The notes below the pieces were generated by a model. The model saw nothing but the letters and a program-made list of their open reading frames with translations, did not search any database and was not told the DNA's origin. From assembly GCA_965214835.1 (NCBI GenBank), contig CBDCCK010000002.1:128001-192000 (forward strand): a stretch of DNA of 64,000 bases, read 5' to 3'. Shown here piece after piece: positions 1 to 64,000 of the stretch; positions within the stretch are counted from its first letter, which is position 1, and every line of letters begins with the position of its first letter. The position numbers were made by a program, and so were the translations under genes. The DNA comes from Nitrosopumilaceae archaeon (GTDB lineage Archaea; Thermoproteota; Nitrososphaeria; Nitrososphaerales; Nitrosopumilaceae).

Positions 1-240
1 GTTTGCAATGGCAAAGCCGGATTTTTTCTCCAGTCGCTCAACTGAGCTCCAGTTCACACAGACAGGCGTCCCCCTGTTGGTCTCCATCAGTATTTTGGAA
101 TCCCTGCACTGTATCTCCTGCAGCGGCGTTCCGTTTTGAAATTGCGTGTGAGGAGCGTCAGTCTCTGCAAGTGCATGAATCGTGATTGATCCGACTGCCA
201 AAACCGCTGCCAGCCCCAGCATTGCCACTACGGTCATCAT
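1..240 (-). CDS. Secreted protein N-terminus (partial, runs off window) with thaumarchaeal-type 'QxxxGxxxxEIxC...GxPxCV' domain
   Basis: Manual translation MMTVVAMLGLAAVLAVGSITIHALAETDAPHTQFQNGTPLQEIQCRDSKILMETNRGTPVCVNWSSVERLE: signal peptide plus a two-Cys motif common in Nitrosopumilaceae exported proteins; not in the ORF track. Confidence 0.7.
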   Translation of the reverse strand, partial: MMTVVAMLGLAAVLAVGSITIHALAETDAPHTQFQNGTPLQEIQCRDSKILMETNRGTPVCVNWSSVERLEKKSGFAIAN

Positions 241-553
241 ATTTCATGCAAAATCAAGCCTATTAAGGGAACTGTCAAGTCAACGGGCGGAATTTGGCTG
301 TCAGAAAACTTCCGCAAAGCGTCCTGACATTGCGCCCTGCAGGGGATTCGTAACCTGCCGAGGAGATCCCCCGGCATTCCGCCGAGTCCCTGAAGTCAAA
401 GTACCGGACGTCGATTGCGGCCGCCGAGTACTGCAACGGGGCCTGCCAGGTAACCGATGATGCCGACATCCGGCTGTCTGCCGCAGAGATACCGGATGCC
501 TCCAGGGGAATGCTGCGCGTAATCCGTGCGCCGGCCGTCATTTGACATGCATG

Positions 554-799
554 CTATGAGGCAGGCGCATTCCTGCTGCCGTGAACCTGGGTGCCGAGCC
601 ACACGCCTGCCTTTGGTATGTACTGCACTACCGGCGAGCTCCCACACCTGTCGTATACGGCCACCACCTTGCTGATGTTCTTCTCAGTCCTGGAATGGTG
701 GACCACCATGTCATTTACGACGACTATCCAGTGACCTGCGTATCTCCTCCTGTCCTCCTCGCTCATGTTGTCGATGTACTTCCTGCTAGGGACTTTCAT
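554..799 (-). CDS. DUF5678-like small protein
   Basis: RRYAGHWIVVVNDMVVHHS matches the Y-x-G-x-W-V-A...V-V pattern of DUF5678. Confidence 0.55.
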   Translation of the reverse strand: MKVPSRKYIDNMSEEDRRRYAGHWIVVVNDMVVHHSRTEKNISKVVAVYDRCGSSPVVQYIPKAGVWLGTQVHGSRNAPAS

Positions 800-1037
800 G
801 ACCGCACATCAATGCGGGTTTGGTATTTAAAATTCACTTGGGTGCCTGTATTGCACGGCCTGTGGGGGTCGGGTCTCTTGGCGTAGATCCACGCCCTCTC
901 CCCGCCATTCAATGTGACTGTAACCCTGGAGTAGGCATCCGTCTCCCATTTGTCAGGTGCGGCAGTCCCCCAGCCTTGTGAAGCCCCGCGCACAGTACCC
1001 GGAAGCCGCCAACTTAGAACCGACCGGCCATGAAAAA

Positions 1038-1871
1038 TCAGATCATGCATTCGCTGCCGCAGGGGCTATCGACCCGGACGGACGGCAGTCCCTTCCCGCC
1101 CTTCATGATCCTGCCAAGCTCCCTCAGTGTGTAGCCCTTTGGCGCCAGGTGCTGCCTTCCAAAGTGCTTCCCGCCCTCCTCGAGCTCCACGGCCTGCCTG
1201 TACAGATCCGGGTGGTTTTCATGGATCTCGGCCCACCTTTCCATGCTGTTGAACGGGCACATCGTGCATCCGCTCTTTACGGGAACCGCAAGTCCGGCAT
1301 CCCCTATCAGATCGATGCATCCCCTCCTGTCAATCCGCGAGTCAACCAGGGGATACAGGTTGGTTATCCAGTCCTCCCCCGACGGTTTCATCCTGCGGAC
1401 CTCGCCATAGTCTATCCCCATGTACTGGTATACGTGTGATTTCAGCGCGCGATAAAACGCGTGAATCGGGGTCACCTTCATGTCGCGCGTGCACCAGCGC
1501 CAGACCTGCGACGGAATAACCCTTCGCTTCTGGCACCGGTCTGACAGCGAGGTCTTGTTTCTGGTGCTGACAATTTCAAACGGTATGTCCCTCCTTTGTA
1601 GATATCCCTTCATCACCTTCAGGTACCCGTATGTCTCAGGCATCTCGTTGCCGGTATCAGAAAAGACCACATAGTCCAGGGGAAGCCCGTTGTTTACCAG
1701 GTGGATGATCATGGCAGTGGAATTGACTCCTCCACCATAGCTTGCCACGTATCTTGCATCGGACTCACGCTCCATTCCGACGGTGCTGAGGATCCTTTTC
1801 TGGATCACAGTCTGCCGTTCAGGGTTTAGCTTGCCTGCTCTTCTGCCTTTATGCATTCTATCCAGAATCAA
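1038..1871 (-). CDS. PAPS-reductase-like (adenine nucleotide alpha-hydrolase) protein of the mobile-element type
   Basis: PP-loop SYGGGVNST, VFSDTGNEMPETY, RWCTRDMK, KSGCTMCPF, C-terminal CGSEC; true start may be 1856 or 1775. Confidence 0.8.
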   Translation of the reverse strand: MILDRMHKGRRAGKLNPERQTVIQKRILSTVGMERESDARYVASYGGGVNSTAMIIHLVNNGLPLDYVVFSDTGNEMPETYGYLKVMKGYLQRRDIPFEIVSTRNKTSLSDRCQKRRVIPSQVWRWCTRDMKVTPIHAFYRALKSHVYQYMGIDYGEVRRMKPSGEDWITNLYPLVDSRIDRRGCIDLIGDAGLAVPVKSGCTMCPFNSMERWAEIHENHPDLYRQAVELEEGGKHFGRQHLAPKGYTLRELGRIMKGGKGLPSVRVDSPCGSECMI

Positions 1872-2100
1872 TAATTTTTGCTTAAAAACCGGGTTTTCTT
1901 ACGCAGAAATTTTGAATCGATTGGCAGACATGGCGTCATAACAGGCAGGGCTCTGGAAGTTAAGGCGTGAGTCTTGTCAAAGGCACCGCTCAAACATAAT
2001 TTGCGCCTAAAATGGCAGGTCATTTCCAGAACCATACTGCTGCCATCATCAGTACAGAAGAAACAACATCCTTATCATGTGTCATGCTGATCGTGATTAT

Positions 2101-3261
2101 ATGGGCGTGGATGCATGGCATGAGAGGATGGCAGAATGGCTGGGGATGAATCCTGCCCATAGGCCAAACCGCCTCGTCTGCGTGCTTGAGGACGGCGGCG
2201 GGGATGACGGTATACATGAGGACGCCAGGCGTCTGGGGGTCATGGCGTGTGATGTAGGTGACGAGAGATGGATGATGGCGCCGTCCTCACCTGCCGTCAT
2301 AACGGGCACGCATGATGAGATCTTCTCTAGGGCCCTCAACAGGGGATACGGGGTGCGAGCAGACATGTGGAACATGCAGTTCGGACTGCTCAACAATGAC
2401 TGCCTGTGGGTTGACGGGACGGACAGCGGGCTGCACGCAGCCCTGTCTGATCTGCGCAGCAGGCTTCCCACGTTTCGCACGCCGGAAACTGTAGATCCGT
2501 CACAGTGTCATACCCAAGACATTCCGATTCACGGGCTGTTCGGCACCGGTAACATGTCTGACATAGCCAGGTTCATGCCAAAAGACATGATAGATCAGGA
2601 CGGGTCAATCATTTTAGGTGATATATCTGACATAGCCAGGTTCATGCGGAGACCGGTGGACGGCTGGGAAGGGATACGACCGCCGGCAGGAAGACATCTT
2701 GGAACGCAATGGATTACCCTTGCCGAACACCTCTCCATGACAGAGCGTCTGATATCAGACGTGTGTCCTGCAGGCGTGCCGGACATTGGCTCTCTGAGGA
2801 CTGCTGCCAGGTACCACGACTACGGCAAGGCGCATCCGGAGTTTCAGCGGTGGCTCTTGCAGGGGCTCCCACAAAACGAACATGAGTCAAGGGCGGCCAC
2901 GGCATGGGCAAAGAGAAGACCAAAGGCGGCACTTGGCAGGATAGATTACAGTCACGAGATTGCAGGAGCGGGTGCTCTTCTGCGGCTCCACCCAGGGGAT
3001 CATCTGGCCGCATACCTCGTCATGTCGCACCACGGCAGGTTCAGATCAGACATACCGGATACCACAGGCAGTCTTCCAAGAACGGATCTGGGTGACGGGA
3101 TGGTGGCCGACGAGGTATCATTTATGGTGACATCAGAAGGATGGAGAAAGACATTCGGTGGACTCTACAGGAGGTACGGACCGTTCCTTTTGTCATATTA
3201 CGAGGCGCTGTTGCGCACAGCAGACATGATTGCAAGTGATTCGGATGAGCGCAGACAGTGA
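2101..3261 (+). CDS. cas3: Reduced type I-G (I-U) Cas3-like protein: degenerate helicase remnant + intact C-terminal HD nuclease
   Basis: PNRLVCVL, PAVITGTHDEIFSRALNRGYG...FGLLNNDCLWV match I-G Cas3 helicase motifs Ia/Ib/II region; HD domain TLAEHL...HDYGKA...SHE...SHHG...ADMIAS; Walker A, DExx and RecA2 absent. Confidence 0.8.
   Translation: MGVDAWHERMAEWLGMNPAHRPNRLVCVLEDGGGDDGIHEDARRLGVMACDVGDERWMMAPSSPAVITGTHDEIFSRALNRGYGVRADMWNMQFGLLNNDCLWVDGTDSGLHAALSDLRSRLPTFRTPETVDPSQCHTQDIPIHGLFGTGNMSDIARFMPKDMIDQDGSIILGDISDIARFMRRPVDGWEGIRPPAGRHLGTQWITLAEHLSMTERLISDVCPAGVPDIGSLRTAARYHDYGKAHPEFQRWLLQGLPQNEHESRAATAWAKRRPKAALGRIDYSHEIAGAGALLRLHPGDHLAAYLVMSHHGRFRSDIPDTTGSLPRTDLGDGMVADEVSFMVTSEGWRKTFGGLYRRYGPFLLSYYEALLRTADMIASDSDERRQ
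2557..2647 (+). repeat. 22-bp exact direct repeat (TCTGACATAGCCAGGTTCATGC, period 69) inside the cas3-like gene
   Basis: Copies at 2557-2578 and 2626-2647, both encoding SDIARFM. Confidence 0.9.
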
Positions 3262-4846
3262 TCTCCCAAGGGTATTTTCCAAAAAAGCCGTGCCGTTTTG
3301 GATTGCGGGGTTTGCCGTAACCTGCGCCATGCTGCAGATATTCGGCGGCGACCACCTGCGGCCGGGAAGCCCAGAGGAGGCAATAGCATTCATCACTGTA
3401 AACGTCGAGATACTGGTGACCATGCTGACGGTCACCATGGGCGTGACGCTTCTGGGCCTGCAGTTCAGAGCCCAATCCTATACCATGATGGCACTTGTTC
3501 GATACATCAAGGATCGCGTGGTGTACGGATTCATCTCCGTCTTTACGGCACTGATAGTCTTCAGCATGTCAGTCATGATAATTCCTGGAATAGATCCGGT
3601 AGCAGTCTCACCGTTTGCATTTGCCGGAACGTCGTTTTCAATCGTTTATCTTATAGGGTATGTCTATTACATGGTTCACGAAATCCAGCCTACGCGGACG
3701 ATGGCACACATCAAAACTCAGATAGACGGAATCAGGACATCGGAGATGATACCCGATATCATGGCAGGACGGGATACGGAGTCGGGCTGGATTGAGCGGT
3801 TTGTAGTATGGGAGCAGATAATGCTGCGTGCAGTGGAAACGGACAACCTTTACGTTTACCGGACAGGACTTGACGTCATCTTCGACAAACTCCACCGATG
3901 CCTGGAGGCCTGCAAGGACGACACAAGGGATCCGGTCTATGCATTCTTCTTCCAATACGTGTCGGCCGTAACGCTTGCAGGGGTCAGGGAAAACAGGGAC
4001 AGGTTCGTCAGAATAACAATGGACAAGCTGAAGACCGTGGACGAGGCGATTCCCGAAAGCCGTGACAAGTTCAGCTCGAGACGCATGATGGTGTTTCACA
4101 TGTGGCAGCATGTCATGAGGGAGTCGATACGAATTGGAAACGTCCGCATGTCGCATTACGGAATGCTCGTGATAAGACAACTTCTTGACAGATACCTCAA
4201 AAGGCATCCCAAGGATGCCGGGCACATCCTGACATTTTTCCACATGTACATGTCACGCGCAGTGGATACAGCCATCACAAACAACAACACCGACTATCTG
4301 TTTGACTACGTGAGGATCATTGGAGAGATGGTCTTTCCAGAGAGGCGAGCCGCCGACGAACACACCCCGCTTGAGGCCTGGATAATGATAATGAAATACG
4401 CGATCCGCACGGAACGCATAGGCATGCTTGAGTATGGCATAGGCAGGCTCTTTTCTGTCTTTGGGAGTGCCAAACATGGTACGGATGCCATAAAACACAC
4501 TCACCGCGCCATTGAGGCGGTGGCCATCGAATGTGGATCGGATGAAAGATGCGTGCGTGTCCTGATGGACTCGTATCGGAAGCTGCCGCCGGAGCGATGG
4601 CCGGTACGCGCGTGGAAGCACGTCATGTTTGACTCGATCCACTCTTCTAGGGATGTGATCTTTGATCTGTGTGTGAGTGCCATCCATGACGAGCTGTCAG
4701 ATTCGGATGCGGGGTTCTTTGCCGGGGTTGCACCGGAAATGAGGAGCAACTCCCGGTTGGGCGTGAGCATGCCATCTGAGAGAATACGGGAGATTGGCGC
4801 ACACATTGACATGTGCCTTCACAAATCGGGCGTTCCCCCGGACTGA
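3245..4846 (+). CDS. DUF2254-like multi-pass membrane protein with helical cytoplasmic tail
   Basis: Four N-terminal TM segments, TLLGLQFRAQSYT motif; overlaps the cas3-like stop codon. Confidence 0.6.
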   Translation: MSADSDLPRVFSKKAVPFWIAGFAVTCAMLQIFGGDHLRPGSPEEAIAFITVNVEILVTMLTVTMGVTLLGLQFRAQSYTMMALVRYIKDRVVYGFISVFTALIVFSMSVMIIPGIDPVAVSPFAFAGTSFSIVYLIGYVYYMVHEIQPTRTMAHIKTQIDGIRTSEMIPDIMAGRDTESGWIERFVVWEQIMLRAVETDNLYVYRTGLDVIFDKLHRCLEACKDDTRDPVYAFFFQYVSAVTLAGVRENRDRFVRITMDKLKTVDEAIPESRDKFSSRRMMVFHMWQHVMRESIRIGNVRMSHYGMLVIRQLLDRYLKRHPKDAGHILTFFHMYMSRAVDTAITNNNTDYLFDYVRIIGEMVFPERRAADEHTPLEAWIMIMKYAIRTERIGMLEYGIGRLFSVFGSAKHGTDAIKHTHRAIEAVAIECGSDERCVRVLMDSYRKLPPERWPVRAWKHVMFDSIHSSRDVIFDLCVSAIHDELSDSDAGFFAGVAPEMRSNSRLGVSMPSERIREIGAHIDMCLHKSGVPPD

Positions 4847-4858
4847 CGGAAATCTGCC

Positions 4859-5101
4859 ATGTCGGATTTGCGGTTTTTATGCAAAGCACGTACCGTAAGT
4901 GTGGCAGACAGGGACGACACGGATCCAAATGACAGGCTGGACAGGATCGAGGAAAGACTGGTCAGGCTGGAGGGCATGGTCAGGGACGGAGGTCTGCAGG
5001 GATCGCAGGCCGGCGCACCGGATTCGGAGCCGTCACGTGAAGGCATTGGGGATTTCATTTCGCATACAATAAGGCTGGAGCGCCTCATTGGAAGGGGATA
5101 G
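4859..5101 (+). CDS. Hypothetical small coiled-coil protein
   Basis: RLDRIEERLVRLE heptad; lies between two co-oriented genes. Confidence 0.4.
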   Translation: MSDLRFLCKARTVSVADRDDTDPNDRLDRIEERLVRLEGMVRDGGLQGSQAGAPDSEPSREGIGDFISHTIRLERLIGRG

Positions 5102-5897
5102 GACGTCACGCGGGGGAATCGCACAGTTGTCAGACAGCAGACAGGCCGACGGGAGCACGATAATCAACGACGACTGCATCGACGGGATGAGATCACTTGA
5201 CGACGGGTCGGTGGATCTGATAGTTACTGATCCCCCGTTTGCCATAGGCTTCGGGGCCAGAAGATCAAACTACAACCGCAGACCGGACAACGTCCTGGAC
5301 GGATACGGCGAAATCAGGCAAAGGGACTATCTTTCCTTCAGCCGGAGCTGGATCAGCGAGGCATATGGGGTTCTCAGGGAGTCCGGAAGCATGTTTGTCT
5401 TTTCGGGATGGAGCAACCTGAAGGACGTCCTGATTGCACTGGATGAGGCCGGTTTCATCACGGTCAACCACATAATCTGGAGATACCAGTTCGGGGTCGT
5501 TACAAAGAAAAGGTACGTCACATCCCATTATCACTGCCTCTATGTCTGCAAGGACGACAAAAAAAGAAGGTTCTACCCGGATTCCCGCTTCGGGCCCGGC
5601 AGCGAAAGGTACAGGGACATGGAGGACGTATGGTACATCAGGCGCGAGTACTGGAGGAACGAAAAGAAGACGCCCACCAAGCTGCCTTCGGAGATAATAA
5701 GAAAGATTCTCCAGTACGCAAGCAGGCCCGGTGATCTGGTCCTGGATCCCTTTCTGGGATCTGGCCAGGTGGCGGCAGTCAGCAAGGAGATGGGAAGGTG
5801 CTATCTGGGGTTTGAGATCATCAGGGAATACTTTGACTTTGCCAAAAGGCACATAGGGAAGACCCGGGCGCAGGAGACCTCAGGCAGCCGGTCATGA
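5088..5897 (+). CDS. Site-specific DNA methyltransferase (N6-A/N4-C, beta class), orphan
   Basis: Motif IV VTDPPF precedes motif I LVLDPFLGSG; TPTKLP. Confidence 0.92.
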   Translation: MEGDRTSRGGIAQLSDSRQADGSTIINDDCIDGMRSLDDGSVDLIVTDPPFAIGFGARRSNYNRRPDNVLDGYGEIRQRDYLSFSRSWISEAYGVLRESGSMFVFSGWSNLKDVLIALDEAGFITVNHIIWRYQFGVVTKKRYVTSHYHCLYVCKDDKKRRFYPDSRFGPGSERYRDMEDVWYIRREYWRNEKKTPTKLPSEIIRKILQYASRPGDLVLDPFLGSGQVAAVSKEMGRCYLGFEIIREYFDFAKRHIGKTRAQETSGSRS

Positions 5898-6030
5898 TGG
5901 CGGGGCAGGCCCGACCGCAGCGGGGATTCCGCTTTGCATGATCCGGATCCCGTGGTTGACAATTATTACTCGTTTTGTGATTAATTTTAAATCAAGCCTG
6001 CCAAGTCGCGTCATATAGATCTGACACGGG

Positions 6031-6732
6031 TTGACACAAAGACGAATCGCTGATCATCGCAGGTTTGTGCCGGTGATTGCGGCACTGGTGCTGGCGTTAT
6101 CGGGCCCTGCATGCGTGCACGCCTCAGACGGGGCCGACGGCGGTGAGCTGGCAGGTGAGCTGAGAGGCATCCGAGAGTCGCTTGATGCCATCAACCTTAG
6201 CAATTCGCTGAACTTTATGATTGGGATCACAATCGCCTTCATAGCTATAATTGCCACCATCTATAACAGCAAAAAACTGAACAGGCAGCTGGCAATACAC
6301 GAGCGGGAGATCAAGTACAGGACAAGGCCTGTTCTTGTAAGGGGGCGCTATGATGACGGCAACACGTTCAGCATAAGGGATGCAGACCGCCGGTTATGGA
6401 TCAAGGTCACAAACGTCGGACCACTTCCGGCAGTCGGCATAAAACGTCGGATGCGATCAGGAATAGCCAGAAAGGACCGCAGCGCGGAGACGCTGGAGGA
6501 GATGCAGTATGTGTCAACCGACATGCCGTCAATAGGCCCCGACGAGTATGTCGACAACATAATACGCATGTCAGAGGAGGAATACGGCGAGCTGTGCGGC
6601 GGCGAGCGTTATTTCTTCGAGCTTGAAATAGAGTATGCAGAGCCAGAGAACAGGGAGAAGAGGTACCGCTATCACATACGCGGGCATTTTGAGAAGAGGA
6701 ACCTGATCCAGGATCATGTTGACATGAGCTAG
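6031..6732 (+). CDS. Membrane-anchored hypothetical protein
   Basis: Signal-like N-terminus, TM helix FMIGITIAFIAIIATIY, RPVL then beta-rich domain (VTNVGPLPA). Confidence 0.65.
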   Translation: MTQRRIADHRRFVPVIAALVLALSGPACVHASDGADGGELAGELRGIRESLDAINLSNSLNFMIGITIAFIAIIATIYNSKKLNRQLAIHEREIKYRTRPVLVRGRYDDGNTFSIRDADRRLWIKVTNVGPLPAVGIKRRMRSGIARKDRSAETLEEMQYVSTDMPSIGPDEYVDNIIRMSEEEYGELCGGERYFFELEIEYAEPENREKRYRYHIRGHFEKRNLIQDHVDMS

Positions 6733-7568
6733 GACCTTGTGCGCCCAGACCTGCACGAGTGGTACATCATGCCGGTATTGTATGATACGCCGGTCCTCCC
6801 CGTATAATCGACGGTTATCAGTCCTCCCAGGCCGCCGCGCATGCAGCCAAGCTCCCTTATTGCGAGATCTGCGGCCGCCTGTGCCGCCGCCCCGGATTCC
6901 ATTATATCGCACGCCCTTTTTGCGGCGCATGATTTCATCAGGACGTCCCCGTTTCCAGTAGTCACGGCCGCACCGGCCCCGTTTTTGGCGTAATATCCGG
7001 CACCCACTATTGCAGAGTCTCCGACCCTGCCGGGAGTCTTGCCCCACACTCCTCCGGTTGAGACTGCGGCGGCAAGGTCGCCATCCTTGTCGAGCACGAC
7101 ACATCCGACGGTTCCGTACTTTTCCCTTGCGGCCTCAAGCCCTCTCAGTTGCACTCTTCCTGGCGCCATCTCGTGCTTCTGTATCCCATGGGAGCGTGCA
7201 AACTCGGATGCGCCGCCGCCTGTAACGAGGGAATGGGCAGATCCGGACATGACGTACCATGCCACCCTTATGGGGTTCCTGACATGCTTGATGGCCCCGA
7301 CACCCCCGCATTCCATGGTTTTCCCGTTCATCATCCCGGCATCCATCTCGATGGTGCCGTCGCTGGTGAGGCAGGAGCCTGCCCCCGCGTTGAATGCGCC
7401 GTCATCCTCCATCCTGGTAATGCAGTGGAGTGCCACATCAACTGCGCGTCCTCCGCCATCGAGGATTGAGTAGGACTCGTCGGCAATGCAGTTGATTGTA
7501 ATTAACACACCGTCATCAGGCGTTCCATCCCCTGCCCCGCCGTGAACTAGGATGCCGTGTTTTGACAT
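6729..7568 (-). CDS. iaaA: Isoaspartyl peptidase/L-asparaginase (Ntn hydrolase)
   Basis: VHGGAG, FNAGAGS, EMDAG, nucleophile GTVG, STGG...GRVGDS, TGNGD. Confidence 0.93.
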   Translation of the reverse strand: MSKHGILVHGGAGDGTPDDGVLITINCIADESYSILDGGGRAVDVALHCITRMEDDGAFNAGAGSCLTSDGTIEMDAGMMNGKTMECGGVGAIKHVRNPIRVAWYVMSGSAHSLVTGGGASEFARSHGIQKHEMAPGRVQLRGLEAAREKYGTVGCVVLDKDGDLAAAVSTGGVWGKTPGRVGDSAIVGAGYYAKNGAGAAVTTGNGDVLMKSCAAKRACDIMESGAAAQAAADLAIRELGCMRGGLGGLITVDYTGRTGVSYNTGMMYHSCRSGRTRS

Positions 7569-7820
7569 GTATCTACAACTCGCGACGATCATATTTAACC
7601 TATCAATGCCGGCACCGTGCAAGTTCATCCCATGCACAAACCGCGGCTTAATAGCAAACGGCAGTGAATATGACATGGCGTCGACTGTGATACATGGGGG
7701 CATATCTACACTTGCGATAGCTGCCGGCGTGGCAACACTGCTGGTAGGTTACGCGGTGCACATACTTGGGATAGGCCCGCGCAATTGAAGATGTCATACC
7801 AATGTCGGTGTCTGATATTA

Positions 7821-8367
7821 GCTTCAATGGGACCACGACATTATCGTCGCGGAAATGGATGATGGCGCCGTCTTCGCCTGCCGTCATAACGGGCTTCAAT
7901 GGGGCCGCAACTTTATCGTCGCGGAAAGATATAATGCGAGATTTAACACAGGAACTCGGAAACTTGCTTCAATGGGGCCGCAACTTTATCGTCGCGGAAA
8001 GGTCGGAACCATGGGACGGATTGGCGGGACGGGAGGACGCTTCAATGGGGCCGCAACTTTATCGTCGCGGAAAGGTCGGAACCATGGGACGGATTGGCGG
8101 GACGGGAGGACGCTTCAATGGGGCCGCGACATTACCGTCGCGGAAATTCGTGAGGGCCCTGGAAATGATGATGCGTATATCACAGCTTCAATGGGGCCGC
8201 GACATTACCGTCGCGGAAATAGCTTTCTGCATATGCCGTTACATGCATCGTCATTACGCTTCAATGGGGCCGCGACATTACCGTCGCGGAAATTGGGTAA
8301 TGACGTGACTACCATATCCCTGCAGGGCAACGCTTCAATGGGGCCGCGACATTACCGTCGCGGAAAT
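7821..8367 (-). CRISPR. CRISPR mini-array: 8 x 36-bp type I-G-like repeats, 7 spacers (36-38 bp)
   Basis: Repeats start at 7821, 7893, 7966, 8039, 8112, 8185, 8258, 8332; consensus GCTTCAATGGGGCCGCGACATTACCGTCGCGGAAAT (reverse complement ends ATTGAAGC). Degenerate repeat at 7821 marks the trailer, so the leader is to the right. Spacers 3 and 4 are identical. Confidence 0.97.
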
Positions 8368-8593
8368 ACTGCAATGCCGACAGGTTCGGCCATTGCCTGT
8401 GCGTGACAGGCATCTTTTTTGTACAGCCCTTGCGTTTTTCGCACCACACATGCCGCGATGGCATGCGTCCTCACACTCACATATAATACATTTTCAAGCG
8501 CCTCCTCACAGCGGTGGTACCCAGGATCCCTCGCATGCCACGCCTGCCGGTGACACCAGAGACATACGTGACGATCTGACGCATATGCAGGAT

Positions 8594-8821
8594 CTACCAC
8601 GCATCCGGAACCGACAGAGCAAGTATGACCATCAGGAATCCGTAAATGACAATCGGAATCCAGAGCGAGTGGATGAGGTGTTTTTTTGCGGCATCGTTGT
8701 TGCGGTCCTTCCATACCAGATAGCATATCAGCCCCGATATTACCCAGAAGAACACGTGCGCGACCCACCACAGCCTTGACGGGGCCTGCCTGGCGTCACC
8801 GTGGATATCTTCGTCTGACAT
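8594..8821 (-). CDS. Small 2-TM membrane protein (paralogue of 33527-33775)
   Basis: PSRLWWVAHVFFWVISGLICYLVWKDRN...HLIHSLWIP shared with the second copy. Confidence 0.75.
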   Translation of the reverse strand: MSDEDIHGDARQAPSRLWWVAHVFFWVISGLICYLVWKDRNNDAAKKHLIHSLWIPIVIYGFLMVILALSVPDAW

Positions 8822-9362
8822 GCCATCCCAAACCGGGTTTTGTTAATAAACGCAGAAACGGCGGATTCGGAAGCAGGGCAGCTGTTACACCTTCTTGCAT
8901 CACTCGGCGGCCAACATCAGGAATTATCATGCCATGAGTTGACAGAACCTTTTCTCGAACAAGTTATAACCGGCAGTGGCGCCATGTACCGCATACTGTC
9001 ATGACGCAAAGAACCGAATCCAGTCTTGAAAAAACAGTTCTGGACATATATGCCAGTGATCAAAGCATCCTGAAATACCTCGTACAGTCGCACGGCAGGG
9101 TAAGATATCGAAAAAGAACGCGATGACATCCCGTCAGATAAGGCGTGACGGGTTGCCGCTTTTGTCTGGTTGCCGGGGCGTCGTGCCTCCAGTCCGGCCT
9201 CGGTTTTACACGATTTTTTGTATGAATTCGTCCCTAATGGCAAATCCAGACAAAACCCACAGTCAATTTCGGATCTATCTGTGATCAAAATCAGGTGCTT
9301 TTTTTAAAACGAGAAACGAAGTCATGCATCCAACAAACTAGAAGCCAGGCAATCCTTTTAAT

Positions 9363-9992
9363 TTGGCAGATTACAGTCAATGCATGGCTGTAACGCCTGC
9401 TGTCTCAGGTAATCCTCAATCCATGCCAGGATCACCCCTGATCGAGATAAGGGACATCTCCGGGATTGCGGCACGGCAGCTTCTGCAGGCAGTGAAGATT
9501 TACAGGAATTCGTTTCCGGCAAACGAGTCAAGGCCCGTAGGCGACGTCATGGAGTTACTGGAGCGCGGCGTCTACACGATGTATGCCGCCGTCGATGGCA
9601 GCGGGGCCGACGCGCCGGTCGCCGGATTCATGCTGCTGTATCCGCTGGACTCTGATTGTGTATTGCTTGACTATATGGCCGTGCGGGCAGGCGCTCGCGG
9701 GCGCGGCACAGGCAGCATCATGATGGGATATCTGAGGGATCACGTCCTGGGAACGTACGGGACTGTCCTGCTTGAGATTCAGCTGCCGCAGGGCGACGGC
9801 ATCCAGGCCAAGCGCGACAGGATCAGGTTTTATGTCTCGCACGGCGTCAGGCCGCTGACTGACAGCTATGTGATGCCAGGGTACGGCAGGGACGGCAGCG
9901 AGGTGATGAGCCTGATGTATATGGGCAGAAGGCCGGAGGATATTGGGCAGGTGACTGCAAGTATTCACTTTCGGGTATACGGCAAGGATTAG
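9363..9992 (+). CDS. GNAT family N-acetyltransferase
   Basis: IYRNSFPANESR, LLDYMAVRAGARGRGTGS (acetyl-CoA motif A), RIRFY. Confidence 0.85.
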   Translation: MADYSQCMAVTPAVSGNPQSMPGSPLIEIRDISGIAARQLLQAVKIYRNSFPANESRPVGDVMELLERGVYTMYAAVDGSGADAPVAGFMLLYPLDSDCVLLDYMAVRAGARGRGTGSIMMGYLRDHVLGTYGTVLLEIQLPQGDGIQAKRDRIRFYVSHGVRPLTDSYVMPGYGRDGSEVMSLMYMGRRPEDIGQVTASIHFRVYGKD

Positions 9993-10026
9993 TTCAGAGG
10001 CAGCGGCGGGGAAGGAAGGGACTGGC

Positions 10027-10425
10027 TCACCGTATCTCGACTACCTTGGTCCTGACTATGGTGCTGCCGTCGGTCCCCGACGCATCCACTATGAGCGTTA
10101 TATGCGTGGCCCCTTCTGCGCCGTCCACTATTCCAGATATCAGTCCGGACGATCTTCCTGCGGGCAGGGAGGCGCCGGGCTGGTCCACTGCCAGATCAGA
10201 CGGGGTGCTGACCGACAGGCCGGATATGTCCACGTTGCCTATGTTGTGCAGCGAGTAGCTCAGCAGCACGTCGCCGGACTGGGACAGGCGCCTGGCCTCG
10301 GCGCTCACCTGCAGGTCAAGCCGGTCAATGTCAAACTGCCCGGAGCTGAATGCAACTGCCAGCACGACGGGAACGATGACGCCGGCCGCAAGAAAAATCG
10401 CCAGGTATTCAGAAGAGAGGTTCAT
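10027..10425 (-). CDS. Pilin-like/secreted protein
   Basis: N-terminal hydrophobic helix then beta domain with LHNIGNVDI; resembles 42178-42633 and 42702-43268. Confidence 0.6.
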   Translation of the reverse strand: MNLSSEYLAIFLAAGVIVPVVLAVAFSSGQFDIDRLDLQVSAEARRLSQSGDVLLSYSLHNIGNVDISGLSVSTPSDLAVDQPGASLPAGRSSGLISGIVDGAEGATHITLIVDASGTDGSTIVRTKVVEIR

Positions 10426-10928
10426 TTCCTTACGTACCTTTTCAGCCTGGAGACGGCGGCCAGTATCTCGTCCATGCTACGGCCCCCGACTACTGCGTGA
10501 TACCCGTACGCCTTGACGTCGCAGCCGCCGATGCGGATCTGGACGCGCGCAAACCTCTCGTTGGATCTTATGTATCCCGGGGCGCCGCGCAGCCTGTCTA
10601 GGTCCAGCATCCTGCCGTCAAAGGAGACGTGCGTCACCACGTACCGCACGGTGAACTTTTCGACGGTCCTGATCTTCATGCCGAGCCTTTTGAGCAGCGA
10701 GACGAACGCCCTTGCCGCGCCGACTGCCGCCTTCTCGGAGGTGGAGCCGACCGACGTCACCCTTCCGGAATCGTACAGGTATATCATGGCGCCGCCGGAC
10801 GGCACGTACAGGGCAGGAAGGCCGTTGGGGCGGTACTGGGCATCGCGGACGCTGCGGACTATGGCCTCCGGGTCGTGCCCGGATATCATGCCGGCGGCAA
10901 TTACGTTGTCCACCTTTACCATCATCAT
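10422..10928 (-). CDS. Divergent TATA-box-binding-protein (TBP)-like protein
   Basis: VDNVIA...YRPNGLPALY...LYDSGRVTSVGSTS (TBP repeat 1) and VRYVVT...LDLDRL...ERFARV...VVGGRS (repeat 2); 168 aa; ATGA overlap with the upstream gene. Confidence 0.7.
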   Translation of the reverse strand: MMMVKVDNVIAAGMISGHDPEAIVRSVRDAQYRPNGLPALYVPSGGAMIYLYDSGRVTSVGSTSEKAAVGAARAFVSLLKRLGMKIRTVEKFTVRYVVTHVSFDGRMLDLDRLRGAPGYIRSNERFARVQIRIGGCDVKAYGYHAVVGGRSMDEILAAVSRLKRYVRK

Positions 10929-11329
10929 TTCCCGGGATTCTCCATCCTCCTCTTGACGATGATCGACCTGACGGCCTCTATGTTGTTGGCAACGGCGCAC
11001 AGGTGGATCATGCCGACAAAGAACGGCAGGAACGCGTCGGCCATTATGACGTACCATCCGAGGCAGACCGCTATGCCTGCCGAGAATATCACCATGATTG
11101 CATGGTACGGGCCCATGTGGCGGCGGAGGATGCCGAACATGGCGTTCTTCTCGTACCGTTCAAAGTCGCGCACCCGTATGGTGGTAAAGGCGTCAGCCGC
11201 AAAGCAGACCGTGTAAAACGACATGGCCACTGCCATCCCGTGGCCGCCAAGCAGCGTGTGCGCAAACACCCCGGTCACAAACGAGAAGGAAAGCGTTATG
11301 ATTCCGATAAAAAGGGGGATGAGGTTCAT
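10925..11329 (-). CDS. Multi-pass membrane protein in transfer operon
   Basis: Four hydrophobic segments; translationally coupled to the TBP-like gene. Confidence 0.7.
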   Translation of the reverse strand: MNLIPLFIGIITLSFSFVTGVFAHTLLGGHGMAVAMSFYTVCFAADAFTTIRVRDFERYEKNAMFGILRRHMGPYHAIMVIFSAGIAVCLGWYVIMADAFLPFFVGMIHLCAVANNIEAVRSIIVKRRMENPGK

Positions 11330-11338
11330 GCCGGGCTC

Positions 11339-11698
11339 TCACCTGGCACGTGCCACGTATGCTGTAGTACCGGCTGCCGCCGTCCGCATCCTGGCGGCGC
11401 AGTGTCTGCACGGAGTGTCCATGCGAAGGGTTATTCCGACCATGACGGATCCGCCTATGATGACCAGGTATATTGCCATCTGCATGTACACCTTCATCTC
11501 AGAAAAGAAGTCAGTCATGAATCCGCCGAAGATCCTGTCGTCCTCGTCGGCCAGATCCGTCGTGTCGACTGCAAACAGGCTGTCGGCCGCATAAAGTGAT
11601 CCCGCTATGATCACGATGCCGATTATCATGTACATCGGCGATCCGCGTAGCGCGTCTGACAGATCCTCGCCCTTTCGTTTTTCTATCATGGAATCCAC
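11339..11698 (-). CDS. 2-TM membrane protein in transfer operon
   Basis: Two TM helices, directly downstream of the VirD4-like gene. Confidence 0.6.
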   Translation of the reverse strand: MDSMIEKRKGEDLSDALRGSPMYMIIGIVIIAGSLYAADSLFAVDTTDLADEDDRIFGGFMTDFFSEMKVYMQMAIYLVIIGGSVMVGITLRMDTPCRHCAARMRTAAAGTTAYVARAR

Positions 11699-11712
11699 AG
11701 GACGGTTAGAAT

Positions 11713-14709
11713 TTAAACCCTAGATTGACTGTCTTCCCTCTTTTTTCCCATCCTGTACAGGTGCGCCCTGCCGCCCTTCCTCATGCGTATGGCATACCCC
11801 ATATCGGCTATCTGGCCTGCGATATAGTCGACCTCGTCGCGCTTTGAGGGATCGTTCCTGTTGGATTCCCACATCTGCAGGAGCCGCTGGCAGTGCAGCC
11901 GCTCGGCGTCTGCCTGCGGGCGGTCCCCGTCACCGTCGTCCTCCTTTGCTACAGCCGCTGCTGCTGCTTCTGCGTCATGCGGCCCGTCCTCGCAGTCCGG
12001 AGCCGGAAGCGCCGGAATCCTTTCCTGCGCGGCATCTGCTGCAGTGGTGGCGTCGTTGCCGTCATTATCACCGTCGGCATCGACATCAGCTGCATCCGTT
12101 GTGGCATCTGCAAATGTCACCGGTCCGGCGGATTCTTCTGCGGTATCCGGAGTGCCGTGGGGGATATGAGAACCGGACGGGGTCGCCGCCTCCGCTGCAG
12201 GCTGCTGCCCGGAGCCCTCATTCGCGACACCGCCGCCATCATCTGCGGTGTCGCCGGCATCCGCAGGCCGCCGTCCCGCCTTCAGGTGCTCATACCATCC
12301 GGCCTTGTTGTACGTGTCAACCCTGTCAGTGTCACGACCGCTGGCGACGGCCCCGTCCCTGGCAGCTGTATGGAGGGGGACCGGATCATCATCGTTCTGG
12401 CCGCCACCGTCCGCGTCTCCGCCGCCGGCATCAGCAGGGGGCGACACGCTGCCGCGTCCCCTGTACAGCACGTCCATGTCCTCGGGCCCGAGATCGCCGG
12501 ACTTGTCGGGGAGCAGCGGCCTGACTCCCGGCAGCGACCAGACGACATACAGCGACGGATCCTGCACGCGCCTGCCGTCCGCATCTCCGCCCCGGCCGGT
12601 GATGCCGCTCCTTTCCAGCCTGCCTTCCAGCCCCTGCAGCGACGCGATGACGTCTGCCTCGTCAAACTGCCATACTGAGTCGCAGACGAACCGCTGGGTG
12701 GCAGTCCCGCCTGCGCCCGAGAGCACCTCCATGATGCGGGCCTCACAGGCCGACATTGATCTTATGTTCTCGGATTTCGTATCAGTCAGGTGTGTCCTGT
12801 CCATTACCGTGAGCCGGTACTTGTCGCGCGAGACGCCGTTCTGCTTCATTGTATCGTGCATCCTCTCGGCCGTTGCCGCATCAAAGACGACAAACCAGAC
12901 TGAGTGGCCCAGCGCAGACGACTTTTGCCAGTTTACATACACCTGCTCCCAGTGCTTGCCTGGCCCCGTCTCGACCTCGACTGCCGTGATATCATCAGAC
13001 CACTCCGACGGGTTGAACAGTACGTCTTTGCGGCCGTCCCTGTCCCTGACGGGCTTGGGCGAGTATATCACGAGGTCTGCCTGCTTGGCCGCCCCCCTCC
13101 CGAGATCGGGAACGCAGTACCTCCCGTTGTTGACGTTGATCTCCATTATGGCAAATATGGCAGACAGGTGGAGGTCCCCTCCGGCCCTGCGGCCTGCGGC
13201 CGACCTCGAGAACAGGTTGTGCATGGCAGACTTTGTTATGGTGTATCTTGACTCGAACTTTTCGTCGCCGTCATCGCTTACCGTGTCGTGCTGGGAGACG
13301 TACCCGTTTGTGGCAATCAGCGTGTCGTGCAGCGCCGAGGAGACGTGCCGGGCGTCAGTCGCGTACCTGCGCAGCATGGCATCCGTTATCTCCTTTTTTG
13401 TCATGTCTCGGCTTTCTGTGCGCAGCAGGTTGAGTATCCCGAACTCCAGCGGCGTCAACTGCACGTCTGCGCCCCCGCCGCTCTGCGTGTAGTATTTGTC
13501 AAGGGAGACGAACTTGCCCAGCCGCATGACGCTGTGCCGCGAGGCCTCCTCGGAGCGGTCAGGTATCTCCATGTGGCGCGTCTTTGCCACCGCCTTTACC
13601 GGATTCGTGCCCCCCGACCAGAACGAAAAGTGGTGGAACGGCAGCTGCGTCTGCCGCTCGGGCTTTATCGGCAGTATGGACTTGAGCGAGGCGGCAGTCG
13701 TCGCGTCGCACCTGAAACAGGCGATTGCGCGGCACAGCGTCGGCAGCTCGGCTGCAAACTCGCGCTCTATGGCAGACGTTGACTGGGTGGCAATGGTCGC
13801 CTTGATGCCGTACTTGCGGACGGTATTGAGCAGCTCCCTGATCATGGGCTCTGAGAACATCTGCACCTCGTCCAGGTACAGGTTAAACGGCGCAAACCCC
13901 CCGCCGGGCTGGCGCTGTCTCTTGAGGTACGCGGTATAGAACAGGTGAAGAAACACGTTTCCCAGAAACTTTGTCATGTCGTTTGTCACCCCGCCAAAGT
14001 CCAGCACCACGTACATTCCCCGGTTCAGTATGTCCTCAAACGTTATGGAGGAGCGGCGCGTGTTGAACATCGCATCAAGCTCCGGGACGGTAAGCATCTT
14101 GTTGAGCTTGTTGAAGATGACGCCGCCTGCCTCCTTTGGATACTGCTCCCAGTATACCCTGGTGAAAAAGTCGCGGGCCTGCCGGTTCTGTATCTGTCCG
14201 ACGAACCCCTCGGAGAACTCCTTGTCCGTAAGAAGGCGGATCATGGCGCCAAGCGTGTCTGACTGCGTCCCGATTACGGCAAGTGCGCCGTTTCTGGCGC
14301 ACGTCTCCACGCGGGCCCCCCACGAGTCCGAGAACGCCTTTGCCAGGCATTCTGTGAACGTCAGCGAGACCATTCCCGCCTCGTGGGGATCGTCTATCTG
14401 CAGCGGGTTGAACCTTAGCGTCTTGTCAAGCTTCTTGATCGAGGAGAGGCTGACGTACACTATCCGGTCGTACTGCTCTGGCGGTATCAGCGAGAGGACC
14501 TCGCGGGACAGCTCCGAGTGGTTCTCTGCAAGCAGAAAGCCCCTTCCGGCCTTGATATCCTGCAGGATGAGCAGCCTCAGGACGCTTGACTTGCCGGAGC
14601 CTATCTCGCCGAGTATCAGCATGTTCTGCCGGGCCCTGTACGGCATCGTGAGGACCTTGCGGCCTGCCAGGTATCCGATTACCGAGTGATCGTGCGGGTT
14701 GACCGACAT
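11713..14709 (-). CDS. VirD4/TraD-like coupling ATPase fused to wHTH and PD-(D/E)xK-like domains
   Basis: Walker A GEIGSGKS, Walker B LYLDEVQ, RKYGI..TIATQ; C-terminal half ADLVIY...TAVEVETG; acidic low-complexity tail. Confidence 0.8.
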   Translation of the reverse strand: MSVNPHDHSVIGYLAGRKVLTMPYRARQNMLILGEIGSGKSSVLRLLILQDIKAGRGFLLAENHSELSREVLSLIPPEQYDRIVYVSLSSIKKLDKTLRFNPLQIDDPHEAGMVSLTFTECLAKAFSDSWGARVETCARNGALAVIGTQSDTLGAMIRLLTDKEFSEGFVGQIQNRQARDFFTRVYWEQYPKEAGGVIFNKLNKMLTVPELDAMFNTRRSSITFEDILNRGMYVVLDFGGVTNDMTKFLGNVFLHLFYTAYLKRQRQPGGGFAPFNLYLDEVQMFSEPMIRELLNTVRKYGIKATIATQSTSAIEREFAAELPTLCRAIACFRCDATTAASLKSILPIKPERQTQLPFHHFSFWSGGTNPVKAVAKTRHMEIPDRSEEASRHSVMRLGKFVSLDKYYTQSGGGADVQLTPLEFGILNLLRTESRDMTKKEITDAMLRRYATDARHVSSALHDTLIATNGYVSQHDTVSDDGDEKFESRYTITKSAMHNLFSRSAAGRRAGGDLHLSAIFAIMEINVNNGRYCVPDLGRGAAKQADLVIYSPKPVRDRDGRKDVLFNPSEWSDDITAVEVETGPGKHWEQVYVNWQKSSALGHSVWFVVFDAATAERMHDTMKQNGVSRDKYRLTVMDRTHLTDTKSENIRSMSACEARIMEVLSGAGGTATQRFVCDSVWQFDEADVIASLQGLEGRLERSGITGRGGDADGRRVQDPSLYVVWSLPGVRPLLPDKSGDLGPEDMDVLYRGRGSVSPPADAGGGDADGGGQNDDDPVPLHTAARDGAVASGRDTDRVDTYNKAGWYEHLKAGRRPADAGDTADDGGGVANEGSGQQPAAEAATPSGSHIPHGTPDTAEESAGPVTFADATTDAADVDADGDNDGNDATTAADAAQERIPALPAPDCEDGPHDAEAAAAAVAKEDDGDGDRPQADAERLHCQRLLQMWESNRNDPSKRDEVDYIAGQIADMGYAIRMRKGGRAHLYRMGKKREDSQSRV

Positions 14710-14721
14710 CGGCCGGGCCCC

Positions 14722-16563
14722 TCACCTCGGCCTGAACAGCTCCAGCTGCTCCTGGTCGGGAAGCACGTCGACCGGGACCACGGAGTTGCCAAAGCGCACG
14801 AGCGCCTGCCCGCGCCGCATCCGCATCAGCCAGTTGCTCATCTCGCCAGACAGCACAAAGTGCTCGTTGAGGGCGCGCGACGTGGCCTCGGACTGGCGCA
14901 GAAACATCACGGTGTCCGAGTTGACCAGGACGTTGCGGGCCGCCTCGTTTGCTGTCATGTCCTCGATGTTCTGCGTTGCCATGAGCATGTTGATGTTGTA
15001 CTTTCTTCCTCGGCGGGAGAGGTGCTGTATATAGTCTCCCAGCGGCCCGTGCTGGAGGAGCATCCACACCTCGTCGAGCATGAACAGCTTGGGGACTGTC
15101 TTTGACATCATCAGCGAGCGGCCAAGCGCGTACGACAGAGCTATCTGGGTTATCAGGCGGTGGACCGTCCCGCCCGCGGAGCCCACGTTCTTGAGGGAGA
15201 GTATGACGCGCTTTGTGTCCGGCGCCATGCCCCGGAAAAAGTCCTCGTACGGGTGGTGGCACAGCATCCTGAACTGGCCGAGCACCTGCCTGTCCTCGGG
15301 CTCCGTGTGCTTTTCCACCGCATCCACAAATCTGAAAAAGCTGCGCTCCTCCATCGGCATGTTCGACATGTCGGTGGCCGCCATGTTCGCGGGCATCCTC
15401 TTTTCCTCGGGTATGAGCAGCGCGTCGCACAGCGTCTCGGAGGCCGCAAAGGCGTCGGGCACCATCCGGAATAAATCGAGGCCCATCTGCTTGCCCGTCG
15501 AATAGTCCAGGTACGTAAAGCCCATCGAGTCGCCCAGCGCGCGGTACTCGGACTCGGGGTCTATCCCGAATATGAACGCCTCCGGATACATCCGGTCAAA
15601 GGCGTGTATTATCATCATTGCAAGCGTCGTCTTGCCGGATCCTGACAGCGCCGCAAGCACGGTGTTGCGGTTTATGCGGTTGTTGATGTTCCACCGGAAC
15701 GGGTTGCCGGTTACCGTATTGACTCCGAGCAGTATGCCGCCGTCCTCGTAGAGCTCCGACGTCGAGAACGGGACGAGCGCCGCAAAGGTCTCCGTTATGG
15801 CAAGCATCTGCTGGCCCTGCTCCCCTGCAAGCATCTGCGACTGGACGTGGCGCGCAGTCTCCACCCCGGGTACCCCGCGCATGTCTGCCTCGAATACGCG
15901 GGCGCGCTCCCTCAGCTTCTGGTAGTCAAGGGCAAACACCAGCGGTATTATCCGCATCGTATACAGCGACGTCTGGTTTCCGGTTATCATCTCCTTGATT
16001 GCCCGCGCGCTTGCGGCCACGTCGACGCCGCTTGCCGACGAGTCCGTGCTTGAGGAGGCCATGTGGCTTGCAACAACGGAATGCCGCTTTTCGGGTGGGA
16101 TCGGGTTCACGAACATCCTGACGGCATCGGCCTTGGAGTATATGCCGTATATCCACCCTGGGGGCAGCTCGTCGGCAAGCATCCCGATGGTGTACGCCTT
16201 GCAGTATATCCCCGACTTTAGCACGGTACAGTCGGTGTGCTCCCTCTCGACGTCCCATCGGCGGACCTCCGCCGGGCCCGACGATATCGGGGCGACGATA
16301 TGTTCTGCCTCCTTTTCTGCGGTTGTCAGCATGACAGTATCCATCGGGCACCTGCGGACCGTCTTGTTGAATGACAGCTCCTCATAGTCGCGTATGACGT
16401 CCACCGTGAACGGCTCGCGCAGCCTTGAGAGCACGCCGGTATAGTTTGACACCAGGACGTCGCGCTCTGAAACGTCCGATACGGTGCTCTCCGGGTTTGA
16501 GAACATGATGTTTATCGGGCTCAGCCTGAATGCCCTGGGCTTGCCGCGCGTCCTTTTTGGCAT
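14722..16563 (-). CDS. VirB4-like conjugation ATPase
   Basis: GILLGVN, NRN..ALSGSGKT (Walker A), IDPESEY, FMLDEVW (Walker B), RRGRKYN..MATQ. Confidence 0.88.
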   Translation of the reverse strand: MPKRTRGKPRAFRLSPINIMFSNPESTVSDVSERDVLVSNYTGVLSRLREPFTVDVIRDYEELSFNKTVRRCPMDTVMLTTAEKEAEHIVAPISSGPAEVRRWDVEREHTDCTVLKSGIYCKAYTIGMLADELPPGWIYGIYSKADAVRMFVNPIPPEKRHSVVASHMASSSTDSSASGVDVAASARAIKEMITGNQTSLYTMRIIPLVFALDYQKLRERARVFEADMRGVPGVETARHVQSQMLAGEQGQQMLAITETFAALVPFSTSELYEDGGILLGVNTVTGNPFRWNINNRINRNTVLAALSGSGKTTLAMMIIHAFDRMYPEAFIFGIDPESEYRALGDSMGFTYLDYSTGKQMGLDLFRMVPDAFAASETLCDALLIPEEKRMPANMAATDMSNMPMEERSFFRFVDAVEKHTEPEDRQVLGQFRMLCHHPYEDFFRGMAPDTKRVILSLKNVGSAGGTVHRLITQIALSYALGRSLMMSKTVPKLFMLDEVWMLLQHGPLGDYIQHLSRRGRKYNINMLMATQNIEDMTANEAARNVLVNSDTVMFLRQSEATSRALNEHFVLSGEMSNWLMRMRRGQALVRFGNSVVPVDVLPDQEQLELFRPR

Positions 16564-16608
16564 GTACCCTGCGACACGGCAGATATCATATAAAGCTGGA
16601 TTGGGGCC

Positions 16609-17694
16609 TTACGGTCCGTGCCCGTCGACGGAGCAGTTGTACTCTGCTGCTGCCGCGTTGTAGCTGTCGACTGCGTCGTTGTAGCTGTCCCCCAGGCGGT
16701 CATGGCCGGCGGCGGCCTCCTCCATCTGCGCCTCGACGCCCCTTATCCTTTCCAGAAGATCCCCGAGCTGGACGTACAGCGATTCTGCCTGCCCGTGGTC
16801 TCCTGCTCCTGTTGCGGCTGCGGCCAGCCGCTCGTACCTGCCGCCAAGCTGCTCGTACCGCTCCACGAGCCTCCCGTGCTCTGTCTCCATGCGATCAAGA
16901 CTCCTGACGATTCCGTCCATTTCTTCCTCAAGCCCTGCCATCTGCGACTCTGATGCCTGCATCCTGGCAAGTATCGGGGTTACCGCGTCAAACTGCAGGT
17001 GCTCGGCTGCCTGCGGTATGTCGTACCCGAGATCGTCAAAGGATTCCGGCAGTACACCCGGCGGGTCGCGCGTCCCGTACATCAGGTGGGACTCGTCTGT
17101 GACGTGTCCCAGTCCCAGGTGGTGGCCCAGCTCGTGGGCTATGGTGTCTGCCATCATCTCCCCGGAGTACGGGCGGAACGTGCCGTCGCACCACGGCCTG
17201 CCGGTCTCGACTGTTATCGTTGCAGGCCGGCCCGGAAGCGACGGGTGCTCGTACAGCCCGACTGTATCGCCCTCTATCCTGTCTGTAAGCACTATCACGA
17301 CGTCGCCGTCTGCCACATCCCCCACCAGGCGTACCGTTCCCGGATTGTCAGCGTTCCACATGGCGGCCGCCTGCCTTGCGGCAGCACCGGCTGCAGCAGC
17401 AGCAGCGGCGGCGGCGGCACCGTCTCCTGCCGACTCCCGGTCGACTGCCATTCTTACCGGAGGCCCGCCGCTCTCCTGGGCGCCGGCATTGACGGATGCG
17501 TGATGATGCGCCGGAGGCTGCCTGTCATGCGCGCCCGGCTCCACCGCGCTCTGCTGCCTGTCTGCGGCAGTCTCCCCCGGCCCGGCCCCGCCGCCGTCCG
17601 TGCCTCCTCCCGTGCCGCTTATCCCGAACCACGCGATTCCGGATATCACCGCGACCACTATGATCCCGGTTATTATTCCAGACATGCCATACAT
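16609..17694 (-). CDS. Membrane-anchored matrixin-type zinc metalloprotease with C-terminal coiled coil
   Basis: HELGHHLGLGH zinc motif, Met-turn HLMY, N-terminal TM helix. Confidence 0.85.
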   Translation of the reverse strand: MYGMSGIITGIIVVAVISGIAWFGISGTGGGTDGGGAGPGETAADRQQSAVEPGAHDRQPPAHHHASVNAGAQESGGPPVRMAVDRESAGDGAAAAAAAAAAGAAARQAAAMWNADNPGTVRLVGDVADGDVVIVLTDRIEGDTVGLYEHPSLPGRPATITVETGRPWCDGTFRPYSGEMMADTIAHELGHHLGLGHVTDESHLMYGTRDPPGVLPESFDDLGYDIPQAAEHLQFDAVTPILARMQASESQMAGLEEEMDGIVRSLDRMETEHGRLVERYEQLGGRYERLAAAATGAGDHGQAESLYVQLGDLLERIRGVEAQMEEAAAGHDRLGDSYNDAVDSYNAAAAEYNCSVDGHGP

Positions 17695-17867
17695 GAGGCA
17701 TTCCCGCTATTAAGGCCCGTGGCATGCCCGGGACAGTTGCGCGTTTATATCGAATTTGCTGTACGGATGGCAGGCCGCCGCCAAAAACATTCATTCGTTC
17801 ATTCTGGCGATGTTCTCACGTGCGGCGGTGGTCCCGCATTCCGCATGGCTGCCGTCGTTGCCGGCGG

Positions 17868-19805
17868 CTAGCATCCGACGCTTTCGTTGAACTTCCAGTG
17901 GGGTATGACGTGCACGCCGTCGCCGGCTTCCAGGGCTCCTGCAAGGATGGTTGCAAGGTCGGTGTCGTTGGAGAGGAGGATGACGTTGCCGCCTTCCGAC
18001 CTTGCTATGGCCATCGCCTGCGCCATTATCCTCATGTCCCCCTTCCCTATGCGGTCTGTCAGGATCTCGACTGCCTGATCCCTCCGCGCCTTGCTGTCGC
18101 AGATTGCCGGAATGACTGAGTCGTATACCTCGTTGTGGTTGTCCATGTCACTGTCATGCAGCACCGAGTTGAGATCCGCGTATTTCTGCGGATTCTGCGC
18201 CGCGTATTTCTGCAGATCCCTTCTCTTGGCCTTTATCCATTTCTCCGCCTCTTCCTTGGAGTCGGCTATGCCTTTCACGTGGCGCTGCAGGCGCGGCATA
18301 TGCTCCATGTATTGATCCCACTCGGCATCCGTCTCCCTGCCGCCAAACACCCTGTCAAATTCCGGCTTTAGGCGCTCCCATCTCCTGGAGTCGATTTCAC
18401 GGCGGGCCCCGGACGGCACCATTACCCTGTCCAGGTTGTCAAGCACGTATGCTATCTCCGCCTTTAGGCCGTCTGACTCCAGGCCGGTCGGATACTGCAG
18501 GATGTCGATTATCATGTTGGAATCGGGCACTATTGCCTCCCTTCCCGTTATCCTGTAGGCTGGCTCGGCGCCTGCCTGCCGCATGTCAGAAGAGGGTGAG
18601 TAGGATCTTACCGGCGTCCTGTCTTTCTGGCCATGCTGCATGGGAGTCTGGGAGCCGTGCGTGTCGGCTGGGGCTCCGGAGGATGGTACCGGCCGTGGCG
18701 GTGGTGGTGGTAGCGATGATTCCTGCGGTACGGTATCCGTCCACACACCGCCTGCACCTGCGGAATATGCCTGGTTCTCCTCCCCCGGACCGCCCCCTGT
18801 TGGTTTGCGCCTCCGCGATGCCGCCGCAACGACTGCTATTATGATCACTGCCAGGATGACGACGGCCGCAACCAGCATGATCATCGGATTGATGCCGGCT
18901 TCCGGCATGAGGCCGGACAGCAGGCCGATTACTGGATCCGCCGGGCTGTTGCGATCTGCGCCGGCCGCAGGCGCCGCGCCGAACGTAAACGCGGTAGTTG
19001 CCGGCCCTGACGGCCCCGACGAGCCGACCCATACCTCGTGGGTCCCGTCTGCGAGCCCCCTCCTTCCGGCAGTCTCTATCTCCAGGAGGTACGTGCCGTC
19101 GGGATGCACGCCGACTGACTCGTATACGGATCCCAGCGTGGCCCGTATCATGACGGTCTCCGACATTTCTGCCGTTCCGTATATGCGGACCGTATCGCCC
19201 GGATGGTAATGCGGCCTGTCAGTGTATACCGTCAGTCCCCTGCCGCCTGCCGGGGGCTGCGGCGGCCGCATCTGGTTGCCGTCTGACTGCGGCAGGACCG
19301 TGCCTCTGCCGGCATCCTCCCGTCCGGCCCCTGTCTGATCCCCGTGCCGCACGTCCGGCGGCCCTCCCATGTATCGCATCTCAAAGCCCACCTGTCCCAG
19401 CACCTTCCCGTCTGCCCGTGCCGAGACGTAATACGTCCCTGTCTGGCTCGTGTGATAGTCCAGGATGTGGTGGTGGACAAACGCGCCGTCTCGCGAAGAC
19501 CTGACTGTATGCGTCTCCGGGTGCCCGTCAGGATGCGTTATCGTTATATCTATTTTTGTCCGCCCCGCATCGTACACCTCGCCGGAGATGGCGACCATCA
19601 CGTTCTTCCCCTGCCCGACGGCATATCCGAACTGGTCAACGCCCACCTCGCCGTGTGCTGTGCTGCCGACGTTGGCCGCATGTGCCGTATCGCCGCCCGC
19701 AAGCATTACTGCCAGCGCGCACAGTGCCGTTGCACACGATACTGCGGCAGCTCTGCGTGCCGTCATTCCTGCCATCCCCGGCTCACCCCCTCCTCCTGCC
19801 CGCAC
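17868..19805 (-). CDS. Surface protein: signal peptide, two Ig-like domains, TM helix, cytoplasmic PIN-like domain
   Basis: VYTDRPHYHPGDTV Ig motif; TM followed by RRRK; C-terminal IVPDSNMIID...RREID...GDMRI...LLSNDTDL (PIN acidic residues). Confidence 0.72.
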   Translation of the reverse strand: MRAGGGGEPGMAGMTARRAAAVSCATALCALAVMLAGGDTAHAANVGSTAHGEVGVDQFGYAVGQGKNVMVAISGEVYDAGRTKIDITITHPDGHPETHTVRSSRDGAFVHHHILDYHTSQTGTYYVSARADGKVLGQVGFEMRYMGGPPDVRHGDQTGAGREDAGRGTVLPQSDGNQMRPPQPPAGGRGLTVYTDRPHYHPGDTVRIYGTAEMSETVMIRATLGSVYESVGVHPDGTYLLEIETAGRRGLADGTHEVWVGSSGPSGPATTAFTFGAAPAAGADRNSPADPVIGLLSGLMPEAGINPMIMLVAAVVILAVIIIAVVAAASRRRKPTGGGPGEENQAYSAGAGGVWTDTVPQESSLPPPPPRPVPSSGAPADTHGSQTPMQHGQKDRTPVRSYSPSSDMRQAGAEPAYRITGREAIVPDSNMIIDILQYPTGLESDGLKAEIAYVLDNLDRVMVPSGARREIDSRRWERLKPEFDRVFGGRETDAEWDQYMEHMPRLQRHVKGIADSKEEAEKWIKAKRRDLQKYAAQNPQKYADLNSVLHDSDMDNHNEVYDSVIPAICDSKARRDQAVEILTDRIGKGDMRIMAQAMAIARSEGGNVILLSNDTDLATILAGALEAGDGVHVIPHWKFNESVGC

Positions 19806-20208
19806 GCAGCAGGCGCCAGTGCCGCTCCACGTCTGCGTACATTCTCCGGCTGTCCCGGGCCCAGTGCGGCGCGGTACTGCACTGGAAGCGCACGATCATT
19901 CTGTGGGGCGAGGTCTGGCGGCGCGGATGCGGGTTCACGTCTGCGTACCTTCTCCAGTCGTCCCGGGCCCAGTGTGGTGCTTTATCGCACCGGAGGCGCA
20001 CGATCATCTTGTGGGGCGAAAGTGGGGGGAGGCGGCTCCGCGCTGTTGTAACCGGGACACCGGCATGTCCGTTACGATACACGGTACTGCGTCCGGCGGT
20101 ATTGCCGTATGCATCTACCGGCACACCGCTGCCGCCGTCCCACTCTGGGTGTGCCTCCCTGGCCGCCTTTTTTTCTGTCCGTTTTTTCGTGTCCGGCATT
20201 ATGAGCAT
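19783..20208 (-). CDS. Hypothetical protein with 36-aa tandem repeat
   Basis: 108-bp imperfect tandem duplication (copies start 19828 and 19936) encoding SPHxMIVR..C..APHWARD..RxYADV. Confidence 0.45.
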   Translation of the reverse strand: MLIMPDTKKRTEKKAAREAHPEWDGGSGVPVDAYGNTAGRSTVYRNGHAGVPVTTARSRLPPLSPHKMIVRLRCDKAPHWARDDWRRYADVNPHPRRQTSPHRMIVRFQCSTAPHWARDSRRMYADVERHWRLLRAGRRRG

Positions 20209-20333
20209 GTTTGGAGGGCGCAGGTTATAAGGATAAAATCGCGAAGGTGCCCCGACCTGGAGGATTGCGCGTTACCGGTGTGATTACTGACTCTGGAAGT
20301 TCAGGCATGGGTTTTGTTACTGATTGTAAGTTA

Positions 20334-20418
20334 CGTGGAAGGCGGGATTCGAACCCGCGGATCGGTTAGAATCAATTGCTTAGGAGACAACCGCTATACC
20401 TGGCTAAGCGACTTCCAC
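20334..20418 (-). tRNA. tRNA with CCT (Arg) anticodon and atypical long variable arm
   Basis: Acceptor GTGGAAG/CTTCCAC, anticodon loop CTCCTAA, T-arm GCGGG-TTCGAAT-CCCGC, variable arm GATT-CTAACC-GATC. Confidence 0.75.
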
Positions 20419-20713
20419 ATGATTCTGTCTTTACGTAATGATAAAAATGTTCTAGGGCTGATCCTAACCTTTGTCTCCCACCCTAGAACCGCCTAATCGA
20501 TTAATCCAATCTGCATGACAGAGAGGACCGCGAGCGCGAAGGCAATATTGGATTTCAAAGGCTATTATATAATTATTTGTTAGCCCAGGAGCTGGGACAT
20601 TAACGGGTGTTTATTCTCCTTGGGACATGCTGGGTGCTGGAAATCTCAGATTTTGAAGACTTAAAAACAGCATGGTCGTATGCAATTATCAGTATGGTGA
20701 TGACCTTAACTGG

Positions 20714-23577
20714 TCAATCAGGTGTCAGGGTTTCTCTGGCACTTTTCATTTTAGGTTTCCTAACGCTTGGCTCGGCACACCACAATTTTGTGACCGACCT
20801 TGCGTCATAGTTTCCAAACCCCATCATGGCCGATACCTTCTCGTTTATCTCATCGCGCACCTTGTCTGAATCCGCCTGGTTGGTTATTGCCAGCTCCTTT
20901 TCTGACAGTCTGTCAAACTCTGAGGATATGGCATCAAGCCTTTTGTCTCCAAATGATGAAAAGTCCGGGCATTTAAGACTCCCCAGTGCCCCCACTTGAA
21001 GCCTGCTTCTGCGTGTCTGGGCCCTCCCTCCAATGGACCAGTAGGTCATCATTCCGTATATCGAGTTGGCCCACATTGCAAACGCCTTTTTGACCCGCTC
21101 GTCCTTATGTCCTAGACTCGTATATGAGGGCCCTCCCATCACATCATTGCTTGTTATTGCTGCTACGAGTTTTTGTGAGGTCCATCTCACATTCCTGCAA
21201 ATAAAGAGGTTCGACCGCGTATCCCACATGGCATCTGCCTTTTCATCCCTGTACCTCACTCCCTTGTGTGTTGCATGTGTCATCATGCTGGTCTGAACCT
21301 TGCTGTCAACGGACCACAGCGACCTGTATCTTCCCATCGAATCGTTGTCCCCCAGCACCCTGTTGAATGTAAAGGCCCCTATGTCATCCTTGCCACTGAT
21401 GTGGCCTATGAGATGATGCGTCGGACCAACATCAAAAAGGGCATCCAGCCTCGTTATGGGAATCGTTCCGATGACCTCTCCGTCCAGACCAATCAGTTTT
21501 CCCTCGCGAAGCTTTATGCTGATGTCGTTGATACTGTCCCCGACTACCCCTACCGAGCTCCACGGGGCGCCCCCTCCTGCGCCATCCAGCGTCTTGAACA
21601 TCCTGGAGACTCCAATCTCCGAGCCTATAATCACCGGCCCGTCCTTTGGTGCAGCCCTGACGGCCTTTGCCATCTCTATGGCAACACCAAGCCGCAGTAT
21701 GGGCTCGTAAAGCGTAACACACCGTACATCGGATCGCTGCCCGTCTGACTCGGCTTTCTTTCTGGCAACAAGGAACATCTCCTCCATGTTGGTGTCAGCA
21801 GATATGGCATTCCTGCCTATTGCCTTGCCGGACTGTGTCGCGACTACTGTGATGTCCTCAAACTCACACTCTATCATATTCCTTGTGACCTTCCAGGTGT
21901 CTGCATATGCGGCAGTCCTTGGAAGCACGAACCCCATCATCCCGCCAGGCCTGATCTTCCTTCTTGCTATGCACAGGTACGTGGCGGCCATTCCAGCCGT
22001 CTTTACACACGGCTCCTCTTTTACCAGATCCCCCCATTTCTCCTGGCACAGCTTGCGCTCCTCCTCACTCAGGCCTGCAATGTCAAACGCACTCTGGCCG
22101 CCGCGTGTCCTACTGTATGGCGGATTCATCAGTATCACGTCAAAGGCGCCGTCTGCAATCTTTACAGATGAAAAGTGCTCGTCAAGCGATTCCCTGCCGG
22201 TGGAGTGCCCGAACATGCCGTGCGCCATGTCGGTGATGGCGCTTGCCGTGATGTATTCTATGGAGCCGGTCTTGATCGCGCCAAAATCCCTCTTTTTTAT
22301 TTTCTGCTTCCTGTCATCCCTCATGTCCCCGACTGATACCCATCCTATGTTGCTCAGACTGTACGGGTTCGTGGATCGCATGGCAAGTCCGGCAGACGTA
22401 AGATGTGCCGCTATCGGGGAGACATCCACGCCGTACAGCCCGTGCTCCATGGCGTTCTTGTGGAGTTTTTCCACATTGGGCTTTTTTCTTCCCTTGAAGG
22501 CCTGGTGATACGCCTCTATCTGGGCATATGCGAACCTGAGCAGCGTGCCGGTTCCGCATGCAAGGTCGCATATCCTGAACCCGTCAAACAGCGCCGGATC
22601 CGACCAGTCTGCCATGTTGTCAGTTATCGTCATTGCCGAAAGGAACTCGGCATTGTGGGCCTGCGTGTAAAACGCGGCTGCCTCTTTTCTGTCAGAGGAC
22701 AGCTTTGGAAAGAGTTCTGCTCCGATGCTGATGTCAGTTCCGGTCTTTGTCGCATCAATAAGCTCGACAGCATCAAGCAGGCGCTCAAGTGATTCTGTCA
22801 CCGGTCCGGGACTCTCGGTTCTTATTTCATCTAGCACCCTGATGGCAGGCTCAAAGATCGGCTTCCAGTTTATTTGGAGCAGCTTTCTCCATGCCGATAC
22901 ACATTCACTGGGAGTCTTTGATGGGGGGGGGTGTCGTGATAGTGCATCAGCTTTCGCTGTACTATGAATGCATCAATCCACAATATGGCAGTCGTACGCA
23001 ACCCGTCAAACTGGGATCTCTGGTACAGTGTCTTGGATATTTTCTCCAGCCTGCTTTTAGGTATGGCATCCATCATCTTTGTGGCAGCCTCACCTACCTT
23101 TGATGCAACCTTGCCTCCGACAATTTCGAGCTCCTCCTTGGGAATTGATGCCGATGTTGCAAGTCGGGAGATGTCAGCATACGTGCCCTTCATGAATCCG
23201 GAGCTTGGAAACCTAAAGTTTCCATTAGGCGTCTGCTGGTGCAGTGCGTAACTGAACACGTCATCCCTTTTCAGCTTCTTTGACTTGCGGTATTTTTTAT
23301 CCAGTTCGACTGATATGGCGGTTCTGATGGTGTCACCCGTCCTCGCGTGACATTTTCCAAGTCTGGCAATCGCGTCATTGTCGGCATCCCCTGGGAGGTA
23401 TGATGTCTCTATTATGACTGCCGGTAGCCCTTCAATGTCAAGCAGTATGTCGGGTCTAAGGCCCCTTGATTCTTTGAGCATTCCGGTCTCCTCGATGTGC
23501 ACGCGCCCGCCAAGTCTCTGGTTGGTACGTTCCATGGCCTCCCCAAGTATTCTGTTGAACTCGCCTTCCTGCTTCAT
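20714..23577 (-). pseudogene. Type IIG restriction-modification enzyme (fused REase-MTase), split by a frameshift at a C9 tract (22923-22931)
   Basis: N-terminal RPDILL...IIETS nuclease; DLACGTG motif I and NPPY motif IV downstream; the downstream frame reads on upstream as PSKTPSECVSAWRKLLQINWKPIF up to the homopolymer. Confidence 0.85.
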
Positions 23578-23586
23578 TCAATCATC

Positions 23587-23856
23587 CTATCCTTTCTTTT
23601 TGATTATCATAATCCAGGAACCCTTTATCTTATCAATGTCCCATTCTAAATGATCCCCCTGAGACAGTACCGAGTCTTTTTCGGGACTGCTTTTTGCTAT
23701 TTCCGCCTGGAGTCCCTTGTCTGCGACATCCTGTCTTGATTTGAATGCCGGAAGAAGGTCATCAAATTGTTTGTCTATGTAATTTAGACGAAAGTGGATG
23801 AACGCGATAAAAACGGCAACTATTGAGGCGACTATGGCTAAAAATTCAACACCCAA
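23587..23856 (-). CDS. Small membrane protein (truncated paralogue of 45355-45827)
   Basis: FIAFIHFRLNYIDKQFDDLLP vs FIAFIAIRLNYIDKQLDILLP. Confidence 0.6.
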   Translation of the reverse strand: MGVEFLAIVASIVAVFIAFIHFRLNYIDKQFDDLLPAFKSRQDVADKGLQAEIAKSSPEKDSVLSQGDHLEWDIDKIKGSWIMIIKKKG

Positions 23857-24132
23857 ACTGTTGGTCTGACATGAATGTCAAAGTTAAACCTTGCTGATGC
23901 CTTCATCGTACGAGTTTACCCCTCAGGAGACAAGGCTGGCCCGAACCTTCATGATCGTGCCTGCTACGCCGTATTCCTCGAGATGGGGTAAACTCATACG
24001 CCTTCATCAGGAGGGCCAATTAAGGTGGCGATCACTGCCGGCCCTGTACCGCCGCCTGTTTTCACATGTGCCGGCAGGATGTCAAATCCGCGCGATTTTA
24101 TCCTTATAACCTACGGGCTCTAAACATATCAC

Positions 24133-26313
24133 ATGCTTACAAGACAGGCGACCGAAAGGGCGATAGCAGAGGAGATACCCCTCAAGAAGGGCAGGAAGCT
24201 CGACGTCACGAACCTCAAGGTGTCCGTGTACACGGACGACGGCATCACCGTCTCTGTTCCGGCGCCGTCGCTGCGCTGCATCATTCCGCTTGACAAGAAA
24301 AAGGTGCGCATCCAGTACTGGGCGCCGGTCGCAGGAAACCCCGAGCCGCAGAGGCAGTACACAGACATCGAGCTGCACAAGCCCGAACGCGAGGCAGTCC
24401 ACCTGTGCCGCCAGATAAAGGACGCATACGAGAAGGCCGGTATATTTTCCCACAACCCCCGGGGGTTCGTTCTTCTCGTGCCCGACGAGCGCATCGTGAC
24501 CGTATACGATGACATACGCACCGAGCACGGGCGCGGCATGATGTACATTACAAACGTCGGCGTAATAGTGGAGACCGGCGGCGGCGTAATGTACGAGATC
24601 CCGTTTGACTGCATCCAGATAATATCTGACCACAAAAAAGATTCCCTTAGGCTGGTCTGGACGGAGGGGAATGCCACCCACAAAGCCGACCTGCGCATGT
24701 CCGGCGCCGGGCTCCGCAACGAGGCAGGCGGCCTGATACGCCGCGAGCTGGACACGTACCGCTCGGGCAGCGGCTACGAGTTCCGTCAGCTTGACGCAAA
24801 GTACTCGCAGCTGTCAGTAACGGACATACGCGAGATGGTCGGCCGCTCGGACCCCGAGTACGCCAGGTACGTCCGGCTGCACGCCATCCAGGTGTTCGGG
24901 TTCGAGTCGTGGTCTGAGATCGACGCCTCGCACGTGCTTGCCTGCAAGATCCTGGGGGTTAACCCGGAGGTTCTGGTGCGCGACATGCCAGAGGACGAGC
25001 TGCGCGACCGCCGCAGGTACGTCACAAAGTTCACGCCGGAGCTTGAGCGCAAGCTGTACGAGTACGAGATGACGCTGACGTATGCCGGCAATATCAAGGG
25101 AAGCGCCCTCACACCCGAGACGACAAAGCAGCTGCTGGATACCGACGAGTGGAAGGAACTCGTCAAGACGGCCAATACAATGCTGGATGACGAGGATCTA
25201 AAGTGGTACTTTGGCGCCGAGTCAAAGAGGCTTGCGGCCTCCATGTTCCGCGCCGACATACGCATGACCGGCATATTATATGACATATGGCGCAAGGACC
25301 ACCCCCTTACCGACTTTCGGGACGGGTATGACACCAGGTGGATTGACTGGCTGCTAAAGGAGACCGACAGGCCCGAGTATGATTTGGTGTTTGGCCATCC
25401 GTACTTTGAGAGGGCGTCGCTGATAGAGATGATAAAGATTGCAGACCGCAACCGCGTAACCCTTGAAAGCTTTAGAAAGCCCGACGGCATACCCGACGAG
25501 GACATCTTCAACAACTGCTGGTACGACAAGAAGAACAAGATGTGGTGGGTACAGGACGACCACCTGCCGGACTGTGTTACCGAGCTTGCTGCATCAGACC
25601 CCGATCACTCGCAGGCGACCATCGGCAGGCGCGTCTGGGGGTTTGCCGAAAAGGACGTCCTGAAGGTGTATGACAAGTATCCCTCCATCCTTCTCGACCT
25701 GCCTGGCTGCGACTGGCTGGTTGACAGGCCTACCCAGAAATGGGATCCGGATACGGGTTACATCGGTATCGGCAAGGCCGTATCACGGATACGCCACTCC
25801 CTTGCCATACTCCGGGAGGGACAGATCCGGGCGATTGACACTCCCGTGATGGCCACATACATGCGATGGCAATCTCCGGAGCTTCATTACATTCCTGTGG
25901 CATCCGGTGGTATGACTACTGGCACACCTCTATCCATGTATGAGCATACACGGCTGTTCAGGCGTCCGTTCGTGCCCTTCAACGAGTGCCTCCGCAGGGT
26001 GCTGTTCTCGGCGTTCTGTGGTCTCGGGTTCAACGGTTACGTTCCGTACACCGAGGAGCAGCCGTACGCGTATGTCAGGCCGGAAAAGAGGCCCGGGTTC
26101 AGGGAGGACACAAAGTGGGAGAAAATGAGGATGGAGGTTTTGCGCCACCTGTATGCCGGAGACCTGGAGTGGCTCAAGCAGCATAAAAAGTCCAGGACTT
26201 TTTTCGATCCCAATGTACATGGCGACGTAAAGGCGCTGTATGAGACAGAGCCGGACGCCCGCAAAGACACGTTTGATTTTTACGGCATGACCCACCACGG
26301 AACCTACTATTAG
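24133..26313 (+). CDS. Large hypothetical protein (726 aa)
   Basis: Long ORF with strong GC3 codon bias; GMMYITNVGVIVE...YEIPFDCI is PH-domain-like; TATA-like CTTATAA upstream. Confidence 0.8.
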   Translation: MLTRQATERAIAEEIPLKKGRKLDVTNLKVSVYTDDGITVSVPAPSLRCIIPLDKKKVRIQYWAPVAGNPEPQRQYTDIELHKPEREAVHLCRQIKDAYEKAGIFSHNPRGFVLLVPDERIVTVYDDIRTEHGRGMMYITNVGVIVETGGGVMYEIPFDCIQIISDHKKDSLRLVWTEGNATHKADLRMSGAGLRNEAGGLIRRELDTYRSGSGYEFRQLDAKYSQLSVTDIREMVGRSDPEYARYVRLHAIQVFGFESWSEIDASHVLACKILGVNPEVLVRDMPEDELRDRRRYVTKFTPELERKLYEYEMTLTYAGNIKGSALTPETTKQLLDTDEWKELVKTANTMLDDEDLKWYFGAESKRLAASMFRADIRMTGILYDIWRKDHPLTDFRDGYDTRWIDWLLKETDRPEYDLVFGHPYFERASLIEMIKIADRNRVTLESFRKPDGIPDEDIFNNCWYDKKNKMWWVQDDHLPDCVTELAASDPDHSQATIGRRVWGFAEKDVLKVYDKYPSILLDLPGCDWLVDRPTQKWDPDTGYIGIGKAVSRIRHSLAILREGQIRAIDTPVMATYMRWQSPELHYIPVASGGMTTGTPLSMYEHTRLFRRPFVPFNECLRRVLFSAFCGLGFNGYVPYTEEQPYAYVRPEKRPGFREDTKWEKMRMEVLRHLYAGDLEWLKQHKKSRTFFDPNVHGDVKALYETEPDARKDTFDFYGMTHHGTYY

Positions 26314-26433
26314 GACTCGTCATTGCCGGACGAGTCAATTTGATCTGTGCGGATGCCCCTCCCCCACATGCCGCCTGTGGCCCGTCTCATCTCTTGTAAC
26401 ACCGACGCAGGGACAAGCCCCGGGAAACCTCAT

Positions 26434-28764
26434 CTAAGGATTCTGTTGATGTTGTATAGTGACTGTTGTTTTTGGAGCCGTTGTACTGACACCACCCGAC
26501 GCCAGCCCATCCAGCGGAGAAGTTCCGGAGGCTATGCCATTGCGGAGCCCCTCTGCCATCGCAACCCTCTCGTTGAACTGCTCTATCCCTGCCGTTTGTG
26601 GTGATACCAGCGGCATGTTGATCATTCCCATTGCCGGCAATATCTCGTGGTTGATGGGCAGGCGGCTTTTCATGGTGATGCCGGCGAGATCCTTCTCTGT
26701 CGCAATCATCCCGACAGCCGATGCCATGTCAGTTGCCTCGGCGCTGCCCGGTGTGTCTATGGCCCCGCCCCTGAGTGGCCTGCTGCCCTGGAAGGTCGCG
26801 CCACCGCCGCCAGAGTAACCCGCAGGAGCGTGACCCCCCGTAAACCACCGCTTCATGCGCGCCCACCTCGACTCAGGCTGTCCGGCATCGCCCGCAGGAG
26901 CGTGGCCCGGCGCCGGGACAAAGACGGCTCCCGGCGGCCTCACCGATGCGGCCGCCCTGTCGTATATCGCGTTGCCCGTGCGCGGCGGAGGCGGCGGCAG
27001 CTCGTCGCCCACGTGCGCCGGCGTCCCTATGGGCCCTGCCCGTACCGTTCCTGCCGCCGCTCGCGGCGGAGACTGCTGCTGCTGTACCGCCGGCGGCGCG
27101 TCGGCGCCCGGAGTCGCGGCCCTTGCCCCGTGCATCATCCCCGACGAGCCCTCGCCGAGCCCCATCGTGTTGGCGGCAAACCCGCCGCCGGCGCCTCGCC
27201 CCAGCCCCTTTGCCGCGCCGTACGCAAGCGATCCGAGGCCGGCCCTCGTCCCCAGCAGGTTGTGCATGCCCGCAAGGCCGCCCCCGCCGGCCGCTGCCGT
27301 CCCTCCAAAGACTCCCCGCGCAGCCGTCCCCATGCCGGCGGCAGCCCCGCTGACTGCCTGCGTGGTGGCCATGACCCCTGCCATGGTCCCCGTCATCACC
27401 ATCCGCTGGCCCATCGACGACACGGATCCCAGCATGGGTACGAACATGACGGGTGCCATCACCCCCAGCGACAGCGTGGCGACTGCGGCCACCCAGAACA
27501 GGAACCGCTCCTCGTAGACGTCCTTTGGAAGTATCTGGCAGGTGGCCGCAATGTCCGGCGGCAGGCTGTCGCGGTCAGTTACCGTTATCTGGCCGTCGGC
27601 TCCCTCGCAGCTGGCCGCAAACGTGGTGGCATCATCCTCCATGTTCAGAAGCGCGACCGCACCTGCCGAGATTATCAGCGCCGTAAAGAAGGGCACCATC
27701 AGTAAAGGCACAAAGGCCTGCAGCAGCATGTTTGAGAGCCGGTCGATGTGGAACAGCGGGATGCACCGCAGCGCAAGCAGTATGGGCAGCGATATCGCTA
27801 TGATATCCACCAGGACTATCCTGACCGTGGAGACGAACACGGCCATGGTGGCCACGAACAGCAGCATCGACATCTTTGCAATCCCTGCAAAGATCGCAGT
27901 GACTATCCCCTCCAGATACGTCTGGATGTATGCTGACAGCTGCGTGAACATGGCAGTCAGATCAAGATCGTCGCCGAATGCCCCCGTGTCCAGCTCGACT
28001 GAGGCCCCAAAACGCGCCTTTGCAAACAGGTACTCGGGCCGCAGGTTATAGTCGCACATGCCGTCTTCTGTCGGCGCGCCCAGGAACTCCTGGAGCGGGA
28101 TTCCTCCCGGATGGCTCCGGTCGTATATCTCGCGGTTTATGTCGGCTATCTGCGCCAGGTACCCGTTCCCGAGCGATCCTATATCGTACGCGCAGAGCGG
28201 GTCGTCGGGGCCGTCGGGAAACCCGTACAGCGGATTTAACATCCACAGCGCCGAGTTTGTCGAGGCGTCCGATATCGGATCCCAGACGTACGGGAACACC
28301 ATGATGAATATTATCCCGAATACGGCAGACTTGAACATGTTCTTCATGTCGTCGCCGGTGACTATCTCGGCCTTTTTGAGGATCATCAGCGCGCCGAACA
28401 GCAAAAACACGAATATGAAGAATACAAGCGAGGCCTCGCGCAGCATCGCGTACTGGACAAAGCTGCTGTTGCCCATCTCCCTGCCGTCGGGCGCCACGTG
28501 AAAATCAAATCCGGGGGTGGTGGTTATCAGCTCCGCATAGTGCGGCGCTATCATGTCGACGAAGGCGCCCAGCAGCGCGATGGTCAGCAGGTTGCCTCCG
28601 ACCAGAGTGGCGATATGGATTATGGCATCAAGGCCGGGCACCACTGCCGCAAGCGAGGGGGCCCGCGATGCGAATGCCGCCGATGCTGCCGTGCGCATCC
28701 GGCCGAGCGCGCCCCGCATCCGTCCCGGGTCGGCGTACAGCAGGCGCCCGAGGGATGCCGTCAT
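26434..28764 (-). CDS. VirB6/TrbL-like polytopic membrane protein with Gly/Ala/Pro-rich tail
   Basis: Multiple TM helices, VRIVLVDIIAISLPILLAL pattern, low-complexity C-terminus; transfer-region context. Confidence 0.7.
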   Translation of the reverse strand: MTASLGRLLYADPGRMRGALGRMRTAASAAFASRAPSLAAVVPGLDAIIHIATLVGGNLLTIALLGAFVDMIAPHYAELITTTPGFDFHVAPDGREMGNSSFVQYAMLREASLVFFIFVFLLFGALMILKKAEIVTGDDMKNMFKSAVFGIIFIMVFPYVWDPISDASTNSALWMLNPLYGFPDGPDDPLCAYDIGSLGNGYLAQIADINREIYDRSHPGGIPLQEFLGAPTEDGMCDYNLRPEYLFAKARFGASVELDTGAFGDDLDLTAMFTQLSAYIQTYLEGIVTAIFAGIAKMSMLLFVATMAVFVSTVRIVLVDIIAISLPILLALRCIPLFHIDRLSNMLLQAFVPLLMVPFFTALIISAGAVALLNMEDDATTFAASCEGADGQITVTDRDSLPPDIAATCQILPKDVYEERFLFWVAAVATLSLGVMAPVMFVPMLGSVSSMGQRMVMTGTMAGVMATTQAVSGAAAGMGTAARGVFGGTAAAGGGGLAGMHNLLGTRAGLGSLAYGAAKGLGRGAGGGFAANTMGLGEGSSGMMHGARAATPGADAPPAVQQQQSPPRAAAGTVRAGPIGTPAHVGDELPPPPPRTGNAIYDRAAASVRPPGAVFVPAPGHAPAGDAGQPESRWARMKRWFTGGHAPAGYSGGGGATFQGSRPLRGGAIDTPGSAEATDMASAVGMIATEKDLAGITMKSRLPINHEILPAMGMINMPLVSPQTAGIEQFNERVAMAEGLRNGIASGTSPLDGLASGGVSTTAPKTTVTIQHQQNP

Positions 28765-28769
28765 CGCAG

Positions 28770-29486
28770 TCACTGCCCCCCTCCTCCTCCTCCCCCCTTC
28801 TTGGCAAAGCGGACGGTATCCCGGTACAGCTCCTCGCCGTCGGGGCCGGCTATCCTTATTCTCTTTGGTCCGTACCTGTCTATCATTACGGTCCACGAGA
28901 CCTTGCCGCCCTTTTCTGTCGGCGCGCTTGCGACCAGCTGCTCTTCTGCACCGTCTGGCTCTCCCATGTATATGGCGCATCTCGTGAACCTCTTTTCTGC
29001 GGACGTCCTGACCGTTATCGTCAGCGGCATCTCAATGTCGTCTATGTACATCGTATTTTCCGTGCCTGCTGCTGCCGACTTGGGCATCGCCGGGCTGCCG
29101 CCGGACTTGCCGCCTGCCGCCGCCGTTGCTGTTGTTGCTGCTGCCGCCTGCCCGTCAGCTGACCGCAGTCCCGCGCCTGCAAGCCTGGATGCCTCCGGCC
29201 TCCTCTTCTTTGTTCCCCTTCCCGATACCCCCAGATGGAACTGCAGCATCGCCGCTATCTGCCTCTCCGGCGCAAGAAACCCGCTGGGCTTGAGCCCTAT
29301 GACCAGGATGAACAGCCCGATGGCAGCCGACGCAGGATGCCAGGATCCGGAGACGGCCGCAGATATCAGCCCCAGCCCGAAGGTCAGCGACAGTATCTGG
29401 CGCGGCGAGAACCGGTACACCGATAAATCTACCCACCGTATGTCCATCAGCGACTTTGTGGGAACGGACAGTATTCTCATATCCAT
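28770..29486 (-). CDS. PrgI/VirB3-like membrane protein
   Basis: FSPRQILSL followed by 2 TM helices and KPSG..PE, PrgI-like layout; directly upstream of the VirB6-like gene. Confidence 0.55.
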   Translation of the reverse strand: MDMRILSVPTKSLMDIRWVDLSVYRFSPRQILSLTFGLGLISAAVSGSWHPASAAIGLFILVIGLKPSGFLAPERQIAAMLQFHLGVSGRGTKKRRPEASRLAGAGLRSADGQAAAATTATAAAGGKSGGSPAMPKSAAAGTENTMYIDDIEMPLTITVRTSAEKRFTRCAIYMGEPDGAEEQLVASAPTEKGGKVSWTVMIDRYGPKRIRIAGPDGEELYRDTVRFAKKGGGGGGGQ

Positions 29487-29592
29487 GACATCAGGATTTG
29501 TATTAAAGGACTAAATTGGTGCCAAAATGGGCATGTTTGGAGCCGAATCTGCAGGTAGTACACCAGGACTAATCCTGTATGGAATGGGACTC

Positions 29593-29684
29593 AAGTCATT
29601 GACGGTACCGCATCATCACAGGTACATGTGTGACTATTTCAGCTTGCCGCTTATCTCATCCAGCTTGCCGTTCATCTCCCTGAG
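29593..29684 (+). repeat. ~92-bp inverted repeat, left arm (pairs with 34808-34899)
   Basis: AAGTCA(T/C)TGACGGTACCGCATCATCACAGGTACATGTGTGACTATTTCAGCTTGCCGC... one mismatch. Confidence 0.9.
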
Positions 29685-30032
29685 CGTGTCGCGCATATCC
29701 CTGAGGGTCTCTGATATGTCATCAAGCTTGTCCAGCTTCTTGTCCATAGTGTCCAGCTTGTCCAGCTTCTTGTCCATAGTGTCCAGCTTGTCCATGATCT
29801 TCTTCGTGTCACCCCTGCTTAGAAACATGTCAATCACAAAAACCGCGATTCCTATTAAAGCCCCAAAAATGATGCCTAGTGCAGGACTGTCAAACTGGTT
29901 CCAGAAAAAGAATGTGGCTATCAGGGCGGCGGCTACCACTATTGTACAATGTATCGTCAGTGCGATCCAGTCCCTAGTCCCTGGTGGCTCTTGGAGCTTT
30001 CTCCCCATCATGAGGAGTTGTTTGAGTGTCAT
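29634..30032 (-). CDS. 2-TM + heptad-repeat (MDKKLDKL) coiled-coil protein, copy 1
   Basis: MDKLDTMDKKLDKLDTMDKKLDKLDDISETL. Confidence 0.85.
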   Translation of the reverse strand: MTLKQLLMMGRKLQEPPGTRDWIALTIHCTIVVAAALIATFFFWNQFDSPALGIIFGALIGIAVFVIDMFLSRGDTKKIMDKLDTMDKKLDKLDTMDKKLDKLDDISETLRDMRDTLREMNGKLDEISGKLK

Positions 30033-30075
30033 GCTAATATGTGATCATGTCAGAAGATGTCGTGGGAGCCTTGCG

Positions 30076-30453
30076 TTACTTTCTCTCCGGAAGGCGCTCG
30101 CGCAGGATGTCGCGAATCTCCTTTAGAATGTCTTTCATTTCAACCTGTGTCTCTATGATGTCGTCCAGCTTGCCGTCTATGCTGTCAAGCTTGGCATCCA
30201 TGCTGTCAAGCTTGGCATCCATGCTGTCAAACCTGTCCCTTACCTCGTCCATTGACTTTCTTGACAGAAACATTCCACCCACGAAAAAGGAGCTTGCTAT
30301 TAAAGCCGAAATGAAGAACGCTTCTGGCGGATCGATGCTCGGGAGAAGGTAGCTCAGCAGCAATGAGAGAAGGAAGAACAGTCCGATGGCCGCGAGCATC
30401 ATGTGATAGTTTATGTTGCTGCCCCTGTCATCCCTGCGGCCGTCTGTCTGCAT
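30076..30453 (-). CDS. 2-TM + heptad-repeat protein, copy 2
   Basis: DSMDAKLDSMDAKLDSIDGKLDDIIETQVEMKDILKEIRDILRERLPER. Confidence 0.85.
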   Translation of the reverse strand: MQTDGRRDDRGSNINYHMMLAAIGLFFLLSLLLSYLLPSIDPPEAFFISALIASSFFVGGMFLSRKSMDEVRDRFDSMDAKLDSMDAKLDSIDGKLDDIIETQVEMKDILKEIRDILRERLPERK

Positions 30454-30597
30454 CAGTCTGTGTTGTGGCGAGGCCGTGTAAGTCTTTCCCCTGTACTCCC
30501 GGTTGCATGCAGCCTGCCCGCATTCGCATCACCCTGCGGTTCCGCGCTTCCCGGGGCCGCCGGCGACGTCCCGCAACGCGCAGCACCGTCAATTATT

Positions 30598-30729
30598 TCA
30601 GATTCCCATTCCCCACATGATCAATCCCGTGATGACGCCCAATACAAAGAATATGGCAACGCCCACGGCGGTGTCTTTCATTTCACCCATCAGCCTGCCG
30701 TCTTTCTGCCCATATGCCGCATTCCTCAT
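30598..30729 (-). pseudogene. Remnant of the C-terminal TM part of 34905-35507
   Basis: MRNAAYGQKDGRLMGEMKDTAVGVAIFFVLGVITGLIM vs VRYASYGQGDGRLMDEIIGTAAGIAIFSVLGIITGIIM. Confidence 0.6.
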
Positions 30730-30843
30730 ATTGCCGCCATCTGAATGCCATCGGTTCTGTCCAGCAATCGGTTGAAACTGGACAGCCTGATGCCTACACG
30801 TGCGCGGCCCCTTCGCCCTGCCTGCCAGAGTGCGGATGCGCCG

Positions 30844-31116
30844 CTATTTCAGCTTCCGGCTGATCTCGCCAAGCTTTCCGTTTATCTCCCTGAGCGTGTC
30901 GCGCATCTCCTTTAGGGTCTCCGATATGTCGTCAAGCTTGTCCAGCTTCTTGTCAATGGTGTCCAGCTTCTTGTCCATCGTCTCAAGCTTGTCCAGCTTC
31001 TTGTCAATGGTATCAAGCTTGCCTCCAAGCAGCTCCTCGGTCTTTCTGATTCTCCTTTCGCTCAGCAACAAGTTGACTATGAAAAGCGGCAAGGCAAATA
31101 AAACCGAAAAGAACAC
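30844..31116 (-). pseudogene. 3'-half tandem duplicate of 31127-31555 (heptad-repeat family)
   Basis: ALPLFIVNLLLSERRIRKTEELLGGKLDTID...; lacks first TM helix and a good start. Confidence 0.7.
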
Positions 31117-31126
31117 GAATTCACGG

Positions 31127-31555
31127 CTATTTCAGCTTCCGGTTGATCTCGTTAAGGGTGTCGCGCATATCCCTGAGTATCTTCGATATGTCGTCAAGCT
31201 TGTCCAGCTTCTTGTCCATCGTCTCAAGCTTGTCCAGCTTCTTGTCAATGGTGTCCAGCTTCTTGTCCATCGTCTCAAGCTTGTCCAGCTTCCTGTCAAT
31301 GGTATCAAGCTTGCCTCCAAGCAGCTCCTCCGTCTTTTTGATCCTCCTCTCGCTCAGCAACAAGTTGATTACGAAAAGCGGCAAAGCAATTAAAGCCGAA
31401 AAGAACAGCCACGTCTGGATGGCCTCGCCGTAGACGGCGTGTATCTCCGGCCACAGCAGCCTGAGCACGACCGACAATGCGGCCGCCAGAAGGAACGACA
31501 CCGCCGCGATAATCAGCATCACAAAGTAAATCATCGGGCCGTTGAGTCCGGTCAT
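31127..31555 (-). CDS. 2-TM + heptad-repeat protein
   Basis: MTGLNGPMIYFVML...KLDKLETMDKKLDTIDKKLDKLETMDKKL. Confidence 0.85.
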   Translation of the reverse strand: MTGLNGPMIYFVMLIIAAVSFLLAAALSVVLRLLWPEIHAVYGEAIQTWLFFSALIALPLFVINLLLSERRIKKTEELLGGKLDTIDRKLDKLETMDKKLDTIDKKLDKLETMDKKLDKLDDISKILRDMRDTLNEINRKLK

Positions 31556-31737
31556 GACACACTGTCCACGCTAGGGCTAATTAAGGAGGCGGTCACCGTT
31601 TGTATCAAAGTCGTAACTTGCCCCCGAATCCGGGGATCCGGCGGCGGCTGTCCGGCGGCGCATGTGAGGACCGGCGGCAATACCTGGCCGACGTCCATGA
31701 TCGCCACCTTAATTGGCCCCGATGGGTGCAGGATGTC

Positions 31738-32103
31738 ATGGCGGGGCGCGACTGGTCGGATATAATGCACAGGATGGCCAGCATTGCGATAGCGGTCCCC
31801 ATTGCGATACTGCTTGCGGCCCACGTACTCGTATTCCTTTTTCCCGACTGGAAGGCCGCCTACTATGAAACGCTCCTGGCTGTAGCCTTCATTTCGTCTT
31901 TAATAGCATTGCCGCTATTCGGGTTCAACATGTGGCTTGGCAACAGCGGCAAGAAGGAGATCATGGACAAGCTTGAGACGATGGACAAGAAGCTGGACAA
32001 GCTGGAGACGATGGACAAGAAGCTGGACAAGCTGGACGACATGTCAGAGACCCTCAAGGAGATGCGCGACACGCTAAACGAGATCAACCGGAAGATGAAA
32101 TAG
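31738..32103 (+). CDS. 2-TM + heptad-repeat protein (opposite strand)
   Basis: ALPLFGFNMWLGNSGKKEIMDKLETMDKKLDKLETMDKKL. Confidence 0.8.
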   Translation: MAGRDWSDIMHRMASIAIAVPIAILLAAHVLVFLFPDWKAAYYETLLAVAFISSLIALPLFGFNMWLGNSGKKEIMDKLETMDKKLDKLETMDKKLDKLDDMSETLKEMRDTLNEINRKMK

Positions 32104-32113
32104 CCGCGCATCC

Positions 32114-32359
32114 GTGTTTGTTTCGTCTTTAATAGCATTGCCGCTATTCGGGTTCAACATGCGGCTTGGCAACAGCGGCAAGAAGGAGATCATGGACAAG
32201 CTTGAGACGATGGACAAAAAGCTGGACTCCATGGACAAAAAGCTGGACTCCATGGACAAGCTTGACGAGATGTCAGAGACGCTCAGGGAGATGCGCGACA
32301 CCCTCCAGCAGATGAACCGAAGACATGGATTTCAGCCAGATACCCTGGAAAGGCTTTAG
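32114..32359 (+). pseudogene. 3'-half tandem duplicate of 31738-32103
   Basis: Near-identical SSLIALPLFGFNM.LGNSGKKEIMDKLETMDKKL with a different C-terminus. Confidence 0.7.
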
Positions 32360-32447
32360 CGCATCAAACAGAGAAGACATCTCAGGCGCCGAAAGCCAGG
32401 AATTCCGGCCGGTTCCCCCGGAAGACTGAAATGCCGTCCCTCTCCCA

Positions 32448-33527
32448 TTACCTGCGCCGCCTTGCACACACCACCATCAGCGCGGCAATGCCCGGTAGTG
32501 CAGCTGCCACTATCATGACTTCATACCTTCCCTCCTCCAGGATTTCACGGATGATGCCACGTTCCGTGCGCGGCCGGTCTTCCGGCGCGGCGTCCGGTTC
32601 GGAATTCGCGTTCCTGCCCGTGTCCGGAGACTCCTGCAGGGGTTCTGCCGGGGCCTGCTGTCTGTTCTCCTGCCCGTGCGCGCTGCCCGTATCATCCGTC
32701 GCAGTCCCGACCGTAATCGTAAACGTTGCGCTGGCAGGCGCCTGCGACCACGGGGAGCCTGCCACCACCTCGTACGTTCCGCCTGCGAGTCTTCCCACCA
32801 TCGCCGCAGTGTCGATTTCCAGGGCGTATGTGCCGTCCGGCCCCACGTCTACCGCCCTGTAGGTGGGCCCCAGGCTTGTCCCTATCATGACCTTCTCTCC
32901 ACGCATCCCCGACGAGCCGTATATGCGGACGGTATCGCCCTCCTCGTAATGGCGCCTGTCCGTGTTTACAGTAAGAAATGACGCCATTGCATCATCAATG
33001 GCAGGATTCCCCGACGTCCCTGTCCGGCCGTCCTGCAGCCCGCTGCCTGGCGGCCCTCCCATATATCGCATCTCAAATGCCACCTGTCCCAGCACCTTCC
33101 CGCCTGCTTTAGCAGACACAAAGTACGTTCCAGGATCGCTGGTGTAATAGTCCAGCGCGTAATGCGAGACAAACCCGCCGTCCCTTGCTGCCAGCACGTT
33201 GTGTGTCTCGGAGATGTCGTCAGGATGCACTATCGTTATGTGTACAGGCATCCGGCCTGCCTCATACAGGATGCCTGTTATGTGCACTGCCACCCGCTCC
33301 CCGGGGCCTACCGCATAGTCGAACATGTCAACTCCCACCTCCCCGTGGGAGGTGTTTCCCGTGTTGGCGCGTGCGGCATGCGCCGCATCATAATCATGCA
33401 TTGCAAATGCCGCAGTCAGCATGCACAGCATCATGATGACGCATGCCGCACGGGCATCTCCCGACAGATCCCGCCCGGACCTGCGCGGCACGTCCGTTCC
33501 AGGCGCCCCCGGCAGAAGGATCCGCAT
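32448..33527 (-). CDS. Surface protein with two Ig-like domains and C-terminal TM anchor (PIN-less paralogue of 17868-19805)
   Basis: HGEVGVD.F.YAVG...GKVLGQV.FEMRYMGGPP and TDRRHYEEGDTVRIYG shared; ends TM-RRRR. Confidence 0.8.
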   Translation of the reverse strand: MRILLPGAPGTDVPRRSGRDLSGDARAACVIMMLCMLTAAFAMHDYDAAHAARANTGNTSHGEVGVDMFDYAVGPGERVAVHITGILYEAGRMPVHITIVHPDDISETHNVLAARDGGFVSHYALDYYTSDPGTYFVSAKAGGKVLGQVAFEMRYMGGPPGSGLQDGRTGTSGNPAIDDAMASFLTVNTDRRHYEEGDTVRIYGSSGMRGEKVMIGTSLGPTYRAVDVGPDGTYALEIDTAAMVGRLAGGTYEVVAGSPWSQAPASATFTITVGTATDDTGSAHGQENRQQAPAEPLQESPDTGRNANSEPDAAPEDRPRTERGIIREILEEGRYEVMIVAAALPGIAALMVVCARRRR

Positions 33528-33775
33528 CAGGGCCACCACCCCTGCCATTCGGCCGGAAACGCCAGCATTGCTGCTGCCATGAAGACTGCGTTTGCGGCTA
33601 TCGGAATCCAGAGCGAGTGCACAAGGTGCCTCCGTGCGGCCTCGCGGTTGCGGTCCTTCCACACAAGATAGCACACAAGCCCGGATATCACCCAGCAGAA
33701 CACGTGCGCGACCCACCACAGCCTTGACGGGGACCCGGCCTGAACGGGGCCTGCCGGAGGCCCTTCTGAGGACAT
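33527..33775 (-). CDS. Small 2-TM protein (paralogue of 8594-8821)
   Basis: PSRLWWVAHVFCWVISGLVCYLVWKDRN. Confidence 0.75.
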   Translation of the reverse strand: MSSEGPPAGPVQAGSPSRLWWVAHVFCWVISGLVCYLVWKDRNREAARRHLVHSLWIPIAANAVFMAAAMLAFPAEWQGWWP

Positions 33776-33828
33776 GCATGATCCAGCCGCGTTTGCTATT
33801 AAAGATGAAAAATGGTGCCTGCCGGCAG

Positions 33829-34224
33829 TCACGTCCTTTCAGGAAGACGCTCTCGCAAAATGTCGCGTATCTCCTTTAGAATGTCTTTCATTTCAACCTG
33901 TGTCTCTATGATGTCGTCCAGCTTGTCCAGCTTCTTGTCCATCGTCTCCAGCTTGTCCAGCTTCTTATCCATGCTGTCCAGCTTCTTGTCCTGCTTTTCG
34001 AAGGCGGCCATGATTTTTTTCATGTCCTTTTCGCTCAGAATCAATGCCATCAGGAAGAAGGTGATTGGAATAAAAACGCCAAATACCAAGCCCAGCACCC
34101 AGTCATAACCGAAATAGAATACGGCAAGTAAGATGAGCAGATCCACGAAGGCGGAGGCTGCGATCGTTATGGCAAGAATGCGGCGATCAATTCTGCCTAT
34201 GACTGCCTTCAATCCACCGGACAT
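33829..34224 (-). CDS. 2-TM + heptad-repeat protein
   Basis: C-terminus DDIIETQVEMKDILKEIRDILRERLPER identical to 30076-30453. Confidence 0.85.
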   Translation of the reverse strand: MSGGLKAVIGRIDRRILAITIAASAFVDLLILLAVFYFGYDWVLGLVFGVFIPITFFLMALILSEKDMKKIMAAFEKQDKKLDSMDKKLDKLETMDKKLDKLDDIIETQVEMKDILKEIRDILRERLPERT

Positions 34225-34493
34225 GATTCTTTCACGGGTCTGCACGTTATATCGATGTTGGATGCAGTTCCACGGGTTCACATGCAGTCTGTCATTTGAG
34301 ATTAGTGTAGGTTTCGGTCAGGCATGGAATTGCAGGCCAGACAGAACAGTCATGACGGGACAGTCGTTTCTGCAAAGCCTGACACTGACGGCGACAGGTT
34401 CCCGTCGATATTCTGGTGACGGTGGCAGGCTGGTGACATCAGGACTGATGGCATCTACGAGTGGAGGAAGGCAGGTGGCGGGGACAGTACGTC

Positions 34494-34858
34494 ATGACGA
34501 GACTCAATGGCCCGATGATTTACTTTGTGATGCTGCTCATCGCACTGGTGTCGTTTCTCCTGTCAGGCGCGTCGCTGATCATATTCAGGCTGCTGTTGCC
34601 GGAGATACATGCCGTCCATGGCGAGGTCATCCAGACGTGGCTGTTCTTTTCGGCTTCATTTGCTTTGCCGTTATTTGGAATCAACTTGTGGTGGAGTGTG
34701 ACACATCTTGACAGAATGGAGAAGTTCGGAGACAAGTTGACGTCATCGATGGCAAGCTGGACAGCATGGATAAGGAGATCTACAAGCTTGACGACATATC
34801 GGAGACCCTCAGGGAGATGAACGGCAAGCTGGATGAGATAAGCGGCAAGCTGAAATAG
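34494..34858 (+). pseudogene. Heptad-repeat family copy with 1-nt frameshift near 34735
   Basis: N-terminus like 31127-31555; AAGTTGAC instead of AAGCTTGAC; shifted frame continues KLDSMDKEIYKLDDISETLREMNGKLDEISGKLK*. Confidence 0.75.
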
Positions 34859-34899
34859 TCACACATGTACCTGTGATGATGCGGTACCGTCAGTGACTT
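34808..34899 (-). repeat. ~92-bp inverted repeat, right arm (pairs with 29593-29684)
   Basis: Reverse complement matches 29593-29684 with one mismatch. Confidence 0.9.
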
Positions 34900-34904
34900 T
34901 GGAT

Positions 34905-35507
34905 TCACATTCCATACAGGATTATTCCCATGATTATTCCTGTGATGATGCCCAGGACAGAGAATATGGCAATACCTGCAGCGGTGCCTATTATTTCATC
35001 CATCAGCCTGCCGTCTCCCTGCCCATATGACGCATATCTCACATTTTCACCATCCGAAGACCCGGAATCCTGCATGTTGCTGGCTGCCGCAGGCCGTGTC
35101 TTTTGCCCATCCTCCAGCACGCAATCATCGCAAATATTCGGATGAACTCCTTTATTGTAGCACCGCACCGGATTGTCCATGCCGCCGCCGCATCCCGGAT
35201 GATGACAAAATATGAGCATGCGATGTTTCATGTTTTTGTCGCATCTGCTGCACCGCGTCTCCATGGGTGTAGCATACCTCACATTTCCACCATCCAAAGG
35301 TTCGAAATCCTGTAGATCACGGGCAGTTGCTGCAGGCCGTGCCTTTTGTACATCCTCCAGCACGCAGTCACCGCAAATATTCTGATGTGATTTTTTGTTG
35401 TGACACCTTACAGGACTGCCCAGGGCACCGCCGCATCCCGGATGATAACAAAATATGAGCATGCCGTGCATTATGTTTTTGTCGCATCTGTAGCACCGCG
35501 CCTTCAT
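34905..35507 (-). CDS. Tandem Cys/His (zinc-finger-like) repeat protein with C-terminal TM anchor
   Basis: Two copies of RC.RCDKN..H.MLIFC.HPGCGG....PVRC.NK..H.NIC.DCVLED. Confidence 0.75.
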   Translation of the reverse strand: MKARCYRCDKNIMHGMLIFCYHPGCGGALGSPVRCHNKKSHQNICGDCVLEDVQKARPAATARDLQDFEPLDGGNVRYATPMETRCSRCDKNMKHRMLIFCHHPGCGGGMDNPVRCYNKGVHPNICDDCVLEDGQKTRPAAASNMQDSGSSDGENVRYASYGQGDGRLMDEIIGTAAGIAIFSVLGIITGIIMGIILYGM

Positions 35508-35704
35508 GGGTGCAACACCTCTCTCTCACCGCAGCAGGCAACCTCCAATCTATCATATCGAGCCATCAGGCTGCCGTCTCCCTACACGCCTGCTGCCTGC
35601 CCCAAATGCGCTGCACGCAAAATACGCCATTATTATAATGACTATGGCGCCCGTCGCCCCGATCCTGGAGACATCAATCATGATACCATGACGCATGTTT
35701 GCAT

Positions 35705-35965
35705 TTAACTGCCCCCACCGCCCGTCCCCTTCCTCCACTCGTAGATGTCCATCAGCCCCGACGTCACCAGCCGGCCCCGCCTGTACAGCGAGATCCGGTG
35801 CAGCGTCCTGCCGCTTCTGTGGAGGCTGCGCTCCTCCATGACTATCCTGTATATCCCAAAGTGCGCCTCGTCGCCGTCCCCGAGGTCCCCGATCGCGGAG
35901 GTTATCGTCTCAGGAGAGTGTCCCGTTATCGAGCACATGCGCACAAACGCATCACCGTACCTCAT
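35705..35965 (-). CDS. Hypothetical protein, last gene of surface-protein operon
   Basis: Co-oriented after 36036-39221; its 3' end has a degenerate inverted copy at 34421-34487. Confidence 0.6.
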   Translation of the reverse strand: MRYGDAFVRMCSITGHSPETITSAIGDLGDGDEAHFGIYRIVMEERSLHRSGRTLHRISLYRRGRLVTSGLMDIYEWRKGTGGGGS

Positions 35966-36035
35966 GCCCGTATCTGTACCGTTTGAATTTAACCCGGCTT
36001 TTTGCGCAGCAGGCAGCCTGCATGCCGGTCCTGTG

Positions 36036-39000
36036 TCATCCCTGCTGCCTCCTCTTTGTATACATGGCCCTGACTGCCCTGTACCCGACGTATATCATGG
36101 CGCCCCCCATCAGCACGTAGAATATGCGGTACCCGATGACCTCCTCGTATAATGCCTCGGACGTTCCGTCCGGCGCTATCGCAGTCACGTTGCGCATTAC
36201 CGCGATTCCGCCCCACTCGTTCTGGACCGTCACCACCCCCAGCGCCGGCCCCGGCCTGTCAAGCACCAGCAGGCACCCGTCCCCGGCGCATGCCGAGTCG
36301 CGCATCCTGGTGCCATCAACCCATGCTGATTCGATGCCGCCGAACTCGCGCTCGCCCTGTACCATTGCCGTGTCGTCGTACATCTCCGTCAGAAGGACGT
36401 TCTCCGGGTGCATGTTTACCGGGATCCGTATCACGGGCTCTGCCTCAAAGCCGCCGTACAGCATGACTCCGGTGGCCTCTGCGCCCTCCCTGCCTGCCGT
36501 AACGTATATGGAGTGCCACGAGATGTGCGTCATCAGCGTACTCTCGTCTTCTGTTATCGCGTCCCCGTGCGATGCCGCCCCCAGGCGCTCTGCCAGCGGC
36601 GGCAGCGCCGACGTCGGATACGCTATTCCCGTGCGGTTGAGCAGTATCACGGATGTCGGCCCGCCAGGATATGCAGGCACGTTCATCTGGTACGTGTCGC
36701 CGAGCCTGAGATACGAGTACTTGTGGTCGGTCTTGTTATACAGCATGTGCTCTACCAGCGAGACCCTGCCGTACAGGTCCGGCGACTCGTCGCGTATGCG
36801 TATCTCCAGGATGTCCGTTTCCCCGTCTATCTCAGGCGGCAGCGGTGCGGTCACGTGCCACGCCGTGGCGTTGAGCGGTATGGAGAACCTGCCAAGCGGG
36901 TACCCGTACCCGTATGCGTGAAGCCATGTCACCTGTTCCCCGCCATAGTCGCGCGATGCCAGCGTGTCATGGGTAGTCATGTTCAGGTACAGCATGGGTG
37001 CGGCCTCGGCCGGGATGTCGCCGTCCACTGCTATCCTGATGTATCCCTCTTTTTCTATCATGGCGTCCTGGACGGTCCCGTTCCAGTATACGGGTGCGGC
37101 ATCGGCCCATCCGGTGACCGTCTTGAGCGGATGATCCTCTGGTATGTAGCCGCGCACCGTCGGGTGTATCGAGGTATCGTCAAGTCCTGCGGCGTCTGTC
37201 ATTGTGACGTCGGACTGCCATTTGGCATAGTCGGTCCCAAGCGGGGTCTGGATTGCCTGCACGGCGTAAATGTCGGTCACCTTCATCGGCCGCAGCGCGT
37301 GGATTCCCGGAGTGTCGCCGGGCCCGCCGCCCTCTGATCCCGCGTATTTGAGCGCCGTACCGTACCTGTTCTCAAAGCTGGTTGTGCCGCCGTCATTTGT
37401 GATACTCCACGTCATCTCCGAGTCTATTACGGGATCATACCACACCACCAGCGGCTTTGCTGCTCCCGTCCATTCCCCTGCCGGCCTGCCAAGGTTGTAC
37501 AGTGTGGCATAATGCAGAAGATTCTGGATGCCGTGCTCCGAGTCCTCATAGTGGACCGACAGCAGGTCGCCGTTTCCCGTATCCTGCAAGTATTCTGTTA
37601 TACGGTCGTGGTTTACAGATGAATGGCATGTGTGCATTCCAGTGCACAGGTGATCGTCCATCTCGATTACCGTGGTATCAGTTATGTCCGTATCAAACGA
37701 TATCGTCGCGTGCCGCTCGTCCTTCCAGACGGCGTCAGGCCATCCGTGTATGCCTATGGCATCATCGATATAGTATGTGGCATCCAGGTTCTTTGAGGGA
37801 AAGCCGTCCCTGTCGTATACCTGCGGGAACGCAAACAGTATCGGTCCCGTGCCGTTTACCGTGGGATATGCAATGTCTGCCGTATCTTGGCGCTTGTAAG
37901 TATGGCATTTTGTGGGGTTGTGGCTGCAGTACTGGCCGTATCCCGTTATCTCTATGCGCGTGGAATCAAACAGCAGCCGCCTCTCCTCCGGATAAGCGCA
38001 ATAGTTGACAAACGCAAGGTACCTCTCTATGGCGTTATGGTCCGTTCTCCACTTTGATGGGTTGTTCTTGTTGCCCTTTGTCCAGTAGCCGAATCTTGAT
38101 TCCAGGCTCTCATAGTATGCCTCGTCGTCTGTGATACACCACTGCGGCGGCGTGTCCTCTGTCGCAAGCTCTATGTGACCGTATACGCATCCCGAATACT
38201 TTTGACCCCGGCCGCATCCGGCGGCTGCCACCTCTTCGGCAAATAATTCCACGTCCTCGTCGTGCTCGAGTGCATCGAGTGCGTCAAACTCCGTCTGGTC
38301 GCGCGGCACGCCATAGTGGATCTTTGTCATGTCCGTATCATGGTGATCATCCAGGCCGCTGCACGATATCCTCCTGGTGGAGTCGCAGAATTCCTCGAGG
38401 GAATGGATGTCAAACCTTGGTAGGCTCTCCACGCGCGCCTCTTCGAGGATCGGGTGGTTTGACGTATACCCCATCACCCTGCCCGGACTCCCGCGCGGCT
38501 CGTACCTGCCTGCACTCACCTTGACTGTTATGGGCTCGCCGTCCGGGTCAAACTCTTCTGCACCCCAGTTCATGACGCCCCTGCCGGAGTACTGGAGCTC
38601 CTTTGCCTGTGTCCCGTTGAGGATGGTACCGACGCTGAGGTGCGCCCTGGAGACGTCGCACGGCCCGTCCTCAAGCGCCCCCAGATATGGCCCGATGCAC
38701 GACCTTGACGGGGCAGGCGACAGCGTGTAGGTCTCGCTCCATGTCGCCACGCAGTTCTGGTGGAAGCACCTCTTCCTGCTCTTCTCATAGTCTATCACGT
38801 CAAAGACGTGGCCCACCACCTGCTCGTCGACGCGCATCCCCCACGTGCTGAACCTGTGGTCGTGGACCTTCCCGTCGTGGTCTATCCTGTGAAGCGACAT
38901 GACGTGCATGTTCTGCGAGACCTCGAGCGGGTGCACCTGGAATCGCATGCACTCGCGGTGGCCGCTATACTTGTAGATGAAATGAAACGCGTCTCCCGGA

Positions 39001-39221
39001 TAGTACGTGCCGTCGGGGTTGATGCGGTCATCCCCGCTGGCAGCCCTCACCACCGGCGATGTCCCCGTGTCGCTGATGCGAACCCAGCACTTGCGGTCCA
39101 GGTGGGATGCATGCGCCTCGTCTGCCGTAATTATTACTTCCATGACTGTTATTGATGCTGCCAGTAACACCAGCGCCGGAACCAAGGATCTAATGACAGT
39201 CATTTTTTGCAGCGTCATCAT
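36036..39221 (-). CDS. Large secreted/surface protein with C-terminal TM anchor (1061 aa)
   Basis: Signal peptide, Cys-rich N-terminal region, C-terminal TM + basic tail. Confidence 0.85.
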   Translation of the reverse strand: MMTLQKMTVIRSLVPALVLLAASITVMEVIITADEAHASHLDRKCWVRISDTGTSPVVRAASGDDRINPDGTYYPGDAFHFIYKYSGHRECMRFQVHPLEVSQNMHVMSLHRIDHDGKVHDHRFSTWGMRVDEQVVGHVFDVIDYEKSRKRCFHQNCVATWSETYTLSPAPSRSCIGPYLGALEDGPCDVSRAHLSVGTILNGTQAKELQYSGRGVMNWGAEEFDPDGEPITVKVSAGRYEPRGSPGRVMGYTSNHPILEEARVESLPRFDIHSLEEFCDSTRRISCSGLDDHHDTDMTKIHYGVPRDQTEFDALDALEHDEDVELFAEEVAAAGCGRGQKYSGCVYGHIELATEDTPPQWCITDDEAYYESLESRFGYWTKGNKNNPSKWRTDHNAIERYLAFVNYCAYPEERRLLFDSTRIEITGYGQYCSHNPTKCHTYKRQDTADIAYPTVNGTGPILFAFPQVYDRDGFPSKNLDATYYIDDAIGIHGWPDAVWKDERHATISFDTDITDTTVIEMDDHLCTGMHTCHSSVNHDRITEYLQDTGNGDLLSVHYEDSEHGIQNLLHYATLYNLGRPAGEWTGAAKPLVVWYDPVIDSEMTWSITNDGGTTSFENRYGTALKYAGSEGGGPGDTPGIHALRPMKVTDIYAVQAIQTPLGTDYAKWQSDVTMTDAAGLDDTSIHPTVRGYIPEDHPLKTVTGWADAAPVYWNGTVQDAMIEKEGYIRIAVDGDIPAEAAPMLYLNMTTHDTLASRDYGGEQVTWLHAYGYGYPLGRFSIPLNATAWHVTAPLPPEIDGETDILEIRIRDESPDLYGRVSLVEHMLYNKTDHKYSYLRLGDTYQMNVPAYPGGPTSVILLNRTGIAYPTSALPPLAERLGAASHGDAITEDESTLMTHISWHSIYVTAGREGAEATGVMLYGGFEAEPVIRIPVNMHPENVLLTEMYDDTAMVQGEREFGGIESAWVDGTRMRDSACAGDGCLLVLDRPGPALGVVTVQNEWGGIAVMRNVTAIAPDGTSEALYEEVIGYRIFYVLMGGAMIYVGYRAVRAMYTKRRQQG

Positions 39222-42181
39222 GTATCTTTCTCCCTGTACTCGCCTATCGCCGCCAGTATGCGGACGCGGTTCACGTAGGACAGCGCGGCAATGCCGGCAA
39301 ACCCGCAGACCAGTATGAGTCCCGTATAGTCCTCGCGGTACAGCGCCTCGGTGCTAAAGTTCTCGCGTGCGCGCAGCTGGACTGTCTGCGAGTAGATGTC
39401 GGATCCGTGGCCCTGCGGCAGCTCGGTCCAGCGGTCAAAGACGTCAGATACCAGGAACGGTATTCTTTCTCGCGGCGGCGCGTCCAGCGTCACCATCTGG
39501 CCGTCCTCGTATATGCCGCCTCCCGTCCCGCCGTGCACCTGTATCCTTATGGTGTGCATGTATTCGAGCCTGACCACGGTCAGCCCGTCTACATTCACCG
39601 GGAACGTGGGTGTCTCCCATGTATTGCCGTCGCCGTCCGTCGCCCGCACAAAGCTGTATCCGGCGTTTCCAACTATGACGTCGCGTGGAACCTCCACGTG
39701 GGCGGTCCCCAGGCCGACTGCCGTCTCGCCGGGGATGCCGGCAGTCGCCGTCTCGCCCGACTCCGAGGTTATGACCGCCGTGCCGGTGGTGGCAATCAGT
39801 GTGCCGGTGTCTACTGCGCGGGACTCCAGCCTGAGCACCGCCCTGTCGGGTATCATATACTCGTGGGAAAAGGTGGCCGCCTCGTATCCGGGGGCCTCCA
39901 GCGTTATGTGTATATCGTACGTCCCCGGGGACACGGGCGTTATGACTATTCCGGCATCGGACTCCGTGTATGGCAGCTCCGTGTCGATTATGTGCGTGGC
40001 CGCATCCGGCGCGGCTATCCCCACGACCTGGGAGGTTCCGATGTCTATTGTGTTTGACCCGAATGCCACTGTCGCGAGATCCGACGGCAGATCGTTTGTA
40101 AAGACGGCGACTGACGTCTCCCCGAATCCGACGGTCTCCCCGAATATCGCAAACGTCTCCCGCCCGGGGGACTGCGGCATGCAGGAGTACATGTTCCGGG
40201 ACTGCGCTGCTGCCGTGCAGCCGGTCTCCATGTGCTCTGAGATGTCAAGTATGTGGCCGTCGGCCGATCTCAGGTATGCGTATGCCGGGAACTCCTCTCC
40301 CCAGCGCACCGAGTCGGGGGCCCTGATGGTCAGCTGGAACGGGCTGGCAGGTATATTGGACTGCTGGCCTGTGATGTCCTCGGTGTCCGCTATCGCGGTG
40401 ACCTCGGGGTTTCTCACGTGCGGCGTCCCATACACGTAGGTTATCGGGTGCTCGAGGCGCACCGTCTGCGGCAGGTCCGCCTGCGAGGAGATCAGCGTTA
40501 TGCGGAGATCGCCGAACGTGTCGTGCGGGTCCACCACGTTTCCGGCCGAGTCCAGCACCATGACTGCCAGTACGGGCTGCGTCCCATGATTGTCGCCGCC
40601 GGCATCAACGCTCATCTGGCGCAGCTCCAGCGTGTACCGTTCCGTTCCTACTGCGATCTCGGCTGTCGCCGATCCCGTGTGCGGCGATGACAGGTGGATG
40701 GCCGACGGGGCCTGGGATGTCGGCGTCACCCGGAATGCTACGGACTGGGCCGGGAGCCCCTCTGGATCCCACGTGATGCTCTCCTCGTGCTCCAGCCCGC
40801 TTGAGGAGACGTGGATCACGCTGCCCTCTATCCCGTATGTTGGGATCACGTCGGGGAGCGTCCTGTCGTATTTGTCGCGGAACTCCACGTCTATTACCTC
40901 GTGGTCCGGGTTTTCCGTGTCCGTGTCTATATCCCACAGCGACGTATCGGTGTATGCTGATGCCACAAGGTAGGCTGCAGAGTCCAGCGGGATGGACGGC
41001 GGGTAGACTGCCGCAGTCATGGTGTTGGGGCGTGCTGCCAGCACCTGGGAGATGCGCTCAAGCGGCCTGCAGTCGGTCTCGGTTACCGTTACCGGCTCCA
41101 GCACCGTTTCAGCGCCTCCGTCATCATCACCGGCTGCTGCAGTAGAGTTTACCGCCACCAGCTGCAGCTCTATGTGCAGTGTAGTGATGCATACCTTGAC
41201 GTCCTTCCCGTCTATCCTGTCGAGCACCTCCATTTCGGCCTCGGCGGCGCCTATACCCCGGACGCTTGCTGTAACTGACGCGGTTCCCTCCCCGTGCGTG
41301 TATAGCTTTGCCATCCCCAGCCCGTTTACGATGTTGACCTTTGTCGTGGAATGGTCAGCTGTCCTGGTCGGCGTGAAGCCGGCTATCAGCCTGTCGGATA
41401 TTGTCAGCTCGGCCTCGCGCAGCGCGGAGGATGTCACCTGCTGCTGCCTGCCTGCGGCATCCTCCAGCCAGACGAACACGTATGCATAGCTGTTGGAGGC
41501 AATCACCCCGTCAGGCGCCACGGCTACCCTGACCGAGTGCCTGTCGTGCACGTACCGTATTTCTGCCGTGTCCGATACCGTGCTGTCCGTGTATGCCGTT
41601 ATCGTGGCGTCGTCGGCATGCAGTTTTATGGGCGCCATGGCATGCGTCTCCCCGTCGCGTATGGTTACGGTATTCGGCATGTCCACGCCGGTTCCAGCAA
41701 GGTGCACCCGCGTGTCGCCTGCGGATCTGACCGGCGTTCCAAGGTGGTCTACAAGCTGGACTGCGGCCGTGAATTCCCGGGATGCCGATGCCTCTGGGAC
41801 CGTCAGCACTATGGCGGTGTCCGAGCCTGCCCTCTCGTGTATGGTGGAGAAGGCCGGCGCGGCAAACTCCCCTGCGCGCTCGGCCCTGACCTCCAGGTCT
41901 CCCGTGCCCCTTATCTTTATCTCGAACGTTCCATGGTTTCTGCCCGCAGGGATTGTTACCTCGGCCGGGATGCCTATGATGTCGGAGCTTGATGCCAGGC
42001 GTACTGTTTCTGTTGTTGCATGGCCGTCGTCGCGGATGTACACGCCGTAATAGTACGCATCCGGCTGCGTGAAGAGCATCTGGTCGGGGATGAACAGCTC
42101 GTCTGCGTGTGCTGGCATGACGGGAATGGTTGCAGCTACAGCGATTATTGCGGCGACGACTGCGTGCAGGGCGTATCTCAC
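39218..42181 (-). CDS. Large Ig-like-repeat surface protein with C-terminal TM anchor (987 aa)
   Basis: Signal peptide AHA, repeated EVTIPAG / VQL.D..G.P Ig motifs, GGTGGGIY..GQ.VTL.A repeat, TM tail. Confidence 0.85.
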   Translation of the reverse strand: MRYALHAVVAAIIAVAATIPVMPAHADELFIPDQMLFTQPDAYYYGVYIRDDGHATTETVRLASSSDIIGIPAEVTIPAGRNHGTFEIKIRGTGDLEVRAERAGEFAAPAFSTIHERAGSDTAIVLTVPEASASREFTAAVQLVDHLGTPVRSAGDTRVHLAGTGVDMPNTVTIRDGETHAMAPIKLHADDATITAYTDSTVSDTAEIRYVHDRHSVRVAVAPDGVIASNSYAYVFVWLEDAAGRQQQVTSSALREAELTISDRLIAGFTPTRTADHSTTKVNIVNGLGMAKLYTHGEGTASVTASVRGIGAAEAEMEVLDRIDGKDVKVCITTLHIELQLVAVNSTAAAGDDDGGAETVLEPVTVTETDCRPLERISQVLAARPNTMTAAVYPPSIPLDSAAYLVASAYTDTSLWDIDTDTENPDHEVIDVEFRDKYDRTLPDVIPTYGIEGSVIHVSSSGLEHEESITWDPEGLPAQSVAFRVTPTSQAPSAIHLSSPHTGSATAEIAVGTERYTLELRQMSVDAGGDNHGTQPVLAVMVLDSAGNVVDPHDTFGDLRITLISSQADLPQTVRLEHPITYVYGTPHVRNPEVTAIADTEDITGQQSNIPASPFQLTIRAPDSVRWGEEFPAYAYLRSADGHILDISEHMETGCTAAAQSRNMYSCMPQSPGRETFAIFGETVGFGETSVAVFTNDLPSDLATVAFGSNTIDIGTSQVVGIAAPDAATHIIDTELPYTESDAGIVITPVSPGTYDIHITLEAPGYEAATFSHEYMIPDRAVLRLESRAVDTGTLIATTGTAVITSESGETATAGIPGETAVGLGTAHVEVPRDVIVGNAGYSFVRATDGDGNTWETPTFPVNVDGLTVVRLEYMHTIRIQVHGGTGGGIYEDGQMVTLDAPPRERIPFLVSDVFDRWTELPQGHGSDIYSQTVQLRARENFSTEALYREDYTGLILVCGFAGIAALSYVNRVRILAAIGEYREKDT

Positions 42182-42633
42182 CTGCCGCGCACCTCCGCTA
42201 TTGCAGTAGCATATGCGGTACTGCCGTCCCTGACAGCCGTGCCGTGTACGGTTACCGGATACCGGTCAAGCTCCAGCTGCGTATCATAGAATAGCTCCTC
42301 GTGGTATGTGGCAGTCATTCCCGGATCAAGGTGTGTGGCAAACGGGTTTGGCGGCAACGCGTCCCCCTGTCCCAGCATCCCAGTCGCGTTTGCAATATCG
42401 ACGAATTCAGCCCTCTCAAACGTGACGTCCCGTACTGTCTCGCTGCCGGCGTTTCTCGCAGATATGGCCAAGACGAAAATATCGCCCGGCGGATCGATTA
42501 TCTCCGAGGATACCTCGATGACGGCCCCCGTCTCTGCCTGGTCTAGTAGCCCGCCTGCCAGTATTCCGGTTATGGCGGCCACCGTCACTCCGGATACTGC
42601 CATCCACTTTATGATCTCCTTTGTCAGTAACAC
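42178..42633 (-). CDS. Pilin-like protein
   Basis: TKE + hydrophobic helix + ARNAGSETV beta domain. Confidence 0.65.
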   Translation of the reverse strand: MLLTKEIIKWMAVSGVTVAAITGILAGGLLDQAETGAVIEVSSEIIDPPGDIFVLAISARNAGSETVRDVTFERAEFVDIANATGMLGQGDALPPNPFATHLDPGMTATYHEELFYDTQLELDRYPVTVHGTAVRDGSTAYATAIAEVRGR

Positions 42634-42701
42634 AAGCCCAAAAGCTGCCTTTGTTTAAAAATGGGGAATTTGTGTCAGAAAGAAAAAAGAGGTTGGCGGT
42701 G

Positions 42702-43268
42702 TTAGATGCCTATGCGTATGGTCTCTGTGACGTATTGCAGATTTGTATTTACTGGATCTGTAACTGTTATGTATACTGCTGTTATCGTATACCCGCCACC
42801 TGGCGCCACTCCGAGATTTCCACTTAAAACTCCGCTGAATTGGTTGGATCTACCTGAGGGGATAGATATTCCTCCAGCTGTATCTAGTCCATCGTCTGGG
42901 TCGTCAATATCGTGTGTGACAGATGCTGTACCATTAGTATATGTCCTAGCAACCCCATCAAACTGATCCGGGAGGAAAGAAGAACCACTGATCCTGTCAC
43001 CAAGATATAGTATCTCTTTTCCTGTCAGTCCATCCAAGGCCACCAGCAACACGCTAATATCGTTTCTTCCTGTGTTCTGAATCGTGGCTTCCGCTACAAT
43101 CTGTCCCGGAAGACCCTGCTTGGCAGATCCCTCGATGAATACCGTCTCTGTCGCACCCTCTCCTGCAAGGTCGCCCAGCACTCCTCCTGCGATTAGTGCG
43201 CCTGCGCCTCCGGCTATAGCTACAACAAGCCCAATCCATATGACTGTCTCTTTGGTTACCTGTACCAT
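42702..43268 (-). CDS. Pilin-like protein (first gene of operon)
   Basis: MVQVTKETVIWIGLVVAIAGGAGALIAGG...IQNTGRNDI. Confidence 0.65.
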   Translation of the reverse strand: MVQVTKETVIWIGLVVAIAGGAGALIAGGVLGDLAGEGATETVFIEGSAKQGLPGQIVAEATIQNTGRNDISVLLVALDGLTGKEILYLGDRISGSSFLPDQFDGVARTYTNGTASVTHDIDDPDDGLDTAGGISIPSGRSNQFSGVLSGNLGVAPGGGYTITAVYITVTDPVNTNLQYVTETIRIGI

Positions 43269-43402
43269 TGATTCCGCAAAACCGTTTTGCATATAAACAC
43301 GCAAATTAGCTATGTTGGTGTCATGTTGGCGGCATGATATTGAGTGTGGATGGTTGTTGTGACGCGGTTAAATGATTAGGTATGTTGTGATGTTGAATGT
43401 CT
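43255..43402 (+). repeat. Direct repeat copy 1: pilin-like 5' end and divergent promoter region (copy 2 at 48369-48506)
   Basis: 36-bp identical core GTTACCTGTACCATTGATTCCGCAAAACCGTTTTGC plus shared TGACGCGGTTAAATG and GATGTTGAATGTCT blocks. Confidence 0.88.
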
Positions 43403-43633
43403 GATAAACGCTCAAAAGTAGCTTGGGGATTAATGATTGTTGGATTCGCAGTCCTGTCTCTGGGTATCGTTTTGTTCTTGGACTTGTTTGAGCTGGACAA
43501 AGAAAACATCGGTACGGTCTTAATGACGTCAGGGGGAGTCATCATCGGAATAGGTTCCGCGGCATTGATTGCCTCAAGATCATCCAACCGGCAGAATCCG
43601 CCTGCCCGACCGCGCAGAGTCACCCGTCTTTGA
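43397..43633 (+). CDS. Small 2-TM membrane protein
   Basis: Two hydrophobic helices, divergent from the pilin operon. Confidence 0.6.
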   Translation: MSDKRSKVAWGLMIVGFAVLSLGIVLFLDLFELDKENIGTVLMTSGGVIIGIGSAALIASRSSNRQNPPARPRRVTRL

Positions 43634-43746
43634 CCTGTCATGCAGAAACTCACATGTGACTGTGATCTTCACTTCCTGATAATTGAACATGACCTGATCA
43701 GCGATGATCATTCCATGCTTAAATGGCTTCAAGGTCTGTTGAAAGC

Positions 43747-45243
43747 ATGGGACTGTTCTCACGCAAGAAATCAGACATGCACAAATTGTATGAGGCCTGC
43801 ATGAAAGGGGCCGTAACAGATACGCTTACTGCCACGGAGACAAGCACCGCCATCGTCTCACCGTTCTCGCTGTACTGCAGCTATCATGCGGATCCAGACC
43901 TGCAGGATCCGCCGGATCCGTTCCAGCAGGCGCTTTCACGGAAGGGTCTCGAGCACGAGGCCGCAGTAGTCGAGTCGGAGCATCCGGACATACGGGAGAT
44001 ACCGGTCGAGTCGCCGCAGGACGGTTTTATGAAGATGCTTGACTCCATGTCTGCCGGGACCGAAGCTCTAGTGCAGCCTCCCATGTTCTACCTCCCTGAC
44101 TGCATGTACGGCGTCATTGATATCCTTGAAAGGCGAGACGGTGACTCTGTCTTTGGCAGACACCACTATGTAGTGAGGGAGATCAAGGTTGCACTCAACA
44201 TAAAGGAGCACCACCTCATCCAAGCGGCGTTTTACGCAAAGATGATGGGGCTGATCCAGGGCCGCCGGCCTGAATACTTTCTGATAACCGACGGCAACGA
44301 GAATACCATGAGCTTCCGGTATGACGAGTATGAAAAGCCTATGGAGGATGCCATGTCGCTTGCACGGCGCATAATGAAGGGGTGGATTCCGCCTGCAGTG
44401 TACAATACTGGCATCCCACCGTGGACAGGGTACACTAATGAGATTGCCATCCGGAACAACGACATCTCGCTTATTCCACATATCGGGCCAAAGATGCGCT
44501 CACTGCTGCTCGATGCTGGACTCCATACCGTAAACGACGTGGCCACATCGTCGGCAGGGAGGCTCCAGAAGATCAGGGGAATCGGTAGTAAAAAGTCGGC
44601 AGGATACATCGAGTCTGCCCGCGCCATAGACACCGGCCGGTGCGCCAGGATGGGCGGAAATATAGACCTGCCGGAACGGCCTACCGAGATATTCCTCGAT
44701 CTGGAGGGGCTCAATGCCACCTTCAGCAACAGACTGACGGACTATCTGATAGGTGCGGTTGTGAGAAGGGACGGGGAAGCTGCATACCACCGCTTCTTGG
44801 CAGAGAACTGGCGCGAGGACCGCATGCTGGAGGAGTTCCTCGGCTTTATAGATCAGCAGGATGACTATGTCATATACCACTGGCACAGCTATGAGAGGAA
44901 TCACCTGAAATCGATGATGGAAAGGCACGGCATGGACGGACACGGCATGCTTGCCCCGGATGTGATGATTGACCTGCACACCGTTGCCACCGGTGCCTTT
45001 GTGTTCCCGACATACTCCAACAGCATCAAGGACATAGCCAGGTGGATCGGGTTTGAGTGGAGGCACCATGACATGGGTGCGACATCTGCCATCGAAGTAT
45101 ACCTGCGGTATGCCGATGATCCGGAGGCATATGCAGACGAGATGAAGCTTGTCATCGACTATAACGAGGACGACTGCAGGGCCGTCATGGTAGTGAAGGA
45201 CTGGCTGGCATCACGTGCTCCACGCGAGGCGGCTGGCGCATGA
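43747..45243 (+). CDS. TM0106-family RecB-like nuclease with HhH and C-terminal RNase H-like domain
   Basis: GLEHE, GVIDIL...VREIK (PD-(D/E)xK), IRGIG HhH, IFLDLEG, YHWHSYE, SIKDIA, YNEDDC. Confidence 0.88.
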   Translation: MGLFSRKKSDMHKLYEACMKGAVTDTLTATETSTAIVSPFSLYCSYHADPDLQDPPDPFQQALSRKGLEHEAAVVESEHPDIREIPVESPQDGFMKMLDSMSAGTEALVQPPMFYLPDCMYGVIDILERRDGDSVFGRHHYVVREIKVALNIKEHHLIQAAFYAKMMGLIQGRRPEYFLITDGNENTMSFRYDEYEKPMEDAMSLARRIMKGWIPPAVYNTGIPPWTGYTNEIAIRNNDISLIPHIGPKMRSLLLDAGLHTVNDVATSSAGRLQKIRGIGSKKSAGYIESARAIDTGRCARMGGNIDLPERPTEIFLDLEGLNATFSNRLTDYLIGAVVRRDGEAAYHRFLAENWREDRMLEEFLGFIDQQDDYVIYHWHSYERNHLKSMMERHGMDGHGMLAPDVMIDLHTVATGAFVFPTYSNSIKDIARWIGFEWRHHDMGATSAIEVYLRYADDPEAYADEMKLVIDYNEDDCRAVMVVKDWLASRAPREAAGA

Positions 45244-45354
45244 CCGTGGTTTGGGTACAGAAGATCGGACGTCTTTACACGTTCAGGCACGGTTACGTAA
45301 CATGTCATCTTGCTCGCAACGTTTAACTGGAACGCTCAGATCCAGACAGCAGGT

Positions 45355-45827
45355 TTGGACACGGAGTCGTTGGCCATAATTGCACCTGTGGCAACTTTTT
45401 CATCGCATTCATTGCCATTCGGCTGAATTATATCGACAAGCAGTTAGATATCCTGCTGCCGAAGTTCAAGTCAAAATTAGATCGTGCCGACAAGGAGCTT
45501 CAGGCGGAGATATCCAAAAGGAGTCCGAAAAAAGATGTCGTGCTGTCGTTCGCCAATCAAATCGCGTCATATACGAGCATCCGCAACACCATCAAGGAAC
45601 TTTCAAAGATGAACCGCAGGCAGGTTGCGTTGGATGCTGCCGCAATCGTGGGTATGATTACAATTGTAATAATCCACACGTATGGTTATCAGCATCAGCT
45701 AAAAGACGCGGCATCTGTCATTATCGTGCTTGCCATGGCCATGATGTTTTTTTCAGGCTTGACATTCGCTAGAAACTTTCACCGCATGAACCATTTTAAA
45801 AACAAGGCAATGGATCTCGAGGATTAG
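45355..45827 (+). pseudogene. 3-TM membrane protein with apparent 1-nt frameshift near 45396-45400
   Basis: TTG-DTESLAIIAPVAT then shifted frame FIAFIAIRLNYIDKQLDILLP... to stop 45827; paralogous to 23587-23856. Confidence 0.55.
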
Positions 45828-46339
45828 AGATCGGGCTCGTCGTATTCCGTACTGAGATACGAATCGGACTCGTAAATCCCCCTGCCTACCTTTGCCTTTA
45901 TCGTGCTTGCGCTTGCATACTGGGGGTACTGAAAGTAGACATCCTGCAGCAGCCGCGACAGGGAATACTCCTGGTATCTTTTTGTGATCGTCATGATCTT
46001 GTTGTGCAGGGCCGTGTGCTCGTGCCTCAGCCTCTCAAAGACCTTCATGCCCTGCTCTGTGACCGCGAACCTGTCCACCTTGAACCCGTAATCGTTTGTA
46101 ATCGGATGTTTTTCTATCTGGCCGCTGCCAAGCGCTCCCTCCATGTCGCCTGCCAGCCCAGCACTGAATGGTCCAAAGTTGCTTGCCCTCCAGTCGTCGT
46201 AGAACCCGACATTGCGAAGTTCCTTGATCTGCATTGCAGAGAGAAATGCGTACTTTTGCAACCTGGTCATGCCCTCCACATAGTCATGCATTCCGATCAG
46301 AAATGCCGGAATCTCCGAGCGCTCAATCATGTGCGGCAC
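45824..46339 (-). CDS. Panacea/SocA (DUF4065)-like antitoxin-domain protein
   Basis: GMTRLQKYAFL, FYDDWRASNFGPFS, VYFQYP. Confidence 0.7.
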   Translation of the reverse strand: MPHMIERSEIPAFLIGMHDYVEGMTRLQKYAFLSAMQIKELRNVGFYDDWRASNFGPFSAGLAGDMEGALGSGQIEKHPITNDYGFKVDRFAVTEQGMKVFERLRHEHTALHNKIMTITKRYQEYSLSRLLQDVYFQYPQYASASTIKAKVGRGIYESDSYLSTEYDEPDL

Positions 46340-46534
46340 CCGACCCCATGCCCGTATGTTCCTCCACGGCTGAATTAAATGGTTTCATCTGGATTACCCG
46401 TCCCTCCATAACCGAGTATTGTAGGACTGTGGGGTATTTATTGCTGCTTTTTTTCCATCCTACCTTCATAGATGTGACCAGGCTCGCGGCTGGATGGTCA
46501 ACAGGATCAGGCCAGTGTGATGTCATCTAGCCCC

Positions 46535-47038
46535 TTATCCTGCTGTTAACAACATACCCGGATATGCGTTATAGATCCCCGTCAGCAGCGCACGCTGGCT
46601 CTCGGCCTGCAGGAGGCGTATCTTCTCGTGCAGGTCGCCTATCTCCGACGTCTTTTCTGCCAGCAGCCTGCGCCACTTGACGCGCCCCTTCGTGGTGAGG
46701 GAGTATATATCATACTTGTGATTGCCGCTGCCGGCATCCTTTTTTATCAGCCCCGCATCGACGCATTTTTCTATGTCTGCCTCCAGCTGCCTGCTGAACG
46801 GCCCGTAATGGTATGCCTTCCAGTCGTCATAAAACGGCACCATGTACTCGATTGCCAGCTCTGACAGCTCCTTCCGGTACTGTTTGTGCAGCAGAAACCC
46901 GTATTTCTGCAGCCGTGTCGCCCCGTGTACGGCATTGTCGTTTATTATGAACAGTACGCGCTCCTCTGGCTGCAGTATCATCTGCTGAATGTATGCGGTG
47001 TTGTTATAAAAAGTATCAAGGCCGGCAGTCCATACCAC
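46535..47038 (-). CDS. Panacea/SocA (DUF4065)-like antitoxin-domain protein
   Basis: GATRLQKYGFL, FYDDWKAYHYGPFS, IYNAYP; likely start about 46983. Confidence 0.7.
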   Translation of the reverse strand: MVWTAGLDTFYNNTAYIQQMILQPEERVLFIINDNAVHGATRLQKYGFLLHKQYRKELSELAIEYMVPFYDDWKAYHYGPFSRQLEADIEKCVDAGLIKKDAGSGNHKYDIYSLTTKGRVKWRRLLAEKTSEIGDLHEKIRLLQAESQRALLTGIYNAYPGMLLTAG

Positions 47039-47072
47039 GCCTTAAATCCGCATAAAGAACTTCAAAGCACGG

Positions 47073-47459
47073 ATGATCGAGATACTGCGGTCAATTGCCG
47101 GAGGGATGATGACTGTTGCAATGGTGGATATCATTCGTGCCATGACCAAAAAAGCGGCAAGGGACAGGGAGATATCCAAGATCAGAAAGTCTTTCAGAGA
47201 AGCCGAAGTGCGCACAAAGCACGGACGAAGTGATGGCGACAGGATAGTTGATCACATGGCAAGATTTGGATGTTTTAAATCTCAACTGCAAAATACCAAA
47301 CTAGCGGTGACATATTCTGAGAATTTAAGAATCAATCAAAAAGTTGAGCTGTTGCATATGATAGACAAGAGGCTGGACATCCTTGCCATTTTTGCAAGTA
47401 GCCAGATGTCAATGGCGGTTTACGAGATATTCTTTGATGATCTTAGAAAGCTCAGGTGA
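47073..47459 (+). CDS. N-terminal-TM hypothetical protein (paralogue of 59831-60274)
   Basis: FKSQLQNTK...YEIFFDDLRKLR vs FRSRLQNAK...YGQFFDGLGKLRWLKF. Confidence 0.65.
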   Translation: MIEILRSIAGGMMTVAMVDIIRAMTKKAARDREISKIRKSFREAEVRTKHGRSDGDRIVDHMARFGCFKSQLQNTKLAVTYSENLRINQKVELLHMIDKRLDILAIFASSQMSMAVYEIFFDDLRKLR

Positions 47460-47549
47460 TTAGGTTTTTGGGATTGCCGGAAATGACGTATTCTGATCCG
47501 TGTTCACACATGCTGGCAGGCTTGTCATTCCACTTTGTTGAATGAAAAA

Positions 47550-47657
47550 TTAATCCTCGTCCTCTTCAGAGTCCTGATACTTGTCACTGTTTGGATTCAT
47601 TTGTTGTGAGTGGTTGTCCAGATCGGCCTTGTCGCCTTTACCTTCGTATTTTCCCAT
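47550..47657 (-). CDS. 35-aa acidic peptide with DNHSQQMNPN motif
   Basis: MGKYEGKGDKADLDNHSQQMNPNSDKYQDSEEDED*; CTTATAA TATA-like box upstream; below the ORF-track cutoff. Confidence 0.6.
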   Translation of the reverse strand: MGKYEGKGDKADLDNHSQQMNPNSDKYQDSEEDED

Positions 47658-47810
47658 GGTGTTTGTTCACGTGGATTGTTTATAAGGATTCCATGATGGA
47701 TGTGCGAGGCCGGTAAGAGCTGATGACTCTGGATCGCGCAAGGCCGTGCCCCCGGCACTGCCTGGCGGGGATCCTGCGAGCCGTTCCCCGCTTAAATGTA
47801 AAGGCGCATC

Positions 47811-48071
47811 ATGTCTGCATTGTACCTTGGAAGGCTTGTCACAACGGCCCGCACCGTCAGCTGCAGGGCAGACCGCGGCTGGAGACCATCCGTTGGCAGG
47901 TATCACCCCCTGACAGTGATAATGCTTGTAATCGCGGCCTTGTATGTGTCGCTCTTCTCGTCCCTTGGCCTTGTCGGGGAACCTGCCGATGAGCGGTACC
48001 TGATGGCCGCAAGCTACGGGATGATTGTTTTTGCCGTCTGGCTCGCGTGGTCGCACCTTCTCAAATCATAA
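47811..48071 (+). CDS. Small 2-TM membrane protein
   Basis: Two hydrophobic segments in the C-terminal half. Confidence 0.45.
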   Translation: MSALYLGRLVTTARTVSCRADRGWRPSVGRYHPLTVIMLVIAALYVSLFSSLGLVGEPADERYLMAASYGMIVFAVWLAWSHLLKS

Positions 48072-48243
48072 TGCGATGGGATCCCGGGTTCAGGACTGCG
48101 CAGGCCGAATGCCGGGATTTTTATAATACCGCCTCCAATATATCGTGAGTTCGCTCCTTGCGTCCTTGGTTTCGATCAGGATTGCAGGCCCCGCCGGGCA
48201 TTATGCATGTGCCCGTTTTGCGAAGGCGGGGAGCTTTTTCCTT

Positions 48244-48317
48244 GGGGGTGTAGTTTAGACTGGATAGAATGCCAGATTCGCAACTGGAGATTGAGGGTTC
48301 GAATCCCTCCATCCCCT
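48244..48317 (+). tRNA. tRNA-like gene with abnormal (8-nt) anticodon loop
   Basis: Acceptor GGGGGTG/CATCCCC, D-loop AGACTGGATA, CCAG-ATTCGCAA-CTGG, T-arm GAGGG-TTCGAAT-CCCTC. Confidence 0.7.
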
Positions 48318-48368
48318 TGACTACCGAGAGGGGACATGATTACAAGGTCACCTAGAAGAGTTTCTTTC

Positions 48369-48506
48369 GTTACCTGTACCATTGATTCCGCAAAACCGTT
48401 TTGCGTGTAAACACGCAAAAGTGTGGCGCGCAAGTGATTGTACCCAAATGGAATCATGGATCATGACGCGGTTAAATGGTTGGATGAATCCGGATGTTGA
48501 ATGTCT
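48369..48506 (+). repeat. Direct repeat copy 2 of 43255-43402
   Basis: Contains an orphan MVQVTKET start and palindromes GCAAAAC-C-GTTTTGC and GCGTGT-AA-ACACGC. Confidence 0.88.
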
Positions 48507-48600
48507 CGTAAGCACTCAAAATCCGCTTGCAGATCCACACGCCACCGTCCGCACCTGTGTGAATCCGATTGTGCTTGGAAAGACATACAGCACGACTGCC

Positions 48601-49851
48601 CTACTTTGCTTTCTTGATAGTTATTCTGTTGGGCAGTTTCTTGCTCTTGGCTCTGCCCTTTCCATATTTCTGATCCAAAATAAAATTAGCGTCCCTTTGA
48701 GAAATTTCTGCCCCCAGCAGATGGGCAATCAGCCTTCCTGCCGTGCGCGCCGTGCGCTTTCCATACATCACGCGCCCGTTGGTCCTTATCAATATGCCAT
48801 TCCACATGTCGTTGTCCCTGCTCCAGTTGATCCTGTTCAATTTCTTCACAAGCGTATCTTTGTCTGTGTCAGTAGCTCCCAATAAGACACATGCAAGCGA
48901 GTATCCCATGACTATTGAGAGTTGTCCTACCGGGAGTCCCAGAATGGACCTTTTGCGCAATTCGATCCTTGAACTGTCGCCATTCTTTGCCGCGTCCCCC
49001 AACACCTTTTTCCATTCTATTATGCCCGACAGCAGCCGCCTCCACTCTTTTTCTATGTCCTTTTGCATGTCATCTCTTTCCTTGTCATTCATTGTTTCTG
49101 GCCTCCCGACAATTTGAATTGGAAGCGCAGGCAGCAGCTCCCTGTTTGCCTCATAAACAGTAGACATCAGCGTAAACTCTGGTGATTTTTTGTTTAGCGA
49201 ACTGGAGTCGATGTTGACGAGTTTGCGCGGTATGATGCCGCCCTCTATTATTTTGCGCGTTATCACCGCCATGGCATCATCGTCATCTGTGATAAGCTTG
49301 CCTGCCTTTGATGTCGGTTTGGCATACTTGTTTATCTTGTTGAATATGTATCTGGAATCTCCCTTGTCAAATGGAACAATTATTACCACCACCCTGTCAT
49401 CGCCCAGCTTGTTTTCAGGATCGTTTTCAAGAACGCACTGAAATGCCCTTGCTCTGTGCTGGCCGTCAAGCGGTATCAGATGACGGCTGTCATCCTCGAA
49501 TGTGACAAACCCGAGATCCTGTGTAGGGCGGTTGTATGCCGCCGGCAGATCGTCCTTTACGACATCCCTTATGTTGTCAAACCCCATGGCTCCTCCATTT
49601 GATGCCTCTGTCGCCATCACTAGGGCGCCTGAAAACCTCCTGGCGTCTTTTGCAAAATACGGCGCAATGTCCCTGTCTATCCTGCGTTCGTCGAGTTTTC
49701 TCTGAAACTGCTCCTCAAGTGAATAGGTTTCCCAGCCGTCTACCTCTGTCGGGAATCTTATGTTCTTTACCAGATCCGCTATGCGTACAGTCATCACATA
49801 GTACTCGGTGCGTCCGAACCTTCCACGCAGTGCCGGGTATGTGGATGTCAT
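48601..49851 (-). CDS. DGQHR/DndB-family protein
   Basis: FQRKLDERRI, LIPLDGQHR, IFNKINKYAKP. Confidence 0.9.
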   Translation of the reverse strand: MTSTYPALRGRFGRTEYYVMTVRIADLVKNIRFPTEVDGWETYSLEEQFQRKLDERRIDRDIAPYFAKDARRFSGALVMATEASNGGAMGFDNIRDVVKDDLPAAYNRPTQDLGFVTFEDDSRHLIPLDGQHRARAFQCVLENDPENKLGDDRVVVIIVPFDKGDSRYIFNKINKYAKPTSKAGKLITDDDDAMAVITRKIIEGGIIPRKLVNIDSSSLNKKSPEFTLMSTVYEANRELLPALPIQIVGRPETMNDKERDDMQKDIEKEWRRLLSGIIEWKKVLGDAAKNGDSSRIELRKRSILGLPVGQLSIVMGYSLACVLLGATDTDKDTLVKKLNRINWSRDNDMWNGILIRTNGRVMYGKRTARTAGRLIAHLLGAEISQRDANFILDQKYGKGRAKSKKLPNRITIKKAK

Positions 49852-50180
49852 GGTGTGCCACCCGCGTTGTTTGTCAGTGGACGCATCTCCGATATTGCAT
49901 CAGATTCCATGGCGCGCAGGCGCCTCTCTGACACATCATGATATGAGAATGACAGCATGATCTCGTTTCTATACGTCTCAAAGTAATGTCTCAGCAGGAG
50001 ATTGTCCTCTGCAGTACAGTGCTCCCCTAGCCTCCTTCGCAGGTTCATGCTCATTCCAATATAGAGACACCTGCCGCGCAACCAAAAGCAGTAAAGACCT
50101 GGGGATTCATCAATTCCCTCGTATGACATGTACCCAAACGGCACCTGGCCTCCCGTCAGTCCGGATATGGGATCAGACAC
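49848..50180 (-). CDS. GIY-YIG nuclease-like protein
   Basis: PGLYCF...LYIGMSMNLRRRLGEH...E...PLTN. Confidence 0.8.
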   Translation of the reverse strand: MSDPISGLTGGQVPFGYMSYEGIDESPGLYCFWLRGRCLYIGMSMNLRRRLGEHCTAEDNLLLRHYFETYRNEIMLSFSYHDVSERRLRAMESDAISEMRPLTNNAGGTP

Positions 50181-51810
50181 CGCAGAGACCCTCGCACTCG
50201 CTTGCCATAAAGTCCTCATAGTCCTCCGTATCGCTAAAGTCTACTGTATCCAGTGGTTTTCTGTCCTTGTGAAGATAGCCCTCCCCGTGCAGCGTTCCAC
50301 GAATGTGCGGCACGTCGCGTATTGCCTTGTCTATGAACACCGCGTCATTAAACGAGTCCGGATCGTTTTCTTTTATCCACTTCCACTCCATGTCTGTGTG
50401 GTACGGGCATCCAACGCATGCGCTCCTAGGCAGGCTTTGTCCCGGATACCTTTCGGCAAACCATTCATAGAGCTGCGCCCGTGAAATCTCCATCTCTATC
50501 AACGGGAACCTGTTTGTTATCCATTCGTTTCTGCTCGGCTTCATGCGGTGGGCCTCGTCGGCACTTATTCCCATCCACATCTCTACCTGCATGTTCTTTG
50601 GCGCGCGCTTGCCCGGCTCCAGATTTAACATGTTCCGAAGTTCCCTGTGAATCGGCCGTATCTTGTAATGGTTGGTGCACTGCCTGGCAGCCACCGACCT
50701 GCTGCCGTCCTTGTTTATTAAAAATACCGGCATGTCCAGAAACTTGTCTCCTGCAGGCGTCACACCCTTTAGCACGTTCTCGCGTATGTCTCCTGCCGTA
50801 ACCCTGATCACCTTGTAGGACAGCTGCTTTTCAAGCCAGTCAAGGTGCTTGTATACGTGCGGCGGCTCCCACTTTGTGTCCGCAAATATGGCAACATCCG
50901 GCTTTTCCAGTCCTCCCCATCCGCTTTCTGCCATGAGCGCCATCACTGTTGACTGGGTACCGGCCCCCAAGCTGAGCACCTTGAATTTTTTTACGCCCCT
51001 CAGATACCGGCGGTCAGACACAGATTCGGGCCTGCACATCTGGCGGTCAACTGCGCGGCTTACCAGGCCCCGTGCATCCCCCTGCGTCAGCACATCCAAT
51101 AATCTGGAGCCTGCCTCCAGGTTCAGCTCCCTGGCCACCATCCTGTATCCGTAGCGGTTCATGCCTTTCCCCTCGTTGAGCAGTGCCCTGATGCACTCGG
51201 CCCGGACTGTCGGATTGCGCAGTACCCCGAACTCCATCGTATGGTGATAGTATTCAGGATGCTTGGAGAACATGTCCAGTGCCTGTCGTGTATCAAACGC
51301 CCCGTTTGAGGCCTCTGCTGACTGCCGTGCAATGTGTGCTATCCACCATGTCCTGCCTGAAATGCTTGCCTCGTATATATCCCGTTTCTGTGACGACTTT
51401 GTGAGCCAGTGTTTTTGCACGTTTGATGCCGTCGTCTTTTTTCCACTTATCGGCCAGCGCTCTATCCCGTATCTGTGCAGATATACGTGGTTTATGTATG
51501 CGAGCAGCTCCGGCATCACTGCAAGCTTTGGCGTCATCCCTGTCAGGGAGTTGTAAAAATCAAGCGCCTGGGAATCTGCCTCATGACGTCGATTCACTGG
51601 CTTGTCTGCAGGCGGCATCATCATGATTGGACTGCCGCTGACTGTCACGTCCACACTTTTTCTATAATCGTCAATGCCGTTTTCCCGTAGCAACTTGACA
51701 AAGTCGGCATCCGGGTTCTCGTAATGATCTAGGTTGTCTGTTATGTTGCCCAAAAGCCATTCAAATGCCTCGTCAGAGAACCTGTACAGCTCACTCATTG
51801 CCTGCATCAT
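50173..51810 (-). CDS. DUF6339-like domain fused to PAPS-reductase-like domain
   Basis: N-terminal TPKLA...Y..ERW...ISGRTWWIAH (DUF6339-like); C-terminal LSLGAGTQST, IFADTKWEP, CTNHYK, RSACVGCPYH, ECEGLCGV. Confidence 0.75.
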   Translation of the reverse strand: MMQAMSELYRFSDEAFEWLLGNITDNLDHYENPDADFVKLLRENGIDDYRKSVDVTVSGSPIMMMPPADKPVNRRHEADSQALDFYNSLTGMTPKLAVMPELLAYINHVYLHRYGIERWPISGKKTTASNVQKHWLTKSSQKRDIYEASISGRTWWIAHIARQSAEASNGAFDTRQALDMFSKHPEYYHHTMEFGVLRNPTVRAECIRALLNEGKGMNRYGYRMVARELNLEAGSRLLDVLTQGDARGLVSRAVDRQMCRPESVSDRRYLRGVKKFKVLSLGAGTQSTVMALMAESGWGGLEKPDVAIFADTKWEPPHVYKHLDWLEKQLSYKVIRVTAGDIRENVLKGVTPAGDKFLDMPVFLINKDGSRSVAARQCTNHYKIRPIHRELRNMLNLEPGKRAPKNMQVEMWMGISADEAHRMKPSRNEWITNRFPLIEMEISRAQLYEWFAERYPGQSLPRSACVGCPYHTDMEWKWIKENDPDSFNDAVFIDKAIRDVPHIRGTLHGEGYLHKDRKPLDTVDFSDTEDYEDFMASECEGLCGV

Positions 51811-52597
51811 CCTTGAGTATGTGCCTTAGGGGGTTTTCCAGCAGGTTTTGCGCGATGACGTATGGTGATTCCTTGTATGGGGGCTCATATCCGCGTTTTT
51901 TCAGGCTGTCTGTAAGCGCTTGTGCCCATTTCCTATCCAGGTTGTCTCCAAGTTCCTGTATTGCATGTGTGATGGCCGACATGTAAAGCGATGGAAACAG
52001 CACATGATCCCTGGCGTTCCTCCTTGCGCGTACCCTGTTAAAAGTGGTCTTGTGCATTCTTATCTGTATTTTATCCCCGCTCAGATCAATCCTGTACTGG
52101 TCCTCGCCTACCGACTTTTCTGGTATTATTTGTATGGCTGACCCTATCTTCTGGATGGAATCAAGCGTGAGCTCGTGCGTGTCCCCCATTGCAAGTATGG
52201 CGCCTGCTGGCAGATGGCACCTTATTCCCTTGAATTCCCTGTCGTGTTCTGCTGAGGAAAATGCCTCTATGTTCCGGATGGCTGCTATGTATGGAAGGAG
52301 TGTTATCTTTTCTGCATAGTCTGCCTCTGTGAGAGTTATTGTGGTCTTGGATTCCCTTATCTGAAATACCTGGCGGGCATATGTGCTTGGGCACCTTACT
52401 GCAATGAAAAAGCCTGCGTTGCCGTCAGTTATCTGCTGGCTCAGAAACCTGCTTTTTAGATCTGTCGTCATTTCTATCTTGATGCATCCGTCAAGTGTCC
52501 TCTGCACGTTGCCATCTATACTCGTGTCAAAGATGCATTCTTTTTGATAATCCTGGCGATCCGGTGATAATACCGGGTGCGGTATCAGCGCAGTCAT
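51791..52597 (-). CDS. Hypothetical protein in GHKL operon
   Basis: PHPVL...DY, VRCPSTYAR, PAGAILAMG, AQNLLENPL; overlapped on both sides. Confidence 0.8.
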   Translation of the reverse strand: MTALIPHPVLSPDRQDYQKECIFDTSIDGNVQRTLDGCIKIEMTTDLKSRFLSQQITDGNAGFFIAVRCPSTYARQVFQIRESKTTITLTEADYAEKITLLPYIAAIRNIEAFSSAEHDREFKGIRCHLPAGAILAMGDTHELTLDSIQKIGSAIQIIPEKSVGEDQYRIDLSGDKIQIRMHKTTFNRVRARRNARDHVLFPSLYMSAITHAIQELGDNLDRKWAQALTDSLKKRGYEPPYKESPYVIAQNLLENPLRHILKDDAGNE

Positions 52598-54442
52598 CTT
52601 TCAACCGTGCCTCCCATTGCACACTCCACGATGTCATACCCCGGATAGGCCGCCCCCTTGTCGGTCACGACATCCAGTATTATCCGCCTGTCCGGCGCGG
52701 TGTTTATCTCTACAATGTTGTTGTCAAGTGATACTGAGACTCCGTCTGACGGAAAGACGTTCCTTACATCGTGCAATCGCACGGCGTCTTCATCATATGC
52801 CTCCTCTCCTGCAGGCTTTATCATGAATCGGATGCTGCCTGACTTTGGTGTAAAGGCGACCCGCAGCGTGTTTTCAGATTTGATTATGCGCCGATTGCTT
52901 ATGTTGGTGATGCCGTCGTTGATATGCTGTCTGCCGTCGTTGCCGCCGTCATGTCCGCCATCAGATCCATCAGCACTTTCGGCACCACTGCCATCTCCTG
53001 CTTGACCTCCTCCCCCGTCCCCCTCACGTACCGGTTTGGGTTTTTGTTTTGGAAGCTGGCGTTTCTTGTGTTTAATCTCATCAGGTATGCTATCAGGCAG
53101 ATCTTCATCGTCAAATAATGGTAGTATGTCCTGCAGTTCCGTGAGATTTGTCTGGTTTCCGTCGTTGCCTATCTCCAGTATTTTTTGTATGTGGTCACGC
53201 ACCTTGTCTCCCAGGATTTTAAGCAGTTGATCCGTACTCTTCCGCTCGTTGGGATCTGCAATCCTTTCAAATTCTATTGTCTCGTGGGTCGGAGGCTCCA
53301 TCTTACGTATGCGTTCGTCAGTCCTGTCATCTTCGGCGCATATGACTGCCATAAAGTTCCCAATGTCCCCCAGGCGAGGATGGAACGGGTTTTTCCTGCG
53401 TGATTTCTCATCAGTTATCATCATTCCCCTGCGGTTTATGTACGCCACACGGTTGTCCATGTCGTCATCACCTGTCACGGCCTTTAGGGTGAATCTGCCA
53501 AACTTGCCCTCGATTTTTTCCCAGCCGCCATCGGGGCTCTTGATTATATCGTAATAGTGCCTCCTGTTGACATCATCAAAATCGATTTCGTTTAGCGTCT
53601 CGTGTGATATGGTTTTGCTCCCTACTATTACGCGCAGTTTTTTGTCATGTATTGCAGAAAAGAAATTACGCGCCACGGATTTTATTGCCGCCTTTTCCCA
53701 ACCCTGCTCCATGAACCCGATTATGAATATGCCGCTTCCCTGTGAATCAAGCCTGAACGACTTGTCTATGTCATTGCCCATTATCGGCTGGAAGCGCGAA
53801 TCCCTGAGCTCGTTTGACGTGCCAAAACCCACATTCTGCAAATCATGTCTGTTGTTTTTAGGATCACGATGTGTCACCAGCTGGCACCTGGCAATGAATT
53901 TCTCGTACCGGTTCCGGTTGAGGTATCTGGTGGAATATCCGACCATTTTTAGCTGTGAGGCCACATATGGGGCGTTCTTTCCTATCCCATAGCTTCCCCC
54001 GGCAGCACCAACCCCGGTTTTGTCTGGTGTGCCCTCCATGTACACCAGGGCATCCCATTTGCGGTCTGTCAGTCCGGTGGTATTCTTGTCTACTATTTTG
54101 AGTGTTGGAATACGCTTGCTCTGCAGTATTTTCAGTGATTTCTTGAAGAATTTGACGGCATCATCATGACGAACATAGTTCATCTTCTTTATCGACTCCT
54201 TTATGTGCGGTATCAGGTCGTTGCCGCCGATCATGCGGCTTGTAACATCTATCATTTCCATCGTTACGATGACAGGTAGATCAGAACGTCTGCCATCATG
54301 TGCATCCAGCGAGTTCTGTATTACCTCGCGGATGACATGACCCATCACGTCTGCCCTGAAAAGCTCCTGACTACCGTGATTAAAGCCGGTATCGATCCCC
54401 CCCCCCCGTAGGCGGAAAATTCCACTTTATCTTGTTTGTCAT
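52594..54442 (-). pseudogene. GHKL (HATPase_c) ATPase, frameshifted at a G11 tract (54397-54407)
   Basis: REVIQNSLDA (N box), DKNTTGL, GGSYGIGK; G10 restores MTNKIKWNFPPTGGGIDTGFNHGSQELF from ATG 54442. Confidence 0.82.
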
Positions 54443-54880
54443 GCGTTGTCTTGCCATGATCTGAGAGGGACTCACTGCCTTACCATTATGTACCCCAGTA
54501 TAAAGAATTTATGTAACAAACAGACAAGAGTCTCTCCCTCAAAAGAATTCGGATACCATCCACTCTATTATTCCAAAAAATATGTCCCAGCCGCCAACTA
54601 TAACTGCCGCGCAGCACAGCGTCACTCCTGCAGGCATCGTTGCCCGCAGCGTGTAATATGCCGTCTTTGCAACCACCATCCCAGAGCATGCTGCCATGAG
54701 TACGATTGCAGGCTTTAACGCATTAATTGCTTGGAAATCTCCTAGACAATAAAACTCGATGACGATACCTGAAGGGATTGCCGTCGTGGCAGGCACTACA
54801 ATGCCGTCCCTTAACAATCAACCGAAATCCCGCATTTTTCCAATCTAAATATACCAAACATGTTAAGAGATGACGTTGAC

Positions 54881-54968
54881 GTTGGCGTTGGCAAGCCCAC
54901 CGAGCTGATGCCTCGGCGAGTGGCCCCGAGACGGGCCGTTCATGCGGGTTCAACTCCCGTCGCCAACG
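54881..54968 (+). ncRNA. tRNA-like RNA: GAT anticodon, truncated D arm, 9-bp variable stem
   Basis: GTTGGCG/CGCCAAC acceptor, CCGAG-CTGATGC-CTCGG, GAGTGGCCC-CGAGAC-GGGCCGTTC, GCGGG-TTCAACT-CCCGT. Confidence 0.6.
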
Positions 54969-55229
54969 CTGTAATCTATCCAGACATTCTATAAAAAAGT
55001 AGGGATCTGAAAGTTTACAGCTGACGCTGAGATGTAGCCGCATGTGTGATTATAGTCACGGTGGTTCTCATATGGCGGCTTGAATTAACTGCAAAGACAC
55101 GGCACCGGCAGCTGCAATCCCGCACCTCTAGGCTGCAATGCCGCCAAGTAATAATCGTCATTAACTTAGGACATCCTTCAGCAAGTGTCCAAGGCATCAT
55201 ACCGCAAAAACATGTCATGAAATATTAGT

Positions 55230-55724
55230 GTGTATGTGTATGATGATGTAGTGGATCCCAAACCAATCATGTTGAATCCCGAAGATCGGGTATTGTTCAT
55301 AATCAATGACAGGATAATCGAGGGATCCACAAGGTTTCAAAAATACGGCTTTTTGCTGTTCAAGCAGTATCAAAAGGAGCTGACTGAGCTGAGGATGAGT
55401 CATCCCGGCTTTGATTTTTACCGTGACTGGGTTCCCCATCACTTTGGCCCGTACAGCCGACAGCTCAGCCTGGACATGCAGTCCTGCATCAAGGGTGGAC
55501 TGATGAGCAAGGTCCTGATAGACCGTTCAAGCCGTTATGCACTTACACTTAGAGGCCGCGTCAGATGGAGAAAGCTCCTTGCCATCTCTCCTGATCAGGT
55601 CACTGCAATGTCAGAAAAGGTGGCCAACATGCAAAGGACATCCCTTTACGGATTGCTGAGGTCAATCTACAGCGCCTATCCGGAATATGCGGTAAACAGC
55701 CAGATAAAAGAAAGACTACAGTGA
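55230..55724 (+). CDS. Panacea/SocA (DUF4065)-like protein, paralogue of 46535-47038
   Basis: PEDRVLFIIND..IEGSTRFQKYGFL...DWVPHHFGPYS...IYSAYP. Confidence 0.72.
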   Translation: MYVYDDVVDPKPIMLNPEDRVLFIINDRIIEGSTRFQKYGFLLFKQYQKELTELRMSHPGFDFYRDWVPHHFGPYSRQLSLDMQSCIKGGLMSKVLIDRSSRYALTLRGRVRWRKLLAISPDQVTAMSEKVANMQRTSLYGLLRSIYSAYPEYAVNSQIKERLQ

Positions 55725-56174
55725 TTCCGGGTTCTTTTGCGTTACAGTCCTGATATGTGTCATGAAATGAAACAGCGGCATTGAGAACAATATCATTAAT
55801 GTGAATACAAGCAACAGAAAATCATCTCTGAAAAAGCCCTGCACGGCTGCCAGTCCCAGTATTACAATGGAGAACAGTGCAAGAAAGTCGATTATCACTC
55901 CCTCCTTTTTGTTGTTGTTCTGCTTGGTTCGGTAAAAACCAATTGCCCTTTGAAACGAGGAAAGGTAGGCACGTGTCGTCTCAGAATCGGCATCCCCGGT
56001 GTCTTTTTCCGGCTCGGACATTATGCTCTCAGTCTTCTCTACGAACTTCTCCTGTTCTGCTATCATCTTAGAATAGTGGCTGTCAATATAGAGAAACCTA
56101 GTGGCTATGACTATTCCTATTATTGTCACCATCATCCCCATTATGGAGAATATTCCAGCGTTCCATGGCTCCAT
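55716..56174 (-). CDS. 3-TM membrane protein convergent on the Panacea-like gene
   Basis: TM-RFLYID-helical linker-2TM, same layout as 45355-45827. Confidence 0.65.
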   Translation of the reverse strand: MEPWNAGIFSIMGMMVTIIGIVIATRFLYIDSHYSKMIAEQEKFVEKTESIMSEPEKDTGDADSETTRAYLSSFQRAIGFYRTKQNNNKKEGVIIDFLALFSIVILGLAAVQGFFRDDFLLLVFTLMILFSMPLFHFMTHIRTVTQKNPESL

Positions 56175-56650
56175 CCGTATATGTCAAAATGCCCATACAT
56201 AATAAATCGTTACCTAGAGACCGTGATGATGTATGTGACGGCTTTTTGTGATGCATCATGCTTCTGAGGCCGGAGTTCTATGAGGCATTCTTTGGCGAGT
56301 TGAAAAAAATTCGATGGCTGAAGTTTTAGTGTGAGGCTGCGTCCCTGCAACCGGACATGGAATTGCATATCAGTACTTCCTAGATGTACTTTTGCAGACC
56401 CGACACGGCACCTCCGCTACTTTCCGCGATCGTTTACAAACGAGTCGGCCGCATCGACAATGCACGCGACAAACAGCATCATGGTAAACCCCTTCCCTCC
56501 TGCAAATCCGTCCCACTTGGATTCCACGTCTATGAACACGGCAGTCCTCCACAGGTTGTACAGTATGACAGACATATAGAACAGCAGCAGCCTTGATCTG
56601 GACCCCGTATTTTCGAACCACTTTTTGGGCGTTTTTGCGTAGCTCTGGCA

Positions 56651-57487
56651 TCATCTGCCTGCCTCCCTTTGGTGCCGTACGATGAACTCCATCGGAGTGA
56701 GATATCCAAGCGAGGAGTGTATTCTATCGTGATTATAGTCCCTAAAGGCCTCCTTTATGACGTCTGAGGCGTCCTGAAAGGAGCCAAATTCATGGGGCCA
56801 CAGGTATTCCCTCTTGATGCTTCCGTGAAACGACTCTATGTGGCCGTTTTGCTCTGGCGTCCTGTATGCTATGAGCTCGTGCCTGATTCCCAGCTGTTTT
56901 AGGGACTCCCTGAACATACGCGATGTATACTGAGAACCGTTGTCTGTTCGCAGGGTCAGCATGCTGCAGTCCGGATCTGCTGCCGATACCGCATCGAGTA
57001 CGGCCTGAACCGCATTCTCCTTTTGCGCCGTGGTATCAAAGGAGTATGCAAGCCATCTGCGCGAAAAGGCATCAAGTACGTTGAAACAGTAGCACCAGCC
57101 GTCCCCGCCGCAGTCCACGTATGTAATGTCTGCCTGCCACAGCCGGTTGGGGGCATCTGGCCTTGTAAGCTTGCGCGAGGCCCGTATTATGTCGTTTTTG
57201 GTCTTTTTGGGCTCGATCCAGCCTATCTGGCGGTAGATTCGCTGTATCTTTTTGCGGTTTACGCGTACGCCAGTCTCGCGCAATATCTGGTTTGCCATCC
57301 TCCGGGTTCCATACGTCGGCCTTTTCTTGCCTATGGTACGTATGATTGAGACCGTCCCAGAGTCGGCTTTTCTGGTCCGTCTGTCGACGTCCTTCCTGGC
57401 GTAATACCAGGTGCCCTTTGAGACGCCGCAGTATTTCAGGGCCGTGTTGAGGCTCATCTTCTGGTGGCAGATCTGTACGGCATTCAT
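56651..57487 (-). CDS. IS3-family transposase OrfB (DDE)
   Basis: YGTRR, WQADIT, RTDNGSQY, TPEQNGHIESFHG, YNHDRIHSSLGY. Confidence 0.93.
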   Translation of the reverse strand: MNAVQICHQKMSLNTALKYCGVSKGTWYYARKDVDRRTRKADSGTVSIIRTIGKKRPTYGTRRMANQILRETGVRVNRKKIQRIYRQIGWIEPKKTKNDIIRASRKLTRPDAPNRLWQADITYVDCGGDGWCYCFNVLDAFSRRWLAYSFDTTAQKENAVQAVLDAVSAADPDCSMLTLRTDNGSQYTSRMFRESLKQLGIRHELIAYRTPEQNGHIESFHGSIKREYLWPHEFGSFQDASDVIKEAFRDYNHDRIHSSLGYLTPMEFIVRHQREAGR

Positions 57488-57771
57488 CCTTTGCTCAGCT
57501 CCATTGTTTTTTTTAAAGCGTCACAGGCCACTGCATACTCGCCTATGATGCGTTTGAGATTCTGGTTCTCCTTTTGCAGGGCAGCCGCTACCTTGTCATT
57601 CCGGCCCAGGATGGATGCCTTGCCGCCCTCGACGAACCTGTCCATCCACCTGCCAAACGTGGTGGGCGCGATGTTGTGCTTGCGGCACAGCTCGGCAGTG
57701 CTGATGCTGGTCTTGATGGACTCCATCACTATGTCTGTCTTTTCGGCCAATGTGAACTTTTGTTTTTTCAT
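57484..57771 (-). CDS. IS3-family OrfA (HTH)
   Basis: FTLAEKTDIV...AELCRKHNI...W, LQKENQNLK zipper. Confidence 0.88.
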   Translation of the reverse strand: MKKQKFTLAEKTDIVMESIKTSISTAELCRKHNIAPTTFGRWMDRFVEGGKASILGRNDKVAAALQKENQNLKRIIGEYAVACDALKKTMELSKG

Positions 57772-59119
57772 GCCCCGTATGCCCTCCTGTCATATACAAA
57801 TTCTACGCATTTGGGTGGTTCGAATTTTATGGGGTCCTCACCAGCCTGACGACCGGGGAATTGCTGCACGTCTTGCCCATTATCCCCTTGATCACCCTGA
57901 ACCCGGTCTCGATTCCCCACCGACTGCGGTACTCCTCCGGTATCTGCTCAATGACTGCCTCTGCACTTTTAGCAGACATGTTGGTGGCAAAGACCAGATA
58001 CCTGTCGGCTATGGTCTCTTCTGCCTTGTCCTTCTTTGCTGCTGCCGTGCCGTCCTTTTCTACCTCGTCCTTTTCCACAATGACTAGCCTGAATGTGGCG
58101 CTCTTGCCGTCCTTGTTGGTCATTGTATATTTTGATACCGCACCGCGTTCTCCGCGGTCATGCTCCTCTATTGCCGCCACTATCCTCCTGTTCTTGACGG
58201 CAGGCATGATGTAGCTGCCCGTGCTTGTTTCTGCAGCCCTCATGCAGTCCACGTTAAAGAACCCGCGGTCATACAGGAACGTCTTGATCCTCATCCCTGA
58301 TCTGGACGCCTTGCGGATCATTTTAGGCACGAAATCGGCCAGTTTTGCCTCTTTTGGAAGCTGCAGCGAGGAAAGCACGAGGTCAGACCCGTCATCTGAT
58401 CCTATTCCGTGCATGGTAATGTGCGAGAGAAACGTCGACGTGCCGTTCTTGGGCTTTGACTTTCTGGCGATATCCTCCAGGCCCTTGCCATAGTATTCCA
58501 CGTCGGTAACGTCCACTGCCACGACGTCCGTGTTGTGCAGCATGCCTGACCTGCGGGCGCACCTTACCGTATGCTGCAGCATGGAGCTGCACCACTTTTG
58601 CGCATCATCCAGGCTGACGCCCCGGATCGCCTTTAGGATCCAGTCCGGACTAGGCGTACGGCAACTATACGCGCCGCCCTTGGAGGCAGCCCCGTCGTCA
58701 TGCTGCTGCCTGCTGCATTTTGAGGCCCGCCTGCGAAGGTGCGTCACGGCAGATTCTGCAAACATCCTCCTCTCAGACATGAAATATAGAACGCGCAGTG
58801 CGTCGATGTGGTCATACACTGCGTTGCGACTCTTTGAGACGGCCAGCCCGAGCTTGGGAAACCGCCGTCGCAATGTTTTAAACTGTCTCGATGTTATGTC
58901 AAACTGGTGTGCAAACACGTCGTTTTGTGTTACTGACATGATGATGGTTGGCACACCGCCTGATCTATAGTATGATGGTCAAAAAATCTCGGCAAATTGC
59001 GTAATTATCGTGCCTGCAAAAGTACATCGAGGAACTACTGATATGGCTGTGACTCCCATTCCCAGCTGGCAAGGAAATGCGACTTCACGCCGATGTATCA
59101 ATGGAACAACGGAGTTGTA

Positions 59120-59716
59120 TCACGACTCTTTCAAACTTTCAAGTTCTTTGATTACCGCCCCAACTGAGGGGTTCTTGCCAGGGTTTATCCACCGGATGTT
59201 GTTTTCCTCGCACCCCCGGACGCTTTCTTGATCCCGTGTAACCAGAACCATGCCGTATTCCCTGGCATGGTTTAGAACTGAAAAGTCAGACGTCATCGGA
59301 AGCCCCTTCCAGCGCAGTTTTTTCACGCTCTGTGCCTCATAGCATCTTTTTGGAAGCTTGGAGTCAAGCCCGTCATACATTTCATCGAACAGGATTTTGG
59401 TTCTTGGTGGTTTGTGATTCCTGTGTTTTATCGCATCGTCCACGATTGCCGAAATTATAACCGCCAGTACTATGACGATTGGAATGATGCCTGTTCCGAT
59501 GTACGTCAATCCTAATTCTGAAAAACCCTTGGAAATGACTTTCAGTGCTTCCTTGGCATCCCCAGACGCCTCGACAGAATCGATCTCCAATCCTGAACTG
59601 AACGTCTGCAAGGAAATCCCGGAAGCCAGCATCACCGCTCCCACAGTGACTCCAATTGTTGCCAGTAATTGCAAGATGGCAAGCCGCTTCTGAAATTCCC
59701 GTTCTGAACTATCCAT
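59120..59716 (-). CDS. 2-TM protein fused to a DUF5615/Mut7-C-like PIN domain
   Basis: Two TM helices then KILFDEMY...SDFSVLNHA...LVTRD. Confidence 0.7.
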   Translation of the reverse strand: MDSSEREFQKRLAILQLLATIGVTVGAVMLASGISLQTFSSGLEIDSVEASGDAKEALKVISKGFSELGLTYIGTGIIPIVIVLAVIISAIVDDAIKHRNHKPPRTKILFDEMYDGLDSKLPKRCYEAQSVKKLRWKGLPMTSDFSVLNHAREYGMVLVTRDQESVRGCEENNIRWINPGKNPSVGAVIKELESLKES

Positions 59717-59830
59717 GATGATATTTTTACACTCCAGCATGATTTTGCTTATAACCGCAGATTCGTATGCCCCAGCTGGCCATACGGCACATGCAAGGCC
59801 GGCGTCCTTCCACGCGCCACGCATATCAGC

Positions 59831-60274
59831 TCAGAACTTCAGCCATCGAAGCTTTCCCAGCCCGTCAAAGAACTGTCCGTAGATCTCGGATTCTGTGCGG
59901 TTGTTCCTTGGAAAACCTTCAATCATATCCAGTGTTTCCTCCAACACCAGCATCAGCCCAATGTCCTGCTCCGCCGTAAGATGCTCATGAGATATTGCAA
60001 GCATCTTGGCATTCTGCAGCCTGGATCTGAAACCTGCAAGTTTTGTGACTGGCTTAACTGGCATATGGCCGTCACTTCCACCCGTGCCCTTCACTGACGT
60101 CTCGAATTCTTTGAGAAATCCCCTGAGACGGTTTATGCCCCTTCTTCTTCGTCTTGTTCTGGCCAGCAGAAAGACAACTTCGACTGCCATTCCGCCGGCC
60201 AAGCCGCCTATCATTCCCTCTACGATTGAATCTGGTGACAGTTCGAACATACGTACTTCGGAATTTATCATCAA
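59831..60274 (-). CDS. N-terminal-TM hypothetical protein (paralogue of 47073-47459)
   Basis: GGLAGGMAV TM, basic patch, C-terminal FFDGLGKLRWLKF. Confidence 0.7.
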   Translation of the reverse strand: MMINSEVRMFELSPDSIVEGMIGGLAGGMAVEVVFLLARTRRRRRGINRLRGFLKEFETSVKGTGGSDGHMPVKPVTKLAGFRSRLQNAKMLAISHEHLTAEQDIGLMLVLEETLDMIEGFPRNNRTESEIYGQFFDGLGKLRWLKF

Positions 60275-60395
60275 GATTGTTCTTAAGCGACTCTTCGATG
60301 GCTGGATTGCTTACGCTGAGACCGGATTACACACTGCTAGGCCGTACTTCCTGCACGGCATAAGGCGGATCCGGCGGATTGGACGTCATCCCTGG

Positions 60396-60965
60396 TCAGT
60401 GCTTCAGCAGGACTATCCGGCTGATGTCCTTCTCCGTGAACACGATGGCATCGCCTACCTCCACCCACCTCCTTTCGTCTTTTTTCACCTGCAGCAGCTC
60501 CGGGTGTGAGAGTTCCACCTCCCTCCGGTGTTTCTCATCAGTCGACATCACCTTGATCCACCCCCTGTAGACATCCCCCTGGCTGGTGTGTACATCCACC
60601 CAGTCCCCGACGTTGTCAAACGCGAATTTTACCCAGACGCTTCCCCTGTTTACGCCCTTTCTCCACGTGAGGCGCGCAATCTCCCCGAACCCCGTGCCGA
60701 TGACTGCCGCCAGCACAAAGTAGCTGGTTATGACGTCATACTGCAGGATTCTGGTCTCCAGGTCCGATATTGACTGGAACTGCCAGATTGATGCAAAGGG
60801 AACAAAGATGATCACGCTGGAAATCAGGCTCCACAGGGTGGTCTGCAGGTTGTTGAAAACGAATTCGTATGAGGCCCTCCAGATGAACAGCCTAAATGCA
60901 AGGAACCCCGGGGCCAGGAGTATTATGATCGTGTATGCCTCTGTGAGGGACGGAATTTCTGCCAT
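60396..60965 (-). CDS. DUF6338-like membrane protein
   Basis: ILLAPGFLA, three TM helices, VW..F....WVDV...G..YRGW beta domain. Confidence 0.65.
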   Translation of the reverse strand: MAEIPSLTEAYTIIILLAPGFLAFRLFIWRASYEFVFNNLQTTLWSLISSVIIFVPFASIWQFQSISDLETRILQYDVITSYFVLAAVIGTGFGEIARLTWRKGVNRGSVWVKFAFDNVGDWVDVHTSQGDVYRGWIKVMSTDEKHRREVELSHPELLQVKKDERRWVEVGDAIVFTEKDISRIVLLKH

Positions 60966-61858
60966 GTCGTGCTTTAATCTGACGCATGGTCAAAGTCGGT
61001 ATTGGCGGGTTTTGGGCGCTTGGGTTCGGACGCTGTCACCGACATGGCGATCTTGTATTGTGATTTGGCATTCTTTTTTTCCTGGTGCTGGCTATCTTTT
61101 TCCACGTACATAATGCATGTCACTGCTATTTATTTTCACCGACGACCGGCTTGTAGCCATCTGGCATGGCACAATCCATTTTTGCTGCAACCTCAAATAA
61201 AAATGGCGAAATCCTGTAATTTCTACTGCGCATACTACGACAATGATTGTTGTTCATACCTGCCAAACCACAAGCCGTCTCTGAAATTCCTGCCCTGAAT
61301 CATTCATGACCGCACCTTCACTCTCCAGCCCGCTTCAAACCCAGATCCACAGATTTGGCAGATATTTTTCCTATGATGTCTGTCAATCCAGATTCAAACT
61401 CCCTTGAGACGTCCCCCGCGCCGCTTGTCGCGTGACATGCCTCGTGAAGCAGCGTTCCCGCATAGTCCTCCAGACTCCCAAGCTGTCCGCGCTTGATGAC
61501 TATTCTCTTTTTGTCCGGCTCCCACAGGCCTACGGCCTCCACTCCCGACTCCTCCCTTCGCATGGTCTCAGACACTGCTATCTCCCCGATGATGCCAGGT
61601 CTTCCGCCGGCCAGGTCAAAGATGGCCCCCGTCCTGTCGAAGACCTTGCGCTCTGAGGAGTCCAGCTCCGACGGTTTTACGAACTTGAACTCAAAGCTGT
61701 CGTTCCATTCCGTGTTGTACTGCCCGAGATCCCTCATTACGTTTCCCGACATGTCCTGCTCCCCGCGTATCTTTTGAACGGTTGTCTCCGGCTAGACTGT
61801 TGCATAACTCCGACTAGAGCCCAGCCAATCCTTCCGGATCACTACCGGTGCTCGGTTC

Positions 61859-63073
61859 CTACATGGCAGTCACCGCCTCTGCGATCCACTTGTTGTACAG
61901 CCATATCCTCAGCTTTACCTCCTGCACTATGTTGGACCACTTGAGGGCCTTTACGTCCTCGCCGAACATGCGCTTTATGGCCGATATCACGATCTCGACG
62001 ATCCATCTACTGCCAAAGCCGACCGTGCTCTTCCAGTACCGCAGGTTCTCCTGCCTCTCCTCCTTTGACAGGTTGCCCACCGGCACCTCGGGGCCGCCCC
62101 CGAGCTGCCATCGCACCAGCCGGCCCCACTTGTCGCCGGCGCCCTTGCCCCTTGCAGTACAGCTTGTCAAAAGCCGTATGAGGGGCATTACGTCGTACTT
62201 GTAGCACTCGGCTACGTTCTTTCTAGAGCCGTATGCGCCGTCTGCAAGCAGGATCTTGCCAGGTGTAATCTGGTCCTCGCCGGTGCCGAGCATATCTAGC
62301 GGCGATCTCCCGTCTGCAAGCATGTTGGGGATCTTGATTGTATCCACGATGTCAGGGCAGTCCTGCTCCTCTTCCTTCTTGATGCTCTTGATTGTATCCA
62401 CGATGTCAGGGCAGTCCTGCTCCTCTTCCTTCTTGATGCTCTTGATTGTATCCACGATGTCAGGGCAGTCCTGCTCCTCTTCCTTCTTGATGCTCTTGAT
62501 TGTATCCACGATGTCAGGGCAGTCCTGCTCCTCTTCCTTCTTGATGCTCCTGGCCGCCTCCTCAAGTAGCGCAGGCAGCTCCGTGCTGTCGCCGACTGCC
62601 TCGCTTGTGACGGACACTGCCAGCACCTGCTTGGTGTCTGCGTCTACCATCAGGTGCATCTTGACGAACCCGCGCCTTACCTTCCATTTCTTGCGTATCC
62701 ACTCGCCCCGGTTGTGCTGCTTGAGGCCCGTGGCATCGGCTATCATGACCAGGTTGTTGGACTTGTCGCGCACGGTAATTATGTGCTCTGCAATGTCGAC
62801 GTCAAGCTTCTGCATCCTCCTGAATATCGTGGTATAGCACGGCGAGTCCATACCCCTTAGCATTTCCCCGAACATGCCTGACAGCTGCCTGTACGGTATC
62901 ATCAATGCGGTCCTGAGGGCGGCCGCGGCCATTATCATGCCTTCCGCGTACAGGAACGGGGCGCCCTCCTTGTGGCGGTTGGCATCCTTGAGATCCTTCT
63001 CCCAGCCGGGGTCGTGCTTGACGACCAGGCCGGCTCCCCTCTCTACGTACTTTGCGTTATCCGTGTGTGTCAA
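61859..63073 (-). CDS. IS5-family transposase with internal 18-aa tandem repeat
   Basis: IADATG, VKMHL, LADGAY, SRWIVEIVISAIK. Confidence 0.9.
   Translation of the reverse strand: MTHTDNAKYVERGAGLVVKHDPGWEKDLKDANRHKEGAPFLYAEGMIMAAAALRTALMIPYRQLSGMFGEMLRGMDSPCYTTIFRRMQKLDVDIAEHIITVRDKSNNLVMIADATGLKQHNRGEWIRKKWKVRRGFVKMHLMVDADTKQVLAVSVTSEAVGDSTELPALLEEAARSIKKEEEQDCPDIVDTIKSIKKEEEQDCPDIVDTIKSIKKEEEQDCPDIVDTIKSIKKEEEQDCPDIVDTIKIPNMLADGRSPLDMLGTGEDQITPGKILLADGAYGSRKNVAECYKYDVMPLIRLLTSCTARGKGAGDKWGRLVRWQLGGGPEVPVGNLSKEERQENLRYWKSTVGFGSRWIVEIVISAIKRMFGEDVKALKWSNIVQEVKLRIWLYNKWIAEAVTAM
62332..62549 (-). repeat. 54-bp tandem repeat x4 inside the IS5 transposase
   Basis: Encodes (SIKKEEEQDCPDIVDTIK)4, period 54 nt. 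Confidence 0.95.
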
Positions 63074-63822
63074 CTGATACCATACAAGGCATCCTCATGA
63101 TCCATTACTTTTTCGGCCAAGTTTCGTTGATCATTATGGTGATTTTCGGTCAAGTTTCAGATTTTAGGCAGGGTTATGCAACAGTCTATCTCCGGCACCA
63201 CCATGACTGACAGCCCGTCCCGCCTGGCGTTGTCTATTGCGGCCGTGTCATCCTGCAGCTGCTGCGGCGTCACAAATACCACCTGCGATGAGGCGTTGAG
63301 GATCTTGCATGCGTGTGCTGCAACGTCTACGTATTTCATCTCATCATGAATCGTCCCACTCTGGTATCCCTGCAGATCGTCCACCAGCATTCTTGCAACC
63401 CCCTTGTCTCGACTTGACATCAGGATTGACTTTACGCGTCCCGTGTATGCCCCCCTTCCCACATGCGTCCGCTCCCTGTTCAGTGCCTTCCTCATTGCTC
63501 CTGTCATGGACGTGATGTTGTATCTATGTGTCGTGCTTATAAGGATTCCACGCGTAACGGTGTTGTGAAGTATGGCTTTGGCTGGGGGTCTCTTCCTGAC
63601 AATCACAAAATGAAGGTCGGACACTTATCTATACGAGGATCTCCCTCAGTACCATTCTTCATCCATTTGTCAGAACCGTTCTGCAGTTACTAAACGAGGA
63701 TCTCCCTCAACTACATCAACGCAGATTAAAGTTCTAACTGTAATGACAATAATAATGATGATGATGACGTTCATTTCACACGCATGTCCACTATGCACTG
63801 ACTGAAGGCCATCTATTTCTTT

Positions 63823-64000
63823 AGCATACGAGGACTCCATGACGCACCTGGTGTTATCCGGAATCTTTGCAAACATCTCTCTTATCTCGCTGTTCCTGTT
63901 GCTTATTTTTGTATTCCCCAGGACCTTGCCGTCCTTGTCCATCACCGCGACCTGGATGGACTCCTTGTGCACGTCCAGGCCGACATACTGCTGCTCCGCC
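63823..64000 (-). pseudogene. IS110-family transposase N-terminal fragment
   Basis: YVGLDVHKESIQVAVMDKDG...VMES (RuvC-like DEDD start), then similarity is lost; 5' end off window. Confidence 0.75.

What the first reader, a model, noticed from the sequence alone, without database searches (positions are those of the whole stretch)
48601..54442. Candidate new DNA-modification/defence operon: GHKL ATPase, unknown protein, DUF6339::PAPS-reductase fusion, GIY-YIG, DGQHR/DndB
Seen: five overlapping co-oriented genes with no cysteine desulfurase, DndD/E, SspB/C or methyltransferase. Known: DndC/SspD (PAPS-reductase fold) and DndB/DGQHR proteins belong to phosphorothioation-related systems, and GHKL ATPases are common in defence systems. 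From memory, GHKL + unknown + DUF6339 trios often lie beside cytosine MTases. Inference: here a PAPS-reductase-like enzyme replaces the MTase as the self-marking activity, with GIY-YIG/DGQHR as restriction or regulatory parts, making a non-canonical modification-restriction system.
Basis: partly seen in the sequence, partly recalled or inferred. Interest (0 to 1): 0.78.

Follow-up and report, generated by a model that had tools for sequence, protein, structure and literature searches.

The report
Switchable archaeal DNA-marking defence operon
An ammonia-oxidiser-type archaeon carries a five-gene operon that looks like a new DNA-marking defence system, in which a sulfur-inserting type of enzyme stands where a DNA methylase normally would, and its first gene is broken by a slippery run of eleven G's of the kind bacteria use as on/off switches.

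Summary
Five overlapping minus-strand genes (48601-54442) encode a MORC/SMCHD1/Hsp90-like GHKL ATPase (A), an unknown protein (B), a DUF6339::SspD-like PAPS-reductase fusion (C), a small GIY-YIG nuclease (D) and a DGQHR/DndB-like protein (E). A, B and C match the untested PADLOC candidate PDC-M33. The fusion is real: 119 homologs are listed, most about 540 aa. The five-gene order recurs in three other archaeal genomes. In four Dehalococcoidia loci the PAPS enzyme is a separate gene directly after A-B-C. Bacterial PDC-M33 trios have no PAPS enzyme and lie near DNA methyltransferases (5 of 5 lineages examined), so PAPS and MTase look like alternative partners. The closest analogy is BREX type 4. 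The chemistry is unproven, whether phosphorothioation or another ATP-dependent sulfur mark.

Gene A is frameshifted by a G11 tract at conserved Thr-Gly-Gly-Gly codons; G10 would be in frame. Two relatives are also out of frame at poly-G tracts. The genome holds 59 G/C tracts of 10 nt or more, many at surface-protein, glycosyltransferase and restriction genes. This points to phase variation in an archaeon. Contigs from three runs all show G11, and no length variant was seen.

Verdict: new variant of a known kind. Interest 0.72.

The parts
52594..54442 (-). Gene A: a GHKL ATPase of the MORC/SMCHD1/Hsp90/MutL type (GHKL plus transducer module) with a C-terminal beta-sandwich. The true start is ATG 54442. 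The gene is frameshifted at the G11 tract, and the longest ORF starts at GTG 54348 (584 aa).
   Evidence: PADLOC PDC-M33A 1.2e-72. Invariant E8-N12-D15, D87..T90-G92 and G117-G118-S119-x-G121-I122-G123-K124 in 23 sequences. Model pLDDT 76.1. Foldseek Hsp90/TRAP1 E 1.2e-9. VIA SMCHD1 Z 16.6 (rmsd 3.8, 288 aligned), GRP94 15.9, MORC3 15.3, MutL 13.1. N-terminus from homologs.
54397..54407 (-). Poly-G tract (G11 on the gene strand, C11 on the + strand) over the conserved Thr-Gly-Gly-Gly codons of gene A. G10 or G13 would be in frame; G11 stops the ATG frame after 20 codons.
   Evidence: The family consensus has ...FPPTGGG... at this place. The same site is G10 and out of frame in L002, G7 and in frame in L001, and has no tract in L108. 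G11 is confirmed by contigs of runs X1, X2 and X3.
54498..54513 (-). AT-rich TATA-like stretch about 55-70 nt upstream of ATG 54442; a possible archaeal promoter element (inference only).
   Evidence: Read from the sequence. Not tested; the promoter scan on offer covers bacterial sigma-70 sites only.
51791..52597 (-). Gene B: 268-aa protein of unknown fold and no obvious catalytic motif; probably an adaptor subunit.
   Evidence: PADLOC PDC-M33B 3.3e-38. No Pfam, NCBIfam or PHROG hit. Only 8-10 invariant residues across 11 sequences. A natural B::DUF6339 fusion, P0370, matches the B profile at 99.9% probability, E 4.5e-36.
51025..51810 (-). Gene C, N-terminal half (about residues 1-262): DUF6339 domain, mostly helical, function unknown.
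   Evidence: Pfam PF19866 1.6e-18; PADLOC PDC-M33C 2.4e-21. Model pLDDT 88.4. Weak HTH_21 hint at residues 205-234, E 0.016. 145 clusters at E <= 1e-3 among 1.84 billion representatives.
50173..50997 (-). Gene C, C-terminal half (about residues 272-545): SspD-like or phage-type PAPS-reductase / PP-loop domain with five invariant cysteines.
   Evidence: phrog_424 6.3e-46, PADLOC SspD 5.4e-16, Pfam PAPS_reduct 1.4e-3. VIA PAPS reductase 7rge Z 12.0 (rmsd 4.2, 167 aligned), LarE-[4Fe-4S] 10.8, NcsA 10.6. Invariant LSLGAGxQST, FADT, RQC378T, C465-x-G-C468-PYH and C-terminal EC539EGxC543 in 19 sequences.
49848..50219 (-). Gene D: 123-aa stand-alone GIY-YIG nuclease domain.
   Evidence: Pfam GIY-YIG 2.6e-4, 21.6 bits, just under the cut-off. 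Invariant G41-L42-Y43, Y53-x-G55, R63, H67, E71, N73, E105 and N117 in 4 of 4 homologs. Best PDB profile hit is the UvrC GIY-YIG domain, E 0.11.
48601..49851 (-). Gene E: 416-aa DGQHR-domain (DndB-like, ParB/Srx superfamily) protein. It is a paralogue of the genome's canonical DndB, not its orthologue.
   Evidence: Pfam DndB 1.2e-39. TIGR03187 DGQHR 90.8 bits (cut-off 58.85). TIGR03233 DndB equivalog 114.3 bits (cut-off 328). The genome's canonical DndB scores 395.7 bits against 136.6 for E.
45824..47038 (-). Two HsdS-like / PDC-M19A-like fragments (45824-46339 and 46535-47038) on the downstream flank of the operon.
   Evidence: PADLOC PDC-M19A 7.9e-8 and 3e-6.
55230..55724 (+). HsdS-like / PDC-M19A-like fragment on the upstream flank, followed by IS elements at 56651-58954.
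   Evidence: PADLOC PDC-M19A 1.2e-10 and Type I specificity subunit 5.9e-5. Transposase domains.

Best explanation
This is one translationally coupled, five-gene modification-and-restriction type defence operon of an archaeon. It is an extended form of the untested bacterial candidate system PDC-M33. The core is a MORC/SMCHD1-like GHKL ATPase (A), an adaptor (B) and a DUF6339 protein (C). In this lineage DUF6339 is fused to an SspD-like PP-loop enzyme with a probable [4Fe-4S] site, and this enzyme takes the place that a neighbouring DNA methyltransferase holds in canonical PDC-M33 loci.

Proposed working. The PAPS-reductase-like domain uses ATP and sulfur from a housekeeping cysteine desulfurase to put a self mark on the cell's own DNA, either a phosphorothioate or another adenylation-dependent sulfur modification. 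DUF6339 and B tether the enzyme to the GHKL ATPase. The ATPase plays the NTPase or DNA-clamping role that DndD, SspC or BrxC play in the known phosphorothioation systems, and it also drives discrimination against unmarked DNA. The GIY-YIG protein is an add-on nuclease; in relatives its place is taken by an Mrr-type domain fused to A or by a neighbouring HNH gene. The DGQHR protein is an add-on regulator or ATPase cofactor, as DndB and DpdB are elsewhere.

Expression is gated by slippage of a poly-G tract in the first gene. The sequenced population carries the out-of-frame G11 allele.

Shown: gene identities, folds, fusions, conserved order, complementary PAPS/MTase distribution, and the tract with its frame. 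Inferred: DNA as substrate, sulfur chemistry, complex formation, restriction, and actual switching.
For: Identities and folds.

One unit: gene overlaps of 4, 20, 47 and 4 nt.

The fusion is conserved. 427 proteins scored E <= 0.001, and the 119 listed non-self hits are 49-72% identical, most about 540 aa. Named examples come from Thaumarchaeota, Pirellulales and Chloroflexi.

All five genes lie in the same order in L001, L002 and L108. A-B-C-D are seen in L109 up to the contig end.

In L005, L007, L008 and L009 (Dehalococcoidia) the PAPS enzyme is a separate gene directly after A, B and a stand-alone DUF6339. In L006 and L010, DUF6339 and PAPS stay linked without A or B.

Further fusions tie the parts together: B::DUF6339 in P0370 and Mrr_cat_2::A in L003.

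Canonical trios in Priestia, Deinococcus, Planococcus, Ligilactobacillus and Lactococcus have no PAPS enzyme, and all have DNA MTases within 7 kb. Only 2 of 13 PAPS-type loci have an MTase within 7 kb, and neither is adjacent to the operon.

Precedent: BREX type 4 replaces PglX with BrxP, a PAPS reductase fused to a DNA-binding domain. BrxP with the BrxC ATPase makes phosphorothioate using a housekeeping desulfurase (PMC12914056, passages and section 6; PMC12839542, passages).

The genome has at least 5 full-length Aminotran_5 desulfurase-type genes.

The operon does not depend on canonical Dnd. DndD scored above cut-off in only 6 of 11 operon-bearing genomes. It was not found above cut-off in G147, which has all five genes.

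Defence context: HsdS-like fragments, IS elements, Cas3-HD-like and MTase genes in the window; GmrSD, HNH and Eco57I-type genes beside relatives.

Switch.
Against: No experiment or read-level signal shows any DNA modification, restriction or phage defence, for this operon or for PDC-M33 itself. The PADLOC authors list PDC systems as untested.

The PAPS domain's nearest family is the stand-alone phage PAPS reductases (6.3e-46, 36-44% identity). Their function is unknown, and they sit alone in replication modules with no ATPase partner.

The PP-loop is a variant (SLGAGTQST), unlike the FSGGKDST of the genome's own DndC-like protein.

The Pfam PAPS_reduct and GIY-YIG scores are below the curated cut-offs.

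Four Dehalococcoidia loci have no recognisable nuclease at all.

D and E occur in only 5 of 13 loci.

MTase adjacency of the canonical trios rests on 5 lineages.

All contigs that cover the tract read G11 and no second length was seen. Switching is therefore not demonstrated, and the locus may simply be off or dying.
Confidence: 0.5

Rival explanations
1. The operon is a defence system, but the PAPS-reductase-like domain is not a self-marking enzyme. It would be an effector or signal-processing enzyme that acts on invader DNA, nucleotides, tRNA or a protein once the GHKL-B-DUF6339 sensor fires. There would be no self/non-self mark.
For: PP-loop enzymes work on many substrates, and structural neighbours within about 2 Z units include tRNA thiolases (NcsA, TtuA), LarE, QueC, TilS and Cap9 of a CBASS system. 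The closest sequence family is a stand-alone phage enzyme of unknown role. Four loci have A-B-C-PAPS with no recognisable nuclease.
Against: DUF6339 pairs with a PAPS enzyme or sits near DNA MTases, which is what interchangeable DNA-marking modules would give. The domain matches SspD (5.4e-16). It is joined by a DndB-like protein, a family tied to DNA modification systems in Dnd and Dpd.
Confidence: 0.2
2. The operon is a modification-only epigenetic switch (a 'phasevarion') or a stress-protection system with no restriction. It would mark DNA to change gene expression or to resist oxidants, and the poly-G tract would randomise the state.
For: Dnd modification without restriction genes is common and has reported non-defence roles (abstracts listed). 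The minimal four-gene form has no nuclease. The genome's other poly-G genes are typical phase-variable surface and glycan genes.
Against: Nuclease modules recur: GIY-YIG in 5 loci, Mrr_cat_2 fused to A in L003, and HNH beside L004 and L108. The A-B-C core was picked up by others through embedding in RM, BREX and DISARM operons. The window locus sits between HsdS-like fragments and IS elements.
Confidence: 0.1
3. The G11 tract is not a switch. Gene A would be a pseudogene through an inactivating slip or a homopolymer miscall, and the operon would be decaying.
For: Every contig that covers the tract reads G11 and no alternative length was seen. The runs come from one study and may include the source sample. 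Three of five archaeal copies of gene A are out of frame, which decay would also give.
Against: The other four genes and the remaining 584 codons of A are intact. The tract sits exactly on conserved Gly codons that relatives write as GGT GGT GGA (L108) or as shorter or different G runs (G7 in L001, G10 in L002). G/C tracts in this genome are bimodal: 34 of length 8, 14 of length 9, then 20, 21, 11 and 5 of lengths 10 to 13, while A/T tracts fall steadily. They sit at the 5' ends or just upstream of surface-protein, glycosyltransferase and RM genes. Three separate run assemblies agree on G11, so a miscall in the long assembly is unlikely.
Confidence: 0.12
4. Two unrelated systems happen to lie side by side: PDC-M33 (A-B-C) and a separate PAPS-reductase / GIY-YIG / DndB module.
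For: Defence islands pack independent systems together. D and E are missing from 8 of 13 PAPS-type loci.
Against: DUF6339 and the PAPS domain form one polypeptide in the window and the 119 listed homologs. The two are adjacent genes in 4 more loci and stay linked in 2 loci that lack A and B. All gene junctions overlap.
Confidence: 0.05

Closest known systems
PDC-M33 (PADLOC 'phage defence candidate', multi-gene no. 33; Payne et al. 2024, bioRxiv 10.1101/2024.01.29.577857, passages read)
   Same: A, B and the DUF6339 half of C match its three models (1.2e-72, 3.3e-38, 2.4e-21), in the same A-B-C order.
   Different: PDC-M33 is a three-gene candidate predicted by embedding in RM, BREX or DISARM operons and has not been tested. 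Here C carries an extra PAPS-reductase domain, two more genes follow, no MTase is adjacent, the host is an archaeon, and gene A has a poly-G tract.
BREX type 4 (BrxP-BrxC-PglZ-BrxL); phosphorothioation shown in PMC12914056 (passages and section 6 read), domain analysis in PMC12839542 (passages read)
   Same: A PAPS-reductase-family enzyme stands where other subtypes have a methyltransferase. It is fused to a non-catalytic, probably DNA-binding domain. It needs a partner ATPase and borrows a housekeeping desulfurase.
   Different: No BrxC, PglZ or BrxL is present. The ATPase is GHKL rather than P-loop. The fused domain is DUF6339 at the N-terminus, not DUF4007 at the C-terminus. PADLOC BrxP did not match C at E <= 0.01.
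Ssp system (SspABCD with SspE)
   Same: The C-terminal half of C matches PADLOC SspD (5.4e-16). It shares the S-x-G-x-G-x-x-S-T loop, the R-x-C and C-x-x-C motifs and a C-terminal cysteine pair with an SspD-like gene of the same window.
   Different: No SspB (DUF4007), SspC (DUF6079) or SspE was found in or beside the operon. The phage family matches far better than SspD does.
Dnd system (DndABCDE with DndFGH)
   Same: A DGQHR/DndB-like protein and a PAPS-reductase-fold enzyme lie in one operon.
   Different: E fails the DndB equivalog cut-off (114.3 against 328 bits). C has no DndC match and lacks the SGGKDS-type loop of the genome's own DndC-like protein. No DndD or DndE is in the operon. 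The genome has a separate canonical dnd cluster.
Stand-alone phage PAPS reductases (phrog_424), e.g. in Geobacillus phage PK5.1, Pelagibacter phage HTVC034P, Salisaeta phage SSIP-1 and Thermus phage P23-77
   Same: This is the closest sequence family of the C-terminal half: 6.3e-46 and 36-44% identity over residues 262-545. All conserved motifs are shared, including the C-terminal E-C-E-G-x-C-G.
   Different: The phage proteins are about 270-aa single-domain proteins in replication modules with no GHKL, DUF6339 or DndB partner. I know of no assigned function for them (recalled); one search did not address this.
MORC / SMCHD1 / MutL-type GHKL ATPases; prokaryotic MORC-like ATPases linked to RM systems (Iyer, Abhiman and Aravind 2008, recalled and not read here)
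   Same: The predicted GHKL plus transducer module of A aligns best with SMCHD1 (Z 16.6), GRP94, MORC3 and MORC2, then MutL.
   Different: No sequence-level family match was found. The C-terminal beta-sandwich and the partners B and DUF6339 are specific to this family.
Phase-variable restriction-modification genes of host-adapted bacteria (poly-G/C tracts in Campylobacter, Neisseria, Helicobacter; e.g. PMC6321876 and PMC5953494, listing and abstracts only)
   Same: A homopolymeric G tract lies in the 5' coding region of a defence gene. It is part of a genome-wide set of tracts at surface-protein, glycosyltransferase and RM genes.
   Different: The host is an archaeon. The switched gene is an ATPase heading a five-gene operon. 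Length heterogeneity within a population is not yet shown.

Membership tests
PDC-M33 (PADLOC candidate) | Proteins matching the PDC-M33A, B and C models | tested here: met
   1.2e-72, 3.3e-38 and 2.4e-21.
PDC-M33 (PADLOC candidate) | Co-oriented A-B-C gene order | tested here: met
   The same order is seen on plasmids.
PDC-M33 (PADLOC candidate) | Anti-phage activity | not testable with these tools
   The authors list PDC systems as untested.
Dnd phosphorothioation system | DndC-type PAPS-reductase protein | tested here: not met
   No PADLOC DndC hit for C at E <= 0.01. The loop is SLGAGTQST against FSGGKDST in the genome's own DndC-like ORF.
Dnd phosphorothioation system | DndD (SMC-like ATPase) and DndE in the cluster | tested here: not met
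   No match among the five proteins or the flanking ORFs. DndD is 1.2 Mb away in a separate cluster.
Dnd phosphorothioation system | DndB orthologue (TIGR03233 equivalog cut-off) | tested here: not met
   114.3 bits against a cut-off of 328.
Ssp phosphorothioation system | SspD-type enzyme | tested here: inconclusive
   PADLOC SspD 5.4e-16, but this library has no curated cut-off and phrog_424 matches far better.
Ssp phosphorothioation system | SspB (DUF4007) and SspC (DUF6079) partners | tested here: not met
   No such Pfam or PADLOC hit among the five proteins or the flanking ORFs.
BREX type 4 | BrxP together with BrxC, PglZ and BrxL | tested here: not met
   No PADLOC BrxP, BrxC, PglZ or BrxL hit in the operon or its flanks.
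GHKL ATPase superfamily | Bergerat-fold motifs (N box, G1, G2) and fold | tested here: met
   Invariant E8/N12/D15, D87..G92 and GGSxGIGK. Foldseek Hsp90 E 1.2e-9. VIA SMCHD1 Z 16.6.
PP-loop / PAPS-reductase fold | Fold of the nucleotide-binding domain | tested here: met
   VIA Z 12.0 to PAPS reductase 7rge, and Z 8 or more to 33 PP-loop-type chains over residues 272-545.
PP-loop / PAPS-reductase fold | [4Fe-4S] cluster and ATP pyrophosphatase activity | not testable with these tools
   Only conservation of C378, C465, C468, C539 and C543 is shown.
GIY-YIG nuclease | Catalytic residues (GIY Tyr, YIG Tyr, Arg, Glu, Asn) | tested here: met
   Invariant Y43, Y53, R63, E105 and N117 in 4 of 4 sequences.
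GIY-YIG nuclease | Pfam gathering score | tested here: not met
   21.6 bits against 22.6 (PF01541) and 22.4 (PF20815). Best PDB hit is UvrC at only E 0.11.
DGQHR domain proteins | TIGR03187 cut-off and the DGQHR motif | tested here: met
   90.8 bits against 58.85. The motif D-G-Q-H-R is in the translation.
Homopolymer contingency locus (phase variation) | Long G/C tract in the 5' coding region whose length sets the frame | tested here: met
   G11 at codons 12-15. The ATG frame stops after 20 codons.
Homopolymer contingency locus (phase variation) | Tract length differs between relatives at the same site | tested here: met
   G11 (window), G10 (L002), G7 (L001), none (L108, L109).
Homopolymer contingency locus (phase variation) | Length heterogeneity within a population | tested here: inconclusive
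   Only assembled contigs were on hand. X1, X2 and X3 all read G11. The X4 contigs (depth 2) break at the tract.
Homopolymer contingency locus (phase variation) | Genome-wide excess of long tracts at variable-function genes | tested here: met
   Bimodal G/C tract lengths with 59 tracts of 10 nt or more. Of 20 tract-associated ORFs scanned, 18 have Pfam hits and 16 of these are surface, glycan-modifying or restriction/helicase genes.
DNA phosphorothioation (the chemistry) | Sulfur in the DNA backbone | not testable with these tools
   Needs LC-MS/MS or iodine cleavage.

The most novel reading that the evidence does not exclude
This is a fifth, mechanistically distinct route to a sulfur-type (or other adenylation-dependent) DNA self mark. 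A MORC/SMCHD1-like GHKL ATPase, rather than a P-loop NTPase, partners an SspD-like enzyme through the DUF6339 and B adaptors. The PAPS module and MTases would then be interchangeable marking modules of one restriction machine shared by archaea and bacteria. In ammonia-oxidising archaea the whole system would be turned on and off by poly-G slippage, as part of a genome-wide archaeal 'phasome' of surface, glycan and defence genes.
Probability: 0.25. Interest if true: 0.9.

Novelty: new variant of a known kind. Interest (0 to 1): 0.72.

Why it matters
According to PMC12914056 (passages read), only four phosphorothioation systems are established: Dnd, Ssp, Tdp and BREX type 4. All pair a PAPS-reductase-fold enzyme with an NTPase. 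That study's own neighbourhood screen required a P-loop NTPase, so it could not have found an operon like this one.

A GHKL-driven version would widen the known ways cells mark DNA. It would give a first functional handle on DUF6339 and PDC-M33. It might also explain the widespread stand-alone phage PAPS reductases, which could copy or counter the mark.

The complementary PAPS/MTase distribution gives a direct test: swap the marking module and keep the A-B-C core.

Separately, the poly-G tract in gene A belongs to a textbook-looking set of contingency loci in an archaeon. My two literature searches found no report of this for archaea.

Tried and rejected
1. DNA similarity to E. coli genomes and to plasmids: no match.

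2. Sequence searches of A, C and the C alignment against PDB chains: nothing useful.

3. Foldseek of the whole C model: no hit at E <= 0.001, only weak PP-loop rows.

4. ESM Atlas: B finds only unnamed 'hypothetical protein' clusters, and the DUF6339 half gives no usable hit.

5. Complex prediction with A(1-400), B and DUF6339(1-265): no verdict. The score was 0.77, but 0.74 when A was replaced, and 0.00/0.01 when the partner was replaced. This is not used as evidence either way.

6. The metagenome scan with the C alignment returned only stand-alone PAPS reductases in the 80 loci kept, with no fused forms, so it did not help the architecture tally.

7. Flanking direct repeats or att sites around the operon: none found. 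A 221-nt stretch at 48380-48600 has only short partial copies elsewhere in the genome.

8. Expression: no RNA holder listed.

9. Tract-length variants: none in the contigs of 4 runs, but contigs drop rare variants.

10. Co-location of the A, C and E families was estimated only by matching 'longest contig' lengths between the three hit lists. C and A share 42 of 119 rows, C and E share 28 of 119, and 18 are shared by all three.

11. Literature: 0 papers hold 'DUF6339' or 'PDC-M33'. Searches found no description of this operon. Searches found no report of poly-G phase variation in Thaumarchaeota or sponge symbionts; PMC2831843 (passages read) treats archaeal homopolymers only statistically. Supplementary tables of PMC12914056, PMC12839542 and the PADLOC preprint were not read and might list such loci.

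12. Dependence on canonical Dnd was rejected: DndD was not found above cut-off in 5 of 11 operon-bearing genomes.

Full report
**Observation.** All lie on the minus strand.

| Gene | Coordinates | Length | Note |
|---|---|---|---|
| A | 52594-54348 | 584 aa | first start codon of the long frame is GTG |
| B | 51791-52597 | 268 aa | |
| C | 50173-51810 | 545 aa | |
| D | 49848-50219 | 123 aa | |
| E | 48601-49851 | 416 aa | |

Successive genes overlap by 4, 20, 47 and 4 nt, so they form one translationally coupled unit. The window belongs to an archaeon. Its genome has archaeal SSU and LSU rRNA genes, is 3.22 Mb with 52.6% GC, and has family-level relatives of 1.1-1.8 Mb. The nearest named homologs are from Cenarchaeum, Thaumarchaeota and Nitrosopumilaceae MAGs. 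Earlier notes of this scan call it an ammonia oxidiser.

**What the genes are.**
- **A** has no Pfam or NCBIfam hit but matches PADLOC PDC-M33A at 1.2e-72.
  - An alignment of 23 family members keeps the GHKL motifs invariant: E8/N12/D15, D87..T90-G92 and G117-G118-S119-x-G121-I122-G123-K124.
  - The AlphaFold model has pLDDT 76.1. Foldseek matches Hsp90/TRAP1 at E 1.2e-9.
  - The Foldseek-independent search matches SMCHD1 (Z 16.6, rmsd 3.8, 288 aligned), GRP94 (15.9), MORC3 (15.3), MORC2 (14.3) and MutL (13.1).
  - So A is a GHKL plus transducer ATPase of the DNA- and chromatin-handling kind, with an extra C-terminal beta-sandwich.
- **B** matches PDC-M33B (3.3e-38) and nothing else. It has few invariant residues and no nuclease-like motif.
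- **C** has two halves.
  - The N-terminal half is DUF6339 (Pfam 1.6e-18; PDC-M33C 2.4e-21).
  - Residues 272-545 have a PP-loop / PAPS-reductase fold: Z 12.0 to PAPS reductase, 10.8 to [4Fe-4S] LarE and 10.6 to the tRNA thiolase NcsA (model pLDDT 88.4).
  - By sequence this half matches phage PAPS reductases best (phrog_424, 6.3e-46), then PADLOC SspD (5.4e-16). Pfam PAPS_reduct scores only 1.4e-3.
  - Nineteen family members keep LSLGAGxQST, FADT, RQC378T, C465-x-G-C468-PYH and a C-terminal E-C539-E-G-x-C543 invariant.
  - Aligned with other PAPS-family proteins of this genome, the loop is of the SspD-like type (S-x-G-x-G-x-x-S-T). It is not the FSGGKDST type of the genome's own DndC-like ORF.
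- **D** is just below the Pfam GIY-YIG cut-offs. It keeps the whole catalytic set in 4 of 4 homologs, and its best PDB match is the UvrC GIY-YIG domain at E 0.11.
- **E** passes the DGQHR domain model and fails the DndB equivalog model.

**The fusion and the gene order are real.** The protein search for C gave 427 hits at E <= 0.001. The 119 listed non-self hits are 49-72% identical, most about 540 aa, and carry the DUF6339 annotation. Named members come from archaeal, Pirellulales and Chloroflexi MAGs. I examined 13 PAPS-type loci, counting the window:
- L001, L002 and L108 have all five genes in the same order. L109 has A-B-C-D up to the contig end.
- L003 has A-B-C(fused), with an Mrr_cat_2 endonuclease domain fused to the N-terminus of A and no D or E.
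- L004 has A-B-C(fused) with an HNH gene upstream.
- L005, L007, L008 and L009 (Dehalococcoidia) have A, B, a stand-alone DUF6339 and then a separate PAPS-reductase gene.
- L006 and L010 keep DUF6339 and PAPS about 1.7 kb apart, without A or B.

Five further loci (L011-L015) hold the PAPS gene alone in mobile-element settings. Against 1.84 billion cluster representatives the DUF6339 half finds 145 clusters. Most are about 235-290 aa, and 11 are of fused size with the domain at the N-terminus. One of the 145, P0370, is a B::DUF6339 fusion (hhalign 99.9%, E 4.5e-36). Independent fusions therefore link the parts in three ways: nuclease to A, B to DUF6339, and DUF6339 to PAPS.

**PAPS or MTase.** A tblastn of A against plasmids found 20 records. 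Seven were opened, six of them annotated, from five lineages.

| Lineage | Neighbouring genes |
|---|---|
| Priestia | A-B-DUF6339 next to a Sau3AI/MutH endonuclease and dcm |
| Deinococcus | C5-MTase plus vsr |
| Planococcus | AlwI endonuclease, vsr and a C5-MTase |
| Ligilactobacillus (2 records) | hsdS and an N6-MTase upstream; an MmeI-like MTase and a helicase downstream |
| Lactococcus | AlwI and two Dam MTases, 2.5 kb away |

. None of these has a PAPS gene. Among the 13 PAPS-type loci only L003 and L007 have any MTase within 7 kb, and neither MTase is adjacent to the operon.

**Relation to known sulfur systems.** Phosphorothioation is established for Dnd, Ssp, Tdp and BREX type 4. In each, a PAPS-reductase-fold enzyme needs an NTPase, and the desulfurase can be a housekeeping one (PMC12914056, passages and section 6). 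BREX type 4 replaces the MTase by BrxP, a PAPS reductase fused to the DNA-binding DUF4007 (PMC12839542, passages). The operon follows the same logic with different parts: a GHKL ATPase instead of a P-loop NTPase, and DUF6339 instead of DUF4007.

It is not a Dnd, Ssp or BREX-4 member, because their defining partners are absent. The genome does carry a canonical dnd cluster 1.2 Mb away. That cluster comprises DndB (395.7 bits), a 474-aa DndC-like ORF, DndD (442 bits against a cut-off of 246) and a desulfurase. However, DndD scored above cut-off in only 6 of 11 operon-bearing genomes. It was not found above cut-off in G147, which has all five genes, nor in four Dehalococcoidia chromosomes. The operon therefore does not depend on Dnd.

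**The poly-G tract.** On the gene strand the tract at 54397-54407 is G11. The ATG-54442 frame reads 20 codons and stops. The long frame continues in another phase. Homolog N-termini and the family consensus (…W-x-F-P-P-T-G-G-G-x-x-Q-G-F-N-D…) span the tract. The real start is therefore ATG 54442, the tract encodes conserved glycines, and G10 or G13 would be in frame.

In relatives:

| Copy | Tract | Frame |
|---|---|---|
| L002 | G10 at the same site | out of frame |
| L109 | none at that site; G8 about 45 codons further on | frame changes at the G8 |
| L001 | G7 at the site, plus a G12 inside the gene | in frame |
| L108 | none (GGT GGT GGA) | in frame |

. Three of five archaeal copies are thus out of frame at G runs.

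Genome-wide, A/T tracts become steadily rarer with length, but G/C tracts are bimodal: 34 of length 8, 14 of length 9, then 20, 21, 11 and 5 of lengths 10 to 13. In all, 59 tracts are 10 nt or longer. At least 12 tracts (at 11 genes) lie within about 215 nt upstream of, or in the first 50 nt of, ORFs of 1689-4897 codons. Others sit in the 5' ends of ORFs of 200-600 codons. Twenty tract-associated ORFs were scanned:
- 4 giant proteins with LVIVD, EPTP, cadherin-like or Ig-like repeats, and 1 with a plastocyanin-like domain
- 6 glycosyltransferases and a sulfotransferase
- 2 small-molecule-type methyltransferases
- an N6/N4 DNA MTase fused to an Mrr domain, which carries two tracts
- an Mrr endonuclease and a DEAD helicase
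- a DeoC aldolase
- 2 ORFs without hits

This is the repertoire of bacterial contingency loci.

Contigs from runs X1 and X2 (6410 nt, no differences) and from X3 confirm G11. The contigs of the low-depth run X4 break at the tract. No other length was seen, and all four runs come from one study. A miscall is therefore unlikely and a slippage switch is the best reading, but actual switching is not shown.

**Mechanism, with its status.**
- *Shown:* identities, folds, fusions, conserved order, the PAPS/MTase pattern, the defence-island setting (HsdS-like fragments, IS elements, Cas3-HD-like and MTase genes), and the tract with its frame.
- *Inferred:* C marks the cell's own DNA by ATP-dependent sulfur insertion, using a housekeeping desulfurase. 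B and DUF6339 tether C to the GHKL ATPase, which supplies the NTPase or clamp function and drives discrimination against unmarked DNA. D, or in relatives Mrr or HNH, cuts. E regulates or assists, as DndB and DpdB do. G-tract slippage turns the whole coupled operon on or off.

I put 0.5 on this overall, and about 0.3 on the mark being a phosphorothioate specifically.

**Rivals.**

| Rival reading | Confidence |
|---|---|
| The PAPS domain is an effector on another substrate | 0.2 |
| A marking-only epigenetic system | 0.1 |
| A dying operon, not a switch | 0.12 |
| Two independent neighbouring systems | 0.05 |

**Novelty.** I found no paper naming DUF6339 or PDC-M33 and none describing this operon. 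Unread supplementary tables might list such loci. I rate it a new variant of a known kind, namely defence based on PAPS-reductase DNA marking.

Noticed in passing
G000:C2 genome-wide; in the window only 54397-54407 (a G9 run also lies at 22923-22931): There are 59 G/C homopolymers of 10-18 nt with a bimodal length distribution, while A/T tracts decay steadily. At least 12 tracts (at 11 genes) lie just upstream of, or in the first codons of, giant ORFs of 1689-4897 codons. Others sit in 5' ends of glycosyltransferase, sulfotransferase, DNA MTase::Mrr, Mrr and helicase genes. G is on the coding strand in all but one of the giant-gene cases. Poly-C on the + strand clusters at 0-0.9 and 2.37-3.2 Mb, and poly-G at 0.92-2.25 Mb. 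This looks like an archaeal 'phasome'.
   Followed up: partly
window 1038-1871 (-), 2077-3261 (+), 5088-5897 (+): A second, stand-alone SspD-like PAPS reductase is present (PADLOC SspD 3.8e-34, BrxP 2.2e-14). It lies next to a Cas3-HD-like ORF (Cas3g 3e-47, C-terminal part only) and a type II N6/N4 DNA MTase. A close paralogue sits at G000:C2:2023106-2023879 (locus L019).
   Followed up: partly
G000:C2:1378843-1384829: A canonical dnd cluster is present in the same genome: DndB (395.7 bits), a DndC-like 474-aa ORF with an FSGGKDST loop, DndD (442 bits) and a cysteine desulfurase.
   Followed up: partly
window 10422-23577: This looks like an integrated conjugative-type element next to tRNA-Arg (20333-20419). 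It holds two TraG/VirB4-like ATPases (11713-16563; PADLOC mad8), a TBP-like gene (10422-11057), a matrixin-like peptidase and an Eco57I-like methylase (20714-22837). GC rises to 0.60-0.65 across 10-20 kb.
   Followed up: no
window 36036-42181 (-), 26434-28980 (-), 24133-26313 (+): Four large ORFs (1061, 987, 848 and 726 aa) have no hit in PADLOC; three of them were also scanned against Pfam, without a hit. They lie in the same island.
   Followed up: no
L003:3721-6096; L004:3192-4142; L108:12617-14038; L002:1638-3473: The nuclease partner of the system varies between relatives. L003 has Mrr_cat_2 fused to the N-terminus of the GHKL protein. L004 has an HNH gene directly upstream. L108 has an HNH gene directly downstream of the DndB-like gene. 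L002 has GmrSD upstream.
   Followed up: partly
L026:6632-6862; L027:6666-6896; L133:6482-6724; L134:6658-6891; L136:6482-6724: Five of the six annotated bacterial PDC-M33 loci have a 76-80-aa hypothetical ORF directly upstream of gene A, which may be a small regulator. The archaeal operon has only a hydrophobic 67-codon ORF there, at 54486-54689 (-).
   Followed up: no
L006:4612-7897; L010:4644-7876: DUF6339 and the PAPS-reductase gene stay linked, about 1.7 kb apart, in two Dehalococcoidia chromosomes that have no GHKL or B gene nearby. A PIN-domain gene lies between them in L006.
   Followed up: no
window 48400-48526: Run contigs end here and the depth is 5-10 times that of the operon. The 6410-nt contigs run about 6 nt past 54900, the end of the stretch laid. 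Short partial copies of this stretch lie at window 43266-43425 and elsewhere in the genome. ARAGORN also calls odd tRNA-like elements at 48244-48317 and 54875-54969, on either side of the operon.
   Followed up: partly
metagenome loci L028-L107: Stand-alone relatives of the PAPS domain (42-51% identical, about 270 aa) are very common in the metagenome contigs searched. The same family is in phages of Geobacillus, Pelagibacter, Salisaeta, Thermus, Synechococcus and Mycobacterium.
   Followed up: partly
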